Assembly: GCA_965648905.1 (NCBI GenBank)
Contig: CBFGIT010000004.1
Location: forward strand, 64,001-128,000
Direction: 5' to 3'
DNA length: 64,000 nt
Source: a candidate division WOR-3 bacterium
GTDB taxonomy: Bacteria; Hydrothermota; Tepidihabitantia; Tepidihabitantales; Tepidihabitantaceae
A program made the translations under genes and the position numbers. Of this stretch, positions 1 to 64,000 are shown in pieces; positions within the stretch are counted from its first letter, which is position 1, and each line of letters begins with the position of its first letter. The notes below the pieces were generated by a model, which saw nothing but the letters and a program-made list of their open reading frames with translations, searched no databases and was not told where the DNA came from.

Positions 1-2
1 AT

Positions 3-437
3 GGCACTTTGAAGTGGAACTACAGGACTGGCTCGGACGTGGGGTCCCCGACGGTCGGCTCAGACGGCACGGTCTACGTCGGGTCAGCAGACAACTGCCT
101 CTATGCCATTGACGCAGGTGGTACGCTCAAGTGGCGGTACGAGACCGGCGGCCAACTGGGCCACGCGCCGGCGATTGCGGCCGACGGCACGGTCTATGTC
201 GGGTCACGTGACAACTGCCTGTACGCGGTCAGCTCCGACGGCTCCCTCAAGTGGCGCTACGAGACCGATGACGAAATCTACTGTTCGCCTGCAATCGGCG
301 CGGACGGTACGGTCTACGTCTGGTCATCTGATGGCTACACTTACGCCATCTATGGTGACAGCCCGCTAGCCGCCTCGCCCTGGCCCAAGTTCCACCACGA
401 TAACCGCAACACCGGGCGGGTAGGAGGTGGCAAGTGA
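3..437 (+). CDS. PQQ-binding-like beta-propeller repeat protein (BamB-like), 5'-partial
   Basis: Repeats 'PAIAADGTVYVGSxDNCLYAV..DGSLKWRYET'; C-terminal 'SPWPKFHHDNRNTG'; frame is open to the window edge. Confidence 0.85.
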   Translation, partial: GTLKWNYRTGSDVGSPTVGSDGTVYVGSADNCLYAIDAGGTLKWRYETGGQLGHAPAIAADGTVYVGSRDNCLYAVSSDGSLKWRYETDDEIYCSPAIGADGTVYVWSSDGYTYAIYGDSPLAASPWPKFHHDNRNTGRVGGGK

Positions 438-806
438 TGCGGCATCTTGTGGCGAACCGGCACCTTGCTTGGCGCCGCGCTCACGCGATGCTGGTGCTGG
501 CCGGTATCGCACTGACATGCGGGCTTCCGGTTTGCAGCAAAGGCCGGGACCCGATTCTGTGCCCACCGTACCTGGGGCCTGTGCTGAGCCGGTCGTTGAG
601 CCGCAGGCCTGGGACGACCGGCTCGAACTCGGCACGCTCCCCGCGCGCGTCTGCTGCCGCACCGAGGACGGCTACTTCGTGCAGGTCGAGATGCTGGACT
701 TGACCGGGCTGCCGGCACGACTAGACTGGAGTCGTGGTTTCAACCGGTCAAAGGTCTGCGCCTGCTGAGGCACGAAAGAGGAGTACGGGTCGAAACCGTC
801 GTCTGA
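437..806 (+). pseudogene. Internally deleted, frameshifted paralog of the 6452-7333 gene
   Basis: 491-586 is identical to 6494-6589. The sequence then jumps to the paralog's C-terminal part (EPQA..RVCCRTEDGYF) in another frame, and a further shift near 700-728 precedes 'ESWFQPVKGLRLLRHE'. Confidence 0.8.
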
Positions 807-2122
807 CGTCCACACCGGTTGTGCTGGCGCTGTTGACGGCCGCCTTGCCCGCCTCTGCTTGGGACGGCTGGTCGTGTTGTTTCAAGGACCTGTGCTGGTC
901 GCCGGACAGCCGGCAGCTCTGCTTGACAGAATACGATGCTTTCTCAGCAGGCGAATTCGGCGAAGGTCAGGTGGCCACCGGCAAAGACGGCCTGCTCGTC
1001 GTGGATGTCCTTGACGGAGCATCCAGCTATCTTCTTCCATCCAGTGTTCAGATTCCCGAGCAGGCGAGAACCGACAGCAGCGCTGCATCACCTGCGCCTA
1101 CCGTCTGCGACACCATAATGGACTCAGCTCTTGCGGTCGCCTTCGCGGACGGCACGGTAGCGACGGTTGCACTGCCAGTCGAGGGCCAGGTGAGGGTAGG
1201 CGGAGGTGAGGTCTCTCCGGACCGAACTGCAGTCCTGTTCAATTGGTCGCGGGTCGATGAGCCCGGTCGGCCGTGGACATGGTCGGTCATCGGTCTGAAC
1301 GGAGAAGGCTGGCGGGAATGCGCAGCCGGCGGTGAAGGTGGCCCGGTGCCTCCGGTGTGGATAGGCCGTGGGGCAAGCGTGCTCGGCGTCGCGCAAGGCA
1401 ATGGCTGGCCCACCCGGTACCAGATTGTCGAACCAGACGGCGGTTACCGGACTCAGGTCGTCTGCGAAGAGACAGGAACCATCTCACTTGTCTTGCCTTC
1501 GCCGGACCGGATGCATGTGGTGTTCGAGATACATGAAGCCGGCGTCTCCGCGGTGGGTATTGTTGAAGCGGGTGTCACCGGGTTCCGACTCATTCGCGGC
1601 GCCCGCTCACCGCAGTGGCTTGGCGGCGGTCAGGCATTGACGTATCGCAACGGTGATGACATCGTCTTTGTAGCACCGGACGGCCGCCAACTGGCGCGCC
1701 AACCACTGGCAAACAATGGCTATGCGCCTCTCTGGCTCAGCAAGTCGGCTATCATCTTCCGTTCCGGGTTCGGCCGCAGCGAGTATCAGAATGGAGATGT
1801 CGGGGCTGACGGAGTGCTTCGCTACAATCACGGCGACCCGGTCTGGGAGATCAACCCGGTCACCCGCGAGGCTAAGCCGGCTGCGTCCGACAAGGTACGT
1901 CGGTACCTCGCCCGGGTCCGCTCAGTACCGGATGGGTTGCCGGTTCGCTCCCCTGACGGCAAGCGCTTGGCTTGGATTGAAACCCGCGGGGTGTCTCCGG
2001 CCGAGGAGTATCTCTACCGCAAGTCAAGAATCTGGGTCGCCGACGCCGACGGCAGCAACCGACGGGTGCTGCTGGAATCGCCGGCCAACTTCGAGTGGCG
2101 CGGGTACGAGAGTGACGAGTAG
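734..2122 (+). CDS. Secreted TolB/PD40-like beta-propeller protein (true start probably near 821)
   Basis: Hydrophobic signal-like segment 'VLALLTAALPASA'; WSPDS, SPDR and SPDGKRLAW motifs; 'IWVADADGSNRRVL'. Confidence 0.7.
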   Translation: MVSTGQRSAPAEARKRSTGRNRRLTSTPVVLALLTAALPASAWDGWSCCFKDLCWSPDSRQLCLTEYDAFSAGEFGEGQVATGKDGLLVVDVLDGASSYLLPSSVQIPEQARTDSSAASPAPTVCDTIMDSALAVAFADGTVATVALPVEGQVRVGGGEVSPDRTAVLFNWSRVDEPGRPWTWSVIGLNGEGWRECAAGGEGGPVPPVWIGRGASVLGVAQGNGWPTRYQIVEPDGGYRTQVVCEETGTISLVLPSPDRMHVVFEIHEAGVSAVGIVEAGVTGFRLIRGARSPQWLGGGQALTYRNGDDIVFVAPDGRQLARQPLANNGYAPLWLSKSAIIFRSGFGRSEYQNGDVGADGVLRYNHGDPVWEINPVTREAKPAASDKVRRYLARVRSVPDGLPVRSPDGKRLAWIETRGVSPAEEYLYRKSRIWVADADGSNRRVLLESPANFEWRGYESDE

Positions 2123-3611
2123 TCCGTTGGTGCGGATGGTGGTTGCTTTCGTTGCTGGCGTCCTTGTCGCTTGGGCGACCCTTGCCGGCGACAAGGACAT
2201 GTTGTCTGCGGATGAGGGTTGGTTCCTGCTCGACACCGGCAACCGGCCGGTGCCCGCGCCCGGTTTCCAGTGGCACCCGGCATCGGCCTTTGACGGCACA
2301 AGGTATCTCGTCGTGTGGCAGGACCATCGAGGCGACCATTCCGTTGACACCGAGGGCCCCACCCGAGTCTATGGTACTCGGGTCACTCCGGACGGGGTTG
2401 TTCTTGACACGAACGGCATTGCCATCTCGCCGGCATGGTGTAGTCACCCGGCTGTTGCCTTCGGTGACGGAGTGTTCTTCGTAGTGTGGGGCGGTGGTCA
2501 TGGGGTCGGATGTGCCCGGGTGACGCAGGATGGACTTGTTCTGGATACGAACGCTATCGTTATCTCGTTGGAGAGACACGGCCCGGAGAGCATGGCGGTG
2601 GTCTTCGACGGCACCGACTTCGTTGTGACATGGCAAAGGCTGGGAGATGACGACATGAACAGGGAAGTTCTGCGTCAGGCTCGGATCAGTAGAACCGGCG
2701 CCGTGCTCGATACGGTCAGCATCACAGATTCACGGTCTGTCGTCAAATCGGCGCCATCTGGTACCGTGTATGCTGAACCGAGCCGGGGCAACGGGATGGA
2801 TGTCTGGTTCAAGCCGAAGGGTGCGGCAGATGGACGAGACAGGGTTCTGGCCTCGCAGGCGGCGTACGGCCAATGGTCTCCGGCAGTTGCCTCTGACGGC
2901 GAGAGCTACCTTGTCGTCTGGGAAGACGACCGCGACTACTCCGATATCTATGGAGCCCGGGTGGCGCAGGACGGAACCGTGCTTGACCCCGGAGGCATTG
3001 TGATTTCCCGAGCAGACCACGAGCATGGTTTTCCGGCCTTGGCCTTTGACGGCGAGAACTACCTGGTGGTATGGACCGAGTGGCGGGCGGGAAGATACAC
3101 TGATGATTGCCGCGGCATTGTCGGCAGCGGGCTGCGCGCGGCACGGGTGACAAAGGCCGGCGCCGTGCTCGATACCAGCGGTTTCTCGCTTGTCCCTGAC
3201 GCATGGCCCCAAGGAACGCCGGCCATGGTCTTTGACGGTGAGCGCCACCTTGTTGTGTGGAAGCATGACCAGGGTGAACGATTCGAGATTCGCTGTGTTC
3301 GAGTAACGCCACAGGGGGGTACGCTGGACTCATCGCCGATACTGGTTTCGGGCAGCATGGATTACTGCGATGCCCCGAGCGTCGGCTTTGACGGCGCAGG
3401 TTTCTTGGTCGAGTGGAAGGACAGTAATGGCGGTGCCTACGCAGCGCGGGTCAGTCGGGAGGGCACTGTGTCAGCCGAGCGCGCAGTTGCCGAGCGCATT
3501 CCGACCAGCCGCAGTACTGGACGGGAAATCGAGGTCCGTGAGGCATGGGCCGGCACAGTCGAAGGCAAGCGTTACAACAACTACCGCATATGGGTAAGGC
3601 TGGTCCGATGA
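2112..3611 (+). CDS. Secreted repeat protein of the 'FDGTxYLVVWxD..IYGARV..DGTVLD' type, without a C-terminal sorting domain
   Basis: About 7 copies of the repeat; signal peptide after GTG2112/ATG2136. The track start at 1716 overlaps the upstream gene. Confidence 0.75.
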   Translation: MTSSPLVRMVVAFVAGVLVAWATLAGDKDMLSADEGWFLLDTGNRPVPAPGFQWHPASAFDGTRYLVVWQDHRGDHSVDTEGPTRVYGTRVTPDGVVLDTNGIAISPAWCSHPAVAFGDGVFFVVWGGGHGVGCARVTQDGLVLDTNAIVISLERHGPESMAVVFDGTDFVVTWQRLGDDDMNREVLRQARISRTGAVLDTVSITDSRSVVKSAPSGTVYAEPSRGNGMDVWFKPKGAADGRDRVLASQAAYGQWSPAVASDGESYLVVWEDDRDYSDIYGARVAQDGTVLDPGGIVISRADHEHGFPALAFDGENYLVVWTEWRAGRYTDDCRGIVGSGLRAARVTKAGAVLDTSGFSLVPDAWPQGTPAMVFDGERHLVVWKHDQGERFEIRCVRVTPQGGTLDSSPILVSGSMDYCDAPSVGFDGAGFLVEWKDSNGGAYAARVSREGTVSAERAVAERIPTSRSTGREIEVREAWAGTVEGKRYNNYRIWVRLVR

Positions 3612-3645
3612 TTGTGTGCCAGTCCAAGAGTGGAAGGAGACGAGG

Positions 3646-5238
3646 ATGAGTCTCAAGCTGCGATGCTCTCTCGGCCTGGCTGCCGCGGCTGCGGTCGCGG
3701 GGGCCTGGTTCGGCAGCGAGGTGGTGTTCAAAGACCTGCGTTGGTCACCCGACAGCCGGCGGCTCTCATTCGGCGCGGTCTACTACGATGAGGGTGGCGA
3801 CTGCGAAAGTGGGGCGGACGACGTGGTTATGTCAGTCGCAGTGGACAGCCCGGGAGCAGTCAGGTTGCTGACGACTTCGGGGGGCAGCATTGCCGTAGCC
3901 GCCGATGCCAGTAAGGCGGCGATTGTGAACGGCTATGGGCTCTTCGTCATTACTTGGCGGATGGCTCGTGTCAACAGGTCGCGATGGTCGATAACCCGGG
4001 CGACCGCCGAGACTACTTCATCAGTGCGGTGTGGTCGGCCTCCGGCGCGGCAATCGCCCTCAACTCTTGGCGCTATGCTCCAGGTGACAACCGCGTGCGA
4101 ATCATCGACCTTGCCAGCCGGGAAGTAGGTGACTTGTGGCCGTTCGATTCGCTCGAGCAAGAAGTCTCCGTGGTCGCTCGCTACTGGGAAGGCGACAGCG
4201 CGGTTGTCTGTTCCCCCTGGCGCGTTGATGATGAAGGGACGGACGCGGCGTTCTGGCGCGTCTGCCCGGCAACCGGCAATTGGCGTCCGCTCGACTCGGC
4301 CGAACTGCGCGCGGACCTGCGGCCGCAGTTCCGCGTTCGCGAGCACGGAGGGCTATTGACGGTCGAGAGTCTCGGCGTCCGGCTGCACGAGTTCCGGCCG
4401 CAGCCGGATGGGTGGCTCGAAGGCGTCAGCCTGTCTCCGGACGGATGTTGGATCGCCTACGTCCATCACAGCCTCGAGGGACAGCTTCCTCGCGCAAGGC
4501 TGGTGAAGAGGGACGGAAGTGATGACCGGCCACGGGGCGACCCGTTCGCCTGGCTCGGTGGCCATGACGTGCTTTTAATACCGGGACGGCGCGATGGTCG
4601 TTGACCCGCTCGACCGTGAGCCCATGGTGTTGTTCCCGGTGCGGGCGCAGGCGGTAAGTGCTGTCACCATTGCCGCCGACGGTCGTCGCTTCCTTCTCGA
4701 TTTGAAGCAGCCAGGCGGACCGGAAGTTGCATTTGCGCTCCTGGACAGCAGCGGTTACCGGGTGCTGGGTCCCGGTTGGTCGGGCCAGTGGTTGGACAGC
4801 AACCGGGCGTACTTCGCCAACGGACAAGGCTATACCATCGCAACACTTGATCCTCCCGCACTCAAGCACATCCACCTGGCAGGCAACGGTCACGACGCCT
4901 GCTGGCTGGACGACTCGACTGTAATCTTCCGCACGGGCCATGGTTTCTTTGATGCATTAGGAAGCAGCGTCACCTACCCGGTCGAGGGCGAACTCTGGCA
5001 GGTGAACATCACCACTGGGCGGATGGAGCCGTATACCTGGGAACCGATTCATCCAGGGCCGGCATGTCAGAAGGGCGATGCGCCTGCGCTCTCACCAGAC
5101 GGCAGACTTGTGGCCTGGATCGAGGATATCCCCTCAGGCGAAGGCGACAGCATCCGCGGGTATCGTAAGGGTGTCTTCGTGGCCGATGCCGAGCGCACGT
5201 GGCAGAGACTCCTGGCCAGCCCGTGGTCGAACTTCTGA
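3646..5238 (+). pseudogene. TolB-like paralog of 734-2122, split by two frameshifts (~3953 and ~4578)
   Basis: Three consecutive ORFs together carry FKDLRWSPDSRRL, LSPDGCWIAY, VIFRTGHG, SPDGRLVAWIE and VFVADAE..LLASPWSNF; the first and the last three match 734-2122 in the same order. Confidence 0.75.
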
Positions 5239-5372
5239 AGCCGTGAATGCTGCTAGGGTGGCCTTGGCAGGTTCATTCCCGATGAGGCAACCGGTGGTAG
5301 TTGACGACGGGTACGCCAAGCCTTACCCCCGACGCGGGCTGTTGGGCTCGGCACTGACAGGGAACACCAGAG

Positions 5373-6379
5373 ATGGACGGGCAGGCGCAGATGGAGTTGT
5401 TCCGGATGCACTCGCAGCAGATTGAGGGCGTGCAGGTGAAGGAGCTGAACGCACGCCATCGGGCCGCGTTCGCTGAGGCGTTCAATGTAGGCAAGGCGGC
5501 GACCCGGTCGAGGCAGCACCTCTGCTTGCCGCACTGGCAAACCAGGAGCTAGCCAACGGCAACACTGAAGAAGCCGAGCGGTCTTACCGGCGGGCGCTGG
5601 CGATTGTCGAGCGGAAGCACGAGGCCGGCCATCCGGAATCGGCGAGGGCCATGGCCGAACTCGCTACGGCGGTGGGACAATCGGGCAGGTATGAGGAAGC
5701 CGAAGGGCTGCTACGCGAGGCCTTGCGGACTCTCGAAGCAGTGCTCGGGCCCGAGCACCCTGACGTCGCCCTGAACATGGCCAGGCTGGCCACGGTGCTG
5801 CACAGCCGGGCAAAGTATGAGGATGCCGAGACGCTGCTGCGGCAAGCACTGGCAGCCCAGGAAAGAACCCTCGGCGCTGGCCATCCGAGCGTGGCAAGGA
5901 GTCTCGGTGCCCTTGCCGCTGTGCTAGACAGGCAAGGCAGATACTCGGAGGCAGAGTCGCTATTGCGTGACGCTCTGATACGGCATAGCGAGCAGTCCGG
6001 TTTCTACCACGCCGACTTCGCCGGCGGTCTCGGCAATCTGGGAAGTCTCTTTACCTCGCTGGGCATGTACGCCGACGCGGAAACGTTGCTGCGTCGGGCA
6101 CTGACCATCAAAGAGGAAGTCCTGGGGCCAGAACATCCAGGCACGGCCAAGAGCCTGGTCGACCTGGCCGAGTTGCTGTATGCTCGGGGTGACTATGCCG
6201 AGGCCGAGCCGCTGTATCGGCGGGCGCTCGCCATCAGGGAGAGGGCACTAGGCCCTGAACATCCCAGCACCATCAAGGTCGCCGAGCATCTTGCCGCCCT
6301 GCTGCGCAAGACCGGCCGCGAGGAAGACGCCCGCTGCCTGGCCGCGCGGTTCCGGAAGCCGAGCGATGCGACTCAGTGA
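5373..6379 (+). pseudogene. Tetratricopeptide-repeat (kinesin light chain-like TPR) protein with a probable frameshift near 5490
   Basis: TPR units 'AExLLRxALxIxExxLGPEHP'. The TPR frame is open back to 5477 but has no start before 5651; ATG5373 lies in another frame. Confidence 0.6.
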
Positions 6380-6451
6380 ACGCGGTTTCATCTGTGGTTG
6401 AACCTGCTGCCGAGATGCACTGCAGAGATGTCCTCGGGTTGACGGTCGGTT

Positions 6452-7333
6452 GTGTCAGAAAGGAGATGCAGCGTGACTGCTGGAAGACTGATTCTGGTGC
6501 TGGCCGGTATCGCACTGACATGCGGGCTTCCGGTTTGCAGCAAAGGCCGGGACCCGATTCTGTGCCCACCGTACCTGGGGCCTGTGCTGGATGCTGTGAC
6601 AGACAGCACTGTCAAGATTGCCTGGACGCCGCCTGATGCTGAGGAGCCGGGCTTCGGCTGTAGCCGCCACAAGGTCAGCGCGGACAGCTTCTCGGTCCGG
6701 TTCATGGAATGCGGTGCGGTTTCATACGACCTGCTAGGGAGCACAGACAGCACTGAATGGGTGCATAACCCGGCAGGGATGACCGGCACATACAAGGTCA
6801 CAGCCTGGTTCGGGGACACGTCGTATGCATATGACATGACGCCTTCGACCGTGCCGCTTCACTCGTCCGTCATCGTCGTTGCCGAGCTGAATGCGGCAGG
6901 CGACGCCGGTTACGGCTGGGGCCGAGCCGATGGCCGAGGCGAGAACTGCTCGATGCGCGATGCTGCCAGTATCGGCCGGGCGGACTTCTACCTGACCGAC
7001 TTCGCAGCCGGGTTCCACGGGCCGGCGTATTTTTTCGCCAGCCCTCACCTTGGCCCCGGTGACCTCGGGGAAAGAATACCGGCGGCAGACTGGCGGGTGA
7101 GCACCTTTGCCGCCCTGCTGCCGAACGGCAGCGCTCCGTCACCAATAGTCGAACCGCAGGCCTACCTCGACCGGTTCGAGCTGAGAACAACGCCCGCGCG
7201 CGTCTGCTGCCGCACCGAGGACGGCTACTTCGCGCACGTTGAGGTGTTTGACTTGAATCTGTCTGATGGTACGGTTAGAGTGGAATCGTGGTTTCAGCCA
7301 ATCAAAGGCCTGCGCCTGCTAAGGCACGAGTGA
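6452..7333 (+). CDS. Hypothetical exported protein or lipoprotein
   Basis: 293-aa ORF with a hydrophobic N-terminus and Cys; paralogous remnant at 437-806. Confidence 0.75.
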   Translation: MSERRCSVTAGRLILVLAGIALTCGLPVCSKGRDPILCPPYLGPVLDAVTDSTVKIAWTPPDAEEPGFGCSRHKVSADSFSVRFMECGAVSYDLLGSTDSTEWVHNPAGMTGTYKVTAWFGDTSYAYDMTPSTVPLHSSVIVVAELNAAGDAGYGWGRADGRGENCSMRDAASIGRADFYLTDFAAGFHGPAYFFASPHLGPGDLGERIPAADWRVSTFAALLPNGSAPSPIVEPQAYLDRFELRTTPARVCCRTEDGYFAHVEVFDLNLSDGTVRVESWFQPIKGLRLLRHE

Positions 7334-8064
7334 GAAACACTGCCGGCGGGTTGGCTCGGGAGCTTGGCCTGTTGCTCGCACTACTGCTCGCGGCTGTGCC
7401 GCTGGGTTGCGGCAGAGGTCGCCAGTCTGAGGCGCGTGCCAAGTCCGACCGAGCGGCCCCGGAAGCAGCAACGGGTGACTCAACTGCCGGTCGTGGAGCA
7501 GATAGCGCGGGCACGGCCATGGACTCGGCACTTGCCGAGTTCATCTCCGCCCAAGCCTCGGGATGGGTGCGGCGTTCGGCTGAGCGCATCCCTGGATTTG
7601 CGCCTTCTCAGCTTAGAATGACCTCACAGCGCGAGTTTCAGTTGGAATGGCGTAACCCAGGTGAACCCATCCCGCGCGCCGAGCGCGAGGCAAGACTCGC
7701 CCTGCGGCAGAAGCTGGGGTTTCTGTCGTTTTCCCCGGACAGCAGTCGATATGTTGATTTGGACGGCTACGCCGGGATTGTCGTTTCCGATGGCGACACC
7801 GAGGTCCTGCGTGAACCGGACCAGCTTGTGCAACTTGTCGAGTCCGGGACCGGAAGGACAGCCCGCATCCGTTTCCACGGCACTGCCAGCAGAACAGAGA
7901 AGGTCCTGTGGCTGAACGATTCGACGCTGGTGCTGCTCAATCAGGTAGAGGAGCACGCCGTGCAAGGCCCTCCGCCGATCGTGCCCGAGGTCGAGGTCTT
8001 CGACCTGGCCAACGGCAGGGTCATAAACTTTCGCCTGCCAATCGCCATGCTCGCGAAGCAGTAG
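7330..8064 (+). CDS. Hypothetical lipoprotein
   Basis: GTG overlaps the upstream TGA; 'LLLALLLAAVPLG-C' lipobox. Confidence 0.7.
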   Translation: MRNTAGGLARELGLLLALLLAAVPLGCGRGRQSEARAKSDRAAPEAATGDSTAGRGADSAGTAMDSALAEFISAQASGWVRRSAERIPGFAPSQLRMTSQREFQLEWRNPGEPIPRAEREARLALRQKLGFLSFSPDSSRYVDLDGYAGIVVSDGDTEVLREPDQLVQLVESGTGRTARIRFHGTASRTEKVLWLNDSTLVLLNQVEEHAVQGPPPIVPEVEVFDLANGRVINFRLPIAMLAKQ

Positions 8065-8319
8065 TAAACTTGCTATTCCACCCCGGGCCGACGAGAGTTG
8101 AAGTCACTGACAGCAGAGAGCCTGCCTGATGCCGAGAACCAGACGCGAAGGCAACAGGTGTATTAGAATGGTATATAGTTGTAACAAGACGATGGGCAGA
8201 ACTATGGGCAGGCGTCAGTCAATGCAACTGCTATTCCAACAATGACTTGGCATTGGGAGAATCGTGGTGACCAAATCTGATTCCTTGCTTTGCTCGGCAG
8301 CTGACGGCAAGCTACGTTT

Positions 8320-8630
8320 CAGCAATCACTTAGCCGATACCTGGGTCAGGGAGGGGCCGTACCCTATACTGTAATCACGAGTCTGACTGACAACGCGGCC
8401 TAGCAAGCGTCGGCTCCGGTGATGCCGCATGTCATGCCGCGAGCGTTTGCTCGGGCGACTAGTGCGAGGCTGCCTGAAGCAGTTCTGCCAGTTGTGCCAG
8501 GCTCGACGGCACGAATGTCAGCTCGGGCATTGGCGCATGTCGTCTGGTGAGCAGTTGCGCTGGTCTGCTACTGTGCGTTTGAACCGGTGTTGGTCGCGGT
8601 CTTGCGCTGGGTCTTGGGCTGAGCCTTATG
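8320..8630 (+). repeat. Non-coding element: conserved 41-bp head plus degenerate 12-mer array
   Basis: Head 8320-8360 matches the reverse complement of 54413-54453 at 37/41 positions; 12-nt periodicity follows. Confidence 0.65.
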
Positions 8631-8697
8631 TTCCATGTCAGCCTCGTGGAAAGCGCAGCGCTTCATGCCCGGGCGCTGTTATTCTGCCTGCGTTCGG

Positions 8698-9492
8698 TTA
8701 CTTCGTCATCGCCCTTTTCTTCCACGCGGGCGGTAGCTTCTCGATAGCATAGCGCAGGGCCGTGCGCGGCATCCGGTCCTTGCGCTTGAGGACGAACTCC
8801 AGCACCTCACGCGGACGACGGTTGCTGATTTCCTTGAGCAGCCAGCCATAGCCTTTCTGCACCATGTCGTCTTGGTCGAGCAGCAGGATGTCTGCGGTCT
8901 CGTATGCCGTGTCGAGGTAGAGCTCGCGCCGGGCAGGCAGAATCATCGCCACGGCCGAAGCGCGGCGCAGCCAGCGGTTCTTCGACTTTGCCCAGGCCTG
9001 CACCTTGGGCAGAAACTCGGGAAAGCGAAGCAGGAACTCGCCCAGCGGGCCGCAGCAGAGCGTATCACACGCGGCCCAGTTGGAGACATGGAGCTTGAGC
9101 CAGCGTTCAAGCATCCTGAAGTCCGAAGGCTCGAACTTGGCGGCGAGTCGGCCCGCCCAACTGAAAGCGATGCCGTGTTCCTCGAACTTCACCGCGGGAG
9201 ATGACCGCGAAAGCGGGGACAGTCCCAAAGAGCGCGAGGACGCGCGGTACAGTCCCCGCTTTCGCGAGCCGCTGTGCAGCATCTCGCATAGCTCGAACAC
9301 TTCACGCTTGGGCAGGTCTTTGACCTGCCTGAAGTACTTCTGGGAAATGCGGCGCACGTCCGCGGTCTTCACGCCGTATACTTCTATCGGCTCCTTGAAG
9401 AACCGCTGGATGGACTCGCGGTACTTGGCGTCCGCTGCTGCCTCAAGCTCCCGCCTGATTGCCGCGACCAGCGCGCAGGTCTGCTGTCTCAT
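8698..9492 (-). CDS. DNA alkylation repair protein (AlkD family) with an in-frame repeat insertion
   Basis: Motifs 'YGVKT', 'VSNWAACD', 'WAKSKNRWLRRAS', 'DMVQKGYGWLLKE', 'MPRTALRYAIEK'. Confidence 0.9.
   Translation of the reverse strand: MRQQTCALVAAIRRELEAAADAKYRESIQRFFKEPIEVYGVKTADVRRISQKYFRQVKDLPKREVFELCEMLHSGSRKRGLYRASSRSLGLSPLSRSSPAVKFEEHGIAFSWAGRLAAKFEPSDFRMLERWLKLHVSNWAACDTLCCGPLGEFLLRFPEFLPKVQAWAKSKNRWLRRASAVAMILPARRELYLDTAYETADILLLDQDDMVQKGYGWLLKEISNRRPREVLEFVLKRKDRMPRTALRYAIEKLPPAWKKRAMTK
9192..9265 (+). repeat. GGGACAGTCCC-type palindromic (REP-like) element inside the AlkD-family gene
   Basis: 71/74 identical to intergenic 49881-49954. Confidence 0.9.
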
Positions 9493-9507
9493 CTTCTTGT
9501 GTCTCTC

Positions 9508-11733
9508 CTAGTGTGCTGACTTGATTACCTCGACCGCCTGCTCGATGTACTCGTCGCGGCCCTCGCGCACCGCGTTCAGGGTCCGCTCCAGCGGGATGGT
9601 GGGCTGGATGCCGATGAGATGATGCTGCGAACCGTCGAACTTCGTGACCTTCATACCGGTCCAGAAGAAACGGTAGCCGCCCGGCAGAGCTATGGGATTG
9701 ACGTTGCCGTTAGTCCCTGCGGTCGGCTCGCCCACGATCTCTGCCAGCTTGAACCCCTCGATATAGCCCATGAAGCTTTCCGCATACGACACCGCAGTAG
9801 CGTTGGTAAGAAACACGACCTTGCCGTTGATGTGAGGCTGTTTGGGCTCAAGAGAGCTCCAACCCATCCCGTCCCAGCCGGCGATGCGCTCGCGGTCAGG
9901 GTAGACAATCTGAGGAGTCCACATCCATTTCTCGCCGCGCTGTTCCTTGCCGGTGAGCAGGTGAGAGATGACGTCATGGTTGGAGTTCGGGTGGCCGCGC
10001 AGGTCAAACACCACGCCCTTGGCCTTGGCCAGCTTGTCCATCACCGAGTCAATCTCCTCCATTGTGGCGCGGTTCAGGTCAACGTACCAGATGCCATCTT
10101 CGAGCAGGCGCATGCTGTCGCCCCAATCCGGCGCAAGCAGCCTCCTTGTCATCTGGACCGCTGTGCCGGACACGGCCGCAGTATCATCTCCACGGACCAC
10201 GAGGAACCGGAACGTATCGCCAACCGGACCCCTCAGCGTCCGCCGGACACTGCTGATTCTGCGGCGCTGGGGCGACCCGGAAGTGACCCGCAGCCCTTCA
10301 GCAATCGCCTCCTGGATAGGTCTCCCATTTACCTCCAGAACCTCATCACCCCTGCGCAGACCAGACTCGCTGTCGGCAGCAATGACCACGACCCTGCCTT
10401 CTACCAGTTCGAGCCAGGCGGGGACTTGCCCCCAGGTCCGCGTAGCCGGGTCATCCACAGTTGCGTGTCCATCATGGAGTGCCGCGGCCATCAAACGCAA
10501 TGTGTGGAGGAAATCGGCCTGGTCTTTGTCGGCAAGCGCACGCTCGAGCGCGGAGGTCAATTCCGAGTCCCAGTCCGTCGGGACCACATCGAAGTAGGGA
10601 TAGAAGTGCTGCAGGACACTCCAGACAATGACCACATCGGCCAGGCGCAGGTCCTGATCTCGGGGCGTGAGCGCGGCAACGTCAATCGCCTCCAGTTCGG
10701 CCTTGAGCCGGGTGAACTCCTCGGCATCGGCGCGGGGCAGGGTGTGTTCGCCATCGGAATGAACTGCAAGCGGCACGCGGCTGAACAGGCCGGGCGCGAT
10801 TTCCTTGTCCACCGACTCGCCAGGCCGCAGATGAACAGCGTCTAGGAATGCGTTGGGGTCGGTCTCAATCATCAGGCACTGCTTGCCGCGAAACGGGCCT
10901 TGGGTCGTGAGGCTCGGTCGGGCACCCGAAGTAGACGCACTCCAGTGCGGCGAATCGTCGAAAGGGGTCTCGGATTCAAAACCCGGGTCTTCGAGTCTGT
11001 CGGGAACCCACTCGCCGTTCTCGTCCCGCACCGCGAGCTCGAACTCATCAGCCCAGAGTATGCCTGCCCCGCCGCCGTAACATCCTATGCCCAGCATCTG
11101 GCAGTCCTCCGGCACTCGGGCCGTTGCGCTGTACTGCTGCCACTCGGTGGAAGTAATCGGAACCGCGACCAGATTCTTGAGCAGCGCATACGGCGGCTGC
11201 GAACTGAGCCAGAGGCCGGGCAGGTCGGTCTGGTCCGGACAATCGGTCCGTGCGTAGACTGAGACCCTCACCTCTTTGCCGGCGTAACGGTCGCTGAGGA
11301 CCTCCTGGAATACCAACCGGGCCTTGGCGCAATCCGGTGACCATCGGCCCGGACGATGGCTGCGATAGATCAGGTGCTCATGATGCAGACCGACGCCGTG
11401 ATGATTCCAGTGCACGGTCTTCAGGCCGCTCACAGGCCCGGGATGGGGAAACGGAGAAGGACTTTCGTCTGCGCCGTACAACTGAAGCGTGGGAGCTATC
11501 GGACGGAACAGGCTTTCGAGCGCGGCTCGCAGCTCAGTGGGACTCTCCGCCTGCTTCACCTTATGCGAACCCAGGATGGCGAACCGGTCCCAGTCAATCT
11601 CGCTCGCCTCGTCACTCGGGTGAAAGAAACGGACGTAGCCGTACAGCTTGGCAAACGCCCGCAGATTCGCAACCGTGCCGTTCTGGCTCGCATCACCGGC
11701 CGCGGCCTGGCCTGTTACCACCTTCTCTTTCAT
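9508..11733 (-). CDS. S41 family peptidase with a PDZ domain and an inserted CBM-like domain
   Basis: 'KLYGYVRFFHPS', 'HFYPYFD', 'LHDGH', 'VFDLRG', 'AVSYAES', 'GEPTAGTNGN'. Confidence 0.88.
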   Translation of the reverse strand: MKEKVVTGQAAAGDASQNGTVANLRAFAKLYGYVRFFHPSDEASEIDWDRFAILGSHKVKQAESPTELRAALESLFRPIAPTLQLYGADESPSPFPHPGPVSGLKTVHWNHHGVGLHHEHLIYRSHRPGRWSPDCAKARLVFQEVLSDRYAGKEVRVSVYARTDCPDQTDLPGLWLSSQPPYALLKNLVAVPITSTEWQQYSATARVPEDCQMLGIGCYGGGAGILWADEFELAVRDENGEWVPDRLEDPGFESETPFDDSPHWSASTSGARPSLTTQGPFRGKQCLMIETDPNAFLDAVHLRPGESVDKEIAPGLFSRVPLAVHSDGEHTLPRADAEEFTRLKAELEAIDVAALTPRDQDLRLADVVIVWSVLQHFYPYFDVVPTDWDSELTSALERALADKDQADFLHTLRLMAAALHDGHATVDDPATRTWGQVPAWLELVEGRVVVIAADSESGLRRGDEVLEVNGRPIQEAIAEGLRVTSGSPQRRRISSVRRTLRGPVGDTFRFLVVRGDDTAAVSGTAVQMTRRLLAPDWGDSMRLLEDGIWYVDLNRATMEEIDSVMDKLAKAKGVVFDLRGHPNSNHDVISHLLTGKEQRGEKWMWTPQIVYPDRERIAGWDGMGWSSLEPKQPHINGKVVFLTNATAVSYAESFMGYIEGFKLAEIVGEPTAGTNGNVNPIALPGGYRFFWTGMKVTKFDGSQHHLIGIQPTIPLERTLNAVREGRDEYIEQAVEVIKSAH

Positions 11734-11745
11734 ATATCCTCCACT

Positions 11746-14700
11746 TCAGGGCCGACTCTCCTTCGGCCCGCCAGTCGTCTCCAACTCCCTCAGCCGGCTT
11801 TTGAGCATCTTGTTATCGGGATGGCGATCGAGCGCGTCCTGGCAAGCGCTCAGGGCATCAGCTCTCTTTCCGTTCGCCAGGTATGCCTCAATCAACGTAT
11901 CCCAGATGTTGGGGTCGTCCGAGAGTTCGATGGCACGCAGGGCGTACTTGAGGGCGAGCTTTGCGTTGACTTGGGACACAATCCCAATCCCTCGACGGGA
12001 TTGGGTTATGTCCCGCGTCGTGGCGAGGTTCCATGCGATGCCGTTGAGTTTGCCCGCGAGTTCGGCCCGCGCCCTTGCGTGCTTCGGGAAACGGACAAGG
12101 AACGCTTCGTAACGGGGAAGCTGGACCGAATCCGGCTCGCCCCGCACCGAGTCGGTCATCGCCGTGTAGGCGCGGAAGGCGTCGGCATTGGCCTTGATGT
12201 CGATGGAATCCTTGTGCGTGTCGAACCACTTCTGCCACCTGGCCTGCACGTAGCGCTCGGAGTCCGGCAGGTCGAACCCGGCATAGGCCGAGATGTAGTT
12301 CGGCACGTTCCGGTCGTAGTTGTAGAAGGCGTCTATCGATGGGAACGAGAGCGAGTTGATGAGCATCTGGATGCCCTCGACCTGATAGAGCTGGCAGAGC
12401 GCCCTGCCGCAGGCGCGCTGGAGGTAGACGTCATAGGTCTTTGCGGCTTCGCGCAGGTACTCGACCGCGTCCGGGTTGCCGAGGTTGCCCATCGCGTCGG
12501 CCGCGGCGCAGCGCACCGACGATGCCTTGTCCTCGGCCAGCACCCAGCGCAGCAGGGCCAGCACCTCGCCGCTTGGCCGCACCTTGCCGACGAGCGTCAC
12601 GGCCACGCGCCGAACGTCCTCGGACGTATCCTCGGTCGCAAGCTTGCGGGCGATAGGCAGTGCCTTCACCGATTCCAGCCGCAACAGCGACCGCAAGGCA
12701 AACCTGCGCACCTGCGCGTTGCTGTCTGTGCTCGCCGCCTCGACCAGCGCATCCTCTGCCCCGCGCAGCTTCCAGAGCCCAAGGTCGTCGGCAATGATGA
12801 GCCTGACTTCGGCGTCGCGTGCCTTCAGCAGTGGCAGGACATCGGGGAGTTGCCTGTCACCGATGTCGCCCTGCACGAACCAGTGGTGCAGACACTCCAT
12901 CAGGTCGCGGTTGTAGTCCCGGTCGTATGACGTACCAAGGAAACCGACCAAGTGAGGTAACGCGCTGACCCCGAGTCGCGCGATGTCTCCAATCACGCCG
13001 AATCGCGCGAGTGCGGCCGGGTTGTTTAGCCTGCGGGTTGCAGCAACCGCTTCGAGCGACGGCAGTGCATCCACGTGGCGTTGTCGCACAAGCGGCTGTC
13101 GCACGTCGCGAATTAGGTCGCCACCGTTCCACTCCATGTCGAGATGGACGCCGTGACCGAAGCTGTGGGTCTCCGAGTTGTTAGCGCGGTTGCGGACCTT
13201 GTAGTCGTCGTTGCCGCCGAGGTCGAGACAGATAGCATAGGGCCACAGGTTCGGGTCAGACTCGGGCCAGACACCGCCGAAGCTGTGCCAGTCGTTCATC
13301 AGGATTGCCCCTTTGGGCCGGTCGCAGATGTACTGGTCGTCGCCCTTGTAGTCGATGAAGAGCGAGTAGGAGAACGGCTTGCAGCCCGTGCCGTAGGACG
13401 ATGTCGCGGACTTGTAGATGTCGTTCCCCTCGTAGTCTATCAGGAAACCGGGTGAGCGGTCGCTGCCTGAGCCGCCGGCTCGGAATCCGCCCTCGTATAC
13501 GTCGTCGCCCTTCTTGTCGATGAGGATGGCGTTGGTGACGTGGATGCCCGAGCCCTGGCCGGTGCCGCACTTGTAGTGGTCGTTGCCCTCGTTGTCGATC
13601 AGCGCGCCCAAGGACATGATGTAGGAGCCGCCCTGCGAGCACCAGCCGTTGCTCAAGTAGTCGTCGTTGCCATTGTTGTCCACGAGCAGGCCGACGCCGC
13701 CGTAGGCGACGAGCTTCTTCTCCCACGGATACGCGCGGAACGAGAGCGCGCCGCCCTGACCGTAGCCCGGCAGACCACCCATTGCGTCCTTGGTCGTATC
13801 GACTGCCAGCCGATACTTGTCATTGCCCTCCAAGTCAGAGAGAATGCCCAAGCCGAGCGTCGTTGCCGAACCTTGTCCCATCGATGCACAGTCGTAGACG
13901 TCGTCGCCCGAATCGTCCAGCATCATGCCGAGGCCGAACATGCCTGCGCCCTGGCAGAACGTGTGCGCGCTGAAGGAGTCATTGCCGGCCTTGTCCCACA
14001 GTATGCCGACGCCAAGGATGCCTGCACCCTGCGAGAAATGCTTGGCCTTGTACACGTCGTTGCCGGCAAGGTCCACAAGCATGCCGACGCCGAGGAACCC
14101 AAAGCCCTGGACGTAGCTTGAGTTAGGCGCATCGTAGCGGTCGTTGCCCGCGTGGTCGATGCACACCGCGACTCCGCCGCTGCGGTTGGTAGCGCCAGCG
14201 TTGTTCAAGTAGGCGTCGTCGCCGCCGAGGTCAATGAGCAGCGCTGCGTTTGCGACATGCCGGTCGTTGCCGAACCCGGCAATCCGGACCCGGCCAAACG
14301 GCATCTCAATGACCGTGACGCTGCGAGATCTTCCGGTATCAACGTAGCAATCTGTCGCTTGCCAGCCTGCAGTAGCCTTGACGTATCGGTTCACCGCCGA
14401 AGCAACTTCCAGCGATGCGGAGAGAACCTCCTCGATTCTAACCTGCCGGGCGCGACCGATGAACTCAAGCTGGCTGTCGAAGTTGCCGGTCAGCTCTGCC
14501 ATCCGCTTGCCGTCAGGAGCCAGATACCGGCCTGGATTGACGAAGAAGTAGTCCGCACCCTTGCCCAGCGTCCGTCGGACATTGGACACCTTTCGTTCGG
14601 CTGGCAGTATCGCCATGCACATCCGCTCAACCTCGGCCCGGTACTTGTCGGTGAACACTCGTCCCATGGGTTCGAGTGACACCCGGACATCACCGGCGAC

Positions 14701-15096
14701 GCTCCAGGATGTGACCGAGCCCGTCAACATGCTCACGCCGCTTCGCACCGCCGTCAGTCCGTCCTGCCGGTGTCCGGTGCAGAGCGTCTCCGAGGTCTCC
14801 TCGGCCCACTGCTTCATGTAGAGCGGGCGGTTGGAGACGTAGTCGATGATGGGGAAGCGGCAGCAGTAGCGGTAGCCGCCTTCCCAGCCGCGCGGGAGTT
14901 CGACGTTGCGGACGTCGAGGCCGATGCGCGCGCCCGCGTAGTCTAGCGGGTTGCCGATGGACTCCGCCACGATGGACACCGGTCTCGGGTCCTGGTCGAA
15001 CCACGTCTCCGGGCCGTATTGCTGCACCGGCCCGGCCCACGCCGTCAGCAGAAGAGCGGCGAAGCAGCAGGTTCGGGCCCAATGCTTCACGGTCAT
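11746..15096 (-). CDS. Large exported protein: about 12 DxxGxDxY repeats, HEAT repeats and a C-terminal TPR
   Basis: Signal peptide from ATG15096; DLGGDDAY/DHAGNDRY/DLAGNDVY-type units; 'VRRFALRSL', 'VRCAAADAMGNLG'; 'PNIWDTLIEAY'. Confidence 0.8.
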   Translation of the reverse strand: MTVKHWARTCCFAALLLTAWAGPVQQYGPETWFDQDPRPVSIVAESIGNPLDYAGARIGLDVRNVELPRGWEGGYRYCCRFPIIDYVSNRPLYMKQWAEETSETLCTGHRQDGLTAVRSGVSMLTGSVTSWSVAGDVRVSLEPMGRVFTDKYRAEVERMCMAILPAERKVSNVRRTLGKGADYFFVNPGRYLAPDGKRMAELTGNFDSQLEFIGRARQVRIEEVLSASLEVASAVNRYVKATAGWQATDCYVDTGRSRSVTVIEMPFGRVRIAGFGNDRHVANAALLIDLGGDDAYLNNAGATNRSGGVAVCIDHAGNDRYDAPNSSYVQGFGFLGVGMLVDLAGNDVYKAKHFSQGAGILGVGILWDKAGNDSFSAHTFCQGAGMFGLGMMLDDSGDDVYDCASMGQGSATTLGLGILSDLEGNDKYRLAVDTTKDAMGGLPGYGQGGALSFRAYPWEKKLVAYGGVGLLVDNNGNDDYLSNGWCSQGGSYIMSLGALIDNEGNDHYKCGTGQGSGIHVTNAILIDKKGDDVYEGGFRAGGSGSDRSPGFLIDYEGNDIYKSATSSYGTGCKPFSYSLFIDYKGDDQYICDRPKGAILMNDWHSFGGVWPESDPNLWPYAICLDLGGNDDYKVRNRANNSETHSFGHGVHLDMEWNGGDLIRDVRQPLVRQRHVDALPSLEAVAATRRLNNPAALARFGVIGDIARLGVSALPHLVGFLGTSYDRDYNRDLMECLHHWFVQGDIGDRQLPDVLPLLKARDAEVRLIIADDLGLWKLRGAEDALVEAASTDSNAQVRRFALRSLLRLESVKALPIARKLATEDTSEDVRRVAVTLVGKVRPSGEVLALLRWVLAEDKASSVRCAAADAMGNLGNPDAVEYLREAAKTYDVYLQRACGRALCQLYQVEGIQMLINSLSFPSIDAFYNYDRNVPNYISAYAGFDLPDSERYVQARWQKWFDTHKDSIDIKANADAFRAYTAMTDSVRGEPDSVQLPRYEAFLVRFPKHARARAELAGKLNGIAWNLATTRDITQSRRGIGIVSQVNAKLALKYALRAIELSDDPNIWDTLIEAYLANGKRADALSACQDALDRHPDNKMLKSRLRELETTGGPKESRP

Positions 15097-15177
15097 CGCT
15101 ATGATTATACTGCCTTTGCGGCCCGTGCAAACCCGCACATCCTTGACCAACTGCCGGTTTCGGCCATACTTGCGGCC

Positions 15178-15507
15178 GTGAGAACCGTTGCCTTGCTGCT
15201 CGTTTCCAACATCTTCATGACCTTTGCCTGGTACGGCCACCTGAAGTACAAAAGCTCTCCCCTATGGATTGCCGTGCTGGCGAGCTGGGGCATTGCCTTT
15301 GTCGAGTACTGTTTCCAGGTTCCAGCCAACCGGCTCGGGTATGGCCAGTTCACCGGAGCCCAGCTCAAGACCATCCAGGAAGTTATCACTCTTGTTGTCT
15401 TCGCGGTTTTCTCGGTAACCTACCTGAAGGAGCAGTTCCGCTGGAACTACCTGGTCGGGTTTGCCCTGATTGCGGTGGCTGTTTTCTTCGTCTTCCACAA
15501 GTGGTAG
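15178..15507 (+). CDS. DMT superfamily small membrane protein (DUF486-like)
   Basis: 'SNIFMTFAWYGHLK', 'SWGIAFVEYCFQVPANR', 'QLKTIQEVITL'. Confidence 0.9.
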   Translation: MRTVALLLVSNIFMTFAWYGHLKYKSSPLWIAVLASWGIAFVEYCFQVPANRLGYGQFTGAQLKTIQEVITLVVFAVFSVTYLKEQFRWNYLVGFALIAVAVFFVFHKW

Positions 15508-15551
15508 CCCAGATAGTTGACTTCCCTGCCTCACCGCTCTAGCATCACGTG

Positions 15552-15953
15552 ATGGACTACCGCCTGTTGTCGGTCTTCGCCCTTGTGCTTTGGGGGGCGT
15601 GGGGCTTTCTGGCCAAGACCATCTCGGGTCGAGTTTCGCCGCAGGGGCTTGCGTTCTGGAGCACGGTCGCCACGGTTGTGCCGGTCGCGGTCTTCGCGTT
15701 CACCGACACCACCGGCAAATGGACCCGGCCGCATCCGCTGGCGCTCGGTTCCGGTCTCGCCTATGGACTCGCCCTGGTATTCTTCTTCCTCGCGCTACGC
15801 CGCGGCCCGGCATCAGTGGTCGTGCCGCTGTCGGGCATGTACATCGTCGTGCCGGCGGTGCTGGGCTATGTCGTTCTCAAAGAACAGCTCAGCCTGTCTC
15901 ATCTTCTCGGCCTGGTCTGTGCCGGACTGGCGGTTCTTTTCCTGAGCCTGTAG
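15552..15953 (+). CDS. EamA family transporter
   Basis: About 5 TM helices; 'LWGAWGFLAK', 'ALRRGPASVVVPL', 'LKEQLS'. Confidence 0.85.
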   Translation: MDYRLLSVFALVLWGAWGFLAKTISGRVSPQGLAFWSTVATVVPVAVFAFTDTTGKWTRPHPLALGSGLAYGLALVFFFLALRRGPASVVVPLSGMYIVVPAVLGYVVLKEQLSLSHLLGLVCAGLAVLFLSL

Positions 15954-15966
15954 GGCCTGCGTTCAT

Positions 15967-15994
15967 TTGACAACGTTGTTCGAGATGCTAACAT
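15967..15994 (+). promoter_or_regulatory. sigma70-type promoter of the methyltransferase/reductase/selenium operon
   Basis: TTGACA-N16-TAACAT with an extended TG motif. Confidence 0.5.
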
Positions 15995-16250
15995 GAAACC
16001 GTGATTCTCGCGCTGCTGAGGTGCGTACCGTGACTCCGGCCTTGAGCCGGGGCCGTGCGCCCTGGAGACCGAAGACCCACCAGCGCCACAACCGTTTCCT
16101 CATCACAATCACCAAACCAGGCAGATGACCACCGAGCATTGTGCCGGCGGTACGCCGGTTGATCGCGTAGTATCTGTTCCAAACACAGACCGTGCGCCTT
16201 CGGGCGCTGGCAAGACAGGTAGCAAGCAAACATGACCTCAGGAGAAGACT

Positions 16251-17042
16251 ATGCAGAAGCGATACGACTACACCGGTAAGGACGTCCAGGACGTTTACGA
16301 CGGCCCGGGCGGCCTGCTGTGGGAAGCAGTGATGTCCGAGCAGATTCACTCGGGCAAGGATGAAGTGACCGACCGGATGGCAGTAGCCGTGGGCCTGAAA
16401 CCGGGCATGCACGTCCTGGACGTGTGCTCGGCTTTGGGCGCGCCGGCCCGGCACATCGCCAAGAAGTACGGCGTCAAGGTGACCGGGCTCGATTTCACCA
16501 AGACCATGCTCACCAAAGCCATCGAACGGACCAAGGCGGCCGGACTCGACCACCTGGTCAATTTCGTCGAAGGTAACGCTATGGACATGCCGTTCAAGAA
16601 GGAAACCTTTGACGTGGTCTGGGGCCAGGAAGCGTGGTGCTACGTCACCGACAAAGACCAGCTCATGTTCGAGGCGGCCCGCGTCTTGAAGCCGGGCGGG
16701 AAGATCATCTTCACCGACTGGGTCATCACCGGCAAGGTAGACGAGCCGCTGCTCGCCAAACTGTACGAGTCGATGGCGTTTCCGTATATGGAGACCCTCG
16801 AAGGCTGGGCTGACCTGATGAAGAAACACGGTCTGAAGGTTATCGAAGTGAAAGACCAGACCGACGAGTACGCGAAGTGCTTTGACGAGTACAAGAAGAT
16901 GGTCGAGGTGGACCTGAAGCCGACCATCGTCAAGAACTTCGGCGAAGAGCTCTTCGGTTTCGCGACCGGGCTCGTGAACCTGTGGCGCGATGCGGCCCAC
17001 GCGCACAAGGTCGGTCGCGGCTGGTATATGGGCCAGAAGTAG
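16251..17042 (+). CDS. Class I SAM-dependent methyltransferase
   Basis: 'VLDVCSALGAPA', 'VTGLDFT', 'EGNAMDMPF', 'RVLKPGG'; SD AGGAG. Confidence 0.9.
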   Translation: MQKRYDYTGKDVQDVYDGPGGLLWEAVMSEQIHSGKDEVTDRMAVAVGLKPGMHVLDVCSALGAPARHIAKKYGVKVTGLDFTKTMLTKAIERTKAAGLDHLVNFVEGNAMDMPFKKETFDVVWGQEAWCYVTDKDQLMFEAARVLKPGGKIIFTDWVITGKVDEPLLAKLYESMAFPYMETLEGWADLMKKHGLKVIEVKDQTDEYAKCFDEYKKMVEVDLKPTIVKNFGEELFGFATGLVNLWRDAAHAHKVGRGWYMGQK

Positions 17043-17117
17043 AGCTGCGGCCAAGCAGGGCGCGGAGCGGGATGGCGACCCGCGCTCTGCCTGGGCCGTG
17101 AACGAACAGGAGCACAC

Positions 17118-18389
17118 ATGTCTGCACACAGGGCTGTCCTGCAGGAACTCGGTTTGAACCTTGAGCTGCATGATGAGGTGCTGAAGTACATCGACCGGAC
17201 TTTTCAGCAGACGGTCGGTGCGCAGCATGGCCGACCCGAAGGAATCGCCTACTTCGACCAAGTGCTGCACGAGTCCCACGGCGGCCGGGTGGCCGAGCTG
17301 GTCGAACAGAAGAAGAGAGGCAGGAAGACCGTGGGCACGTTCTGCATCTACGTGCCCGAGGAACTGGCCATGGCCGCGAACACCGTGCCGGTCGCCCTGT
17401 GCGGCGGAACCCAGTTCTCGGTGCCGCATGCGGAGAAGATGTTCCCGCGCGACATCTGCCCGCTCATCAAGTCCACGCTCGGGCTGGCCTTTTCTAAGAC
17501 CTGTCCGTACGGGCCGCTCAAGAGTTTGGCCGTGGGCGAGACGACCTGCGATGCCAAGAAGAAGACCTGGGAAATCCTTGCCGGCAAGGTGAACTTCCAC
17601 GTCATGGAGCTGCCACAGAAGAAGGACGCAATCGACTTCGAGCTCTGGCGCAACGCAGTGCGGGAGTTCCAGTCGAAGCTGGAAGACCTGTCCGGCACCA
17701 AGGTCACCAAAGAAGCGCTGGGCGAGTCGATTCGGGTCATGAACAACAAGCGCCGGGCTTTGCAGGAGCTGGCCGAGCTGCGCAAGACCAGCCCGCCGCC
17801 GATTTCCGGGCTCGATGCTTTAGTCGTGATGCAGGCAGCACTGTCGGATGAACCGGTGCGCTTCACTGCGGCCGTGAATCGGCTCAACGCCGAGCTGGTG
17901 CAGCGACGGGAAGACGGATTCTCGCCGGTCGCCAGGAATGCAAGGCGGATAATGATTGCCGGCTGCCCTTCGGTGATGGGCAACTGGAAAGTCCACTCGC
18001 TCATTGAGCAGTCCGGTGCGGTCATCGTCCATGACGAAACCTGCACCGGCTCGCGTTACTTCGAGCACCTGATCGACGAGACCGCCCGAGACCTTGAAGG
18101 TCAGGTGAATGCCGTTGCCGACCGGTACATGAAGATCGACTGCGCCTGTTTCACGCCCAACAAGGAGCGCATCGATTCGGTGGTGCAGAAGGCAAAGGAG
18201 TACAACGTCCAGGGCGTCGTGCAGTACGTGCTTCAGACCTGCCACGGTTACAATATCGAAGCGATGCGCGTCGAAGCAGCGCTAAAGGCGGCAAACGTGC
18301 CAAGTCTGAAAATCGTCACCGACTACTCGGAAGAAGACGCGGGGCAGTTGCGCACGCGGATCGAGGCGTTTGTCGAGCAACTCGGCTAG
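17118..18389 (+). CDS. 2-hydroxyacyl-CoA dehydratase-family protein, probably a double-cubane cluster reductase (DCCP)
   Basis: 'GTFCIYVPEE', 'LCGG', 'PRDICPLIKS', 'GETTCDAKKK', 'GCP', 'ETCTGSRY', 'IDCACFTPN', 'QTCHGY', 'TDYSEEDAGQLRTRIEAF'. Confidence 0.85.
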   Translation: MSAHRAVLQELGLNLELHDEVLKYIDRTFQQTVGAQHGRPEGIAYFDQVLHESHGGRVAELVEQKKRGRKTVGTFCIYVPEELAMAANTVPVALCGGTQFSVPHAEKMFPRDICPLIKSTLGLAFSKTCPYGPLKSLAVGETTCDAKKKTWEILAGKVNFHVMELPQKKDAIDFELWRNAVREFQSKLEDLSGTKVTKEALGESIRVMNNKRRALQELAELRKTSPPPISGLDALVVMQAALSDEPVRFTAAVNRLNAELVQRREDGFSPVARNARRIMIAGCPSVMGNWKVHSLIEQSGAVIVHDETCTGSRYFEHLIDETARDLEGQVNAVADRYMKIDCACFTPNKERIDSVVQKAKEYNVQGVVQYVLQTCHGYNIEAMRVEAALKAANVPSLKIVTDYSEEDAGQLRTRIEAFVEQLG

Positions 18390-18397
18390 GAGGTCTT

Positions 18398-19159
18398 GTC
18401 AGGTCAGTTGGCATCGACATCGGCTCGCGCACGACCAAGGTCGTGGTGCTTGAAGACGGCAGGCCGGTCCACTCGTGCGTCGCCGATACCGGCACCGACC
18501 CGCTCGGCGTTGCTCAGCGCCTGCTCGCTGAGGCCGGTACTGACCGGTTGGCACGTGTCATCGCCACCGGCTATGGCCGACACCTGGTCCGTGAGCACCT
18601 GGGCTGCACCGTCGTGACCGAGATAAGGGCCCACGCGCTCGGCGCGAGCCGGCTATTCCCTGCCTGCCACACGGTAATTGACGTCGGCGGACAGGACAGC
18701 AAGGTGATAAGAGTCTCCGCGGGGAAGCAAGCAAACTTCGAGATGAACGACCGGTGCGCTGCCGGCACCGGTCGTTTCCTCGAAGTGATGGCCACGGCCC
18801 TGGGCTACACCCTGGCCGAGTTCGGTCGGGCTGCGCTCGAAGCCCCAAGCTCAGTGACCGTGAACTCGATGTGCACGGTCTTCTCCGAGTCCGAAGTAGT
18901 TTCGCTCATTGCCCGGGGTGCGGACAAGCACGCGATCGCTTGCGGTCTGCACGAGTCGATTGTTGACCGGCTGCTCGCCCTGGTCGGCCGGGTTGGAGCA
19001 GAGCCGGAAGTGGTCCTCTCCGGCGGTGTGGCACTTAACCCATGCATCCGAACGTTGCTCGAAAGCCGGCTCGGGGTCCGGCTTCTGGTGCCGGACCGGC
19101 CGCAACTTGTCGGCGCGATTGGTGCGGCGCTGAGTGTGAATGGAGCAACGGCCGTATGA
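18398..19159 (+). CDS. ATP-dependent activator (BadF/BadG/BcrA/BcrD, CoA-substrate-specific enzyme activase); start codon uncertain
   Basis: 'VGIDIGSRTTK', 'ATGYGR', 'IDVGGQDSK', 'MNDRCAAGTGRFLE', 'NSMCTVFSESEV', 'SGGVALN'. Confidence 0.88.
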   Translation, partial: VRSVGIDIGSRTTKVVVLEDGRPVHSCVADTGTDPLGVAQRLLAEAGTDRLARVIATGYGRHLVREHLGCTVVTEIRAHALGASRLFPACHTVIDVGGQDSKVIRVSAGKQANFEMNDRCAAGTGRFLEVMATALGYTLAEFGRAALEAPSSVTVNSMCTVFSESEVVSLIARGADKHAIACGLHESIVDRLLALVGRVGAEPEVVLSGGVALNPCIRTLLESRLGVRLLVPDRPQLVGAIGAALSVNGATAV

Positions 19160-19202
19160 ACGGCGTGCGCTATCTCTTTACACTCGGCCGGAGGTGGAAC
19201 TC

Positions 19203-19382
19203 GTGACTCACGCTGCAAAGGGAGGCAGTCTGCCTTCCGCGACCGAAGTCCGCCGTGCAGTACCAATCGCGCTGCTGGTTGCCGGGCTAGTCTGCCTGGG
19301 AATCGCCACTCTCCTGCAACAATGGGCTCTTGTCCACCAAGTGAGTACCAGTATATGACTGCCGTGCATGGGCCTGGTTTAG
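19203..19382 (+). CDS. Small membrane selenoprotein candidate (59 aa, C-terminal UxxC; CD1871A-family-like)
   Basis: SD GGAGG at 19190; TM helix; ends STSI-TGA-LPCMGLV-TAG; hairpin GGGCCT-GGTTT-AGGCCC starts 11 nt after the TGA. Confidence 0.75.
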
Positions 19383-19437
19383 GCCCCAAACCCGCTGTCG
19401 GAAGTCCGGCAGCACATGTTCCTGAAAGGAGGAACAC

Positions 19438-21234
19438 ATGACACCAAAGGCCGTGATTCAGGTTTTGCTGGCATTGGCTGCCACGGCCAGCGCATCGCAC
19501 CGGGTGATGGTCATCGAAGACGTCACCGCCACCTGGTGCACCTACTGCCCTGGAGCCGCGCGCGGGGCAGACGAGCTCAAGTTCCGGGCGTTCGATTCGG
19601 TGGTGGTTATCGGATACCACTCGTCCTCAAGCGACCCGTTCTATACCGCAACCGCGGCCGCCCGTATGAGCTACTACGGAGTAACGGGATATCCGACCGT
19701 GGTGCTCGACGGCTCCAACTCGATTGTCGGTGGTCTGCACACCGGTACGATGTACCCGACCTATCGTCAGTACTTTGACTACCGGAAAACCGTTCCGACG
19801 CCGCTCGAAATCGACCTGTCGGTTGCCTACGATTCAGTGAGCCGTAACGGTACTCTTACCATCGTGGTGCGCAACATCGGTTCGTCCTCAGTCAGCGGCC
19901 AGTTGCAGGTCGCGCTCATCGAGAGCCACATCTACTATCCCTGGCAGGGGATGGACAGCCTGCAGGACGTCGAGCGAACCATGCTGCCAAATGCTTCAGG
20001 CGAGGCTATCACAGTCCCGGCCGGAGATTCAGTCGTTCGTACGCGCAGTTTCAGCATCAACCCGAGCTGGGTTGCGCGCAACTGCGACTTCGTAGTCTTT
20101 GTGCAGAACAACACGAATCGCGAGATGTTCCAGGGCGCGACAATCGCGGTCATCCCCGAGCCAGTGCTTCGGTTCGTCGGTTACCAGTCGGTGCTGCCCG
20201 CACCGGGCGGCGAGTTCGACCTGACCGTTGGTCTGCGCAACATCGGCTCAGCCAATGCTCAGGGCGCAAGCGCCGCGCTCTCAACCACCGACCCGAACGT
20301 GACCGTGCTCACCGCGAATGCGAACTTCGGGCCGATCAGGGTGGCCGAGGACGGTTACGCACAGACGCCGTTTCGCATCAGCGTGTCAAGTGGCTGTCCG
20401 GACCCGCATGTCGCCTCAATGCGCCTGGTCGTCACGGGCTCGGACTTCAGTATCGACACTGTCCTCTTCCCACTCAACATCACCGCGAGCCCGGGCTACT
20501 GCGACAACATGGAGTACGGCCAGCATGGCTGGACGCACAACGGCATATTGGACAACTGGCACCTGACTACCTATCGCAGCGTGTCGCCGACTCACAGTTG
20601 GTACTGCGGCCAGGAAGGCAGCTATCAGTATACCAACGAGAATGACGCCCGGCTGATGACGCCTTTCTACACCATCGGGGACTCAACCGCGATGCACTTC
20701 CAGCACTACTACGGCACTGAGCTGAACTATGACTTCTGCCTGGTGGAAATCGGCAACGGTTCACCCTTCTGGTGGCCGCTCGCGCAGTACAGCGGCTCCT
20801 CATCAGGCTGGCAGCAGGCCGACTTCAACCTGGCCCGGTTCCAGGGGCAGACCGTGCAGGTCCGGTTCCGCTTCATCAGCGACTACAACGTGACCGGCGA
20901 AGGATGGTACATCGACGACTTCTGGAGCGGAGCGCTGACCGGGGTGGCGGAACGGTCGCATGGTCTGGTTCTTTCCACCGGGACAGGCAGCAACCCGTGC
21001 CATAAGAATGCGCGGTTGCACTATCAACTGCCCGCGGGCAGGGACGGCAGCATTGCGGTCTTCGACATCGACGGCCGCGTGGTGCGCTGCCTCAAAAGGT
21101 CAGTCACTGGTTCGGGTCGGGCCGACTGGAACCTTGCCGATGACCTCGGACAGCCGGTAGGAAACGGGACCTACTTTGTCCGACTGAAGTCAGGCGACGC
21201 TGCTCAGACCGTGAAGCTCGCCGTAGTCAGGTAG
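19438..21234 (+). CDS. Omp28-related thioredoxin-fold protein with Ig-like, beta-sandwich and T9SS/FlgD-like C-terminal domains
   Basis: Signal peptide; 'EDVTATWCTYCP', 'YYGVTGYPTVVLDG'; 'VRFRFISD..GWYIDD'; 'IAVFDIDGRVV..GTYFVRL'. Confidence 0.85.
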   Translation: MTPKAVIQVLLALAATASASHRVMVIEDVTATWCTYCPGAARGADELKFRAFDSVVVIGYHSSSSDPFYTATAAARMSYYGVTGYPTVVLDGSNSIVGGLHTGTMYPTYRQYFDYRKTVPTPLEIDLSVAYDSVSRNGTLTIVVRNIGSSSVSGQLQVALIESHIYYPWQGMDSLQDVERTMLPNASGEAITVPAGDSVVRTRSFSINPSWVARNCDFVVFVQNNTNREMFQGATIAVIPEPVLRFVGYQSVLPAPGGEFDLTVGLRNIGSANAQGASAALSTTDPNVTVLTANANFGPIRVAEDGYAQTPFRISVSSGCPDPHVASMRLVVTGSDFSIDTVLFPLNITASPGYCDNMEYGQHGWTHNGILDNWHLTTYRSVSPTHSWYCGQEGSYQYTNENDARLMTPFYTIGDSTAMHFQHYYGTELNYDFCLVEIGNGSPFWWPLAQYSGSSSGWQQADFNLARFQGQTVQVRFRFISDYNVTGEGWYIDDFWSGALTGVAERSHGLVLSTGTGSNPCHKNARLHYQLPAGRDGSIAVFDIDGRVVRCLKRSVTGSGRADWNLADDLGQPVGNGTYFVRLKSGDAAQTVKLAVVR

Positions 21235-21241
21235 GAGAACG

Positions 21242-22036
21242 ATGTCTTTGTCAGTGGCGACCAGAGCCCTTGGTCTGGCCTCCTTTCTGGGCCTGGTCGC
21301 CCTGACCGGATGTTCTTCTGCGCCCGAGGTGTCGATTATCCCGACCAACCGCGTGGTGCTGGCTGAGCTCTTTACCTGGCAGCGCTGTTCCTACTGCCCC
21401 TATGCTGCGCGCACGCTCGACAGTCTGGCCCGTGAGTTCGCAGACAGCGTGGTCGTGGTAGCGTATCACCGCCGGGTTGCGGGTGATACGCTCTCGCCCG
21501 AGTACGTCGAGGAACGACGGGCCTACTACTACGACCAGGGCGGCGAACCGGCCACGGTCTTTGACGGCGGACCGCCGGTGCGCACACCCGGGCCTGAGCA
21601 CAACTACGCGACTTTCCGCAACTACATCTTGGCCGCAAAGAGCGTGACGCCCAAGGTCCAGCTCGACCTTGCCGCGGAGCTTGACTCGCTCGAAGGCACG
21701 GTCACGGTTGCGGCGCGCGGCGTCGACTCGACACCATCAGATACTCTGCAACTGTTTGTTGTGCTGGTTGAGGACAGCGTGCGCAAAGACCTGCCCGGCG
21801 CGACTGATTCGGTGTTCAACAGCGTCATGCGGGCGATGCTGCCTGGCCCGACCGGGCGACCGATTCGGCTCACACGACTGGATACGCTGACGGTCAAAGA
21901 GTCGTTCCCTCTTAACCAGAAGTGGAACCGCGCGCGGCTCGGGGTAGTGGCGTTTGTCCAGCACCCGACCACGCAACAGGTCCTGCAGGCGGCCGCCATC
22001 CACAGACTCGCAGATACGAAAGGAGTCCAACAATGA
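21242..22036 (+). CDS. Omp28-related thioredoxin-fold lipoprotein
   Basis: Lipobox LTG-C; 'ELFTWQRCSYCP'; 'VVAFVQ..VLQA'. Confidence 0.85.
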   Translation: MSLSVATRALGLASFLGLVALTGCSSAPEVSIIPTNRVVLAELFTWQRCSYCPYAARTLDSLAREFADSVVVVAYHRRVAGDTLSPEYVEERRAYYYDQGGEPATVFDGGPPVRTPGPEHNYATFRNYILAAKSVTPKVQLDLAAELDSLEGTVTVAARGVDSTPSDTLQLFVVLVEDSVRKDLPGATDSVFNSVMRAMLPGPTGRPIRLTRLDTLTVKESFPLNQKWNRARLGVVAFVQHPTTQQVLQAAAIHRLADTKGVQQ

Positions 22037-22704
22037 ACCACTCGACACTGAGGCTCTATTTCCTGGTTCTGGCAACAGGTGTCTTCCTTACCGACGCAAC
22101 GGCGTTCTCTTCGCCGTTCAGTCTGGTCTGCCGCTCTGACACCGTGCAGCAGGTAGAACCAGGCGGCCAGTCCGAGTTTCATTTCACCTTGACCAACACC
22201 GGCACGCAGCCAGACGTCTACCGGCTTGACTACCGTGTGCTCGACAGCGTACCCGGCTGGATTGTAGTCTGCTGCGTGCGCGGCCGATGCGCTGAGCCGG
22301 GCGTGCCGTTCTTCGACACGCTGGCACCGGGCGAGGCGGACTCCTCGCCCGACCTGACCGTGTACACCAACTCGACCCACGGCGAAGAGGTCGTCAATCT
22401 CAAAGTAACGTCACTGGGCGAGCCGCAGATGGTGGACTCAATCAGTACGCGTACACGCGTGGGCGCGGGCGTTGCTGAGCCGGGCCGCTCCTCCCGGGCT
22501 TGCCGGATTCAGCCCGCAGCGCGCGTCGTGCGTGACATGCTCTTGCTGGATGCTGAATGCTCGCCAGCCGTGTTGCTCGATGCCTGCGGCCGCAGTGTTC
22601 TCAGCCTGACCAGCGGCCCAAACCGAATTGCGCGGCTCGCCCCCGGCGTGTACTTCGTGCGCCCGACCGACCACAGACCGGGCGCAAAGGTCGTAGTGAA
22701 CTAA
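22033..22704 (+). CDS. Exported Ig-like protein with a Cys cluster and a T9SS-like C-terminal tail
   Basis: Signal peptide; 'WIVVCCVRGRC'; 'LLDACGRSV..LAPGVYFV..KVVV'. Confidence 0.75.
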   Translation: MNHSTLRLYFLVLATGVFLTDATAFSSPFSLVCRSDTVQQVEPGGQSEFHFTLTNTGTQPDVYRLDYRVLDSVPGWIVVCCVRGRCAEPGVPFFDTLAPGEADSSPDLTVYTNSTHGEEVVNLKVTSLGEPQMVDSISTRTRVGAGVAEPGRSSRACRIQPAARVVRDMLLLDAECSPAVLLDACGRSVLSLTSGPNRIARLAPGVYFVRPTDHRPGAKVVVN

Positions 22705-22743
22705 GCGCCACTCGACAATGGGCCAGGGTCGGCACAAACGGCG

Positions 22744-23010
22744 GTGACTACAGGAACGCGGCCCGGCAGGGTTCCTGCCGGCTCCTGCGAACCGGACGGC
22801 GTCGAGTTGGCCTTTGCGTCGGTGCGCGAGTTGCTGCGTGCCGGCGAGCTGCTCAGGTCGGCAGGCTTTGACGTACTGGTAGTCCCGCGCCGCGTTCCGG
22901 ATTGCGGGGCGCTGCTGCTTCTCCCGCGTCGGTCGGTTGAGGCCGCACTCGCCTTGCTTGCAGCGCACTCAATTTCGCCCGTTGAGGAGGTGAATCATGA
23001 GCGACAGTAG
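22744..23010 (+). CDS. DUF3343-like putative Se/S carrier protein
   Basis: 'FASVRELLRAGELL..G..VVPRRVPDCG'; lies directly before yedF. Confidence 0.65.
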   Translation: MTTGTRPGRVPAGSCEPDGVELAFASVRELLRAGELLRSAGFDVLVVPRRVPDCGALLLLPRRSVEAALALLAAHSISPVEEVNHERQ

Positions 23011-23608
23011 TTCTGGACCGCAGAAACCAGCAGTGGAGCTTGATGTCCGCGGACTTGTCTGCCCGGAGCCGGTGGTAAGAACAAGAAAGGCTTTGGAAAG
23101 CGCCACGGTGGGAACGGTCGTGACCGTTACGACCGACAGCCCGGAGTCCCGGGACAACATCATTCGGTTTGCCCGGCGCTCAGGATGTCCGGCCGTGACC
23201 GAAGAAACAAAGTCGGGCGTCTTCATTGTTCGCATCACCAAGGCCAGTGTCCCCGGGCCGGTCTGCACGCGAACCGGCACAACCGTACTCGTTACATCAG
23301 AACGACTCGGTTCCGGTGACGACAAGCTGGGCAACCTGCTCATGACCCTGTTCCTGCGTACCCTGACCGAGCTGCCTTCACGACCATCGATTCTGGCGCT
23401 GATGAACGGCGGTATCAAACTGGCCTTGTCCGACTCGGAGCATCTTCCGTCGCTGCGTAGCCTGGCTGACCAGGGTGTCAAGGTGATGGTCTGCGGCACC
23501 TGCCTTGATTTCTTCGGGGTCAAGGACCGCGTGTCGGTCGGCACTGTCTCCAACATGTACGAACTGGCCGAATCACTCGCGGCCGCCGAGAAGGTCATCG
23601 TACTCTAA
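22997..23608 (+). CDS. yedF: Sulfurtransferase-like selenium metabolism protein YedF (TusA plus DsrE domains)
   Basis: 'LDVRGLVCPEPVV', 'LGSGDDKLG', 'MNGGIKL', 'CGTCLDFF', 'VGTVSNMYE'. Confidence 0.9.
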   Translation: MSDSSSGPQKPAVELDVRGLVCPEPVVRTRKALESATVGTVVTVTTDSPESRDNIIRFARRSGCPAVTEETKSGVFIVRITKASVPGPVCTRTGTTVLVTSERLGSGDDKLGNLLMTLFLRTLTELPSRPSILALMNGGIKLALSDSEHLPSLRSLADQGVKVMVCGTCLDFFGVKDRVSVGTVSNMYELAESLAAAEKVIVL

Positions 23609-23621
23609 TCCAGGAGGAATC

Positions 23622-24671
23622 TTGAAGCGTCGTCTGCTCGACTACGCCAAGGCCGCGGGCTGAGCGGCCAAGGTCTGCCAGGAAGACCTGGCGCAGGTAC
23701 TGCGTCAGCTTCCTGCCTTCTCGCATCCTGACCTCCTGGTCGGCGGCGAGACCTCGGACGACGCCGGCGTGTACCGGCTCGACCCGGAACGCGCGCTCGT
23801 CTTGACCGTGGACGTGCTCACGCCGATTGCCGACGACCCCTATGTCTTCGGCCAGATTGCCGCGGCCAACTCGCTATCCGACGTGTATGCCATGGGCGGC
23901 ACGCCGGTCGCGGCCCTGAGCATCATCACCTTTCCGGTCGGCGAGATTGCGCATGACGACGTGCGGGCGATGCTCGCGGGCGCTTGGGACAAGGTGCGTG
24001 AGGCCGAAGCGGTCATCGCCGGCGGCCACACGCTCAAGGATGTCGAGGTCAAGTGCGGGCTTTCGGTCACCGGCCTGGTCCACCCGGACCGGGTGGTGAA
24101 GAACGTTGGCGCCAGACCCGGCGACACGCTGGTCCTTACCAAGCCACTCGGCACCGGTATCATCACCACTGCCTTGCGGGTCGACCTCGCGCCGGCGTCC
24201 GCAGTCGCTGAGGCAAACCGAGTGATGACAACGCTGAACCGGGCTGCGGCTCGGGCCATGTGCGAGACCGGAGTTCATGCCGCGACCGATATCACCGGGT
24301 TCGGCCTGCTTGGCCATGCCTGGGAAATGGCGCAGACCGGCGACATAGACATCGTCATCGAAGCAGAACAGGTTCCGCTCATACCCGGGGCGCTGGACCT
24401 GGCTGGAGAGTCGCTCTTTCCTGCCGGCTCGCTTAAGAACTGCGACTTCATGAAATCGCGGGCCGACTTTGCTCCGTCCGTACCTGAAGACCGGCGCCTG
24501 CTCCTGTGCGATGCCCAGACATCAGGCGGGCTGCTCATGTCTGTTCCGGAAGCCCGGGCTGATTCGCTGCTGAACCGGCTTCACGATGCGGGTGTCCAAG
24601 AAGCCGCTGTTATCGGCCGGGTCCGGGAAGGTTCTGGCCGGATTCAGGTCACCTGGACTCCCCAACTGTGA
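23622..24671 (+). CDS. selD: Selenide, water dikinase SelD, Sec-containing (UGA at 23661-23663)
   Basis: SD AGGAGG and TTG start; 'YAKAAG-U-AAK'; 'SDDAGVY', 'FGQIAAANSLSDVYAMGG', 'TDITGFGLLGH', 'DAQTSGGLL'. Confidence 0.95.
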
Positions 24672-24836
24672 TCCCACCGGCCACTCATGGGTAAGGTACG
24701 ACCTGCCTGCCAAGGTCGAGGGTGCCGCCGCAGGCTGCATGCTCCGTGCCTGGCTGCTGCCGCATTGTGCTAGAACGAGACCACCATTGCTGACAAGACG
24801 ATCAAAGCCGCGATGCCATGCTTCTTCCTGGCCTCG

Positions 24837-25217
24837 TCATCTCAATGCCAGTCCGTATCCGACAACATGCGGCTGACCGGATTCCAGCACAACCCTGCCC
24901 ATCGCCTGCACGTTGCTGCCGACCCGCTGCGGGATAAAGACGTTGGTCGGGTGCATGTCTACATAGATGTCGCCGGTCCCGTCCTCCACCCATATCCAGC
25001 CGCCCGATGGGCACTCGCTCGTTATCTTCCCGGCCACAAGCACATCCCTACCCTCCCACGCCGTCGGGTTGTTCAGAATCTCCCGGGCGGACGTGATGAC
25101 CATACCAGTGGAAATCGCCTTGCCGTAGGTGGCCGCCTTTGCCGCCGCACGCCGGCTGCCGCAGCCCACGACGGCTGCGGCAGCCATCAGGACCAGCCCC
25201 AATGCGAAGTACTTCAT
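24837..25217 (-). CDS. OB-fold-like lipoprotein
   Basis: Lipobox VVG-C; 'GRDVLVAGKITSECPSGGWIWVEDGTGDIYV'. Confidence 0.7.
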   Translation of the reverse strand: MKYFALGLVLMAAAAVVGCGSRRAAAKAATYGKAISTGMVITSAREILNNPTAWEGRDVLVAGKITSECPSGGWIWVEDGTGDIYVDMHPTNVFIPQRVGSNVQAMGRVVLESGQPHVVGYGLALR

Positions 25218-25927
25218 GTCATCTCCTTTGTTGTTTCTTCTCGGATAGCTCTGCCGTCCGAGAACTCGATAATCCTGTGTCCGACCCGGGCCAGCTCCGG
25301 GTCATGGGTCGCCACGATGATGCCCAATCCTTCGTCCGCGAGCCCGCGGAAGATACCGGTCACCGACTCGCGCGACTTCCTCTCCAGCCTGCCGGTCGGC
25401 TCGTCGGCGAGGAGAATCCTCGGTCGGTTGACCAGGGCGCGCGCGATGGCAACACGCTGCATGTCACCACCGTTGAGATGACGCGGCAGCGCCTTACGCA
25501 CCTTCTCGAGTCCGACGCGCTCGATCAGCTCGGCAACGCGGCCGCCATCGCGCCGGCGGGCGAAGACGAGCGGCAGCCTGATGTTCTCCTCGACCGTCAG
25601 GGTCGGAATCAGGTAGAACAACTGAAAAATGAACCCGATGTGCTCGCGCCGGAACCGCACGAGCTCCTGCTCCTTCAGCCCGGCGACCTCGGTATCCGCA
25701 ATCTTCAGGCTACCCCTTGTCGGCCGGTCTAGGCATCCGAGCTGGTTGAGCAGCGTGGTCTTGCCCGACCCGCTCCGCCCCATGACCGAGACAATTTCGC
25801 CCGTCCTCAGGTCAAGGTCAACACCGGCCAGGGCGTGGATGGTCTCGCCGCCACGGCGAAAGCTCCGCCACAGATTCCGTGCCTCAATCAACTTCCGATC
25901 GGCCGTCGGCAACCGGTCATTGGCCAT
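25214..25927 (-). CDS. ABC transporter ATP-binding protein (LolD/MacB type)
   Basis: GRSGSGKT, LNGGDMQRVAIAR, LADEPTG, ATHD. Confidence 0.92.
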   Translation of the reverse strand: MANDRLPTADRKLIEARNLWRSFRRGGETIHALAGVDLDLRTGEIVSVMGRSGSGKTTLLNQLGCLDRPTRGSLKIADTEVAGLKEQELVRFRREHIGFIFQLFYLIPTLTVEENIRLPLVFARRRDGGRVAELIERVGLEKVRKALPRHLNGGDMQRVAIARALVNRPRILLADEPTGRLERKSRESVTGIFRGLADEGLGIIVATHDPELARVGHRIIEFSDGRAIREETTKEMT

Positions 25928-25928
25928 T

Positions 25929-26687
25929 CTAGATGACTCCGTCCTGAAGCCTTATGACCCGCGAGAACCGAGGTTCAAGACCTCGGTCATGGGTGGCGAT
26001 GACCACGGTGAGGTTCGAGCCCAGGTTCAGGTCCGAAAGGAGGTTCAGGATCTCGTCGCGGGTTCTCGTATCAAGATTCCCGGTCGGCTCGTCGGCCAGA
26101 AGGAGTTTCGGGTCGTTGATGAGCGAGCGGGCAACCGCTACTCGCTGCATCTCACCGCCGGACAGCTCAACCGGCCGGTGCGTCATACGGTGTCCCAGCC
26201 CGACGCGCTCCAGCAGTTCCCGGGCGCGCGCGCCGGACTTGCCTGGAGGACACGATTCGAATTCGGCGGACCGATTGCGGTCACTTCCCCGTGCCGGGTC
26301 GTTGCTGCCCCATATCGTCGGCAGCAACACATTCTCAAGTGCGCTCAGGTTCGGCATCAGGTAGAACTCCTGAAACACGAAGCCGATGTTGCGGCGCCGG
26401 AGTGCATCGAGCTTCACCCGGTGCCGAGTCACATCGTGTCCCAGTATGGTCAGTCGGCCCCCGGTGGGCCGGTCCATCAGGCCCAGCAGGTTTAGCAGTG
26501 TGGTCTTGCCCGCGCCCGAGTGGCCGACAACACCAAGGAACTCACCCGACTCGATGCTCAGGTCAATGCCCTTGAGCGCGTGTATCTTCTCCGCCCCGCG
26601 CCGATACACCCTGGTCAGCCCGCGCGCCTCGACTGCCTGGCCCGGCCCGCCATGCTGACTTCTGACTTCGACCGGGTCCACGCTCAC
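25929..26687 (-). CDS. ABC transporter ATP-binding protein (LolD/MacB type) with a short insertion
   Basis: GHSGAGKT, LSGGEMQR, LADEPTGNLD; GTG overlaps the upstream stop. Confidence 0.92.
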   Translation of the reverse strand: MSVDPVEVRSQHGGPGQAVEARGLTRVYRRGAEKIHALKGIDLSIESGEFLGVVGHSGAGKTTLLNLLGLMDRPTGGRLTILGHDVTRHRVKLDALRRRNIGFVFQEFYLMPNLSALENVLLPTIWGSNDPARGSDRNRSAEFESCPPGKSGARARELLERVGLGHRMTHRPVELSGGEMQRVAVARSLINDPKLLLADEPTGNLDTRTRDEILNLLSDLNLGSNLTVVIATHDRGLEPRFSRVIRLQDGVI

Positions 26688-27844
26688 TCCGTCTTTATCG
26701 CCTCGATCGGCCTGATGCTGGCGGCACGCAGCGCCGGATAGAGCCCGGCGAGGAGGCCGAGCACAATCGAGAGCCCGATGCAAGCAAGCATCGTCAGGAC
26801 CGAGAGCCCGATGAGCGAGCCCTCAGGCGCGAAGGGTATCATCCCGCGAATCAGCTCCTCGACCAGGCGTGAGGACCCGAGCGCGATGAGCACGCCGACC
26901 GCGCCGCCGCTCGCTGTGGTGAGGATAGTCTCGGCCCACGTCAGCTTGAACACGTCGCCGCGCGAGCCGCCCATCGCCTTCATCATTCCGATCTCCCGGG
27001 TCCGCTCGAACACCGCCATCAGCACCGTATTCAGTACCCCCACGCCGCCGAGGATGATGGCGATGAAGATGACTGCCGACACGAATACCCGGGTACTCGC
27101 CATCAACTGCCCGATCGTGCCGAGCAGCTCGGTCAGCGGGAATACGTTCATGTCCACTTCGCTCGCCTTGAGCGAGGCGACGAGATTATCAGTCTGGTCC
27201 ACCTTCCGGGCCTTGATGAGGATCAACACCAGCTTGCCTTCGAGCCCGGAAATCCGCTGCAGGGTCTTGCGTGGCATGAAGACGAACCCGTCGTCCTGGG
27301 TATTGGTGCGATTGACCACGGCGCTCACCCGCAGGGTCACGTTCTTCTCCGGCAGGGTCCACCGGTCGCCGGGCTCCAGTCCTGTCTCCTCGGCCACCGA
27401 CGAACCCAGGATGATGCTTGAATCCGATGCGAACCACGCACCGCGCAGCTCCCATGCCGGCCGCAGATGCATGTAGTCCTCGTCGATGCCGAGCATGATG
27501 ACGTTTCTGCCGCCGGGCTGGAACACCGCGTCCATTATCACGCCCGCGGCTTCGGCCACGCCCGGGTCGGCCTTCACTTTGTCCAGCAACCCCTCGTCCA
27601 TGTAGCGCGGCCATTTACCGCCGTGCAGCGCGATCGTCGCCGCCTCATACGGGCAGCCTTTGGGCACGACCATGACGTGCGCGCCCAGGGCCCCGAGCTC
27701 GCCTTTGAGCCGCGACTGGTAGCCCTGCTGGAACTCAAACAGCGAGTACAGCACCGCGATCGCAATCGCCACACCCAAGACGGTCAATATGGTCCGAATC
27801 GGGCGCCGGGCTAGGTTCTTGAACGCCAGCACGAACCAGGTCAT
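26684..27844 (-). CDS. MacB/FtsX-family ABC permease
   Basis: 'KNLARRPIRT', 'VVPKGCPYEAA', 'ERTREIGMMKAMG', 'YPALRAA'. Confidence 0.92.
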   Translation of the reverse strand: MTWFVLAFKNLARRPIRTILTVLGVAIAIAVLYSLFEFQQGYQSRLKGELGALGAHVMVVPKGCPYEAATIALHGGKWPRYMDEGLLDKVKADPGVAEAAGVIMDAVFQPGGRNVIMLGIDEDYMHLRPAWELRGAWFASDSSIILGSSVAEETGLEPGDRWTLPEKNVTLRVSAVVNRTNTQDDGFVFMPRKTLQRISGLEGKLVLILIKARKVDQTDNLVASLKASEVDMNVFPLTELLGTIGQLMASTRVFVSAVIFIAIILGGVGVLNTVLMAVFERTREIGMMKAMGGSRGDVFKLTWAETILTTASGGAVGVLIALGSSRLVEELIRGMIPFAPEGSLIGLSVLTMLACIGLSIVLGLLAGLYPALRAASIRPIEAIKTE

Positions 27845-27847
27845 CGG

Positions 27848-29008
27848 CTACTCGCTCCTCAGCGCTTTGATCGGCTTGGCACGCGCGGCGCGCAGCGCCG
27901 GGTAGAAGCCAGCGACGACCGCGATGCCAAGGACAAATGCCAGCACCAGCAGGAAACTGCCGGGCTCGAGCGCCACCACGCTGCCCCTGGGCGCGAGCGG
28001 CAGGAATCTCTTCACCACATTCTCGATGAGCCGCCCGCCGACCACTGCGAGCCCGAGCCCGCCGGCCCCGCCGAGCAGCGCCAAGATCAGCGTCTCAAGC
28101 CAGACCAGTCCGAAGATGTGCATCTCACTCGCTCCGGTCGCACGCATCACGCCGATATCGCGCGTCCGCTCGAATACCGACATCAGGACGGTATTGAGCA
28201 CGCCGAGAGCCGAGATGACGATGATAATCAGCACGATCGAGAGCAGGAGCGAGCGGGCCGCACCCATCAGGGTCATCATCGTGCCGAGCAACTCGCCCAT
28301 CGTGATTACCTCGGCACCCTTGATGCCTGCGAGCCTGGCCGTGACTGTGGGCGCGTCCTCCGGGTCTTTGAGCCGGATCGAGATCGCGGTCAGCTTGCCC
28401 TCCTGCTTGAACAGCCGCTGCGCGGTCGCGAGCGGGATATGGAAGAACCCGTCGTCCTCGGTACCGGTTGGCGCCAGCCTGCCGACGACGTTGAACGTCG
28501 CATCTTCCTCGGGCAGGTAGAGCTGGTCCCCGACCGACGAAAGCTCGATGAGCGAGACGTCGTGGCCGATGACCACGTCGTCGGGGTGTTCGAGGAACCT
28601 GCCTTCGATTTTCCACCAGTTCTTCAGTCGAAGCGTAGCCGAATCGATGCCGACGTAGATGTCGGTCCGTCCCTCTTCCGGCCGGATAACTCCGCTCATG
28701 AAGCTGGGCGCGGCAAGGTCGATTTCCGGTATCTTGCGTACGTCGTCGAGCACCTCGGCCGGCAGGTAGCTCGGGATCTTGCCGCCCTTGAGGATAAGCG
28801 AAGCAGCCTCGTAGGGACAGCCGACCGGCACGACCATCATGTGGATACCCATGCCCTGAAGTTGAGTCGTGAGCGCCTTCTCATACCCGCGATTGAACGA
28901 GACCAGAGTGAAGAGCACGGCCACCGCCATGATCATGCTTGCCAGAGTCAGGACCGTCCGTGTCCGGTGCGCGAACAGGTTCTTGAAGGCGAACCGGGTG
29001 AAGTTCAC
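27848..29008 (-). CDS. MacB/FtsX-family ABC permease
   Basis: 'VVPVGCPYEAA', 'ERTRDIGVMRATG', 'YPALRAA'. Confidence 0.92.
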   Translation of the reverse strand: MNFTRFAFKNLFAHRTRTVLTLASMIMAVAVLFTLVSFNRGYEKALTTQLQGMGIHMMVVPVGCPYEAASLILKGGKIPSYLPAEVLDDVRKIPEIDLAAPSFMSGVIRPEEGRTDIYVGIDSATLRLKNWWKIEGRFLEHPDDVVIGHDVSLIELSSVGDQLYLPEEDATFNVVGRLAPTGTEDDGFFHIPLATAQRLFKQEGKLTAISIRLKDPEDAPTVTARLAGIKGAEVITMGELLGTMMTLMGAARSLLLSIVLIIIVISALGVLNTVLMSVFERTRDIGVMRATGASEMHIFGLVWLETLILALLGGAGGLGLAVVGGRLIENVVKRFLPLAPRGSVVALEPGSFLLVLAFVLGIAVVAGFYPALRAARAKPIKALRSE

Positions 29009-29619
29009 TGGTCCTTCCCTATCCGGTTCAACCCGAGCTCGTCGTGCACAACCAAGAGCTTACGCACGGCATTGGCCACGGCCTGCGAGGCCTTCTCCGC
29101 TCCCGGAGCCGCAGCCTTCAATCCGGTCCGGTCGTTCGTTCCTCGCCCCTCGTCATTCATCAACCGGAATTCGTCATTCACCCTCATGCCCCTGAATTGT
29201 CCAAGAAATTCCTGGCTGCGCAGCGCCGCCTTGGCCTTCTCCCGGTCGCGTTGGATGCGGACTTCTCTCACTGCGGTTCCGGACTCGGTCGGCACCACTG
29301 CCACGACGACCTCGATTGCCCCGAACTGGCCCTTGCCCGCATGGGTCATCACCGTGCCGACCTGCTTCCCACCTCGATACACCGGAAAGAACTTGAACTG
29401 GGTCTCGTCCGGGTCGAGCGCAAACCCCAGCCGCTTCTCGATGCGCGCGCGCTGTGCCGCGGAGATATCCGCGAACACCGTCCTGTAGCTGCCACCGGAG
29501 CCGAACATGCCCGCGATGTCCGAGTCCGGCTGCCGCCAGACACACAGCGCAGCGGTCACTTGGCCCGCGACGAGCCCAAGCGCCAGGCTAGAAGCGAACC
29601 ACCAGTTGCGTCGCAACAT
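29005..29619 (-). CDS. Exported FMN-binding-domain-like protein
   Basis: 'GKGQFGAIEVVVAV', 'FLGQFRG', 'GAEKASQAVANAV'; signal peptide. Confidence 0.7.
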   Translation of the reverse strand: MLRRNWWFASSLALGLVAGQVTAALCVWRQPDSDIAGMFGSGGSYRTVFADISAAQRARIEKRLGFALDPDETQFKFFPVYRGGKQVGTVMTHAGKGQFGAIEVVVAVVPTESGTAVREVRIQRDREKAKAALRSQEFLGQFRGMRVNDEFRLMNDEGRGTNDRTGLKAAAPGAEKASQAVANAVRKLLVVHDELGLNRIGKDQ

Positions 29620-30571
29620 GCCAGTGCCCTTCGCTGAAGCTCATCACGTCCGACCAGCCGCGCTGGTACAGCGTCTGGAGTTCGAACGCCGATACGTTGG
29701 GCGGGTACAGGTTCAGGCCGAGCGACAGGGTGTTGAGCCGGCCGCCGTCGGCGTGAAACCCGTCGACCTCGACCAGCGGTTCCAGCCAGTTGGCGATGGC
29801 ATAGCGCGCTTCGGCGTAGTAGCCGTACACCGCCGCGACGCCCGTCGACCCGTCGCGGCCGGCCACCGCCTCCAGTCGCAGAGTCAAGGGGCCCCAGTCG
29901 GTTGTGTTGTCTAGACCGAACCGGTATTTTCTCTTGTATGACCGGGGACCCTCAACCTGCGCGACAATGCTGTCGATGTGCCAGTAGGGCAGCGAACCCG
30001 CGAGTCCGCTTGCGCCCAACGTCAGCTCGGCGTCGCCCAACAGAAACCTGGGCGCAACTCGAGCGGTGACGAGTTTGTTGCGGTCGTTGTCCATCCGGTC
30101 CGGTCCGTTGCCGTTGGACAACCATAGTGCATACTGCCATCGCTCGAGCGCGCCCAGCACGCCGACTCCGGGGTCGAGGCGCAGACCCAGAGTCCTGGCG
30201 AATGTCGTCTGAATGACCTGGGTGTGGACGTCATAGTCTGCCAGCAGGCCGAACGGAACTACTGCCTGCCCGACGCGTGCTGTCGGCAGGGACAGGCCGA
30301 GTGGCACCAGCGCGTAGGCCTCACCGAAGTGGAATCCCCTCTGCCAGCCCGACATCACTCCGCTCGCGTAGACCTGCACCACTGCCCTGACGAGGTCCCT
30401 GGTCTCGCTCGTCACCTGCGCTTCGAGGAGTGCCTCGGCCGCCATCAGCTCAAAGCTTGAACCGGTCTGGTCGATCATGAATCGGGGATAGAGCGCTCCG
30501 CCCAGCCGGACGTACGTACCGGCCCAAGTCAGAGCCGCGAGCATGCCGACCACCAGACTAGCTCTGGTCAT
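29588..30571 (-). CDS. Outer-membrane beta-barrel (porin-like)
   Basis: Signal peptide, alternating strands, 'RVGQAVVPFG', 'NGNG..DNDRNK', C-terminal Phe. Confidence 0.7.
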   Translation of the reverse strand: MTRASLVVGMLAALTWAGTYVRLGGALYPRFMIDQTGSSFELMAAEALLEAQVTSETRDLVRAVVQVYASGVMSGWQRGFHFGEAYALVPLGLSLPTARVGQAVVPFGLLADYDVHTQVIQTTFARTLGLRLDPGVGVLGALERWQYALWLSNGNGPDRMDNDRNKLVTARVAPRFLLGDAELTLGASGLAGSLPYWHIDSIVAQVEGPRSYKRKYRFGLDNTTDWGPLTLRLEAVAGRDGSTGVAAVYGYYAEARYAIANWLEPLVEVDGFHADGGRLNTLSLGLNLYPPNVSAFELQTLYQRGWSDVMSFSEGHWHVATQLVVRF

Positions 30572-30701
30572 GCTTCTCTTTCCGCTCCGGTCCGGGGCCG
30601 AGCGACCGCACCAGGAGCACGACCGACACCACTATCAGTACCCCGAACAGCGCCACGACCGTGATGCCGCTAACCCTATGCAGACCATAGAAACCACACA
30701 T
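30558..30701 (-). CDS. Small single-TM protein (47 aa), first gene of the ABC operon
   Basis: MCGFYGLHRVSGITVVALFGVLIVVSVVLLVRSLGPGPERKEKHDQS; overlaps the start of the porin gene. Confidence 0.55.
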   Translation of the reverse strand: MCGFYGLHRVSGITVVALFGVLIVVSVVLLVRSLGPGPERKEKHDQS

Positions 30702-30715
30702 CTCAGATTAGCCTA

Positions 30716-30731
30716 TGCAAGCACCATGCCA
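30716..30731 (-). promoter_or_regulatory. sigma54-type -24/-12 promoter
   Basis: Minus strand reads TGGCATGGTGCTTGCA (GG-N10-GC), 14 nt before ATG30701. Confidence 0.65.
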
Positions 30732-30930
30732 CGCGTCCCCCGACCCGCAAGGCACGCAATTTGCAGCCCCTCCGCGCCAAGGCCGCGCTGGAAGTCAACC
30801 TGGCCTGTGCGCTATGCTACAGTTGTCTGTGGGAAATCAGACAGGAACGCCCGGTGTCGCTACGACAGCCCGTGCTTCTTCATGCGGTGAAGCAGCGTCG
30901 CACGGGAAATGCCCAGCATCTCGGCCAGCA

Positions 30931-31869
30931 TCAGTCCGGCTCATGGCCGGGGTTGATGGTGAGTGAATCGAGGTCGCGGACCGTGGCGTAAGGCACATAG
31001 CCCTTAGCCCGGGCCCGGGCGTAGAAATCGTCGATGTGCTCGGGACGACGCACATAGTCGGTCACGAGCACGAGTCTGCCCGCCTGCCTGAATACGTCAA
31101 GTCCGGCAATCGCGACTGCAGTCTCCCCGGCTGACTTGGGGGCGTCGCCGTCGTACCACACATCTTCCCGGCCGATGCCGGTGACGGTCTGAACATAGTC
31201 CTGATGCCTGGACAGGGCTTCTGCGTTCTGCGGGAACACGCCGAACCCGGCCATTCCCGGCCGACTGCGGGCATGCGCTGCAATCGCCTTGACGAAGTCG
31301 ACCATCTCCGTTTCCGCGGTTGTCCGGTTGAGCCCGCTTTCACCGCCCGGGCCCCAGTACTCATAGGTGTCCACAATATCAAGATACACACCGTCGAACC
31401 CTGCGCCGGTAATCTTGTCCAAGTAGGCGAAGACGACTGACTGCCAGTCCGGGTCCCAATAGCGCACCTTATAGTTACCGAGCCATTCCGGGTTCGAGGG
31501 CCCAAGCCAGGCCGGAGCGCCCGGGTCCGGCTCGCCGTCGTGGTCTTCATCCCAGCTTTCCTGCCAGTACCAGCGGTAGTCTTCTGCCTCGCCGATGCTC
31601 AGATAGGCGAGCACCAGTTTGGGCCCGCCCGGGCCGGACTTCAGAACGGCGACCTGCTCGGCTGAGAGCCTTTGCTCATCGCTGCCGTCGAGCGAGTAGT
31701 CAATCACGCACAGGTCGAAGCACGTGTTGCTCATTGCCTCAATGTCGACGTTCTGCAATTGGTAGGTGAAGTCGTTGACACTCTGCCAGTCAGGCGTACC
31801 CGTCCCTTCGCGGTTACACGCTAGAAACGCGGCCCAAACTGCCATTACACCCGCGCAGCGTATCAGCAT
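30931..31869 (-). CDS. Endo-alpha-1,4-polygalactosaminidase-like (MJ1477/TM1410-type) glycoside hydrolase lipoprotein
   Basis: 'FTYQLQ', 'AYLSIGEAEDYRWYW', 'GNYKVRYW', 'GFDGVYLDIVD', 'PQNAE'. Confidence 0.88.
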   Translation of the reverse strand: MLIRCAGVMAVWAAFLACNREGTGTPDWQSVNDFTYQLQNVDIEAMSNTCFDLCVIDYSLDGSDEQRLSAEQVAVLKSGPGGPKLVLAYLSIGEAEDYRWYWQESWDEDHDGEPDPGAPAWLGPSNPEWLGNYKVRYWDPDWQSVVFAYLDKITGAGFDGVYLDIVDTYEYWGPGGESGLNRTTAETEMVDFVKAIAAHARSRPGMAGFGVFPQNAEALSRHQDYVQTVTGIGREDVWYDGDAPKSAGETAVAIAGLDVFRQAGRLVLVTDYVRRPEHIDDFYARARAKGYVPYATVRDLDSLTINPGHEPD

Positions 31870-32810
31870 ACGTCCTGCTCCTTCGGTCCACTGGTCTGCG
31901 CAGCCACGAGCAGCAGGTTCAGCACGGCCAGCACGATGAACCCGGCAAGTCCGGACACGCCGGCAAGCAGGTCGCTTCCCCCGGTCGTCATCAACAGCGC
32001 GAAACCGCGGAACGCGTTGAATGAGCCGTGGAACACAGCAGCCGCGATAACCGAGCCGGTTCTGATTCTGATGAAGCTGAAAAGTGGAGCAAGCAGCATG
32101 CACCACAGGGTCATCATCCCGACGCCGGCAACCGGATGCGACGGGTAGTTCAACCCCTGCAGTACCAAGGGCATATGCCACACGCCCCAGATGAACCCGA
32201 TGAGCCAGGACGCACGCCAGAAACCGAACCCTGAGAGTTCGTGCCAGAGAAACCCACGCCACCCGAGTTCCTCGCCAAACCCGGCAACGGCATTGATGGT
32301 CACGCCTGCAACAAGCCCTTGGCCCAGAAGCAGCCAGAACGGATGCACAGGCAGACGGCTGAGCGCAGCACGCATCTCGTTCACCCGCTCGGGCGGGAGG
32401 ATAGCGCTGAAGCGCTCGAACAGACCAGCCATCTCGGTCGAGAAGCGAATTCCTGGCAGCAAAATGCTCACGCCGAGTGCGGCAAGGGTAATGCCGAGCG
32501 GGCCAAGCCACGCAGCCAGCCACCACCAGTTGAGCCTGAAACTGAGTCCGAGCGGTTCGACAACCGGCTCACGCCGCACGTGCCGCTGCACGACCAACGC
32601 GGCAACCATCGGCACCATCATGTAAGGCACGCCGACCGCGGCAGACAGCACATCACCTGTCAGCCTGCCACCGAGCAATCGGAACGCGCCGGCAAGAAAC
32701 CAGCTCCCGCCAAAGGCAATCAAGAGGTAGAACCCGACCGCACGCCAGTCAGGACCCCGCGCCGCACCTTCAGCTATCCCGCACTGCCCTGAACAAGACC
32801 GCGTGCTCAT
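31863..32810 (-). CDS. CPBP (CAAX-like) intramembrane metalloprotease
   Basis: 'FGEELGWRG', 'WGVWH', 'FHGSFN'. Confidence 0.9.
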   Translation of the reverse strand: MSTRSCSGQCGIAEGAARGPDWRAVGFYLLIAFGGSWFLAGAFRLLGGRLTGDVLSAAVGVPYMMVPMVAALVVQRHVRREPVVEPLGLSFRLNWWWLAAWLGPLGITLAALGVSILLPGIRFSTEMAGLFERFSAILPPERVNEMRAALSRLPVHPFWLLLGQGLVAGVTINAVAGFGEELGWRGFLWHELSGFGFWRASWLIGFIWGVWHMPLVLQGLNYPSHPVAGVGMMTLWCMLLAPLFSFIRIRTGSVIAAAVFHGSFNAFRGFALLMTTGGSDLLAGVSGLAGFIVLAVLNLLLVAAQTSGPKEQDVC

Positions 32811-33029
32811 TATGCCGGATGATACAAAGGGGCGCGACGATGTCAAACCGCGGCTCGACGTGGCGGGCGCTGCCCGAGCGCAGGCGGCGGCAGAAACCAC
32901 ACTTCCGGCCGCTTCACTCGCGCCCCTGGCTGCGCAGCGGCCCTCGCATCCCCTTGCCGACCTTGTGGCCGAGCAGCGCATGACTGACCCGGCGTCATCC
33001 GTGGTGCTCGGCTAGGCGCAGGGTCAGGC

Positions 33030-33225
33030 CCTGGTGCGAACCCAAGACATGGCCATGCGTGGAATGCTCGCCCCAGCAGCAGACACAGATGTGCTCCAAG
33101 CGCCGGGAACTGGAACAACCCTAGCCGCAACCCAAGCCACTGGGGGAGTGGGGGTCCAGTCTGCAGCCATTTCCGACAACAGATTGCCAATTAGCGACTT
33201 AGGTTCGGTCTGGGGGGTGTGGGCG
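33030..33225. repeat. Degenerate 12-mer array with a terminal ACTTAG..GGTCTGGGGGG motif
   Basis: Units such as cagcagacacag, atgtgctccaag, gaacaaccctag, ccgcaacccaag, ccactgggggag. Confidence 0.5.
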
Positions 33226-33569
33226 TCTTGCTTGATCAAGCAACTTCCACGCTGGTCCTGGAAGCACTGAGGGGCCTTTCGCCGTTCGCCTCTCGCTCCC
33301 CGCCATTCTGCAACCTAACCCTTGTGCTTTGAGCTTTGACTTGCGTGCCCTGAAAGCACTGCGTCTTCTCCTCTGCTTGACACGCCGGGCCCGGGCATCT
33401 ATCATGACCGCGTGACCGAAACAGAAAGACGGCGATGGACGGCAGCCGGGCCGACGATGCCGGCTGGCGTCAATAGCACCGTAATGCGTCCCGGAATTCG
33501 CGAAATCCCATCGCCGAACGCGGGATGACCTTCGTGAAGTGTCCAGCTAGTACCTGAAGGAGCAGTTCA

Positions 33570-34364
33570 ATGCCTATAGCCAAGGTGAAGAGAGCTGATG
33601 GCTTCCATTGCTTCTTCTGCAACGCCAGCGTCGAAGGTGATGCAACTCTCTGCCCCGGATGCGGCAAGGAACTCCTCCCGGCGGACGAGGCACGTGAGGA
33701 TATCCCTCCTGCGACCAGTGTCAGTCGGGCCGCTGTCGTCCGGAAACAGAAGCTAGCTTGGTGCGTTCACTGCCACAAGAGTGTCAGCCCCGCGGCCGAG
33801 GTCTGCCCTCACTGCGGACAGCCCAGCCCGGCATCGACCGAGATGCACTGGTCGACGGCAGCCAGGCTCATCAGCGGTTGCCTCCTTGCCTTGGGACTGA
33901 TTGTCTTGGGAGTATCAGCCCTTCTGTGGGGCAAGTCATGCAGTGCGCTAGCCAACCAGAAGCAGGCGGTCTACGTCAAGGACGTCACGGCCTACAAGGA
34001 AGGCTCCGGCGGACTCATGGTCTACTTCGTCCTAGCTGACGCGGACGGTGCGATGACCACTTCCGACGGGACAGTCACTCTTGTCATAACGCAGACCCGC
34101 ATAAGCCTAGACCCAAACAACTACCGAACAAGGGAGACCGACGAGGTCTTGTACTCGACCAGCTTCAGAGTCCGGAAGAACGACTTCAGGAGAACCAAGA
34201 TCGGTCTTGGCGCGTTCGCTCGTGACGGGACGCTTTATCCAGTCGGACGCATCACGTATTCTGCCTTCAGCAAGTACCCGTCTGAACTCACAGGGAAAGT
34301 CAGGATGTGGTTTCAGACGGCGGACGGCCGTACCTTGGAAGGGGAAGGGAGTGTTATCTTCTAG
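33570..34364 (+). CDS. Double zinc-ribbon membrane protein
   Basis: CFFC..CPGCG and CVHC..CPHCG, followed by a TM helix; SD AAGGAG. Confidence 0.8.
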   Translation: MPIAKVKRADGFHCFFCNASVEGDATLCPGCGKELLPADEAREDIPPATSVSRAAVVRKQKLAWCVHCHKSVSPAAEVCPHCGQPSPASTEMHWSTAARLISGCLLALGLIVLGVSALLWGKSCSALANQKQAVYVKDVTAYKEGSGGLMVYFVLADADGAMTTSDGTVTLVITQTRISLDPNNYRTRETDEVLYSTSFRVRKNDFRRTKIGLGAFARDGTLYPVGRITYSAFSKYPSELTGKVRMWFQTADGRTLEGEGSVIF

Positions 34365-34642
34365 CGGGGGACACGTTTGATGTCAATCCGTGCGCTAGCC
34401 ACTCTTCTCTGCGACCGGGCTGACGATGGCATCGGCCCGGTTCTTTGCTGTCCCGTCTCTCTCGGTAGGTTGACGGCGCTGCGGGCACGTGGCGCCGGCA
34501 GTTAACAGACAAACGGGCGAAGCCAGAGGCTAAAGGCGAGAGCGCAGAGCAAGAACAGGCAGAAATGAGTCAAGCGCCAGAGGCCAAAGGCCAAAGCAGT
34601 GACATGACGGCGGGCGAGGGCAGCAGGACCGGAGCGCGGTCG

Positions 34643-36898
34643 CTAGGTCTCGAGCAGCATCTTCATCAGGTTCGGCACGCCGTGGCCTTGATGGTACCGG
34701 TCACGGCCGATGTCGGTGCAGGTGCGCAGGAGTATCTCCTTGACTTCGTCGGGCCGGCCAATGAACTCCTTTCGGACCGAGAGGAATGCGGCGAGCAGGC
34801 CGGAGACGTGCGGCGCGGCCATGCTCGTGCCGCTCTCGGTGCGGTAGTAGCTGGCCGGATTCCCGGCCCGCAAGTGCGAGTCGCAGGAAAGAATTCTCTC
34901 GCCCGGCGCGACGACGTCGGGCTTGACGCGGCCGTCCGAAGTGGGGCCGCGCGAGGAGAACGCCGACACGCCGTAGAGGTGCGGACTGTCGGCACTGACC
35001 GAGCCGACCGCGATGCATTCTTCAAGGTTGGCCGGGTCGCCGATTGACATCGGGCTGTTGAGTTCGACCGAGCCGTCCGGGGTGTTCACCTCGACCTGAC
35101 CTTCGTTGCCGCTGGCGACGACCACGAGCACGCCCGAGCGCCAGAGCCGTCTTAGCTCGGCGCAGATCGGGGTGAAGCCGCAGCCGTACACCGTGCTGTC
35201 GTACGGCCCGCCCAGACTCAGATTCAGGCCGTGGACATGGACCGAGGACATGTTCTCGTTCTGTTCGGCAATGTGGTCCAGTGCCTTGATAATCCAGGCG
35301 TCTTCGCCCGCGCCGTTGTCGTCCAGTACCTTGTAGACCACGAGTTTCGCCTCGGGCGCGATGCCGCTGGGCGTGCCCTTGTCGGACGCACCCGCGATGA
35401 TGCCGGCGACGTGAGTTCCGTGGCCTTCGTGGTCGCGTTCGTCCGGCAATGGTCTGGGCCGGCCCGGCCTGGTGCAGTCCCAGACTTCGATGATGTTGGC
35501 ATGCGGTCGGAAGTGGGGATGGTCGCGTCGAACCCCGGTGTCGAGAACGGCCCAGGTGATGCCGCGGCCGAAGGCACGGTAGCTGGCCCAGGCCGCGTCG
35601 GCCTGAATGACCCGGCACGAGCGGGTCAGCAGCTTGCGCTTGACGTTGCTCTTCCACATCCGGTAGATGCGCAGGCCGCGGTAGTTGTGGGCTACTTCGC
35701 TCAACTCCTGCGGGGTGAGCGACGCGGAGACGAACCGGCGCAGTCGGTCAATCCGTGCGGCCTCGACCCCTTTCCGGCCGGACTGCTGTTCGACGATCTT
35801 CTCGATTTCGGACGCTGCGTGCTCGACGCGCACGGCAAGGCTCGGGGAACCAGCGGCTTCCTGCTGTTCACGCGCCTGAACCTGAGCCTCGTCTTCGTCC
35901 AGGGCCTGAGCTCCGGGCTCGAGGATTTCAACCAACACCGAGTGACGCGCCTCAACCGCCAGGTCTGCGGCCAAGTCTCGGGCGACGAGGAACCGAGCGC
36001 GTGTGTCGTAGCGGACGGCACGGTGGACGACCTCGCGTACCTCGGGCAGGGCCAGATAGCCTGAAGCCGCGTGGGGATTGAATCCCTCAAGGCGCCGGGC
36101 CCTGAGGTTGCTGACAATCCGGTCGGTGATGAAACCGCCGGGCCGGAAGTCGTTACTCAGTCCTTTGTCCATCGCCACCGGGTCGAACCGGTCGGCGAAA
36201 TTGTGCCATTGCGCCACACCGGCCGGGACTTTGAGCGGGCAGGAGAGGAAGTCCTGGACTTCGGTGATGCCCAGGGGCGAGCCAATGGTGACGAGCTGGT
36301 TGACCGTCACCGGTGAGCGCTCGGCCAGCACTTCGAGCGTGATAATTGTCCCCTGGCTGTGGGCGACAATTGTCACCGGCTCATGCAGGTTCTTCAGCAC
36401 GTCAATCAGGACCTTGCGCGCCCGGTCTCTCACACCCGGCTTGAAGAAGTAGGCAGCCGTGTCCTTGACAAAGCGTTCGAGAAACGCCCGGGCCAGAGGC
36501 CGGCGCCAGGCGGCGGGCAGGGGCAGGATTCTCTTCTGCACGCCCGCGGCCCGGACGCCGCCCGACTCAGGAATCTGAACCCCGAGCCGGGATGCCAGGG
36601 CGCGGGAGAACCGCTGGATGTCGTCGTTCTCTTCGGCGAGTCCGGCTTCGCGCAGCAGCGCGTCAATGTCGAACCTTGAATCGGAGCGGACCGTCTTGGT
36701 GCTGACTGCGGGTCCGCCCGGATGGAGGATATCGGCCCAGTAGGCCAGCTTCGTCTGCGAGCCCATCTCCCGGCCGAACAGGGCCAGGTCCCACTCGCGC
36801 TTCAGCACATCGGGTGCCGCTTGCGCCCCGATGCCGTGGACGTACACGACGAGCTGGTGCCCGCCGTCACTACTTGCCTTGGCGCTCTTCTTGCTCAT
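34643..36898 (-). CDS. Alpha/beta-hydrolase fused to an S8 (subtilisin-like) peptidase
   Basis: N-terminal 'YVHGIG', 'AHSQG', 'TIGSPLG', 'DRFDPV', 'NPH'; C-terminal 'VLDTG', 'HGTHVAG', 'SSRGPT', 'GTSMAAPHVSG'. Confidence 0.88.
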   Translation of the reverse strand: MSKKSAKASSDGGHQLVVYVHGIGAQAAPDVLKREWDLALFGREMGSQTKLAYWADILHPGGPAVSTKTVRSDSRFDIDALLREAGLAEENDDIQRFSRALASRLGVQIPESGGVRAAGVQKRILPLPAAWRRPLARAFLERFVKDTAAYFFKPGVRDRARKVLIDVLKNLHEPVTIVAHSQGTIITLEVLAERSPVTVNQLVTIGSPLGITEVQDFLSCPLKVPAGVAQWHNFADRFDPVAMDKGLSNDFRPGGFITDRIVSNLRARRLEGFNPHAASGYLALPEVREVVHRAVRYDTRARFLVARDLAADLAVEARHSVLVEILEPGAQALDEDEAQVQAREQQEAAGSPSLAVRVEHAASEIEKIVEQQSGRKGVEAARIDRLRRFVSASLTPQELSEVAHNYRGLRIYRMWKSNVKRKLLTRSCRVIQADAAWASYRAFGRGITWAVLDTGVRRDHPHFRPHANIIEVWDCTRPGRPRPLPDERDHEGHGTHVAGIIAGASDKGTPSGIAPEAKLVVYKVLDDNGAGEDAWIIKALDHIAEQNENMSSVHVHGLNLSLGGPYDSTVYGCGFTPICAELRRLWRSGVLVVVASGNEGQVEVNTPDGSVELNSPMSIGDPANLEECIAVGSVSADSPHLYGVSAFSSRGPTSDGRVKPDVVAPGERILSCDSHLRAGNPASYYRTESGTSMAAPHVSGLLAAFLSVRKEFIGRPDEVKEILLRTCTDIGRDRYHQGHGVPNLMKMLLET

Positions 36899-37141
36899 CT
36901 CATCGTCTCCTTCTTCAGAACAGGCACTTGCCGCCCGGCGTTGCGGTGCGACTGCCTGGACTGGCTGGTCGAACCATTGCTCGCCCGCACGCAGATGCTG
37001 ACCACAGGAACAATCTAGCGCTGTCGTTCCCGAAGTCAAGCGTAGCCAGATGACGACTGCGCACGCTTGCAGTACAATGTGTTGTGGTCTCAGAGAACGT
37101 CAACGGGCTGCGGGCTGCCCAGCGACTTGAAAGGAGCAAGT

Positions 37142-37888
37142 GTGAGGAATCTACGAGCGTGGTGCTTCCTGGCAGTTGGTCTCAGCTCGGTCGGAGCGAC
37201 CGTGAATCCGCGTGACTCAGGACAGCTCAACCTGCTGCCCGAGCGCCACACGGTGCTCAAGACAGTGAAACTGCCTGAGCCCGTTGCCGACGGCAAAGTG
37301 TCGGTCGAGGCGGCGCTCAAGGCGCGGCGCTCGGTTCGCCAGTACGGCAAGGCCGGGCTCAGCCTGGCCCAAGTGTCGCAACTGCTTTGGGCCGCGTACG
37401 GCGTGAGCAAGCCGGTGCCCGAGGTCGCAGCGCTGGGCGGCGGACTCCGGACCGCGCCTTCGGCCGGCGCCTGCTACCCGCTTGAGGTCTATCTGGTCGC
37501 AGGCAAAGTTACCGGTCTCGAGGCAGGCATATATCGCTATGAGCCGGCAACGCACGAGCTGCAACAGCTCGCCCGCGGCGACAAGCGTGCGGCCTTGTGT
37601 GAGGCGTCGTGGAACCAGGCATTTGTCAAGGCTGCGCCCGCGTCGATTGTCTACTCGGCAGTGTACGAGCGTACCACCCGGCGCTACGGCGCGCGCGGCC
37701 GGGACCGCTATGTCTGCATGGACCTTGGCCACTCAGCCGAGAACGTCTATCTCCAGTGCGTGGCGCTGGGACTGGGGACCTGTGCGGTCGGCGCGTTCTC
37801 GGACGACGACGTGCGGCAGGTCATGGGGCTGACCCGGTCTGAGGAACCGCTCTACATCATGCCCGTGGGTCGGCTGGTTGAGGAATGA
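37142..37888 (+). CDS. SagB/ThcOx-family nitroreductase-like dehydrogenase
   Basis: 'RRSVRQY', 'SQLLWAA', 'RTAPSAGACYPLEVY', 'GHSAENVYL', 'VGAFSDD'. Confidence 0.9.
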   Translation: MRNLRAWCFLAVGLSSVGATVNPRDSGQLNLLPERHTVLKTVKLPEPVADGKVSVEAALKARRSVRQYGKAGLSLAQVSQLLWAAYGVSKPVPEVAALGGGLRTAPSAGACYPLEVYLVAGKVTGLEAGIYRYEPATHELQQLARGDKRAALCEASWNQAFVKAAPASIVYSAVYERTTRRYGARGRDRYVCMDLGHSAENVYLQCVALGLGTCAVGAFSDDDVRQVMGLTRSEEPLYIMPVGRLVEE

Positions 37889-37926
37889 CCAAGCCAGCCG
37901 CCCTTCGCCGTGCGCTGCGCTGCCGG

Positions 37927-39129
37927 CTACTTCTTGCCGTACAACTCGCCGTTGAAGTAGTACTCGCTCCAGTAGGTCTGGCCGTTTTCGACGTGCACCC
38001 GGTACTCTATCTCGCGCTGGTTGCCGTTCTCGTAGGTAATGACCAGCACGCCCTGCTCTTTGGTGCCGCGCGCGGTCCAGCGACCCGAAGTCTGGTCTGA
38101 CCGAGCCGTGCCCCAGGTCAGGTCTTCGTTGCCGTACTGGTCGCTGGAGCTGCCCGAGTAGCTTGCCTCGTAGTTCTCGGCATACGTGCCGTCAGCCAGG
38201 AGATGAACGTAGGTCGCAGTGCTCTTGGTGTAGTTGTACCAGGTGCCGGCAAAGTGCTCTGTCAGGCCGGTTCCGGCCACGCGCTTGTACCTGATGCTGC
38301 GGGCAAGGTCAAGCCCGGCCTGAGACAGACGGCTGCTGAACTTCTCCGGCGCCGCCGCCGCGATAACGTAGGCGCCGCCGCCATAAGGCGAGAGCGTGCC
38401 GATGCCTCGAGCCTTGGTCTTTTCGCCCTGCCAGGACCCGGTGTAGTCGCCGCTCAGCGTGTTCTCGCCCGACTGTTTCAGCTCGCCGGACAGGACCAGT
38501 TGGCCGTCTTCTTCTTCGAGACCGGCCTGCATTTCGGCTCTCATTGCTCCAAGGTTCTGGGCCGAATGGGGCAGGACGAGAATCATGCCGGCAATCGAGT
38601 CGTGCCCGAGCAGTGCGCCTTGCGGCTGCACCCGGGCGCGCCAGCCTTTCGGAGCCGTGAACGAGAAGCCCCAGCCGGCGCTAGTCAGGTCGGCGTCCGA
38701 CTCCTTCGGTGCGCGGTCGTTGCGTGCCGCCTGGGCCGAGCCCGGCTTGCCCGGCGCAGGCTCTGCCGCACCGGCGCTTTTCGTTCTGGTGAAAGTCAAC
38801 TGCACTGCGTTCTGGAAGTCGGGCATGCCTTCTTCGTCGGACGGCACAAGCATGAACTCAAGGTCGTTGCCATCGAGTTCGGCCTCGAAGTAGTAGCTTG
38901 AGCCGGCACCAGTGCAGGTTCCGCTTGCCTCACCTGACTCTGCGGTCCCGGACAGGCTGAGCTTCTTGCCGCCGCCGAGCACGAGCGAACCGGTAAGAGT
39001 TCCGTCGCCCGACTGAGTCAGACTCAGCGACTGGCCCTCACCGGTGGCATACGTCCCGGAAAAATCCTGACCGGCCGCGCTGCCGAGCAGCGCTGAGCAC
39101 ACCATTACCGTTGTTAGGAACATACGCAC
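37927..39129 (-). CDS. Hypothetical secreted protein
   Basis: Signal peptide ending AAG-QDFSGTY; 400-aa ORF with SD. Confidence 0.75.
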   Translation of the reverse strand: MRMFLTTVMVCSALLGSAAGQDFSGTYATGEGQSLSLTQSGDGTLTGSLVLGGGKKLSLSGTAESGEASGTCTGAGSSYYFEAELDGNDLEFMLVPSDEEGMPDFQNAVQLTFTRTKSAGAAEPAPGKPGSAQAARNDRAPKESDADLTSAGWGFSFTAPKGWRARVQPQGALLGHDSIAGMILVLPHSAQNLGAMRAEMQAGLEEEDGQLVLSGELKQSGENTLSGDYTGSWQGEKTKARGIGTLSPYGGGAYVIAAAAPEKFSSRLSQAGLDLARSIRYKRVAGTGLTEHFAGTWYNYTKSTATYVHLLADGTYAENYEASYSGSSSDQYGNEDLTWGTARSDQTSGRWTARGTKEQGVLVITYENGNQREIEYRVHVENGQTYWSEYYFNGELYGKK

Positions 39130-39153
39130 GTTGCCTCCTCTGCTTGCCGTGCC

Positions 39154-39927
39154 TCACCGGGCGACGAACCCGACCGATGGGGCGTACACCGCACAGCCGA
39201 ACAGCCCGACTGCACCGCTGACATTGCCACCGGCAAGGAGCAGGTCCAGTCCGCCCTTTTTCCAGCCGCCATTGACCGCGATGATGCTGAAGACGTAGTT
39301 GCCCGGCACCGTGACACCGGTTGAGTCCTTGAACGCGCTTGCCGGCACGACGCAGAAGGTGTCGGTCACAGCCGCGCTCCAGCCTTCGGCCGCGCTGCCT
39401 GAGTCAGCCGGGCTGACCCCGACGATGTAGCGACGGCAACTGTCCGATTTGGTCCAGACCGCACGCAGCGTATCAGTTCCGATGCGGAACGAATCACCGG
39501 GCATAGGCTTGACAATGGAGAAGCTGTCGGGCAGAAACGCATAGGCGGTCACGCGCCGGCCGTCGTCGAGCTTCACTTCGAGGTCATAGCGGGCCTTGTA
39601 CTGAAGGCTCAGGGCCGGCTCAAAGTAGATGCCGGGCAGCCGCTGGGCCACACTTGTCGTGTTGAGCTTGGTTTCGGCCCCGCCAACCGGCGTGATTGTT
39701 GCCGGAAAGATGCTTGTTCCGAACGAGGTGTCGGTCGGGTCGGGCGTACTCAGCCAGTCGTCCTGAAGGATGTTCTGCACTGTAGCCTCGCCCAAGAGTA
39801 TCGAGGCGGTGTTGCTCTCCGGTGAGAGGGTCTTTGCCACCTGGCCGGTGATAACGAGCGTCGAGTACTTCTCCACTTCGCACCCGGCGACCGCGAGCAC
39901 CAGCACGAGCGCCAGCACGTGCGCCAT
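39154..39927 (-). CDS. Hypothetical lipoprotein (DUF4249-like)
   Basis: Lipobox VAG-C; 'YDLEVK..LPDSF', 'GNVSGAVGLFG'. Confidence 0.65.
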   Translation of the reverse strand: MAHVLALVLVLAVAGCEVEKYSTLVITGQVAKTLSPESNTASILLGEATVQNILQDDWLSTPDPTDTSFGTSIFPATITPVGGAETKLNTTSVAQRLPGIYFEPALSLQYKARYDLEVKLDDGRRVTAYAFLPDSFSIVKPMPGDSFRIGTDTLRAVWTKSDSCRRYIVGVSPADSGSAAEGWSAAVTDTFCVVPASAFKDSTGVTVPGNYVFSIIAVNGGWKKGGLDLLLAGGNVSGAVGLFGCAVYAPSVGFVAR

Positions 39928-40007
39928 TCGCCGTTCGCTATTCGCCTTTCGCCTCTCGCCGTTCCGCATTTTGCAATCTGCACTTTGCATTCTGCATTCT
40001 GCCTTCG
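39923..40007. repeat. Degenerate heptamer tandem array (GCCnTTC / GCAnTnT)
   Basis: About 12 consecutive 7-mers. Confidence 0.85.
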
Positions 40008-40017
40008 TCTGCCATAG

Positions 40018-41265
40018 CTATTGTCTGTCTCCTGTCCGGTCAGTGAACACGATTTCAATCCGGTTGCCCTCGAGGCCGCGAACCGTAAATGGGATGTCGA
40101 GGCCCCGGGTCACGAGGTCGTCGAGCACTTCCTGAGAAGACGATTCCGAGACGACTTCAAGCAGTGCGGTCGAGCCGGTCAGGTCGCGCTGGACCACGCT
40201 CGTGACGCCGCGCACTTTGGCGAGAATCTCGGTCTTGAGCTTCTGCGCCCGTGCAAAGTCGGCGTTGCTTGCGGAAATCTGGGTAATGTTGACCCGCTTC
40301 TTCCAGCCCCGGAGAATCTTCGCGATGAGCTCGGCCGAAACCGAGTCGGCAGCTTCCTTGCGGGCGTTGTCGGCGCTGAAAGGCAGTTCGCGGGTGAGGG
40401 CCGAAGCTGCCACCACTTCCGCAGTCGCAACGTTCACCGCCCGCACGCTCAGGCTCACCTTGAAGAACTCGGTTGTGCCGCCTGAGTAGGGGATGCTCTT
40501 CTGGGTGCTGGAACGCTGGGCTGTGCCGGCAACGACAATCTCGGCCCCGGTCTTCAGGCCGATGAGCTGGGCCGCAGCCAGGTCGCCTTCGAGGACTTTC
40601 TTGAGCTGCTCTTTCTCCAGGTTCTTCCGGACCGTGGCCGCGTCGACAACCGGGAAGCCCTTGGACTGAAACGCGTCGACGAGCATCGTCTCAATCATCT
40701 CCTGGGACATCATCCGGTCGTCCACCAGAATGTCTGAGAGGTTGTCGAGCTCCTTGACCACAACCATGATTCTGGGACGGCCCTGCTCAGCCACCAGGAT
40801 GCCGATGGCCGAGAGGTCGTCCTCGATTCGCTCGAGCTTCACCCGCGCCCGGACAACCACGCGGTACAGTTCGCCTTCCTGGCCTTCGGTGATGACCCGG
40901 TACGACGATACGTAGCCGCTGGCCTGGGAGTAAATCCGGTCCGACAGCAACTGGAAGTTCTGCACTCTCGATTCGGACGAGACAAACGTGCCCACGCCTT
41001 GCTCGACCGCCTTGCGCAGGGCGTCTTTCAGCGCATGGTCTCGGGCAATGTCAGCCCCGCCCGCGGTCAGTGCGGCTTTGCCTTCAGCCAACACCTCGGT
41101 TCCTTCACCGCTGGCCAGCACGACTTCCTGGCCGGGTGTGGTTGCGGTGCGAGCCGGAGCCGGTGGCGCGTACGCCGGGACAACGCACCCGGCCGCAAAC
41201 AGCAGCCAGCAGGCCAGAGCGCAGAACGGGCTGAGTCCACTCAGTTTGAATTCTAGGGTTCGCAT
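40018..41265 (-). CDS. Lipoprotein with an FlgT-N-like domain and a CsgG/LpoB-like domain
   Basis: Lipobox AAG-C; 'ALKDALRKAVEQGVG', 'RPRIMVV', 'GFPVVD'. Confidence 0.75.
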   Translation of the reverse strand: MRTLEFKLSGLSPFCALACWLLFAAGCVVPAYAPPAPARTATTPGQEVVLASGEGTEVLAEGKAALTAGGADIARDHALKDALRKAVEQGVGTFVSSESRVQNFQLLSDRIYSQASGYVSSYRVITEGQEGELYRVVVRARVKLERIEDDLSAIGILVAEQGRPRIMVVVKELDNLSDILVDDRMMSQEMIETMLVDAFQSKGFPVVDAATVRKNLEKEQLKKVLEGDLAAAQLIGLKTGAEIVVAGTAQRSSTQKSIPYSGGTTEFFKVSLSVRAVNVATAEVVAASALTRELPFSADNARKEAADSVSAELIAKILRGWKKRVNITQISASNADFARAQKLKTEILAKVRGVTSVVQRDLTGSTALLEVVSESSSQEVLDDLVTRGLDIPFTVRGLEGNRIEIVFTDRTGDRQ

Positions 41266-41287
41266 CTTGACGTCCGCCCGGGCGAAG

Positions 41288-42268
41288 CTACAGCATCAGC
41301 TTGACGAGGAACCGGCCCGCGTCAAACAGGTACCTGGCTCCGTCTTTGAGCCACTTCAGCTTGTCGGCATCGAGCTTGCCGATGACGATGTCTGACCCGA
41401 GCTTGCCGCGTATCTGCTTGACCTTCAGCACCAGCGGCTGGTTGCCGAGCTTCTTGTTGGCCAGCACTTCATCGAGCGCGCGAATGAACTGCACCGCGGC
41501 CTGACCCGACTTGCCGGCATACTTCAGATAGTCCTTGGTGTCGAGCAGCAGGTTTCCGTCCTCGTCGTAGATTTTGGGGAAAAGGGCCGGCTTCAGGCCG
41601 GTGTTGCCCGCGTCCATGACCAGCCCGCCGTACTGCTCGAAGAACTCACGCACGCGCGGCGAAAGACCGGCCGCGGCGACCTCGCCCTTTGGCCCAAGCA
41701 CCGGAGCCAGCGCCTGTTCCAGGCTGCTGTCGCCGTACATCGGCATCTCCAGTTCGACTTCGACCGTGCCTGCGACCGAGTCGTACCTGGCCGGGCCAAG
41801 CTGACGTGCTCCTTTGACGATACCCTCGACATGGGTGTAGACCACGTCGTAGTCGGTCATGAAGTTCTGCACCCTGGTGTCGGAATCCACCCGCACGCCC
41901 TTGACGATTTCGAGAAGGTTGCGCTGGGCCACGACCACCGCGGCCCGTTCGGCCATGAGCCGGGCCTGGGCTTTGTTCATGTTGCCCGGGTCCATCACCC
42001 CGGTGCCGCGGGCCCGGACGGTCTTGCCCGACCAGTCAACCATGCCGCCCGGCACCGGCTCGGCGACGTCGCCCGGTGCGGAGACTGGCCCGAGCGGAAC
42101 CGGCGCAGTGAACTGCGTCTCCTCGCTCGGTAGCGGCGCGACCGGCTGTGTCCCGGTGACCGAGCTTGAACCGACGGTCCCGCTCGTCGCGCAGCCGGCC
42201 AGCAGCAGCGCTAAACCCGTCGCCAGCCACGGTCGGCATTTCTGCGTTCTGCATTCGTCTGCCATCAC
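41288..42268 (-). CDS. LPP20-like lipoprotein
   Basis: Lipobox LAG-C; 'ARLMAERAA..AQRNLLEIVKGVRVDS'; 'GLVMDA..LKPALFPKIYDEDG'. Confidence 0.75.
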   Translation of the reverse strand: MMADECRTQKCRPWLATGLALLLAGCATSGTVGSSSVTGTQPVAPLPSEETQFTAPVPLGPVSAPGDVAEPVPGGMVDWSGKTVRARGTGVMDPGNMNKAQARLMAERAAVVVAQRNLLEIVKGVRVDSDTRVQNFMTDYDVVYTHVEGIVKGARQLGPARYDSVAGTVEVELEMPMYGDSSLEQALAPVLGPKGEVAAAGLSPRVREFFEQYGGLVMDAGNTGLKPALFPKIYDEDGNLLLDTKDYLKYAGKSGQAAVQFIRALDEVLANKKLGNQPLVLKVKQIRGKLGSDIVIGKLDADKLKWLKDGARYLFDAGRFLVKLML

Positions 42269-42813
42269 TGCTGCCTTCCTTTCACGACCATCGGATTCAT
42301 CGCCACATCGAGCGCGGCCTGGAGCGCCTCGTCCGCGCCGGAAAAGCTCGAGCCTTCGCCCTGTGAGTAGTACAGGACCTCGCCGGTCTCAACCCGGATG
42401 ATCTTGACGTAGAGTTTCGCGTCGCGCTGGTCTGGCGAGTCGGAGAAGAAGTCGTCGTGTTTGACCGAGTTGACGTTCACCAGCATCACCGCCTCGGCGC
42501 CCATCAGCTTGCCCAGTCGGGCTGCGGTGCCGGCGTCAACTGCGCCTGAGGCCGAGAATTGCTGCTCGGCCAGAATCCGCTCGACTTCGCTGCGGTCCAC
42601 GAGCATCACTTTGGACGTGCGCATCAGGGCCAAGCCGGCATGGTCGTAGAGCAGGCTGGTCGGTACGCTGGTCAGGCTCGCGGTCGGTGGCAGGACCGCA
42701 ATCCGCCACATCCGGCTCAGGTCGAAGTTCGGGGACATCGAATAGGTGCCGGCCTGCTCCTGCATGCGCTGCATCTGCGCCGGTGTGAAACAACCGGCAA
42801 GCAGCGCACACAT
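42265..42813 (-). CDS. CsgG/HfaB-like lipoprotein (start uncertain)
   Basis: LAG-C; 'LVDRSEVERILAEQ', 'AARLGKLMGAEAV', 'KIIRVETGEV'. Confidence 0.75.
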   Translation of the reverse strand: MCALLAGCFTPAQMQRMQEQAGTYSMSPNFDLSRMWRIAVLPPTASLTSVPTSLLYDHAGLALMRTSKVMLVDRSEVERILAEQQFSASGAVDAGTAARLGKLMGAEAVMLVNVNSVKHDDFFSDSPDQRDAKLYVKIIRVETGEVLYYSQGEGSSFSGADEALQAALDVAMNPMVVKGRQQ

Positions 42814-43119
42814 CAGCGGTGCAACGGCCACGGACAACGGACGTAATCTCAATGCACTACTCCTCTCGCTTGCGGCGGGTACTGCCACCAGTTTCGCCGT
42901 CGAAACTGGATGGCAGTCCCTCGCCTCTTGGGGGTTGGCTGGGCAGATTATCCGACCATATCGCTGGCCTGTCAACTTTGACGCCCCGGTTGTTGCTTGA
43001 CCGTGACCGCCGCCGGGTTATGATATGATGGCGTGCGAGGCCTGTTCCGCGGGTTCGGGCCTCGTTGTGGTCACCCCCCGCGGCGTAGATTAGTCGGTGT
43101 TCTCTAAGGAGGCTAGACA

Positions 43120-46100
43120 GTGACTAATGTGCTTTCTTTGGTCTTTCTCGTCGGTGCGGCCTGGTCAACACCGAGGTGGATTCCCTTGAGCGGAACCAAC
43201 GAGCCGGTTCCGTCCCGCGTGACGATTGTCTCCAGCACCGGCACGCGCACGGAGTTTGAGGTGTTTGTGCCGGGCATCCTGGCGACACCGGTAGCGGTGT
43301 CCGGGGTCGAGTTCTTCCGGCTGTCTCTGCCCGGTGAGAATTTCGCCGTGCTCGAGCCGGGTCGGCCGGAGGTGCCCAAGGTTTCGGTACTGCTTGGGAT
43401 TCCGAAAGGCGCGAACGTGTCGGTGCAGGTTCTTGAGCACGAGGTCAGCACCTTGCCGCTTGAGAGCGTCTACCCGCTTCAGCCGCCGCAACTCGACAAC
43501 CAGCCGGCTCCGCCTTTCACAATTGACCGCTCGTTCTATTCCCGCGACGAGCAGTATCCGGGCAAGGACGCGGCCCTGATTGAGACCGGGGTCTGGCGCG
43601 ACCTGGGCGTGGCGAATATCCAGGTGTACCCGGTCCAGGTCAACCCGGCACGCGGGGTGGTGCAGGTGGCGTCGCGTATCCGGGTGCGCGTGGAGCATGC
43701 GGGCATGATGCCGCGGACCGTCGCAGACTGGATGATGCCGGTCTACTCTCACTACCTCGACAACTTCGCGCAACTGCGGGTCAAGCCCGAGACCGACTAC
43801 ACCGCGGGTGTGCGCTACCTGGTCGTCGCCCATTCGAACTGGTCGTCGAACAGCCTGCTGGTGGACTCGCTTCTGGGCTGGGTGAAGAAGCGCGGCTATG
43901 ACGTGCGGATGATATCGAAGTCAAGCTACACGGCCCAGGAAATCAAGGACTCGATTCGCGCCGAGTACAACCGGTACACGCCCAAGACGCTGCGCTGGGT
44001 CCTGCTGGTCGGCGAGTACTCTGAGGTGCCGATGGGTTCGTATTCAGGGGTGGGAAGCTCGGATTTCTGGTACAAGGACCTGGAGCCGTGGCCGGCGGGT
44101 GACAACTACCCGGAAATCGGGCTGGCGCGTATCTCGCCATCGTCGGCCAACGACCTGCAGAACCAGGTGCGCAAGATGCTCCTGTATCAGAAGAACCCTC
44201 CCGCGACCGGGAACTGGCTGGCCAACCTGACCATGGTTGCCAACAGCGAGGACTATCCGGGCAAGTACTCGGGCTGCGTGCGCGGCATCTACTTCATGCC
44301 CAAGCCCTACTGGCAGCCGGTCCTCGACACCATCATGGGCCGGTTCAAGAACAACAGCGACGTGACCAGCGCGATAAGTGCCGGAGTCGGCATCCTGCCC
44401 TATCGCGGTCATGGCAGTTCGACCTCATGGGCGGCGTGGTCAGGCTGGCCGCCGTCAGTGTCGTGGGTCAACGCCAATGTGGACGCGCTCTCAAACGGAG
44501 ACCTGACCCCGGTGGTCTACAACATCGCCTGCGACTGTGGCAATCTGTCAGTAAGTGAGTGCTTGTCTGAGAAGTGGCTGCGCAAGTACCCGGGCGGCGG
44601 GGTGGCGAGTCTGGCCGCCTCGCAAGCGAGCTACACCTACCCGAACCACGGTATCTGTTCGACCCTTGTGCGGGCGACCTGTGATACATGGACAATCACT
44701 GTGCCGGGCGTGCGCAACTACCCGAATCCGGTCTTCAATCTGGCCGACATTCACATGCGGCTGGATGCTTATGTTGCCAAGTACTGGCCGAGCGCGCCCT
44801 ATCCCGACAACATCTACATGTACAACATGCTCGGCGACCCGGCAATGCCGGTCTGGGCCGGGGGCCAGCCCCAGACTCCGACCGTGACCCATCCGGCGAC
44901 GATTCCGACCGGGCCGTATCCGCTGACCGTTACCGTGCAGGTCGGTGGCCGGCCGGTTGAGGGCGCGCTGGTCTGTGCCTGGAAAGGAACGGAGTTCTAC
45001 GTGGCCGAGCGGACCAATTCATCGGGCAGTGCCACGCTCGACGTGAATGCAGGGTCGAGCGGTACTGTGCTCATTACCGTATCTGAAGGTCATGCCCAGC
45101 ATTCGACACCCGGTGTTACCCATACGCCGATACTCCCATATGAGGGCACGGCAACAGTAGCGGTTACCCACGATGTTGGTTGCAGCCACATCGCCGCGCC
45201 GACCGGCACGGTCGACTCGGGTACCCTGGTGACGCCGGCCTGTTCGGTCGCCAACTATGGCAGTTCGTCCGAGACCTATACGGTGCGCATGCGCATCGGT
45301 TCAAGCTACAACCAGACCGCAACCGTAACGAATCATCCGGCCGGTACCAGACGTTATGTTACGTTCCCGTCGTGGACCGCACTCGTGCGCGGTACGAATG
45401 CGGTTTCGTGTTCGACCGAGCTTGCGGGCGATGCGGGCCCGGCTAATGACCGAAAGCTCGATTCGGTGATTGTCCGGGTGCGGGACGTGGGCTGTCAGAC
45501 CCTGGTCGCGCCGACCGGGACAATTGACTCAGGGAGCGTTGTCATTCCAGCCTGCACGGTCTACAACTATGGGTCGGGTACGGTGAGTTACAACGTTCGG
45601 ATGCGGATTGGCACCGGGTACAACAACACCGCTGCGGTCACGGGCCATGCGGGCGGCACAGCTTTATACGTCACGTTCCCGGCCTGGACCGCGAGTCTGG
45701 GACGTGGGTCTTATGGGGTGTCGTGTTCGACCGAGCTTTCAGGCGATGTCGCACCGGGGAATGACCGACGCACCGGCACTGTGACGATTCGGGTACTCGA
45801 TGCCGCAAGCGTGGCCCTGCTTGCGCCATCAGGCACGGTTGACTCGGGTGCGGTCGTAATCCCGGCCTGCTCGGTTGCCAACTACGGTACTCAGTCCGCA
45901 ACCTACACCGTGCGGATGAGGATTGGAGCGACTTATAACCAGGCTGTGACGGTGAACAATCAGGCGCCGGGCGCGAAGGGGTATTTGACGTTCCCGGCCT
46001 GGACCGCGGAGCAGTGCATTGTTTACGCGGTCTCGTGCTCGACCGAGCTCTCGGGCGACCTGGCCCAGGCAAACGACAAATTGACCGGTTCGGTTACGGT

Positions 46101-49100
46101 GCGGCCGCGGGACGTGGCCTGCACGCGCATCCTCGTACCGACCGGCACAATCGACTCGGGCACGACACTGGTTCCATCCTGCTCGGTTGAGAACTACAGC
46201 GGCGTGGCAGTGAGTTACACGGTCAGAATGAAGGTCGGTGCGTACAATCAGGCGGTGGCGGTGAATAACCACCTGGCCGGCACAAGGCGCTATGTCACGT
46301 TCCCGGCCTGGACCGCGAACCTCAGCCGGGGCAGCCATGTTGTCTCGTGCTCGACCGAGCTTGCCGGTGATGCCAATCCGGCCAATGACCGTGCCACTGC
46401 TCAGGTTGACATTCGCGTGCGCGACGTTGCCTGTCAGAACCTGCTTGCGCCTTCGGGCACGGTCGATTCCGGCAGTGTCCTGGTTCCGTCTTGTTCGACC
46501 TACAACCACGGCTCGGTGACCTCGAGTTATACGGTGCGGATGCGGATTGGCTCCGGGTACTCAAGCCCGGTTACCGTGCTGAACCACCCGGCCGGTACGA
46601 GCCGGTTCATCACCTTCCCGAGCTGGACCGCGAACGAGCGGGGAACCCTGGCTGTGTCGTGTTCGACCGAGCTGGCCGGCGACCTGATTGAGGCGAACAA
46701 CCGCCAGTCCGGCCAGGTCGTGGTGGTTGTGCGGGACGTGGGTTGTGTGGCGCTGGTTGCGCCATCTGGAGTCGTTGACTCGGGCACGACCGTGACTCCG
46801 GTCTGCACGGTGGCGAACTTCAGCACCACAGCCCAGACCTACTCGGTCCGGATGAGGATCGGTTCAGGATACAATCAGGCCGTGACCGTGACGAATCAGG
46901 CGCCGCTGACCCGTCAGCAGGTCACGTTCCCAAACTGGGCTGCGCATGACCGCGGCATGCTTGCCGTGTCATGCTCGACTGAGCTTTCCGGGGACGCCAA
47001 TCCGGCGAACGACCGCAGAATCGGTTCGGTGGACGTGCGCGTGCGGGATGTGGGCTGCGTCGTGTTGCTGGCACCAGTTGGAGTAATCGACTCGGGCACG
47101 AGCGTGACCCCGGCCTGCTCGGTTGCCAGCTTCGGTAACGGGCCGGAGACTTACACGGTCCGGATGAGGATCGGCACAGGGTACAACCAGACCACAACCG
47201 TGACCAATCATCCGGCCGGTACAAGGCGGCTGGTGACGTTTCCGGCCTGGACCGCGGTCGAGCGGGGCAGTCATGCGGTTTCGTGCTCGACCGAGCTTTC
47301 CGGCGATGTCAGGAATGAGAACGACCGCGCGGTCGGTTCGGTGGATGTGCGGGTGCGGGACGTGGGCTGCGTGGCCATTGTTGCGCCGAGCGGTCTGGTC
47401 GATTCCGGCGTCGCGGTCGCGCCGGTCTGCACAGTTGCGAACCCGGGCACGACCACTGAGAGCTACTCAGTCCGGATGCGCATCGGCAGTCTGTATGACC
47501 GGACCGTTGCGGTCACTAACCACGCGCCTGATACCAGACTCGAGGTCGTGTTCCCAACCTGGACCGCCGGGCCGCGCGGCGGTCATACGGTGCGCTGCTC
47601 GACAATGCTGGATGGGGACCGGCAGCCGGGCAACAACCGTTTGACCGGCGGGGTTGAAGTCGCGGTGCGCGATGTCGCAGCAACGGTCATCATCGCGCCG
47701 GTTGGAGCGGTCGACTCGGGCGAGCTGGTCGTACCGGCCTGCACCGTGGCGAACTTCGGAACCACGGTTGAGTCGTATCTGGTCCGGATGAGAATCGGTA
47801 CGGATTACGACCGGTCAGTTGCGGTCACAAACCACGCGGCCGGGACACGGCTCGAAGTCTTGTTCCCAGACTGGTTCGCGCATCCTCGCGGCATGGTCGC
47901 GGTTTCCTGCTCGACCGAACTCGGCACTGACATGGTGCAGACTAACGACCGCATCAGCGGGCAGGTCGGGGTTGCGACCGATGACGCGGCGGTTGTGGCC
48001 CTGCTGGCGCCGCCGGAAGCGGTGTTGCTCGGCTCGGTTACCAGGCCCAGGGCGTTGGTGGCGAACATGGGCAGCAGAACCGCGACATTCGGCGTTCGAT
48101 TCACCATCGGGACCAGCTACGTTTCAGTACGAACCGTAACCGACCTGGCCCGAGGCGACACAGTGACCGTGGAGTTTGACGAATGGCTGGCTGCCATGCC
48201 CGGACGGTTTGCGCTGAGCTGCTCGACCATGCTCTCGGGTGAGGACAATCCGGCCAACGACCGGCTCACCGGTCAGGTCCGGGTCAACTACCCCTGGCCG
48301 GCAGGCTGGCGTGAGGCAAGTTCGATGCCCGGATTCCCGTCGAGCCGGCCGAGCGCTGACGGAGCCTGGTTGACGTATGATGCTGGCCAAGGCGCCATCT
48401 ACGCGGCCAAAGGGAACAAGACCAGCGACTTCTTCTCTTACAACCCGGCGCGGGATTCCTGGGCCGTGCTCGCACCGGTGCCGGCTGGCACCGAAGCAAA
48501 GCCGCCTTCCAAAGGTTCGGCCGGATGTGCTGACGGCAGCGGCACGGTCTATGCGACCAAGGGCAACAACACCCTGGGGTTCTACAGGTACATAGCAGCA
48601 CGAGACTCGTGGCAGCAACTGGCTGACGTACCGCTCGGCTCCAGCCGCAAGAAAGTCAAGGGTGGAACCGACCTGGTCTGCCATGACGGCAGTGTCTACC
48701 TGCTCAAAGGCATCGGCAACGAGTTCTACCGCTATGACCCGGCGTACGACTCCTGGCAGACGCTCTCGGCGGCACCCGCAGCCCAGTACGACAAAGGCTC
48801 ATGGCTGTGTCTGGATGACACTGCGGGCAGAATCTACTGCCACCAGGCCAAGTACCACGGGTTCAATGCCTATGACATTGCGGCCAGGACCTGGGGTTCG
48901 ACTTTGCCGGGCATGCCGCTCATCGGCCAGTCCGGCCGGTCCAAGAAGTCGAAAGATGGCGGTTCCGCAGCCTGGCTCGGCGGGTCTGTCTACGCGCTCA
49001 AGGGCGGTGGGACCCAGGAGTTCTGGCAGTTCAACCCGACAACCTCGGTCTGGGCTGAGCTGGAGACAATGCCACAGCTCGGCAGCTCGGGCCGTAAGAA

Positions 49101-49533
49101 GAAGGTCAAGGCTGGCGGCGACATCACGGCAACCGGTGCGGGTCTGCTCTTTGCCCTGAAAGGCAACAAGACGAACGAGCTCTGGCGCTACGTCCCGAGC
49201 ATCGCGCTCTGCAGTCCAGGCAATGCGCCTGACGCTGCTCGAGGCGTGATGTGGGACAGGGGCCCAACCGGCAGTGCATCGGGCAGTGTGCACATCTCCC
49301 CCAATCCGCTGCGCCCCGGTTTCGCGACACTGAGGTTAGACGAACAGGTGGCCCAGGGTCCGGTCACGGTCAGCATCCTTGACGTCTCCGGTCGCTGCGT
49401 CCTCTATTCATCATTCGGCATTCGGGGTTCGTCGTTGCCGCTTGACCTGCGCGGTCTGAGCGCCGGAGTCTACACGGTCCATCTGACCGCGGGCAGATAC
49501 TCGGCTACACAGAAACTCGTGCTTCAGCGCTGA
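43120..49533 (+). CDS. C25 (gingipain-like) cysteine peptidase: propeptide, catalytic domain, 10 Ig/CARDB-like repeats, Kelch-like propeller and T9SS-type CTD
   Basis: 'PGRPEVP', 'WVLLVGE', 'PEIGLARI', 'YRGHG', 'NIACDCG', 'LGDPAM'; repeats 'DVGC..APxGxVDSG..SCSTELxGD..ND'; 'ISPNP..LDVSGR..LSAGVY..KLVLQR'. Confidence 0.9.
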   Translation: MTNVLSLVFLVGAAWSTPRWIPLSGTNEPVPSRVTIVSSTGTRTEFEVFVPGILATPVAVSGVEFFRLSLPGENFAVLEPGRPEVPKVSVLLGIPKGANVSVQVLEHEVSTLPLESVYPLQPPQLDNQPAPPFTIDRSFYSRDEQYPGKDAALIETGVWRDLGVANIQVYPVQVNPARGVVQVASRIRVRVEHAGMMPRTVADWMMPVYSHYLDNFAQLRVKPETDYTAGVRYLVVAHSNWSSNSLLVDSLLGWVKKRGYDVRMISKSSYTAQEIKDSIRAEYNRYTPKTLRWVLLVGEYSEVPMGSYSGVGSSDFWYKDLEPWPAGDNYPEIGLARISPSSANDLQNQVRKMLLYQKNPPATGNWLANLTMVANSEDYPGKYSGCVRGIYFMPKPYWQPVLDTIMGRFKNNSDVTSAISAGVGILPYRGHGSSTSWAAWSGWPPSVSWVNANVDALSNGDLTPVVYNIACDCGNLSVSECLSEKWLRKYPGGGVASLAASQASYTYPNHGICSTLVRATCDTWTITVPGVRNYPNPVFNLADIHMRLDAYVAKYWPSAPYPDNIYMYNMLGDPAMPVWAGGQPQTPTVTHPATIPTGPYPLTVTVQVGGRPVEGALVCAWKGTEFYVAERTNSSGSATLDVNAGSSGTVLITVSEGHAQHSTPGVTHTPILPYEGTATVAVTHDVGCSHIAAPTGTVDSGTLVTPACSVANYGSSSETYTVRMRIGSSYNQTATVTNHPAGTRRYVTFPSWTALVRGTNAVSCSTELAGDAGPANDRKLDSVIVRVRDVGCQTLVAPTGTIDSGSVVIPACTVYNYGSGTVSYNVRMRIGTGYNNTAAVTGHAGGTALYVTFPAWTASLGRGSYGVSCSTELSGDVAPGNDRRTGTVTIRVLDAASVALLAPSGTVDSGAVVIPACSVANYGTQSATYTVRMRIGATYNQAVTVNNQAPGAKGYLTFPAWTAEQCIVYAVSCSTELSGDLAQANDKLTGSVTVRPRDVACTRILVPTGTIDSGTTLVPSCSVENYSGVAVSYTVRMKVGAYNQAVAVNNHLAGTRRYVTFPAWTANLSRGSHVVSCSTELAGDANPANDRATAQVDIRVRDVACQNLLAPSGTVDSGSVLVPSCSTYNHGSVTSSYTVRMRIGSGYSSPVTVLNHPAGTSRFITFPSWTANERGTLAVSCSTELAGDLIEANNRQSGQVVVVVRDVGCVALVAPSGVVDSGTTVTPVCTVANFSTTAQTYSVRMRIGSGYNQAVTVTNQAPLTRQQVTFPNWAAHDRGMLAVSCSTELSGDANPANDRRIGSVDVRVRDVGCVVLLAPVGVIDSGTSVTPACSVASFGNGPETYTVRMRIGTGYNQTTTVTNHPAGTRRLVTFPAWTAVERGSHAVSCSTELSGDVRNENDRAVGSVDVRVRDVGCVAIVAPSGLVDSGVAVAPVCTVANPGTTTESYSVRMRIGSLYDRTVAVTNHAPDTRLEVVFPTWTAGPRGGHTVRCSTMLDGDRQPGNNRLTGGVEVAVRDVAATVIIAPVGAVDSGELVVPACTVANFGTTVESYLVRMRIGTDYDRSVAVTNHAAGTRLEVLFPDWFAHPRGMVAVSCSTELGTDMVQTNDRISGQVGVATDDAAVVALLAPPEAVLLGSVTRPRALVANMGSRTATFGVRFTIGTSYVSVRTVTDLARGDTVTVEFDEWLAAMPGRFALSCSTMLSGEDNPANDRLTGQVRVNYPWPAGWREASSMPGFPSSRPSADGAWLTYDAGQGAIYAAKGNKTSDFFSYNPARDSWAVLAPVPAGTEAKPPSKGSAGCADGSGTVYATKGNNTLGFYRYIAARDSWQQLADVPLGSSRKKVKGGTDLVCHDGSVYLLKGIGNEFYRYDPAYDSWQTLSAAPAAQYDKGSWLCLDDTAGRIYCHQAKYHGFNAYDIAARTWGSTLPGMPLIGQSGRSKKSKDGGSAAWLGGSVYALKGGGTQEFWQFNPTTSVWAELETMPQLGSSGRKKKVKAGGDITATGAGLLFALKGNKTNELWRYVPSIALCSPGNAPDAARGVMWDRGPTGSASGSVHISPNPLRPGFATLRLDEQVAQGPVTVSILDVSGRCVLYSSFGIRGSSLPLDLRGLSAGVYTVHLTAGRYSATQKLVLQR

Positions 49534-49547
49534 CCTGGTCTTACTCG

Positions 49548-49584
49548 ACAGCCGGGGCGGCATCAGTGCCGCCCCGGCTGTTTT
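49548..49584 (+). terminator. Rho-independent terminator
   Basis: 15-bp perfect stem ACAGCCGGGGCGGCA-TCAG-TGCCGCCCCGGCTGT followed by Ts. Confidence 0.85.
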
Positions 49585-49805
49585 CGAGCGAGGTCTGGAA
49601 CTGACGAAGTTTCAAGATGATAAGACAGGCAACGGTCGGCAGCACAGCAGCTCCGAACGTGACCCGAAGACACGCACCATGTCCTTGAGTGCACACTGCC
49701 GGGCTTGCATTGCCGGAACAGGCTGCTACAATACAGTCTTTAGGTCTGACAATCAACATTTCCTCCGACAATCGAGATTAGCTCCGACCTAAAGGCAAGA
49801 GCCAA

Positions 49806-49982
49806 CTAGAAGCTAGAAGGCAGAAGCTAGAAGGCAGAAATGCCGAGGAGCGCGAGGACGCGCGGGACAGTCCCAGAAACCCGCGGGAGATGACCGCGAA
49901 AGCGGGGACAGTCCCAAGGAGCGCGAGGACGCGCGGGACAGTCCCCGGTTTCGCTAGAAGGCAGAAGCTAGAAGGCAGAAAT
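49806..49982. repeat. Composite repeat: three GGGACAGTCCC palindromes bracketed by 30-bp heptameric direct repeats
   Basis: GCTAGAAGGCAGAAGCTAGAAGGCAGAAAT at 49812-49841 and 49953-49982. Confidence 0.9.
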
Positions 49983-49993
49983 AAGGAGCATTT

Positions 49994-50374
49994 GTGCCCA
50001 AAGTACTGATAGTTGACGACGACCCGGACATCGTTGATTCGGTCGGCCTTGTGCTCAAGGCCGAGGGTTACGGCGTGGCCGCCGCGACCAGCCGGGAAGA
50101 AGCGATGCGGGCCGTCGAGACCGAGAAGCCCGACCTCATCATCCTCGACGTGATGATGGAGCAGCCGGACGATGGGTTTGTGGTTGCCCAGGACCTGCGC
50201 CACAAGGGCGTGAAAACGCCGATTATCATCCTGTCGTCAATCGGCCACGTGACCGGTTACAAGTACGGCAAGGATTCTGAGGTCGCACCGGTGGATGAGT
50301 TTGTGTCCAAGCCGATTGCACCAAAAGCCCTGCTGGCCAAGGTCCGGGCCCTCTTGGGCGGAAAGAAGTCTTGA
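49994..50374 (+). CDS. Single-domain response regulator receiver
   Basis: 'VLIVDDD', 'PDLIILDVMM', 'FVSKP'. Confidence 0.92.
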   Translation: MPKVLIVDDDPDIVDSVGLVLKAEGYGVAAATSREEAMRAVETEKPDLIILDVMMEQPDDGFVVAQDLRHKGVKTPIIILSSIGHVTGYKYGKDSEVAPVDEFVSKPIAPKALLAKVRALLGGKKS

Positions 50375-50376
50375 GT

Positions 50377-50898
50377 ATGCTCGCTACGGAAAGAGAATCG
50401 CTCCGCCGCGAGATTGCGGAGCTGGCCGAGAAGTACGAGCACAAGCGTGACGGCATGATGCCGATTCTGGAGGCGATTCAGGAGAAGTACCGCTACATCT
50501 CCGACTTCGCCATGCAGGAAGTCGCGCGTCAGCTTGGCGTGTTTCCGACCGAGGTCTACGGCATCGTGTCGTTCTACTCGTTCCTTTCAACCGAGCCCAA
50601 GGGTCGGTTTGTTATTCGGCTGTGCCGGACCCTGTCGTGTGAGTTTGCCGGCAAGAAAGAGGTCGCCCGCCAGTTGCAGAACGAGTTGGGCATCAGGTTC
50701 GGCGAGACCACCAAGGACCGGATGTTCACTCTGGAGTACTGCAATTGCCTTGGAATGTGCGACCACGGGCCGGCCATGCTTGTGAACAACGACGTCTATA
50801 CCCAGGTTCATCCGGAGATGGTCTCGGAAATCATCGACAAGTACCGCCGGACCTTCGGCCCGGCCCAGCAGCTTGCTGCCGGAGGGCATCATGAATAG
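50377..50898 (+). CDS. NuoE-like [2Fe-2S] hydrogenase subunit (HydC-like)
   Basis: 'CRTLSC' and 'CLGMC'. Confidence 0.9.
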   Translation: MLATERESLRREIAELAEKYEHKRDGMMPILEAIQEKYRYISDFAMQEVARQLGVFPTEVYGIVSFYSFLSTEPKGRFVIRLCRTLSCEFAGKKEVARQLQNELGIRFGETTKDRMFTLEYCNCLGMCDHGPAMLVNNDVYTQVHPEMVSEIIDKYRRTFGPAQQLAAGGHHE

Positions 50899-52072
50899 TG
50901 TCGTGCACGTCATGGAACGGTACGAGGCCGGCTCAGGCCTGAAGCGGGCTCTGGCGATGTCGCGCCAGGACGTTATCCGCCAGGTGCGCGAGTCCGGGAT
51001 TCGCGGTCGGGGCGGTGCCGGTTTTCCGACCGCGGTGAAGTGGAACCTCTGCGCCGCAGCTCAGTTCCACAAGAAGTTCCTGGTCTGCAATGCCGACGAG
51101 GGTGAGCCGGGCACGTTCAAGGACCGGTTGCTCCTGGCTGAGCGGACCGATGCCCTGCTTGACGGCATCACCATCGGCGGCTATGCCATCGGCGCAAAGC
51201 TCGGGGTCATCTACCTGCGGGCCGAGTACACCTATATGCGCGAAGGCCTGGAGGCGCGACTGGCTGAGCGGCGCGCAGCCGGGCTTCTGGGCAAGAAGGT
51301 GCTGGGCACGGACTTTGAGTTCGACATCGAAATCAGGATGGGAGCCGGCGCCTATGTCTGCGGCGAGGAGACCGCTCTGATTGAGTCACTGGAAGGCAGC
51401 CGGGGCGAACCGCGCAACCGGCCGCCCTACCCGGTGAACACCGGACTGGTCGGAGCGCCGACCGCGGTGAACAACGTCGAGACTCTGATTGCCTGCGCCC
51501 ATATCCTGGCCAAGGGGCCGGACTGGTTCCGTCGCCACGGGACCGATACCTCGACCGGGACCAAGCTCCTCTCGATTTCCGGTGACTGCCGTAAGCCGGG
51601 CGTCTACGAAGTCGCCTGGGGCATCACCGTGCGCGAGGTACTGAAACTGGTCGAAGGCCAGGGTGCCAAGGCGGTCCAGGTCGGCGGCGCGTCGGGCCGC
51701 ACAGTTCCGGCCGCGCAGTTCGACCGCAAGCTCGGATTCGAAGACCTGGCAACCGGCGGCTCGGTGATTGTCATCGGGCCGCAGCGCGACATGCTCGACG
51801 TGGCCGAGAACTTCCTCGAGTTCTTTGTCGAGGAGTCGTGCGGCCAGTGCACGCCCTGCCGCGAAGGCAACCCCAAGCTGCTTGACGGCGTGCGTCTGCT
51901 CAAAGAAGGCCGGTGCTCAATCGGCTATCTGCGCGAGCTGCAGAACCTGGGCCGGACCATGCAGGTTGCCTCGAAATGCGGCCTGGGCCAGTCGAGTGCC
52001 AACGCCTTTCTCGACATCACTGAACATTTCCGGTCGGAAATCCTGGGCCGGGTGCCCGGCGGAAAGGAGTAG
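50891..52072 (+). CDS. NuoF-like FMN/NADH-binding hydrogenase subunit (short HydB)
   Basis: 'GRGGAGFP', 'NADEGEPGTFKDR', 'GAGAYVCGEET', 'ESCGQCTPCREG', 'CGLG'. Confidence 0.92.
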   Translation: MNSVVHVMERYEAGSGLKRALAMSRQDVIRQVRESGIRGRGGAGFPTAVKWNLCAAAQFHKKFLVCNADEGEPGTFKDRLLLAERTDALLDGITIGGYAIGAKLGVIYLRAEYTYMREGLEARLAERRAAGLLGKKVLGTDFEFDIEIRMGAGAYVCGEETALIESLEGSRGEPRNRPPYPVNTGLVGAPTAVNNVETLIACAHILAKGPDWFRRHGTDTSTGTKLLSISGDCRKPGVYEVAWGITVREVLKLVEGQGAKAVQVGGASGRTVPAAQFDRKLGFEDLATGGSVIVIGPQRDMLDVAENFLEFFVEESCGQCTPCREGNPKLLDGVRLLKEGRCSIGYLRELQNLGRTMQVASKCGLGQSSANAFLDITEHFRSEILGRVPGGKE

Positions 52073-52075
52073 GAC

Positions 52076-54055
52076 ATGGCAAAGAAGAAGACCAGCCCCA
52101 CCTCTCAGGGCGCGAGTGACACCTCGGCCCGGGCCGTGACCAGCACGGTGCCGACAAGCGAGAAGCCGCACGTGGTTGAGACGGGCCGGCCCGAGGACAT
52201 CGGCGGCCAGGTATCGGTGAAGATTGATGACCTCGAACTGAAAGTGCCGTTCGGCACCACGATTCTTGAGGCGGCGAAGAGCGTCGGCATCAGGATACCG
52301 ACTCTCTGCTACCACGAGGACCTGTGTCTGGCTGGAGTCTGCCGGATGTGTGTGGTCGAGGTGTCAAAGCAGCGCACGCTCCAGACCGCCTGCACCTTCC
52401 CGATTACCGAGCCGATTCAGGTGACGACCTACAGCCCGCGGGTGCGCGCAGCCCGACGCCACGTCCTCGACCTCTTGCTTTCCAAGCACTACGGCGAATG
52501 CTACACCTGCTTCCGGAACAACAACTGCGAGCTACAGTCCCTGGCCAAAGAGTACGGCGTTGACTTCTACCGGTTCGGGCATCTGGACAAGCCCAGGTTC
52601 GAAGTCGACCGGTCGAGCTATTCGGTGGTGCGCGATATGAACAAGTGCGTGCTCTGCCGCCGGTGCGTGCGGACCTGCATCGACCTGCAGTCGGTCGGGG
52701 TGCTGACCGCAGCCCACCGCAGCGACTCGACCAAGATTGAGGCATTCATGGACCGGCCCCTGGCCGAGGTCATCTGCATCAACTGCGGCCAGTGCATCAA
52801 CCGCTGCCCGACCGGCGCACTTCGGGCCAAAGACCCGTCCGACGAAATCTGGGCGGCAATCGACGACCCGAAGAAACACGTCGTGATTCAGACCGCGCCG
52901 TCACCGCGCGCAGCAATCGGCGAGGCGTTCGACCTGGCGCCGGGCACATCGGTCACTCAGCAGATGAACACCGCGCTTAGGCGGGCCGGATTCGACCGCG
53001 TGTTCGATACCGACACGACCGCGGACCTGACCATCATCGAAGAAGGAACCGAACTTCTGACCCGGCTCTATCGCGTGCTGGTCAAGAAAGAGAATGCCGG
53101 CCTGCTGCCCCAGTTCACCTCCTGCTCGCCCGGCTGGGTCAAGTTCATCGAGCACTTCTACCCGGAGTGGCTCTCCTACGTCTCGACCTGCAAGAGCCCG
53201 CAGCAGATGTTCGGCGCGCTGATTAAGAGCTACTATGCCCGCAAGCAGGGGATTGACCCGGCGTCAATCGTCTCGGTCTCCTTGATGCCGTGCTCGGCCA
53301 AGAAGTTCGAGGCGAACCGGCCGGAGATGCAGTCCTCAGGCTACAAAGACGTCGACTACGGCCTGACCACGCGCGAGATGGCTCAGATGATTAAGGAAGC
53401 AGGCATCGACCTGCCGAACATGCCCAAGTCGCACTTCGACCTGCCGTTCGGCGACGCTTCAGGCGCCGGCCTGATTTTCGGCGCGACCGGTGGCGTAATG
53501 GAAGCGGCGATTCGCACCGTGGTCGAAGTTGTTACGGGCCTGAAGGCCGAAGATGTGTTCAAGGACGCAAACGTCGAGCCGATTCGGGGATTTGAGGGCG
53601 TCCGGTACATGGAGATTGCGATTCCCCAGACCGGCCCGATGCTGCCCCTGTTTGCGAACCTTATCAAGAAAGGCAAGCTCGGCGAAGACTGGTCCTGGCT
53701 TGCGGGCGCAACCCTCAAGGTCGCGGTTGCGCACGGCACGGCCAATGCCCGCAAGGTCATGGACGATATCAAGGCTGGCGGCAAGTTCAGCCAGTGCCAC
53801 TTCATCGAGTTCATGGCCTGTCCGGGTGGATGCCTGGGCGGCGGCGGCCAGCCGATTCCCACCAGCCCGGCCATCCGCGCGGCCCGGGCAAGGGCAATCT
53901 ACTCCGAGGATATGGGCCTGCCGATTCGCAAGTCGCACGAGAACCCGCATGTGCTGAAGCTCTACGAAGAGTTCCTGACTGACGGGCCGTGCGGCGAAGT
54001 GAGTCACAAGTACCTGCACACCCACTACACCCCAAGAGGCGACTACCTCGTCTAG
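52076..54055 (+). CDS. hydA: [FeFe]-hydrogenase group A catalytic subunit
   Basis: H-cluster motifs TSCSPGW, MPCSAKKFE, EFMACPGGCLGGGGQP; N-terminal 2Fe-2S and 4Fe-4S motifs. Confidence 0.95.
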   Translation: MAKKKTSPTSQGASDTSARAVTSTVPTSEKPHVVETGRPEDIGGQVSVKIDDLELKVPFGTTILEAAKSVGIRIPTLCYHEDLCLAGVCRMCVVEVSKQRTLQTACTFPITEPIQVTTYSPRVRAARRHVLDLLLSKHYGECYTCFRNNNCELQSLAKEYGVDFYRFGHLDKPRFEVDRSSYSVVRDMNKCVLCRRCVRTCIDLQSVGVLTAAHRSDSTKIEAFMDRPLAEVICINCGQCINRCPTGALRAKDPSDEIWAAIDDPKKHVVIQTAPSPRAAIGEAFDLAPGTSVTQQMNTALRRAGFDRVFDTDTTADLTIIEEGTELLTRLYRVLVKKENAGLLPQFTSCSPGWVKFIEHFYPEWLSYVSTCKSPQQMFGALIKSYYARKQGIDPASIVSVSLMPCSAKKFEANRPEMQSSGYKDVDYGLTTREMAQMIKEAGIDLPNMPKSHFDLPFGDASGAGLIFGATGGVMEAAIRTVVEVVTGLKAEDVFKDANVEPIRGFEGVRYMEIAIPQTGPMLPLFANLIKKGKLGEDWSWLAGATLKVAVAHGTANARKVMDDIKAGGKFSQCHFIEFMACPGGCLGGGGQPIPTSPAIRAARARAIYSEDMGLPIRKSHENPHVLKLYEEFLTDGPCGEVSHKYLHTHYTPRGDYLV

Positions 54056-54076
54056 ACTACGCCTCATCTGGACGAC

Positions 54077-54111
54077 CCGCGCCCGGCTTCGGCCGGGCGC
54101 GGCCCTGTTTT
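54077..54111 (+). terminator. Terminator hairpin after hydA
   Basis: CCGCGCCCGGC-TTCG-GCCGGGCGCGG followed by CCCTGTTTT. Confidence 0.7.
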
Positions 54112-54134
54112 GCTGTGGCAAAGCCAGTCGGTCA

Positions 54135-54453
54135 GCGCTACCTGCAACACCAAACTCGATACCGCAACAGGCAACAAGACAACTGCTGAGCAAGAAGCTG
54201 AGCGAGCCGAAAAGACAACTGCTGATGTGAATGCACACTGGATCGCTCTGGCAGCCAGACCCGCGCCTGCCCGGCTGAGCGCTCGGGCAAACGCACCGGC
54301 AAACAGAACAGAAAGCACACGAGCCAAGACCTGCGAACAGACCCGGCAGAATACTTGAGCAAAGACCGTAAGAACTGCGATTTCAACCGCTCAACCGACT
54401 ACTGCCTGGGGGACGGCCCCTCCCTGACCCAGGTCGCGGCTAACTGATAGCTG
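54135..54453 (-). repeat. Non-coding element: conserved head plus degenerate 12-mer array (second copy, inverted)
   Basis: Head matches 8320-8360; 12-nt periodic units. Confidence 0.65.
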
Positions 54454-54504
54454 TTTCAGGTGTTACGCACTTTGCCCGAGCGTACGCCGGGCTAGCTCCG
54501 AGTT

Positions 54505-57500
54505 CTACCCCTGCTGCTGCGCGTCTTTGTGCCGAAACAGCAGCCCGGCCCACTTGTACACTCCTTTGGAAACAAGGTGAAACCGCTCGCGGGGGACGTT
54601 GAGCTTGCCGCGAATCCGGCGGGCCTTGTTCAGGTCGGACTTGACGAAAGAGCGCTCAAGCTCGTCCCACGGCTTGGCGAACGGGATGCCCGCAGGCACG
54701 GTCTCGGCGTCCACGACGGTTCTGAGCAGACCGGTGAAAGCCACGATGCCGGCAGAAGACGGCGCGACCACCTCAACCGCAGCTTGGACCCGCTTGTCGT
54801 TCCAGAGCGAGTGCGCCCAGTCGGAGAGCTCGACCGGGCCGCCGTCCTTCCTGTGCTCAAGATACCACTCAGCCTTTTCCAGAAGCCACCACTCGAACGC
54901 GTCGGCCAGTTCCTGCTGGTATGCGACCGGGCCGCATTCCCAGCGGTTCTTTACCTTCCACTGCTCGTCCCAGCGGCGCTTGTACACCGGTTGCTCGATG
55001 CGGCGGATGTGCTCGTTGTCCCTGATGGCGGCCAGGCGCTCGCGCCAGAGCCGCTTGGTCTGATTTGACAGATGGGACGGAATCAGACGAATCGCTCGGG
55101 CGAAGTCGCCCTCGGCTGCCTGCCACAGGCGGTAGGGTCGCTGGTCCTTGTCGAGCGGCTCGGGCTCGTGGTCAAGGGGCGCGGCCGCGTGCCCTTCGGG
55201 CAGGAGACCATAGGCGGTGTAGACCAGCCAGTCCATCTCCTCCTGCAGGGCAATCATCTCGCTTCTCAGCTTCTCGCGCTCGGCGACCACGCGGTCGTAG
55301 GCCTGCTTCAGCTCCTCAGCCGAACCGAACGGCTTGCCGATGGCCGGGTGCGGCTTCTCGTACCCGGGCAGGGACGAGTTCCATTCGTGGTACGCCTCGC
55401 CCGGCTTCTCGAACAGCTTCTTCATCGCGAGCGTGGGCAGAACCTGCCCGCGTTTCCAGCACGCCTCGGCCAACTCCGAGAGCCGCTTAGCCAAGGGATT
55501 CCACTCGCCCTTCAGCGCCTGCGCCACCCTCTCCGGCACCGGCAACTGCTCCACCTTCCCACCGGCGAAGACGTAGTAGGTGTCCTTTTCGGGCTGCTCC
55601 GACTCGCGCTTGCTGAAGCACACCTGCTTGAGCCAGAACAGCGCGGTGGAGGAGTTGGCCATGGCAGACAAGGCGTGATAATCAGTGTCTGTGCTGGCCT
55701 TGGGGAGGCGCACAACAGGTGCTGTCCGCGGGTAAATCACAGGCATGGCATTGACGAGGAAGTGCGCGTGCGTGGCGATTTCCGAGAAGCCCAGAAAGCG
55801 CGGCGGAGTGTTCTTCTCCGGATAGGGGTCGGTGTATTCCCACCAGGCGACGCCGGTGGCCTTCTTTGGTTTGTCGAAGATGATGACGTTTTCCAAGTAG
55901 TTGCGATAGTGCTGCATGAACCGCCTGAAAGCAGAGTGAACGGGAAGAGTGAGACGGCCATAGTCTGAACGGTAAGGGAAGATGACCGTCTCGGTGTCGA
56001 CAAGCGACCAGTTGCGGACTGAGTCGCCAGCAGCAAGCGGCCGGATGAGCTCGGGCTCGATGCCGGCCTTCCGCAGCAGGTGAGGCGGTTGTATGAACAC
56101 CTCATCGCTGCGGGTGATGGTCGATGGGCCAACTTGACCCTCAGTCAGTGACACCAGTCTCTTGCCAGAGTCCTCCAGCAGCTTTCGTGTCGGCTCGGCG
56201 CCAGAGTCGAGATTCCACGGCCACTTCCCCATGGCTCGATGACTGCGGTCGGCTACCACGACCTGCTCGCTACTAAAGCCCGGCGCATCGTGGCGCTGCT
56301 CCAGCGTGTGCCAGACCTTGGATTCCTCAGGCGGTGTTCGCAGGTCGCCGCCGCCGGGAAGGAGCGCTGCGACGCGAATTGGGGTGTCGGGGTCAGGCTT
56401 TGTGTTCGCGCCGAAGACCAGGCAGGTTGGTGTGCCGTGGCCGGGAAACATCAGGCCGGAGCAGTCCACGACCTTCTGCAGGTTGACCTTCGGGAAGAAC
56501 TGCTCGACCAGCGGTTTGCCGAACTCGCGCTTGGCAAAGGCATTGGAGACGATAAAGCCCAGCTCGCCGCCAGGCTTGAGCAGGCCGAAGGAAAGCGGGA
56601 AGAAAGGTACCAGCAGCAGGAACTTCTGATAGCAGTACGGCTGCCAGCGTGCGCGGTAGAGCTCGCGTTTCGCCGGGTTGCGGGCAGTGACAAAGGGCGG
56701 GTTGCCGACGATGATATCGAAGCCGGAGCCCTCACCCTTGCCCGGAAAGAACACCTGGGGGAAGTCGATTCTCCAGGCAAAGTTGAAGGGCGCGTCGAAG
56801 CTTGCGCCTTCGAGCTTGCGCAACTTCTGGATGAAGGCGTGGTCGAGCGGCTGCTGCTCCAGTTGGTCGCGAGCAGCCATATCAGACCGTATCTTCTTGA
56901 GCGCAGCTTCGAGTTGCTCGGTCTCGTGGGCAATACGCTTGCGCCGGTCGGCCTCGGACTTGCCCTCACCGAACATGTTGGCCAGGGTCGAGTCCTCGTG
57001 CCTGAGGGCCTTGAGTTGGGTGTTGATGACCGCTTCGCTGACCTCAAGCCGCTTCTTCAGTATCTCAAGCCTGAGCTTGCGTTTGGACCCCCAACTCCTG
57101 GCCTTGTGCAGGCGTGCACCAAGACTGTGAATCGCGTCGAAGAGCTTCTGCTGTTCGTGCACGCGGCCGGGCAGGATGACCACCGGTACGCCGCAGATGT
57201 GGTCGTGCAGGCTGTCACCGCGTTTGAAGTTCATCTCCAGGTTCGGCAGTTGCGATATGTCTTTGAGTGCGGCCAGAAAGGCAGCCCGGTCGGCCTCGAA
57301 CGGGTTGAGCCCGATGTCGTAGTCCACCACGAGCGAGAGCCAGAGCCTGAGCATGCAGATTTCGATTGCCTGTTGCTGGATGTCCACGCCAAACAGGCAG
57401 TTCTCGATGATTTCGGCCTTGGTCTGGTGCAGCCAGCCCGAGCCTTTCTGGCGGGCCGGGTCAACGTAGCCGTTGGCCGCGGTCTGGGCCAGTCGGCGCA

Positions 57501-58971
57501 GGTTGGTGAGTTCATGCAGGAGCCCGACCATGAACGCACCGGAACCGACCGCCGGGTCACAGCAGCGCAGACCCTTGAGCAGGTCCACGAGGCGCGAGCC
57601 TTCTTCCGGCGAGAGAAGCCGCCTCAGCATCTCCATTTCTTCTCGGTCCAATCCGTCGGATGAGTCCAAGCCGACCAGTTGACGGAGGCGGGTCGGCCAG
57701 TCCGGGCTGTCAAGCCGTGGCCGCAGGTACTGGTACAGCACCTCGCGGCAGATGAAGTGAACTACGATGCGCGGCGTGTAGTAGGACCCGGTCGCCTTGC
57801 GCTTGTCCGGCGCAACCGCGTCCGGGTCAGCCGATTCGGCATGAAGCACAATCGACTCGAAGACCTTGCCGAGCATTTCCGGGTCAACCGCGACTTCCTG
57901 GTTCAGGGGCGTGTCCTCGCGCACCGTGAAGTTGAATGCTTCCAGGAACTCGTCGAAAACCCGGGCAAAGGTCGAGTTGCGCACCGGCAGGGGCGGGTTG
58001 TCTTTCTTCCGCCGGGGCGAGGGCTCGAACTCGTCGTCGTTGAACAGACCGCCGTTCAGGAACGGAACGTCTTCCCAGCGCTCAAGACCGCTGTGGCCGG
58101 CACTGCTCAGGGACCAGAAGAGCTTTTCCAGGAACTCGCTGTAGTAGCTGCATTCCTTGGGCCTGGCGCGGTGTGGCTCAAAGTTCCTGAGCAGGAAGTC
58201 TGAGTCCTGCCTGAGCCACCCCCGGTTCTGGACAAAGTAGAGGAAAATGAGCCGCTCCAGGAGCAACTGCGCTGCCGAGTAGGCGTCAGCAGACTTGAAT
58301 CGGCCCAGCTTCTCAAGGTCGCCCTTTATGAGCTCCAGGGCTTGGTCGAACTGCCGGAAGAAGCTGCGGGTGAGTGGTTCTTTGTCGAACGCCTTGGCCC
58401 ATGCCTTGACCCAGGCTGCCTTGTCGGCCTCATCTTCAGGCCAGGCCAGACAGGGCAGGTTTTCGGTGACCGCGGTGCGGGCCGGCGCGCCCAGGGTCCA
58501 GCCAAAGGTCGCGAGCTTTGCCTCGCTGACCTTGCCTGTGCCGAACGTGTCGCGAAACATCGCGAAGACGTACTGCTGGTAGTTGTGCGTGCAGATGAAG
58601 AGGATATTGCCCAGGTTCCATGAGGGCAGGTTCGCTTCCTTGCGTCGGGAGGCGACGAGTCGGCGCAGGACTGCGCGCAGGGGCGTGCCGAATCCGCGCG
58701 TCTCAAACACCTTGGGCTCGTCGAATTCGAGCAGGAAAATCCCCCACGGCTGGTCACCACGTGGCCGCAGGAGTATCTCGTAGGCTCGGGCCTTGTGCTG
58801 GGTCGCGCACGAGCCGACTTCGTCGCTGGTCCATTCGTAGGCGATGTCTGTTGGCTGTGCTGCAGCCGGGTCAATCGGCCAGCAAAGCCCGTCGCGCAGC
58901 AGCCCGACCGCAAAGGAGCGGAAGTCGGTCGCAGTTTTGAGCGCAGCTTCGAGGCGGGTGGCGGTGGTCAT
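54505..58971 (-). CDS. Large N6-adenine DNA methyltransferase (Eco57I/type IIG-like N-half, BREX-2 PglX-like C-half)
   Basis: 'PFLNGGLF', 'DPEMLGKVFE', 'GSYYTP', 'DPAVGSGAF', 'GNPPF'; 'IEQPVYKRRW', 'RGKLNVPRERF'. Confidence 0.85.
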   Translation of the reverse strand: MTTATRLEAALKTATDFRSFAVGLLRDGLCWPIDPAAAQPTDIAYEWTSDEVGSCATQHKARAYEILLRPRGDQPWGIFLLEFDEPKVFETRGFGTPLRAVLRRLVASRRKEANLPSWNLGNILFICTHNYQQYVFAMFRDTFGTGKVSEAKLATFGWTLGAPARTAVTENLPCLAWPEDEADKAAWVKAWAKAFDKEPLTRSFFRQFDQALELIKGDLEKLGRFKSADAYSAAQLLLERLIFLYFVQNRGWLRQDSDFLLRNFEPHRARPKECSYYSEFLEKLFWSLSSAGHSGLERWEDVPFLNGGLFNDDEFEPSPRRKKDNPPLPVRNSTFARVFDEFLEAFNFTVREDTPLNQEVAVDPEMLGKVFESIVLHAESADPDAVAPDKRKATGSYYTPRIVVHFICREVLYQYLRPRLDSPDWPTRLRQLVGLDSSDGLDREEMEMLRRLLSPEEGSRLVDLLKGLRCCDPAVGSGAFMVGLLHELTNLRRLAQTAANGYVDPARQKGSGWLHQTKAEIIENCLFGVDIQQQAIEICMLRLWLSLVVDYDIGLNPFEADRAAFLAALKDISQLPNLEMNFKRGDSLHDHICGVPVVILPGRVHEQQKLFDAIHSLGARLHKARSWGSKRKLRLEILKKRLEVSEAVINTQLKALRHEDSTLANMFGEGKSEADRRKRIAHETEQLEAALKKIRSDMAARDQLEQQPLDHAFIQKLRKLEGASFDAPFNFAWRIDFPQVFFPGKGEGSGFDIIVGNPPFVTARNPAKRELYRARWQPYCYQKFLLLVPFFPLSFGLLKPGGELGFIVSNAFAKREFGKPLVEQFFPKVNLQKVVDCSGLMFPGHGTPTCLVFGANTKPDPDTPIRVAALLPGGGDLRTPPEESKVWHTLEQRHDAPGFSSEQVVVADRSHRAMGKWPWNLDSGAEPTRKLLEDSGKRLVSLTEGQVGPSTITRSDEVFIQPPHLLRKAGIEPELIRPLAAGDSVRNWSLVDTETVIFPYRSDYGRLTLPVHSAFRRFMQHYRNYLENVIIFDKPKKATGVAWWEYTDPYPEKNTPPRFLGFSEIATHAHFLVNAMPVIYPRTAPVVRLPKASTDTDYHALSAMANSSTALFWLKQVCFSKRESEQPEKDTYYVFAGGKVEQLPVPERVAQALKGEWNPLAKRLSELAEACWKRGQVLPTLAMKKLFEKPGEAYHEWNSSLPGYEKPHPAIGKPFGSAEELKQAYDRVVAEREKLRSEMIALQEEMDWLVYTAYGLLPEGHAAAPLDHEPEPLDKDQRPYRLWQAAEGDFARAIRLIPSHLSNQTKRLWRERLAAIRDNEHIRRIEQPVYKRRWDEQWKVKNRWECGPVAYQQELADAFEWWLLEKAEWYLEHRKDGGPVELSDWAHSLWNDKRVQAAVEVVAPSSAGIVAFTGLLRTVVDAETVPAGIPFAKPWDELERSFVKSDLNKARRIRGKLNVPRERFHLVSKGVYKWAGLLFRHKDAQQQG

Positions 58972-58974
58972 AGC

Positions 58975-59730
58975 CTATCGGTCGGATCGGACCGATCCGA
59001 CGGATCCGTCCAATGGCCGCGTGCCCTTGCACGCGGGAAAGCCCGAGCAACCCCAGAACTGCCGGCCGACACGCGCGCCTGTGCGCGCCGTGCGCAGGGC
59101 CATCGGCCTGCCGCAGAGCGGGCAGTTGGGCAAAGACCGATCAGACTGATCCGACCGATCGGACCGATCAGTCAGGGCTTTGGCGCGCTCGGCAATCCGG
59201 GCGGCGGCAAGCTGCTCGGTGTAGCCGCCTTGTTTCACAAGGTCGCGCTCTAAGGCGGCGACTTGACGGTCGAGCAGATAGTTGGCCTGGTGAATCAGGC
59301 AGATGATGGCATTGGCGACAACTGCAGGGTCGGGCGAGGAGAGCCAGGCGGAATAATCGGACGGATCGGACCGATCCGTCGGATGATGCCGACCCACCGC
59401 GCGCACCGCGAGCGCCTCCGGATCGTCTCTGCCCCACTGTTTGAAGCCGCGCTGGCGCAGAACGTCTTCGTAGTCGAGCAGGAGTTCGTCGAGGCTGGCC
59501 CGGGCGACATTTACCAGGCGGAGCTCGGTCTGGCTTGAAGTCGCGGCGGCACGGCTGCCTTCGGCAATGTTCTGGCGGCCAGAACGCGCTGCCTGCACCA
59601 TCTGATCGCGCGTGCGCGAGTGCTTGTCCACAAACCGGTTGCAGAAGTCCACCGTAGCATCGTAGATGACGGTCGCCACCTGAAAGGAACGCAGGTCGCG
59701 GTACCCGCCACTGGGTCGCAGTCGTTTCAC
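58975..59730 (-). CDS. Four-helix-bundle protein with suffix domain and a C-terminal topoisomerase-type C4 zinc ribbon
   Basis: 'GGYRDLRSFQ', 'DQMVQAARSGRQNIAEG', 'ARASLDELLLDYED', 'GGYTEQL', 'CPLCG..FWGCSGFPAC'. Confidence 0.9.
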   Translation of the reverse strand: MKRLRPSGGYRDLRSFQVATVIYDATVDFCNRFVDKHSRTRDQMVQAARSGRQNIAEGSRAAATSSQTELRLVNVARASLDELLLDYEDVLRQRGFKQWGRDDPEALAVRAVGRHHPTDRSDPSDYSAWLSSPDPAVVANAIICLIHQANYLLDRQVAALERDLVKQGGYTEQLAAARIAERAKALTDRSDRSDQSDRSLPNCPLCGRPMALRTARTGARVGRQFWGCSGFPACKGTRPLDGSVGSVRSDR

Positions 59731-62700
59731 CCCACCTCCAGCCAGCAGACCAGCTCAGGTTTGAGCGACGGCGGCAGGCCCCGGTCGCGCATCAGCTTGC
59801 GCGGCTTCGCCTCGACTGCCTGGAGCTCGGGCTTGAGCGCAGACACGCCCAGCCTGACTGCACGCGGCTCAGACATCTCACAGCGCACTGCAGGCCAGGT
59901 CTGGTCTAGTGCCTCGTGGATTGCACCAGTCTTGCGCTCGCGGAAGTACCAGCGGACCTCAGACGACTTCTTTTCCGCATCAGTCCAGACCCGCCAGGCG
60001 CAGAACAGGCCTGGTTTCACCCGGGCCGGATGAGCCCGACCTGAGAAGAGCCGTCGCGGCAGATCGGGCAGGCTGGCGTAGAGGTCTGGATGCTCGCGCT
60101 CGATCGCCTCAAGTTCGAGGCGGAGCTTCTCTTCGGTGCTCTCCTGACCCTCGTAGGCTTCATTGAACTCCTTCAGGGTCATGTCCGGGTCGTCGGGGGT
60201 GAGCAGCGCGCCTTCGATACCCAGGGCTGCGTTGATGCGCAGCACCTTGCCGGTGACCCGGCGGAACAGACCGAGGATATCCTCAAGGTCCTGGGGCGGC
60301 AGGAAATTCCAGAAGAATATCTTGCGGTCGAGAAACGCGGGGCGGTTGAGGCGGCGTTCGATTGCCAGGTCAAGCCGACGGTCAACACGACCGATGCGCT
60401 GGATAAGTCGAACCGGGTTCCAGTGCAGGTCGTAGTTGACGAGCAGCGCCGCATCCTGCAGGTTCAGACCTTCGGACAGCACGTCGGTCGAGATGAGAAT
60501 GTTGATGGGCTGTTTCAGATACTCCTCAACCTGGCCCGGCTCGCAGTTGTAGAAGGGAGCGAAGCGGCGGATGACTTCTTCGCGGTCAAGCTTGCGCGTC
60601 GAGTCAATCTCCTCGACCGCAGGCAGACCCGCCACGTCGGCCAACTGGCGGCGCAGGTAACGGGCCGTGGCACGAAACTCGGTGAAGATGGCGACCTTCT
60701 GGCCACGGATGTCGGGCGCATCTGCTTCGGGTTCGCCGGTCAGCAAGGCGAGCAACTGCTGCAGTTTGTCGTCTTTGGTCGGGTCTTCTCGGCCCTCGGC
60801 CGTGTAGAACCGCTTGGCAATCTTGGCCAGAAACTCCAGGAGCACGTTCATGTCCTCGACAAGGTCGGCGAGCAACCGGCCCATGTTATGCTCAGTCGGG
60901 TTGACCCGCTGCGCCTCGGGCAGGTCGTTCTCCTCCTCGTCCTCGTCGCCTTCGAGCTCGAGCCGCTCGCGCTGGTGGTCCTTGATGCGGTTCCAGTGGC
61001 GGTCATTGGCTGTTACCCAGCCATCGAACTTGTCTGGTGCATAGGCTCGGAGGAACTGGGCCATTTTGACCAGGAGGTCCTCAACCGATGCCTCGAACGC
61101 TTTGTAGGAGCTTTCCAGGCGCTTGAGCAGCAGGGTGCGGATAAGGCCGACGACCTTGCGCTGGTCCAGCAGCCTGCGCTCTTCAGGCTCGCCAAGCTTG
61201 TAAGCCTCGGTGCAGTACAGGGCAAGGTTCAGAAAGGGCGTGTCCCGGCTGAAAGCCTGCTTGATTTCCTCGTAGATGGAGGCGTAGACCTTGCGCAGCG
61301 AGTAGCGGACAACGCGCGGCCGCTGGCGCACCGGGAAGACCGGCTCGTTGGCCCGGCCCTGCTCTGACGCCTTGACGTACCGGCGGCTGCGCTGAATGAG
61401 AACGGCCTTGAATAGTTGCTGCTCAGCAAGGAACTGCTCCACGGCCCGCAGGTCTTTCCAGTCGCCGAGCTCGATGGCGTTCTCGAACTGCCGGTCCGGG
61501 CCGGAAAAGATACGCCGGTAGTCGTGCACGCCCAGGCGGCTGAAATGGTCTTTGGTCGGCGCAAAGTAGTTGATGAGATGGTAGAGGTCGAGCAGGCTGT
61601 TATTGACCGGCGTGGCAGTGAGCAGGAACACCTGCTTTCCCGGGTTGCCCGCGCGCAGCAGGCGGGCGAGCAGCCTGCTGCGGTTTGAAGACGGGGTGCG
61701 GAAGTGATGGGCTTCGTCGATGATGACCACGTCGGTATCGCGGCTCAACTCGGCGAGCTTGTCCGGAGAAATCGTGTCCTCGCGGCCGAAGTCGGTGTGA
61801 CGACGTACCGAGAACAACTGGCCGTACTCGGTGCGGTAGATGTACTTGAGCAGCGGGTCGGGGTTCTTGGCCGACGGCTTCCAGTGGCGCTCCCAGACGC
61901 TTTCCTGGGCCGACTTCGGCACAATCAAGAGCACCCGTTTGCGGTCATGAACAAACCGCTCTAGGAGCATCAGCCCGATATAGGTCTTGCCCAGACCGAC
62001 GCCATCGCAGACCAGGGCGCCGCCCCAAGCCTGCCCCATTTCGACCGCAATACGATAGCCGTCCTGCTGATACCTGGAGAGCCGCGGCCAGACCCGGCTC
62101 TCACGCTGCTCCCAGTCGGTAACCGGTGCTTCGCGGCCGGTGAGATACTCATAAAGCGCCTTGGCGTAGACCTCGAACGGCGAGAACGCACGCGTGTGCC
62201 GCCGGATGATTTCGACCGCCTCGGTGTTCAGGAGCTTCTCATCAGCGTCCTGCCACATCGCGGCAAACCACTGGGACAGCTCCTTGATGTGTACCTGGTC
62301 GGTCGTGAGCAGGTTGAGCTCCACGTTGCTACAAAGCCCGGCCCGGGTGAAGTTGCTTGAGCCGATGACCGCGAAGTCAACCGGGTTCGGCGGCAGCGTG
62401 CTGAACAGGCAGCACTTGGCGTGGAACCGCTCACGCGTATAGGCACGAACCTCGATCTGCCGAGCGTCGAGCGCGGCCCGGACCGCCTCAATTCCGGTGA
62501 GTGCATCGTCGGTCGTCTTGTGCGCTTCCAGCGACTCGTCGTTGAGTCGCACGAACGCAGCCGCGAGTTCTTGGCGGGTTGTGCGGCCGGCAACATCGCC
62601 GAGCAGGATTCTAATCTTGGCTATCTTCTGCCAAGCACCGTCCAGAGAGAGCAGTGCGCCCAGCTCAAGAAAGCCGGTGGCCACGTCAAGGTTCCTGGTT

Positions 62701-62792
62701 ATCTGGGCAATCTGGACGATGGCGTCGCGCAGGGTGACCTCGCCCTGGTTGTCGATAATGGTGGACAGTTTGCCCGACGAGCTGCGGTGCAT
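59727..62792 (-). CDS. PLD-nuclease domain fused to an SNF2-family helicase
   Basis: 'HAK..GSSNFT..NVELN'; 'DGVGLGKT', 'DEAH', 'TATP', 'SEGLNLQ', 'QRIGRVDR'. Confidence 0.9.
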   Translation of the reverse strand: MHRSSSGKLSTIIDNQGEVTLRDAIVQIAQITRNLDVATGFLELGALLSLDGAWQKIAKIRILLGDVAGRTTRQELAAAFVRLNDESLEAHKTTDDALTGIEAVRAALDARQIEVRAYTRERFHAKCCLFSTLPPNPVDFAVIGSSNFTRAGLCSNVELNLLTTDQVHIKELSQWFAAMWQDADEKLLNTEAVEIIRRHTRAFSPFEVYAKALYEYLTGREAPVTDWEQRESRVWPRLSRYQQDGYRIAVEMGQAWGGALVCDGVGLGKTYIGLMLLERFVHDRKRVLLIVPKSAQESVWERHWKPSAKNPDPLLKYIYRTEYGQLFSVRRHTDFGREDTISPDKLAELSRDTDVVIIDEAHHFRTPSSNRSRLLARLLRAGNPGKQVFLLTATPVNNSLLDLYHLINYFAPTKDHFSRLGVHDYRRIFSGPDRQFENAIELGDWKDLRAVEQFLAEQQLFKAVLIQRSRRYVKASEQGRANEPVFPVRQRPRVVRYSLRKVYASIYEEIKQAFSRDTPFLNLALYCTEAYKLGEPEERRLLDQRKVVGLIRTLLLKRLESSYKAFEASVEDLLVKMAQFLRAYAPDKFDGWVTANDRHWNRIKDHQRERLELEGDEDEEENDLPEAQRVNPTEHNMGRLLADLVEDMNVLLEFLAKIAKRFYTAEGREDPTKDDKLQQLLALLTGEPEADAPDIRGQKVAIFTEFRATARYLRRQLADVAGLPAVEEIDSTRKLDREEVIRRFAPFYNCEPGQVEEYLKQPINILISTDVLSEGLNLQDAALLVNYDLHWNPVRLIQRIGRVDRRLDLAIERRLNRPAFLDRKIFFWNFLPPQDLEDILGLFRRVTGKVLRINAALGIEGALLTPDDPDMTLKEFNEAYEGQESTEEKLRLELEAIEREHPDLYASLPDLPRRLFSGRAHPARVKPGLFCAWRVWTDAEKKSSEVRWYFRERKTGAIHEALDQTWPAVRCEMSEPRAVRLGVSALKPELQAVEAKPRKLMRDRGLPPSLKPELVCWLEVG

Positions 62793-62884
62793 AGTGGCGC
62801 AACTATAGACCGGGTCAAGGCCAAGGTCAAGAACCGGGCTGCTGTACGCTTGACCCGGCACAGTTGCCGGGTATCTTGTGGCTG

Positions 62885-64000
62885 ATGCACCGGCGCGTGG
62901 TCTTGTTGTTGCTCGGCCTGATTCTGGCCGGAGCCCTGGCCCTGCGGCTGACCGGCATCAACTGGGGCGTGCCCAGAGCGCCGCATTTCAGGAACTACTT
63001 TCAGGACGAGCGGTTTGTGCTGGGCCTTTTGTTCCAGATGAATCCGGCCCGGCTGGACCTCGACCCGCACTACTACGTCAACCCCAGCCTGCACTACTAC
63101 ACCCTGCTGGCCGCTTTCGTCAAGGCCAATGTCGTCGGCCTGGGACTGACTTTGCCCGTGGCTGAAGACAATCCGTTCAAGCCCACAGCGCTCGCGGCCC
63201 GCACCTACACCGGCCTGTTCCTGGTCGGCCGGGCCCTGGTCGTGATTCAATCTGTGCTTACAGTCCTGTTGCTGTTTCTCATCGGCCGCAGGCTGTACGG
63301 CAGCAGGGCCGGACTCGTCTCTGCGCTGCTCATGGCGACAAGCTATCCGTGCGTGTACCAGTCGCACTTTCTTGTCACCGACGCGCCGGCTGTGTTCTGG
63401 ATGGTTCTGGCATTGTACTTCCTGGTTCGACTCAGGGCCGAGCCCGGACGCCGGGTGTGGAAAGTGCTTGCGCCGGTCAGCATCGGGCTGGCCATCGGCG
63501 CGAAGTACACGAACGTGCTGCTCGTCCTGCCGTACCTGTACGTGCTGTTTACAGCCCGGTCTGGAGCACGGAGAACGCCGGCTGGTCCGGTGGTCACACG
63601 CGCACTCAAGGGTGCGCTGCTTGCTGCCGGTGCGTTCCTCATCACCACGCCTTATACCTTGCTGTCTTTGCCACGGTTTCTTTCCGGCGATGAGAGTGGC
63701 TTTGGCGGCATCTTCGGCGCGCGCGGGCTCGTCTACTACAATAACTTCCCGCCCGGCCTGGTCGAGCCGTTCCTGGTCGCGACCCCGGCCGCGCTTGGCA
63801 CCCTCGGCGCGGTTCTGTTCGGCATCGCGGTTGTGCTCGCTATGCTGCGCCGAAACGAGTCAGACCTGGTCCTGCTGTCCTTCATCGTGCCGTTCTATCT
63901 GCTGCTCGTGCTCAAGTCTTCGACCATGCTCAGGCACATCCTGCCGGTGCTGCCGTTTGCGTTCCTCGTCATGGCCGGGGTGTTGAGCGAGGACATGACC
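62885..64000 (+). CDS. Membrane glycosyltransferase (ArnT/PMT, GT-C fold), 3'-partial
   Basis: MHRRVVLLLLGLILAGALALRLTGINWG..FQDE..; multiple TM helices; 'GLAIGAKY'; open to the window end. Confidence 0.8.
   Translation, partial: MHRRVVLLLLGLILAGALALRLTGINWGVPRAPHFRNYFQDERFVLGLLFQMNPARLDLDPHYYVNPSLHYYTLLAAFVKANVVGLGLTLPVAEDNPFKPTALAARTYTGLFLVGRALVVIQSVLTVLLLFLIGRRLYGSRAGLVSALLMATSYPCVYQSHFLVTDAPAVFWMVLALYFLVRLRAEPGRRVWKVLAPVSIGLAIGAKYTNVLLVLPYLYVLFTARSGARRTPAGPVVTRALKGALLAAGAFLITTPYTLLSLPRFLSGDESGFGGIFGARGLVYYNNFPPGLVEPFLVATPAALGTLGAVLFGIAVVLAMLRRNESDLVLLSFIVPFYLLLVLKSSTMLRHILPVLPFAFLVMAGVLSEDMT

Follow-up and report, generated by a model that had tools for sequence, protein, structure and literature searches.

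A putative selenium-starvation operon in a candidate division WOR-3 bacterium, with overlapping mini-ORFs joined at selenocysteine UGA codons

The window analysed here, a stretch of 64,000 nucleotides from a candidate division WOR-3 bacterium, contains an operon of ten co-directional genes at 16251-24671; all window coordinates given below are on the + strand. As the initial annotation had stated, the genes are tightly spaced or overlapping, with intergenic gaps of -14 to +75 nt (computed with the first-assigned starts of the activator and microprotein genes), and sequence prediction places a single promoter-like site in the operon. Its upstream neighbour (15552..15953) is a small EamA/DMT transporter with a Pfam EamA match, a possible exporter or importer, which is present in 12 of 58 methyltransferase loci and sits directly behind the leader in two relatives; importers commonly belong to these operons in the relatives' loci. 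The genome carries selA, selB, a second selD and tRNA-Sec, and encodes Rho, while no Rfam family matched the window at gathering score. The ten genes are selenium-linked. Among 221 WOR-3 genomes, which are mutual kin and not independent, selA was found in 61 of the 65 that carry the methyltransferase and in 33 of the 35 that carry the double-cubane reductase DCCP, compared with 93 overall.

The first gene (16251..17042) was assigned by family searches to a WOR-3 subfamily of SAM methyltransferases with a phosphoethanolamine/sarcosine-N-methyltransferase fold. It scored 113 against a cut-off of 550 for NF041675, which places it outside the sarcosine/dimethylglycine and phosphoethanolamine N-methyltransferases. 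Its phosphate-binding positions and His132 are replaced and Tyr19 is kept; the equivalents of Tyr27, Tyr160, Tyr175, Arg179 and Tyr181 of PfPMT are the invariant W24, W157, L171, M175 and F177. Outside WOR-3, a Desulfobacterota-centred sample of 251 genomes gave a single match to it (34%), in a genome that showed none of the island genes, and a 50%-cluster library, which holds no gene context, yielded the tight subfamily and relatives at 30-39% only.

The second gene (17118..18389) encodes a class I DCCP, as had been proposed, with 465.8 bits against the NF040772 cut-off of 350. The protein scored 403 bits with the DCCP of C. hydrogenoformans, compared with 96 for BzdN and 71 for a HadC-type dehydratase subunit, and thus does not group with ordinary dehydratases. 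An assignment as 2-hydroxyacyl-CoA dehydratase or benzoyl-CoA reductase was rejected (HadC 124 against a cut-off of 700, BzdN 103 against 454), and DCCP is here a single gene with no alpha-beta gene pair. In the alignment, C76, C95, C114, C144, C309, C342 and C375 match cysteines of 7YYL/6ENO; their spacings are 18/18/29/164/32/32, and a literal search with the motif as published gave no match. The adjoining gene (18398..19159) encodes the ATPase activator, or DCCP reductase (TIGR00241, 231 bits, cut-off 125). It has no canonical start before the first conserved motif and likely begins at the non-canonical GTC at 18398. Among 22 distinct activators listed from genes beside DCCP, 12, the window's included, have no ATG, GTG or TTG there; a pseudogene was rejected. 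In 5 of 58 loci, DCCP has an SSS symporter and a porin as neighbours, a pair that does not occur there apart from DCCP. We know of no physiological substrate for DCCP.

Downstream of a UxxC microprotein, three exported proteins follow. One (19438..21234) is, by family searches, an Omp28-like CxxC protein with a MAM-like domain and a T9SS-type tail. Orthologs with UPYC occur in three genomes, and contig C18 encodes a UPYC paralog. The next (21242..22036) is an Omp28-family lipoprotein with CxxC (PF11551) and a lipobox visible in the sequence. The curated Omp28 models scored below their cut-offs (NF045500, 75 against 200 bits; NF033782, 76 against 150 bits), while the Pfam Omp28 domain is present, in its Cys-type here. 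The initial annotation had ascribed exported redox motifs and thioredoxin folds to the set; this has to be corrected for the third protein (22033..22704), whose conserved motif is W-x4-C-x4-C/U and not CC..C, and which folds as an Ig-like beta-sandwich. Homolog alignment and fold place the C-x4-C/U in a hairpin, and 3 of 49 homologs have Sec there. The protein matched none of the Pfam or NCBIfam families, and the best ESM Atlas hit of the Ig-like domain (0.86, Bacteroidota clusters) is a lead only.

The last three genes encode a putative Se/S carrier of the DUF3343 family (22744..23010), YedF with TusA and DsrE domains (22997..23608; TIGR03527, 188.7 bits) and a second selenophosphate synthetase, SelD (23622..24671; TIGR00476, 360 bits). 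YedF and SelD pass their cut-offs; the DUF3343 assignment rests on a weak PF11823 match (15.9 bits against a cut-off of 25) and on an ortholog at the cut-off. The paralog of this SelD, 44% identical, lies beside selB on contig C8. Of five genomes chosen for this comparison, four combine a Cys-type SelD in the island with a Sec-type SelD as the remaining copy. The two in-frame UGAs noted earlier, at 19356 in the microprotein and at 23661 in SelD, do match Cys codons in the relatives' alignment, and both proteins have the marks of bacterial selenoproteins (in-frame UGA opposite Cys, hairpin, selA/selB/tRNA-Sec), with an ambiguous register for the SelD hairpin. Both require Sec themselves, which would be odd for a starvation operon.

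Is this gene set a common and fixed arrangement? One relative (G004) has the identical ten-gene order, in keeping with the proposed linkage; otherwise, gene order differs widely among the relatives' loci, and the set is a mosaic rather than a fixed machine. The methyltransferase, DCCP, the Ig-like protein and YedF occur together in only 3 of the 221 genomes, and 28 of the 35 DCCP genomes have no YedF match. Thus, one dedicated linear selenium system is not supported, and YedF/SelD as obligatory DCCP maturases were rejected. The constant partner of the methyltransferase is a corrinoid/HgdAB module, found in all 65 methyltransferase genomes, compared with 24 of 65 for DCCP. In this genome the module lies apart from the operon, on contig C2, where the methyltransferase would serve it. 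Most likely, the enzyme would methylate an organoselenide there, and the resulting selenonium ion would undergo reductive C-Se cleavage with corrinoid demethylation; our confidence in this step is low.

The initial annotation did not include the regulatory mini-ORFs that we found at 16001-16235 and 19156-19441. Ahead of the methyltransferase, a sigma-70-type promoter (-35/-10) is predicted at 15967..15994 (10/12 consensus match), with an equivalent site in 23 of 25 leaders. The open frame after the -10 box, uORF1 (16001..16033, predicted leaderless), ends at UGA1 (16031-16033); Sec read-through would end at a TGA at 16043. In all 23 promoter-matched leaders, the first A/GTG located 3-9 nt past the -10 box begins a frame that runs uninterrupted to UGA1. 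SECIS-type hairpin 1 (16049..16063) lies 15 nt 3' of UGA1; its 5 pairs are 100% paired in 18 sequences with two-sided changes at 4 pairs, and 0 of 500 shuffles reached its covariation score, in sequences selected for having the stem. A GTG overlapping UGA1 opens uORF2 (16030..16170), which carries UGA2 at 16126-16128 and whose read-through ends at a TAG at 16168, 83 nt before the methyltransferase. Its frame is kept in relatives: start and UGA2 are in frame in 17 of 18 leaders across 9 distinct lengths of 84-150 nt, the exception being G011. A functional selenopeptide was rejected for uORF2, the middle of which is not conserved; folding predicts its ribosome site to be paired (unpaired probability 0.00-0.47). 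SECIS-type hairpin 2 (16144..16158), 15 nt 3' of UGA2, is 98% paired over 6 pairs, and the UGA and both CCGG arms are invariant in 19/19 sequences, the same pattern having been used for finding them.

An ATG overlapping UGA2 opens uORF3 (16125..16235), which stops 18 nt 5' of the methyltransferase start. In 18 of 24 leaders, the stop of this frame lies between -18 and +4 relative to the start of the first gene; the same holds for the read-through frame in 0 of 24 and for the third frame in 1 of 24. Of the 24 leaders, two have a uORF3 that misses the following gene and three have one that overshoots by 26 nt. The length of uORF3 varies in 9-nt repeats, and two leaders have no unit 1. The base 5' of the last leader UGA is A or G in 26 of 27 leaders, the remaining one giving a TTG, compared with 5 of 28 ordinary Sec codons. 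A generic tandem search returned a single match in the 6.0 Mb of this genome, namely this leader, and in 5.75 Mb of collected loci, some of them redundant, all 27 matches preceded genes of the island, among them that of an ABC importer and, in a different family, the Omp28 gene. Of 63 regions upstream of the methyltransferase, only 19 showed the strict leader pattern, a class-wide exact hairpin-2 pattern was too unspecific and missed the window's own copy, and an RNA model of the leader matched no other family. No terminator-like site was found between 15995 and 16250; a hairpin downstream in the leader has no U-tract and is missing from some leaders.

A second chain runs through the microprotein gene. 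A linker, uORF4 (19156..19206), seen by comparison with the relatives' linker, starts at an ATG overlapping the activator stop and runs to UGA3 (19204). This UGA shares bases with the start codon of the microprotein gene and has a predicted SECIS-type hairpin at 19222-19236. The 48-nt linker and its hairpin are shared by 5 loci, and RNA model R1 matches the equivalent linker site in G001 and G030. The CD1871A-like UxxC membrane microprotein (19203..19382) most likely starts at the GTG at 19203 (59 aa) and carries Sec at UGA4 (19356), with a SECIS hairpin at 19370-19386. Among its homologs, the hairpin is intact (6/6) in 9 of 12 Sec-type and in 0 of 11 Cys-type copies, with mean fold energies of -12.0 and -1.6 kcal/mol, respectively. 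The resemblance to CD1871A is one of layout only: for family NF040920 (cut-off 32 bits), the window copy gave no match and the copy on contig C1 gave 18 bits. The membrane relay suggested earlier for this peptide is doubtful here, since the usual 4Fe-4S partner gene adjoins the C1 copy and the microprotein UGA doubles as a regulatory junction. Comparison of the Sec-type copies defines a further linker, uORF5 (19355..19441), whose ATG overlaps UGA4 and whose stop overlaps the ATG of the Omp28-like gene; this overlap with the next ATG recurs in 7 of 9 Sec-type copies with a recognised next gene. ATA precedes the UGA in 13/13 Sec-type copies and is also retained in 8 of 12 Cys-type microproteins, so that the fourth junction may be partly inherited.

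There are thus four A/G-UGA junctions, at 16031, 16126, 19204 and 19356, each with a SECIS-type hairpin and each sharing bases with the start codon of the frame that follows, in two chains that end at the methyltransferase start and the Omp28 start. Based on this layout, we propose, with a probability of about two in three, a selenium-starvation scavenging operon that would be switched by ribosomes stopping and restarting along overlapping mini-ORFs joined at Sec UGAs. When Sec-tRNA is scarce, a ribosome would terminate at each UGA, reinitiate on the overlapping start and reach the gene (ON). Upon Sec insertion, it would keep its frame and meet a dead-end stop 27-151 nt upstream, translation would fall (OFF), and transcription would probably fall too, through Rho; two or three stages would multiply the effect. 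Thiol proteins at the surface would capture selenium from outside and reduce it, DCCP and its ATPase would reduce a small imported selenium species to selenide, and DUF3343/YedF would pass the selenide to the second SelD. Induction by starvation fits a Cys-type backup SelD under the leader. The available part of a study on M. maripaludis reports that related corrinoid genes go up under selenium starvation (PMC11097638). The model does not explain the output step, as the downstream genes possess ribosome sites of their own and, in folding, access to the methyltransferase site did not shift consistently with ribosome position; leakage is also possible, because UGA1 read-through in this window stops just 12 nt on.

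We weighed this model against four other readings. The sign could be the opposite, with the operon ON under plentiful selenium, UGA stopping uncoupling translation, and the methyltransferase volatilising or storing surplus selenide. SAM methyltransferases are known selenium detoxifiers. The SelD and microprotein of this operon carry Sec, which suits such a sign, and the available text on T. primitia fdhF (PMC3892789) offers a precedent for Sec-codon polarity. We nevertheless regard it as unlikely: the UGA-fused starts would be left unexplained, as would the fact that it is the post-termination frame that finishes at the start of the gene and that the read-through frame does so in no leader, and the Cys-type backup SelD speaks against it. 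The hairpins could instead be operators to which the SelB-Sec-tRNA complex binds, blocking initiation directly, with the mini-ORFs secondary. Thanbichler and Bock reportedly described in 2002 a SECIS-like operator of E. coli selAB with SelB-dependent repression, and the sign would be the same as in the stop-restart model. Hairpin 1 does lie 16 nt into uORF2. Nevertheless, a distance of 90-200 nt separates the hairpins from the start of the methyltransferase gene, and an operator would need no invariant in-frame UGA, leaderless start or preserved frames, so that we consider it quite improbable.

Another reading takes SelD, YedF and DUF3343 as maturases by which the double-cubane cluster would acquire a selenium bridge, giving a seleno-enzyme for another substrate, a formal possibility raised by Haft and Gwadz (bioRxiv 2022.07.06.499078); in the available part of that work, SelD genomes hold 955 of 970 high-scoring DCCPs. 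YedF does adjoin DCCP in G073 and G085. Against this stand the 28 DCCP genomes without a YedF match, YedF-SelD without DCCP in G001 and G007, and the expectation that selenium lack would not induce a selenium-consuming enzyme, which together make it very improbable. We give least credence to a loose island of unrelated modules near sel genes, in which the Omp28 trio would be a generic envelope redox set with no selenium function. In most of 19 additional loci the trio does stand apart from any selenium genes; it lies beside TlpA/DUF6029 in G119, 5 of 50 carriers have no selA match, and the varying gene order points the same way. Yet in two families it is connected to predicted Sec relays, each time in a different manner, and Sec orthologs exist for two of its members. 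A literature search pairing Omp28 with selenoproteins, with few subscription papers in scope, found nothing.

If the stop-restart switch holds, it would be a natural sensor of the 21st amino acid via stop-restart coupling, and a Sec-limited ON state would narrow the search for the DCCP substrate to selenium supply. The layout would likely give the orphan double-cubane reductase a role in selenium scavenging. The leader could also serve as a sequence tag for finding more selenium-uptake genes, no dedicated selenium transporter being established in the partly available sources. Only tentatively, at somewhat short of even odds, do we extend this to a stackable gate (a start fused to a Sec UGA and SECIS, two to three deep, reused via a selenoprotein gene, with termination as ON), combined with DCCP freeing selenium from a small environmental compound and a methyltransferase-HgdAB-corrinoid route that would methylate, cleave and demethylate organoselenium.

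How do these parts compare with known systems? The class I DCCP/DCCP-R of C. hydrogenoformans, as far as the available text describes it (PMC7317905, PMC9351452), is alike in the seven cysteines, the N-terminal extension and the adjacent ASKHA activator, the 403-bit match spanning residues 5-422; in contrast to it, the WOR-3 DCCP lies under a predicted Sec relay, beside a methyltransferase. The initial annotation knew of no description of the combination, which stands in part. In their available portions, Lin et al. 2015 (PMC5322559) describe SelD-YedF-DUF3343-activator neighbourhoods with core families common to both, and Haft and Gwadz (bioRxiv 2022.07.06.499078) report the DCCP-SelD correlation and likewise propose DCCP acting on selenium compounds; for the rest no description was found. 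Unlike those neighbourhoods, the window operon has no YedE, Sec lyase or LysR, and it adds the methyltransferase, the microprotein, the Omp28 trio and mRNA-level control; Omp28 and CD1871A are not mentioned in the available main texts, while the supplements of Haft and of Kountz, outside our scope, could list these neighbours. Type 1 mlp clusters/SdmABC (Kountz and Balskus, PMC10418091; PMC11097638), in the parts available, combine a corrinoid protein with two UroD-type methyltransferases for a proposed methyl-selenium salvage, often with DCCP nearby. The partner of the WOR-3 methyltransferase is an mlp-like module. Of the corrinoid protein, RACE, Mlp2 and Mlp3 that make up one type 1 cluster, none is present in the window operon, a related cluster being on C2; unlike type 1 mlp, the WOR-3 versions also contain a SAM methyltransferase and an HgdAB pair, which has an activator of its own, and the queries used found no RACo-type activator in this genome.

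In trpL and hisL leader-peptide attenuation and in GCN4-type uORF reinitiation, the ribosome gauges charged tRNA on short upstream ORFs, as would be the case here. Unlike in those systems, the sensor would be a codon read as either stop or sense, accompanied by a SECIS hairpin and fused to the start that follows, and the signal would pass via termination-reinitiation; the leader also departs from a leader-peptide attenuator in having a single UGA per unit and no terminator/antiterminator pair that we could find. The E. coli selAB operator shares selenium sensing through UGA/SECIS/SelB, and selAB is not known to have a translated relay. T. primitia fdhF (PMC3892789), in the available text, shares it too, acting inside a selenoprotein gene and ON with selenium; it was the sole related case in a literature search for such a Sec-gated leader switch, with few subscription papers in scope. 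Taken by itself, the enzyme set would be a variant of known selenium-linked clusters.

Judging from sequence, we regard the operon at window positions 16251-24671 (forward strand) as a selenium scavenging operon that would be gated by selenocysteine (Sec) and induced by selenium starvation, with a probability of about two in three. All ten genes described in the initial annotation are present; we read them as encoding methyltransferase, double-cubane protein (DCCP), activator, UxxC microprotein, Omp28-like protein, Omp28 lipoprotein, Ig-like protein, DUF3343 protein, YedF and SelD. The gene content of the genome, which the labels of homologs assign to candidate division WOR-3, indicates that it decodes Sec (selA on contig C1, selB and a second selD on C8, tRNA-Sec on C35).

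Evidence for gating lies upstream of the methyltransferase, in a leader of mini-ORFs (uORF1 at 16001, uORF2 at 16030, uORF3 at 16125). The corresponding regions of relatives conserve a UGA, a 15-nt spacer and a hairpin. Of 63 such regions, 19 (18 distinct) had a strict form of this pattern no further than 450 nt from the methyltransferase, compared with 28 matches across 6 Mb of this genome; two more matches lie upstream of an EamA gene. Aligning 20 leaders, we found in 18 a second, more upstream unit of identical geometry. Every position of its stem pairs, and 4 of the 5 pairs show changes on both sides; this count is partly circular, since the sequences were selected for the stem. The base preceding the UGA of every unit creates a start codon that overlaps it: before the UGA of the last unit this base is A or G in 26 of 27 leaders, the remaining one having TTG, and before ordinary Sec UGA codons of SelD, Omp28, Ig-like and SCO4226-like genes it is A or G in 5 of 28. 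In 23/23 leaders with a promoter match (absent in 2 of 25), an open frame leads from the first ATG or GTG 3-9 nt past the -10 box to the first UGA, and the start overlapping that UGA is in frame with the second in 17 of 18 leaders, over nine lengths. In 18 of 24 leaders, the frame opened at the second UGA then stops between -18 and +4 relative to the start of the first gene (at +26 in three, in-frame fusion in one, a miss in two; three further leaders were unscored, their next gene being unrecognised by the script). Within -25 to +6 of that start, the Sec read-through frame ends in 0 of 24 leaders and the third frame in one.

Is this arrangement specific to selenium-linked genes? A search for two in-frame units returned a single match in this genome, the methyltransferase leader, and every match among the loci examined lay upstream of genes of the selenium-linked island, with three-unit chains in two genomes. 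In another family, tandem leaders precede the Omp28 gene; by eye, the last frame overlaps the ATG in one, ends 24 nt short in one and enters the gene in one. An RNA model of the first unit, run against 110 genomes, found matches within the family alone, in 27 of its 36 other genomes. A second tandem leader stands upstream of a His-rich ABC binding protein (locus L151:2719, minus strand), its last mini-ORF fused in frame.

A second chain of frames runs through the microprotein. The activator stop overlaps an ATG at 19156; the frame opened there has 16 codons and runs to a UGA that is followed by a hairpin and overlaps the microprotein start at 19203. The 48-nt linker between the two genes is the same in five loci. 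The in-frame UGA of the microprotein, noted initially as part of a redox motif, is borne out by Cys at the same position in relatives. Its hairpin begins 11 nt 3' of the UGA, with the 3' arm past the stop codon; 9 of 12 Sec-type copies have it intact, versus 0 of 11 Cys-type copies (the groups differ in base composition); in one locus with both types the energies are -13.4 (Sec-type) versus -4.4 kcal/mol (Cys-type). ATA precedes this UGA in 13/13 Sec-type copies, creating an ATG, at 19355 in the window. ATA is otherwise rare: among the 72 Ile codons of five window genes, 4 are ATA. Of 9 scored cases, 7 have the stop of the frame so opened on the ATG of the following gene, and the remaining two have it at -15 and -20. 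The ATA is also retained in 8 of 12 Cys-type copies, and the case for this junction is weaker as a result.

We propose that when Sec-tRNA is scarce, the ribosome would end at each UGA, restart at the overlapping codon and so reach the gene, and that when Sec is inserted it would keep frame and fall off early. The ribosome site of uORF2 is predicted to be paired, as coupling would need. The downstream genes have ribosome sites of their own, and a break in the chain would have to silence them nonetheless, a putative step; Rho is present in the genome. Several observations support induction under starvation, rather than the reverse: four of five genomes selected for the comparison have a Cys-type island SelD with a Sec-type second SelD; importers are frequent members of the operon; and selenium starvation induces related corrinoid genes in M. 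maripaludis, according to the consulted part of PMC11097638. The island SelD of this genome is itself Sec-type and does not support this sign.

Further candidate selenoproteins were found. The exported Ig-like protein (22033-22704) has C-x4-U in 3 of 49 homologs (Sec-type orthologs at L143, L126 and L118), with downstream hairpins and no matching family model, and is a candidate new selenoprotein family. A SCO4226-like small protein adjoining selD has UGA opposite Cys in seven loci (L157, L159, L160, L161, L163, L171, L174). An Omp28 paralog with UPYC on contig C18 (L133:6698-8428) is a selenoprotein whose reading frame would be truncated by gene callers. On C1, a cluster at L130:7108-12503 comprises Omp28, TlpA, DUF6029, a UxxC microprotein, again with ATA-TGA and hairpin, and a 4Fe-4S membrane protein; Cas1/Cas2-like genes, by translation appearance, lie at L130:78-2714. 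HgdA matches in 14 genomes carry one in-frame TGA, C-terminal in the cases inspected.

The operon enzymes would form a supply line towards selenophosphate. As first annotated, the reductase is a genuine double-cubane protein (profile NF040772, 465.8 bits, cut-off 350): it scored 403 bits against the C. hydrogenoformans DCCP structure, in an alignment that matches all seven cysteines as well as the N-terminal extension, versus 96 bits for BzdN and 71 for a dehydratase beta subunit. That extension marks class I DCCPs, whose narrow channels fit small molecules, in the portion of PMC7317905 available. The methyltransferase has a phosphoethanolamine-methyltransferase fold and retains the catalytic tyrosine; its phosphate-binding residues have given way to Trp, Trp, Leu, Met and Phe, all invariant, a change suggestive of a substrate that is small and either apolar or an onium compound. 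Our best guess is a selenoether. Of 22 distinct activators encoded next to DCCP, 12 (those of the window, L036, L118, L123, L127, L128, L155, L157, L160, L168, L171, L174) have an apparent ATC, ATA, ATT or GTC start (18390-18410 in the window), which suggests deliberately low expression. A TorF-like porin with a sodium/solute symporter was found only adjoining DCCP (L044, L124, L166, L167, L170, L174, L226), in two cases between it and its activator, and is a candidate importer of the DCCP substrate. Directly after selD, a convergent minus-strand cluster (24837-30478) holds two MacB/LolD-type ATPases, two permeases and three unassigned proteins; at 49994-54055 a response regulator precedes NuoE/NuoF-like and hydrogenase-like genes, judged from translations alone.

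Do these genes form one dedicated linear system, as initially proposed? In 221 WOR-3 genomes at least 85% complete, which are kin rather than independent and where a miss does not equal absence, we matched methyltransferase in 65, HgdA of the corrinoid module in 68, selA in 93, DCCP in 35, the Ig-like protein in 50 and YedF in 15. The 65 methyltransferase genomes have HgdA (65), selA (61) and DCCP (24); the 35 DCCP genomes have selA (33) and YedF (7). Methyltransferase, DCCP, Ig-like protein and YedF coincide in only 3 of 221; the gene set is a mosaic. The proposed linkage held in full ten-gene order at one further locus (genome G004); elsewhere gene content varies. In 58 loci, many cut at contig ends, the next recognised gene after the methyltransferase encodes the corrinoid protein 27 times and DCCP 7 times, and 26 of the 58 have a sel gene or yedF within the stretch. 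The slot 3' of the methyltransferase holds DCCP, or an SsuA/SaoX-like ABC importer with a barrel and an FtrB-like gene, or nothing; a same-genus genome (G001) has the importer there and only a remnant of the activator. From more distant carriers of the trio of Omp28-like, lipoprotein and Ig-like genes we selected 19 further loci; selenium genes accompany the trio in 3 of them. The corrinoid-Mlp-HgdB-HgdA-Mlp-activator module of this genome lies on contig C2 (L131:5698-11964), where HgdB has six of the seven cysteines found in DCCP; RACo gave no match in this genome with the queries used.

The claim that the combination was undescribed stands in part. As far as the consulted portions of the sources go, a DCCP-SelD correlation (955/970; bioRxiv 2022.07.06.499078), the association of YedF, DUF3343, activator and SelD (PMC5322559) and methyl-selenium salvage by corrinoid clusters with DCCP (proposed in PMC10418091) are already in print. 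Taken together, the enzymes make up a new version of selenium-linked clusters that are already known. Read as an attenuator, the switch failed the attenuator tests. The leader switch fits no Rfam family tested, and our literature search found no description of this stop-restart switch at Sec UGA codons. The nearest experimental case, in the part of PMC3892789 consulted, is fdhF of T. primitia, whose sign is opposite to that of the switch proposed here.

Follow-up and report, generated by a model that had tools for sequence, protein, structure and literature searches.

A short open reading frame in the genome of a candidate division WOR-3 bacterium raises a simple question: does the gene end at an in-frame TGA, as gene callers would have it, or is that codon read as selenocysteine (Sec), so that the product is a small membrane protein with a C-terminal U-x-x-C motif? 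The window analysed here is a stretch of 64,000 nucleotides (assembly GCA_965648905.1, contig CBFGIT010000004.1, positions 64,001 to 128,000 of the forward strand), and coordinates are positions within it. A preliminary description of the locus proposed the second reading. We examined it by comparison with homologues, and the elements involved are these:

19190-19196, + strand: Shine-Dalgarno sequence GGAGGTG, 6 nt 5′ of GTG19203
19203-19382, + strand: small putative selenoprotein gene of 59 codons plus TAG, tail ...VSTSI-U-LPC-MGLV; 70.6 bits with profile A1
19356-19358, + strand: UGA predicted to be read as Sec, first position of U-x-x-C
19370-19386, + strand: SECIS-type hairpin GGGCCU-GGUUU-AGGCCC, its 3′ arm formed by the A and G of the TAG at 19380-19382 and four non-coding bases
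19394-19413, + strand: second hairpin, GCUGUCGG-AAGU-CCGGCAGC, in the intergenic stretch downstream of the small gene and not tied to Sec

The small gene and its product

The frame that opens at GTG19203 runs to the TGA at 19356-19358 and then continues as CTG CCG TGC ATG GGC CTG GTT TAG, with the stop at 19380-19382. The sequence is exactly as first described: the called frame ends at the TGA, and read-through yields a transmembrane helix followed by U-LPCMGLV. The tail reads ...QQWALVHQVSTSI-U-LPCMGLV*, and the full read-through product is MTHAAKGGSLPSATEVRRAVPIALLVAGLVCLGIATLLQQWALVHQVSTSI-U-LPCMGLV. The Shine-Dalgarno motif also precedes the small gene in relatives, where the upstream frame reads ...AEV... 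or ...PEVE....

The protein has an RR pair, a hydrophobic helix of 20 residues (about residues 19-38; Kyte-Doolittle mean over 15 residues up to 2.7) and a short tail that ends in U-x-x-C. The position of the RR pair before the helix, read by the positive-inside rule, would place the N terminus in the cytoplasm and the U-x-x-C motif at the outer membrane face. An AlphaFold2 monomer model made with alignment A2 gave a single helix over residues 4-40 at a mean pLDDT of 70.3; pLDDT is 51-61 in the C-terminal half, so the model says nothing on the geometry of the U-x-x-C motif. Among public sequencing runs, no RNA run was found to contain the sampled words, and one DNA run contained 0.25 of them.

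Cysteine and UGA occupy one column in homologues

When the read-through protein was searched against 60 relatives in six frames, 40 of 61 genomes gave a match at E<=10. The 20 best places can be aligned gaplessly across the final 46 residues, with the consensus RR-helix-W.RI.YFSTQI[C/U]LSCMGLV; at the first Cys of the motif, nine have TGA and 11 have TGC or TGT. Profile A1 was built from these 20 places. With it the family was found in 171 of 272 genomes of the WOR-3 phylum, including all 43 of the 43 relatives belonging to the family of the window's genome. That genome itself has a second copy (G000:C1:120731-120865, 65.2 bits), likewise with a TGA. The names carried by public homologues also place this lineage in candidate division WOR-3. 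By hand count, one TGA occurs in at least 61 of the 150 matches listed, spread over at least 45 genomes; among the matches listed, the TGA-form genomes are 42 of the 44 of family f1, the window's own, along with two of f2 and one of f37.

Sequences were fetched for every listed TGA place and for a subset of the Cys places, and an HMM scan then gave 92 distinct proteins. In one and the same column 59 of these have TGA and 33 have a Cys codon (TGC or TGT), a ratio that, given how the places were taken, is not a natural frequency. Past this column all 92 run on to C-[M/I/T]-G-x-x-stop. The preliminary description had held that homologues ending at the TGA would count against a Sec reading, and none ends there. 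One further TGA copy, in L068, has no second Cys and is apparently decayed.

Protein-level conservation continues past the UGA

Conservation beyond the UGA was the second point on which the preliminary description staked its reading, and it is borne out by the pattern of constraint. For the seven post-TGA codons of 58 distinct Sec forms, mean entropy is 0.15 at the first codon position, 0.16 at the second and 1.20 at the third; the corresponding values in the 18 nt beyond the real stop are 1.73, 1.63 and 1.61. The 3-periodic constraint spans exactly seven codons past the TGA and is gone after the TAG. Pairwise codon differences in the seven post-TGA codons are synonymous in 4857 cases vs non-synonymous in 919, as against 3803 synonymous and 6043 non-synonymous in the ten codons before the TGA, so the post-TGA stretch is the tighter of the two. 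The real stop of the 58 Sec forms is TAG in 56, TAA in two and TGA in none; among the 24 rows of an alignment of Cys forms, TGA is the stop in 11.

A SECIS-type hairpin that encloses the stop codon

The hairpin downstream of the UGA, with its GGGCCT and AGGCCC arms and its GGTTT loop, had been described as lying 11 nt past the UGA with a G-led loop, and both its coordinates and its spacing are exact: the spacer is 19359-19369, the stem has 6 bp and the loop starts with G. Taken by itself, the window hairpin is no better than chance. The stretch 19356-19415 gave a z of -1.77, with 10 of 200 shuffles folding as well, and the stretch 19356-19410 a z of -0.35, with 66 of 200 shuffles as good. Its significance therefore comes only from comparison with relatives.

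Alignment A3 holds 57 Sec forms with the standard tail and is gapless; its columns 15-20 pair with columns 26-31. Standard pairs make up 96.5% of the cells in these positions, and both sides have changed in 36 cells. The covariation score was reached by 0 of 500 shuffles, and slid registers pair at 27-65%. Compensatory changes occur in three of the six pairs. Pair 18-28, which joins the third base of a Gly codon to the first base past the stop, is CG in 23 sequences, GC in 21, UA in 11, AU in one and UG in one, with no sequence left unpaired. At pair 19-27, 54 sequences have C-G and two have U-A; these two have the Leu codon TTA and the stop TAA. All six pairs form in 47 of the 57 Sec forms, five in nine and three in one; this last sequence (L104) is from another family and has a hairpin of its own, placed differently. 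Two Sec forms with other tail lengths (L018 and L019) have equivalent hairpins of their own. When the same columns are read in 24 Cys forms, 55.6% of cells are paired and no sequence has six of six pairs; in Cys forms the stop usually runs straight into the A-rich ribosome site belonging to the following gene.

The E. coli fdhF minimal SECIS, 11 nt past its UGA, is a short GC stem-loop whose apical loop contains G and U. The hairpin described here is like it in its short GC stem, its 11-nt spacing and the G and U of its loop. It is unlike it in that no bulged U is predicted and in that the stem encloses the stop codon, leaving half of the element non-coding. Loop column 22 is an invariant G in Sec forms, a base that is also the first of a Val or Gly codon, so its conservation is not creditable to SelB binding. 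Reviews, in the passages that describe it, give the bacterial SECIS only as a stem-loop immediately 3′ of the UGA.

Rfam gave 0 matches at E<=10 in 19150-19480. The SECIS of the selD gene in the window is a different, longer hairpin, and it has no useful rule in common with that of the small gene. Sequence like the second hairpin of the window is found behind Sec and Cys copies alike in L017, L022 and L044. On comparison of the Sec forms, the hairpin at 19370-19386 is a minimal bacterial SECIS that would direct the decoding of the UGA; unusually, it contains the true TAG stop.

The UGA is best read as selenocysteine

The window's genome has the full set of genes that Sec decoding requires, as the preliminary description had presupposed for selA, selB and selC: selA (560.5 bits), selB (348.4 bits), selC (tRNA-Sec, 72.2 bits, called tRNA-SeC with anticodon tca by ARAGORN) and selD. 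Of its two Sec-type selD genes, one lies in the window downstream of the small gene and on the same strand, which had also been reported. It reads ...KAAG-U-AAK at its own Sec codon:

23622-24671, + strand: Sec-type selenophosphate synthetase SelD, start TTG23622, U at TGA 23661-23663; TIGR00476 309 bits

Two readings that do without Sec have to be weighed. In one, the UGA is read through by near-cognate insertion of Trp or Cys, or the TGA forms are tolerated, decaying Cys-to-stop pseudogenes. A single base change turns TGC or TGT into TGA, the copy in L068 looks decayed, and selA was not found in two TGA-form genomes, both of them incomplete (G022, 92% complete, and G223, 74% complete). However, the TGA is kept in 59 distinct sequences from at least 45 genomes and many genera, and it is followed by a covarying hairpin at SECIS spacing. 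The full Sec machinery is present in the window's genome, and selA (E<=1e-20) was found in 43 of the 45 TGA-form genomes among the matches listed. Conversely, families in which no selA was found (f8, f15, f16 and f23, for example) have no TGA form among the matches listed. Read-through of this kind is very improbable.

In the other, the TGA is an ordinary stop, the product is a membrane peptide of 51 residues and the hairpin is incidental or stabilises the transcript. Public gene calls do end at the TGA. In public collections the Cys forms are whole and the Sec forms stop one residue short of Sec: P0019, a 51-aa protein 92% identical to the window protein, starts at the equivalent GTG and ends before the TGA, and many Sec-form proteins of 37 aa end in ...HRFAAQI and, where named, are each a 'hypothetical protein'. 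TGA is also the commonest ordinary stop in the window's genome (744 of 1578 ORFs of at least 300 aa) and is not reassigned, and the window hairpin is not significant alone. Against this stand the 33 of 92 homologues with Cys codons in this very column, the continuation of the frame to a conserved C-M-G-L-V, the 3-periodic constraint that stops after seven codons at the TAG, and a hairpin that goes with TGA forms and not with Cys forms; an ordinary stop is scarcely credible. The public gene calls instead illustrate the truncation by standard annotation that the preliminary description had predicted, with 34 of the 179 public proteins retrieved ending right before the Sec residue.

Comparison with homologues thus shows 19203-19382 to be a real gene, predicted to encode a 59-residue single-pass membrane protein in which the UGA at 19356-19358 is decoded as Sec.

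A divergent relative of the CD1871A family

The preliminary description had likened the protein to the CD1871A family, whose members end in a similar motif after a transmembrane helix. This likeness stands at the level of the family, and the window protein itself does not match the family model. Run against 1.84 billion proteins, profile A2, made from 68 family members, found 580 cluster representatives with E<=0.001. NF040920 (CD1871A family CXXC motif-containing protein) matched 55 of 145 full-length A2 hits at E<=9e-8, the best at 3.7e-16; this threshold is estimated to equal about 32 bits or more on NF040920, a model of 38 positions with a curated cut-off of 32 bits. Tails of the full-length public hits include ICLECIGIG and LCLSCIGIG. 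Among the 68 family members, 22 match NF040920 at E<=0.01. The paralogue G000:C1:120731-120865 scores 27.8 bits, below the cut-off of 32, and the window protein has no match to NF040920 at E<=1. Scans with protein-family models also gave no match of the window protein to a metal-binding family. By its sequence, the window protein is a divergent relative of the CD1871A family and not a member by the curated threshold.

Like CD1871A proteins, the family described here has about 40-60 aa and one transmembrane helix, followed by a C-terminal I/L-C-x-x-C-I/M-G. It differs in that the first Cys is predicted to be Sec, and the window copy differs in having no 4Fe-4S neighbour. The name of NF040920 does not contain '(seleno)protein', a wording used in another NCBIfam name that, by our own reading, denotes known Sec members.

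Taken whole, the explanation that best fits these results is a Sec form of a CD1871A-like microprotein, with hairpin-directed decoding of its UGA, and we consider it very probably correct; the redox role proposed below is held less firmly.

Two conserved gene neighbourhoods

Besides the selD gene, the small gene of the window is surrounded by the following genes:

16251-17042, + strand: SAM methyltransferase (UbiE/ArsM-like) by Pfam; DVU_1556 family 89 bits, below the cut-off of 155
17118-18389, + strand: double-cubane-cluster anaerobic reductase; NF040772 465.8 bits, cut-off 350
18443-19159, + strand: acyl-CoA dehydratase-type activase ATPase, partner of the double-cubane protein; TIGR00241 207.7 bits
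19438-21234, + strand: Omp28-like thioredoxin-fold protein with a signal peptide, WCTYC, a MAM-like domain and a T9SS sorting tail, directly downstream of the small gene
21242-22036, + strand: Omp28-like lipoprotein with a CSYC motif
22033-22707, + strand: secreted protein of no known family, with a Cys in ...VRGRCAEPG...
22997-23608, + strand: YedF, sulfurtransferase-like selenium metabolism protein; TIGR03527 188.7 bits, cut-off 110

Homologues of the small gene lie in two contexts. In context 1, the commoner of the two, the order is an Omp28-like or unknown gene, an AhpC/TSA (ResA-like) redoxin, DUF6029, the small gene, a NapH-like 4Fe-4S membrane protein, lipoyl synthase and an MFS transporter. 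This context comprises 44 Sec forms and 17 Cys forms, the latter from other families of the phylum, and the NapH-like gene is directly downstream in all of them. An adjacent 4Fe-4S membrane protein, which the preliminary description took to be usual for the CD1871A family, is evident here in WOR-3 only. In L110 the TGA stop of the small gene overlaps the start of its NapH-like partner as ATGA. The second copy of the window's genome, the paralogue G000:C1:120731-120865, belongs to this context and lies directly upstream of a Fer4_5 4Fe-4S membrane protein. This neighbour resembles NapH/MauN-type proteins in its Fer4_5 and dicluster domains and its conserved CxxxCP motifs, and it differs from NapH in scoring 58.9 bits on TIGR02163 vs a cut-off of 213. 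No nap genes lie beside the NapH-like neighbour in the loci examined.

Context 2 is that of the window: the methyltransferase, an optional double-cubane reductase with its activase, the small gene, a large and a small Omp28-like CxxC protein, the secreted protein, an optional YedF and SelD. It comprises 14 Sec forms and 13 Cys forms, and the Cys forms keep the same cluster, SelD included. The methyltransferase is upstream of the small gene in most of these loci. In 24 of 27 context-2 loci the small gene has an Omp28-like gene behind it, be it the large one or its smaller paralogue; the other three have the Omp28-like gene upstream, an AhpC/TSA gene between, or a contig end. The window copy, as first described, has no adjacent 4Fe-4S partner, and an Omp28-like gene follows it. 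The Cys of ...VRGRCAEPG... in the secreted protein aligns with an in-frame TGA in three relatives (L019, L023 and L128). Four context-2 copies (L068, L080, L081 and L091) have a type of sequence otherwise typical of context 1, which suggests that the two lineages have exchanged or been re-duplicated.

Table 1 of a 2026 review (PMC13188914) counts the Omp28-related 'hypothetical protein GOS_C' (NF045500) among the UxxC selenoprotein families. The Omp28-like pair of the window falls within this wider family at 75.1 and 48.7 bits. Unlike GOS_C, both are Cys forms (WCTYC and CSYC), and both score below the cut-off of 200.

Proposed function

Our preferred proposal, held tentatively and at a little less than an even chance, is that the small protein acts as a membrane-tethered selenenylsulfide/selenol-thiol redox relay between the NapH-like Fe-S protein and exported redoxins. 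The U-x-x-C pair would cycle between selenol/thiol and selenenylsulfide at the outer membrane face. In context 1 the NapH-like 4Fe-4S membrane protein would be the electron donor, and the ResA/TlpA-like redoxin and the Omp28-like thioredoxin-fold protein would be the acceptors. The window copy may be a paralogue recruited into the second conserved cluster, where it would serve exported Omp28-like proteins in a selenium-linked envelope pathway. The relay is favoured because exported thioredoxin-fold CxxC proteins are neighbours in both contexts and because context 1 adds a polyferredoxin-type protein with an invariant CxxxCP.

Prediction of a complex between the Cys-form small protein of L110 and its NapH-like neighbour gave a score of 0.53 (0.53, 0.57 and 0.52 in individual runs), and the best of three controls scored 0.00. 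At least 98% of contacts agree among runs, and the pLDDT of the partner is at least 76. The mark set for this score is reached by 116 of 157 solved complexes and by two of 215 mismatched pairs; at scores of 0.60 or less stand only 18 of the 157 solved complexes, along with both mismatches that pass, and these counts are only a rough guide because our own alignments were used in the prediction. The result weakly suggests that the small protein and the NapH-like protein form a complex, in the case of the Cys orthologue of context 1 and not of the window's own protein.

Alternatively, the U-x-x-C motif could serve as a ligand or carrier, binding a metal or the Fe-S cluster of the NapH-like partner, or passing selenium or sulfur as a perselenide or selenotrisulfide towards YedF and SelD. 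This concerns the function alone. The window copy does sit with YedF and the second SelD, the genome, at 99.57% completeness, yielded no YedE-type transporter (PF04143), and the upstream methyltransferase has ArsM-like similarity. Sec may be a metal ligand in several transporter-associated selenoproteins, according to the 2026 review (PMC13188914) in its treatment of that group. However, the two contexts share thioredoxin-fold CxxC proteins as neighbours (Omp28-like and AhpC/TSA-ResA-like), a pattern typical of thiol-disulfide exchange. The Cys forms keep their cluster, including SelD, so the cluster does not need Sec in the small protein, and the window protein matches no metal-binding family. 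We regard a ligand or carrier as somewhat unlikely, and less likely than the redox relay.

The proposed relay resembles DsbD/CcdA only by analogy of role, in that it would bring reducing power to exported thioredoxin-fold proteins; unlike those proteins, the small protein has no homology to them. The idea that this system substitutes for a missing DsbD/CcdA was rejected, as a DsbD_TM (CcdA/DsbD-type) protein is present at 74.6 bits. The small protein is thus not the sole route for envelope reductant in this genome.

A broader model can be put forward as speculation, and we think it unlikely in full. The CD1871A-like microprotein and its NapH-like neighbour might together form an undescribed two-part membrane machine that, apart from DsbD/CcdA, moves electrons from cytoplasmic Fe-S clusters to the outer selenol/thiol pair and then to exported thioredoxin-fold proteins. 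The window paralogue would belong to a dedicated pathway of SelD2, YedF, methyltransferase and double-cubane protein, by which selenium is captured or processed at the cell surface in an organism with no YedE.

Relation to known selenoproteins and implications

More than 100 prokaryotic selenoprotein families are counted in the 2026 review (PMC13188914, Table 1). The entries of that table include no membrane microprotein of about 45-60 residues and no NF040920. The literature searched contained nothing on CD1871A or NF040920, nothing joining a selenoprotein with WOR-3, and nothing joining selenocysteine with a small membrane protein and CXXC; the deep-Sep supplements do not mention the family. 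The nearest parallels among the names in Table 1 are UXX-star, KCU-star and UXPK-star, in which Sec likewise lies a few residues from the C terminus, so that the SECIS would extend into or past the stop. The family described here matches none of their NCBIfam models and has no sequence relation to them, and its Sec would stand eight residues from the end, in a UxxC motif on a membrane anchor. It appears to be a new selenoprotein family, being the Sec form of a known Cys family; the families of the two Haft studies (PMC9879109, PMC12013261) are compared here only as they are named in the 2026 review, and an earlier description there is possible.

The small gene also offers a natural example of a minimal bacterial SECIS with a stop codon in its stem, in which the choice of TAG or TAA covaries with the Leu codon. 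The family is tied to two conserved gene neighbourhoods. That Sec can replace the first Cys of the motif speaks for redox or nucleophilic chemistry at this residue. Public entries of 37-51 residues for the Sec forms lack the active-site motif, and correcting them gives CD1871A-type proteins a chemical handle.

The microprotein and selenium genes in the genome

The genome from which the window comes (G000) holds two Sec-type selD genes, one adjoining yedF inside the microprotein cluster (window 23622-24671) and the other adjoining selB (G000:C8:88040-88942, with selB at C8:89013-90884). No YedE/Sulf_transp protein was found in this genome. The microprotein itself is also present a second time in this genome:

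G000:C1:120731-120865 (locus L124, 7001-7138): second Sec-containing microprotein copy, sequence MKRR...GDPETIHRFAAQIULSCMGLV

This copy is preceded by AhpC/TSA and DUF6029 genes and lies directly 5′ of the gene for a 536-aa NapH-like 4Fe-4S membrane protein. In a relative with the Cys form (L110), the microprotein stop and the start of the NapH-like gene overlap in an ATGA (2894-2899), an arrangement that is a sign of translational coupling between the two genes.

Surroundings of the small gene in the window

Genes for an ArsM/UbiE-like methyltransferase and for a double-cubane-cluster reductase with its activase (window 16251-19159) accompany the SelD/YedF/Omp28 cluster, and ferredoxin-thioredoxin reductase catalytic chain genes occur near the cluster in two relatives (L126, L127). 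The small gene is followed by a further hairpin:

19394-19413: second hairpin, 8-bp, GCUGUCGG-AAGU-CCGGCAGC, in the stretch that separates the small gene from the Omp28-like gene

Because a similar sequence trails Sec and Cys copies of the microprotein alike (L017, L022, L044), this hairpin is not linked to Sec.

Sec and Cys forms among relatives

Two loci of genus g10 (L138 and L142) carry the microprotein twice in tandem within a single cluster, once in the Cys form and once in the Sec form, with a gene for an AhpC/TSA redoxin between them. L068 has an extra, seemingly decayed copy that retains the TGA and lacks the second Cys.

Among the matches listed, the only Sec form outside the window's order is L104 (family f37), which ends in ...NASLLULSCIGIG*, and selA is present in its genome (G252). 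The register of the L104 hairpin (UGGGU-AGUU-ACCCA) differs from that of the other Sec forms, and this suggests that its Sec form arose by an independent Cys-to-Sec change.

The exchange of Sec and Cys may extend to another gene of the cluster:

22033-22707, + strand: secreted protein that belongs to no known family; its gene is flanked by yedF and the smaller of the two Omp28-like genes

In the window this protein has the Cys form (...VRGRCAEPG...). The matching codon is an in-frame TGA in three relatives (L019, L023, L128), where the sequences read ...GFHUGEPG, ...GFRUAEPG and ...RFGUAEPG. From these aligned positions, the secreted protein is a candidate for a second Sec/Cys family within one cluster.
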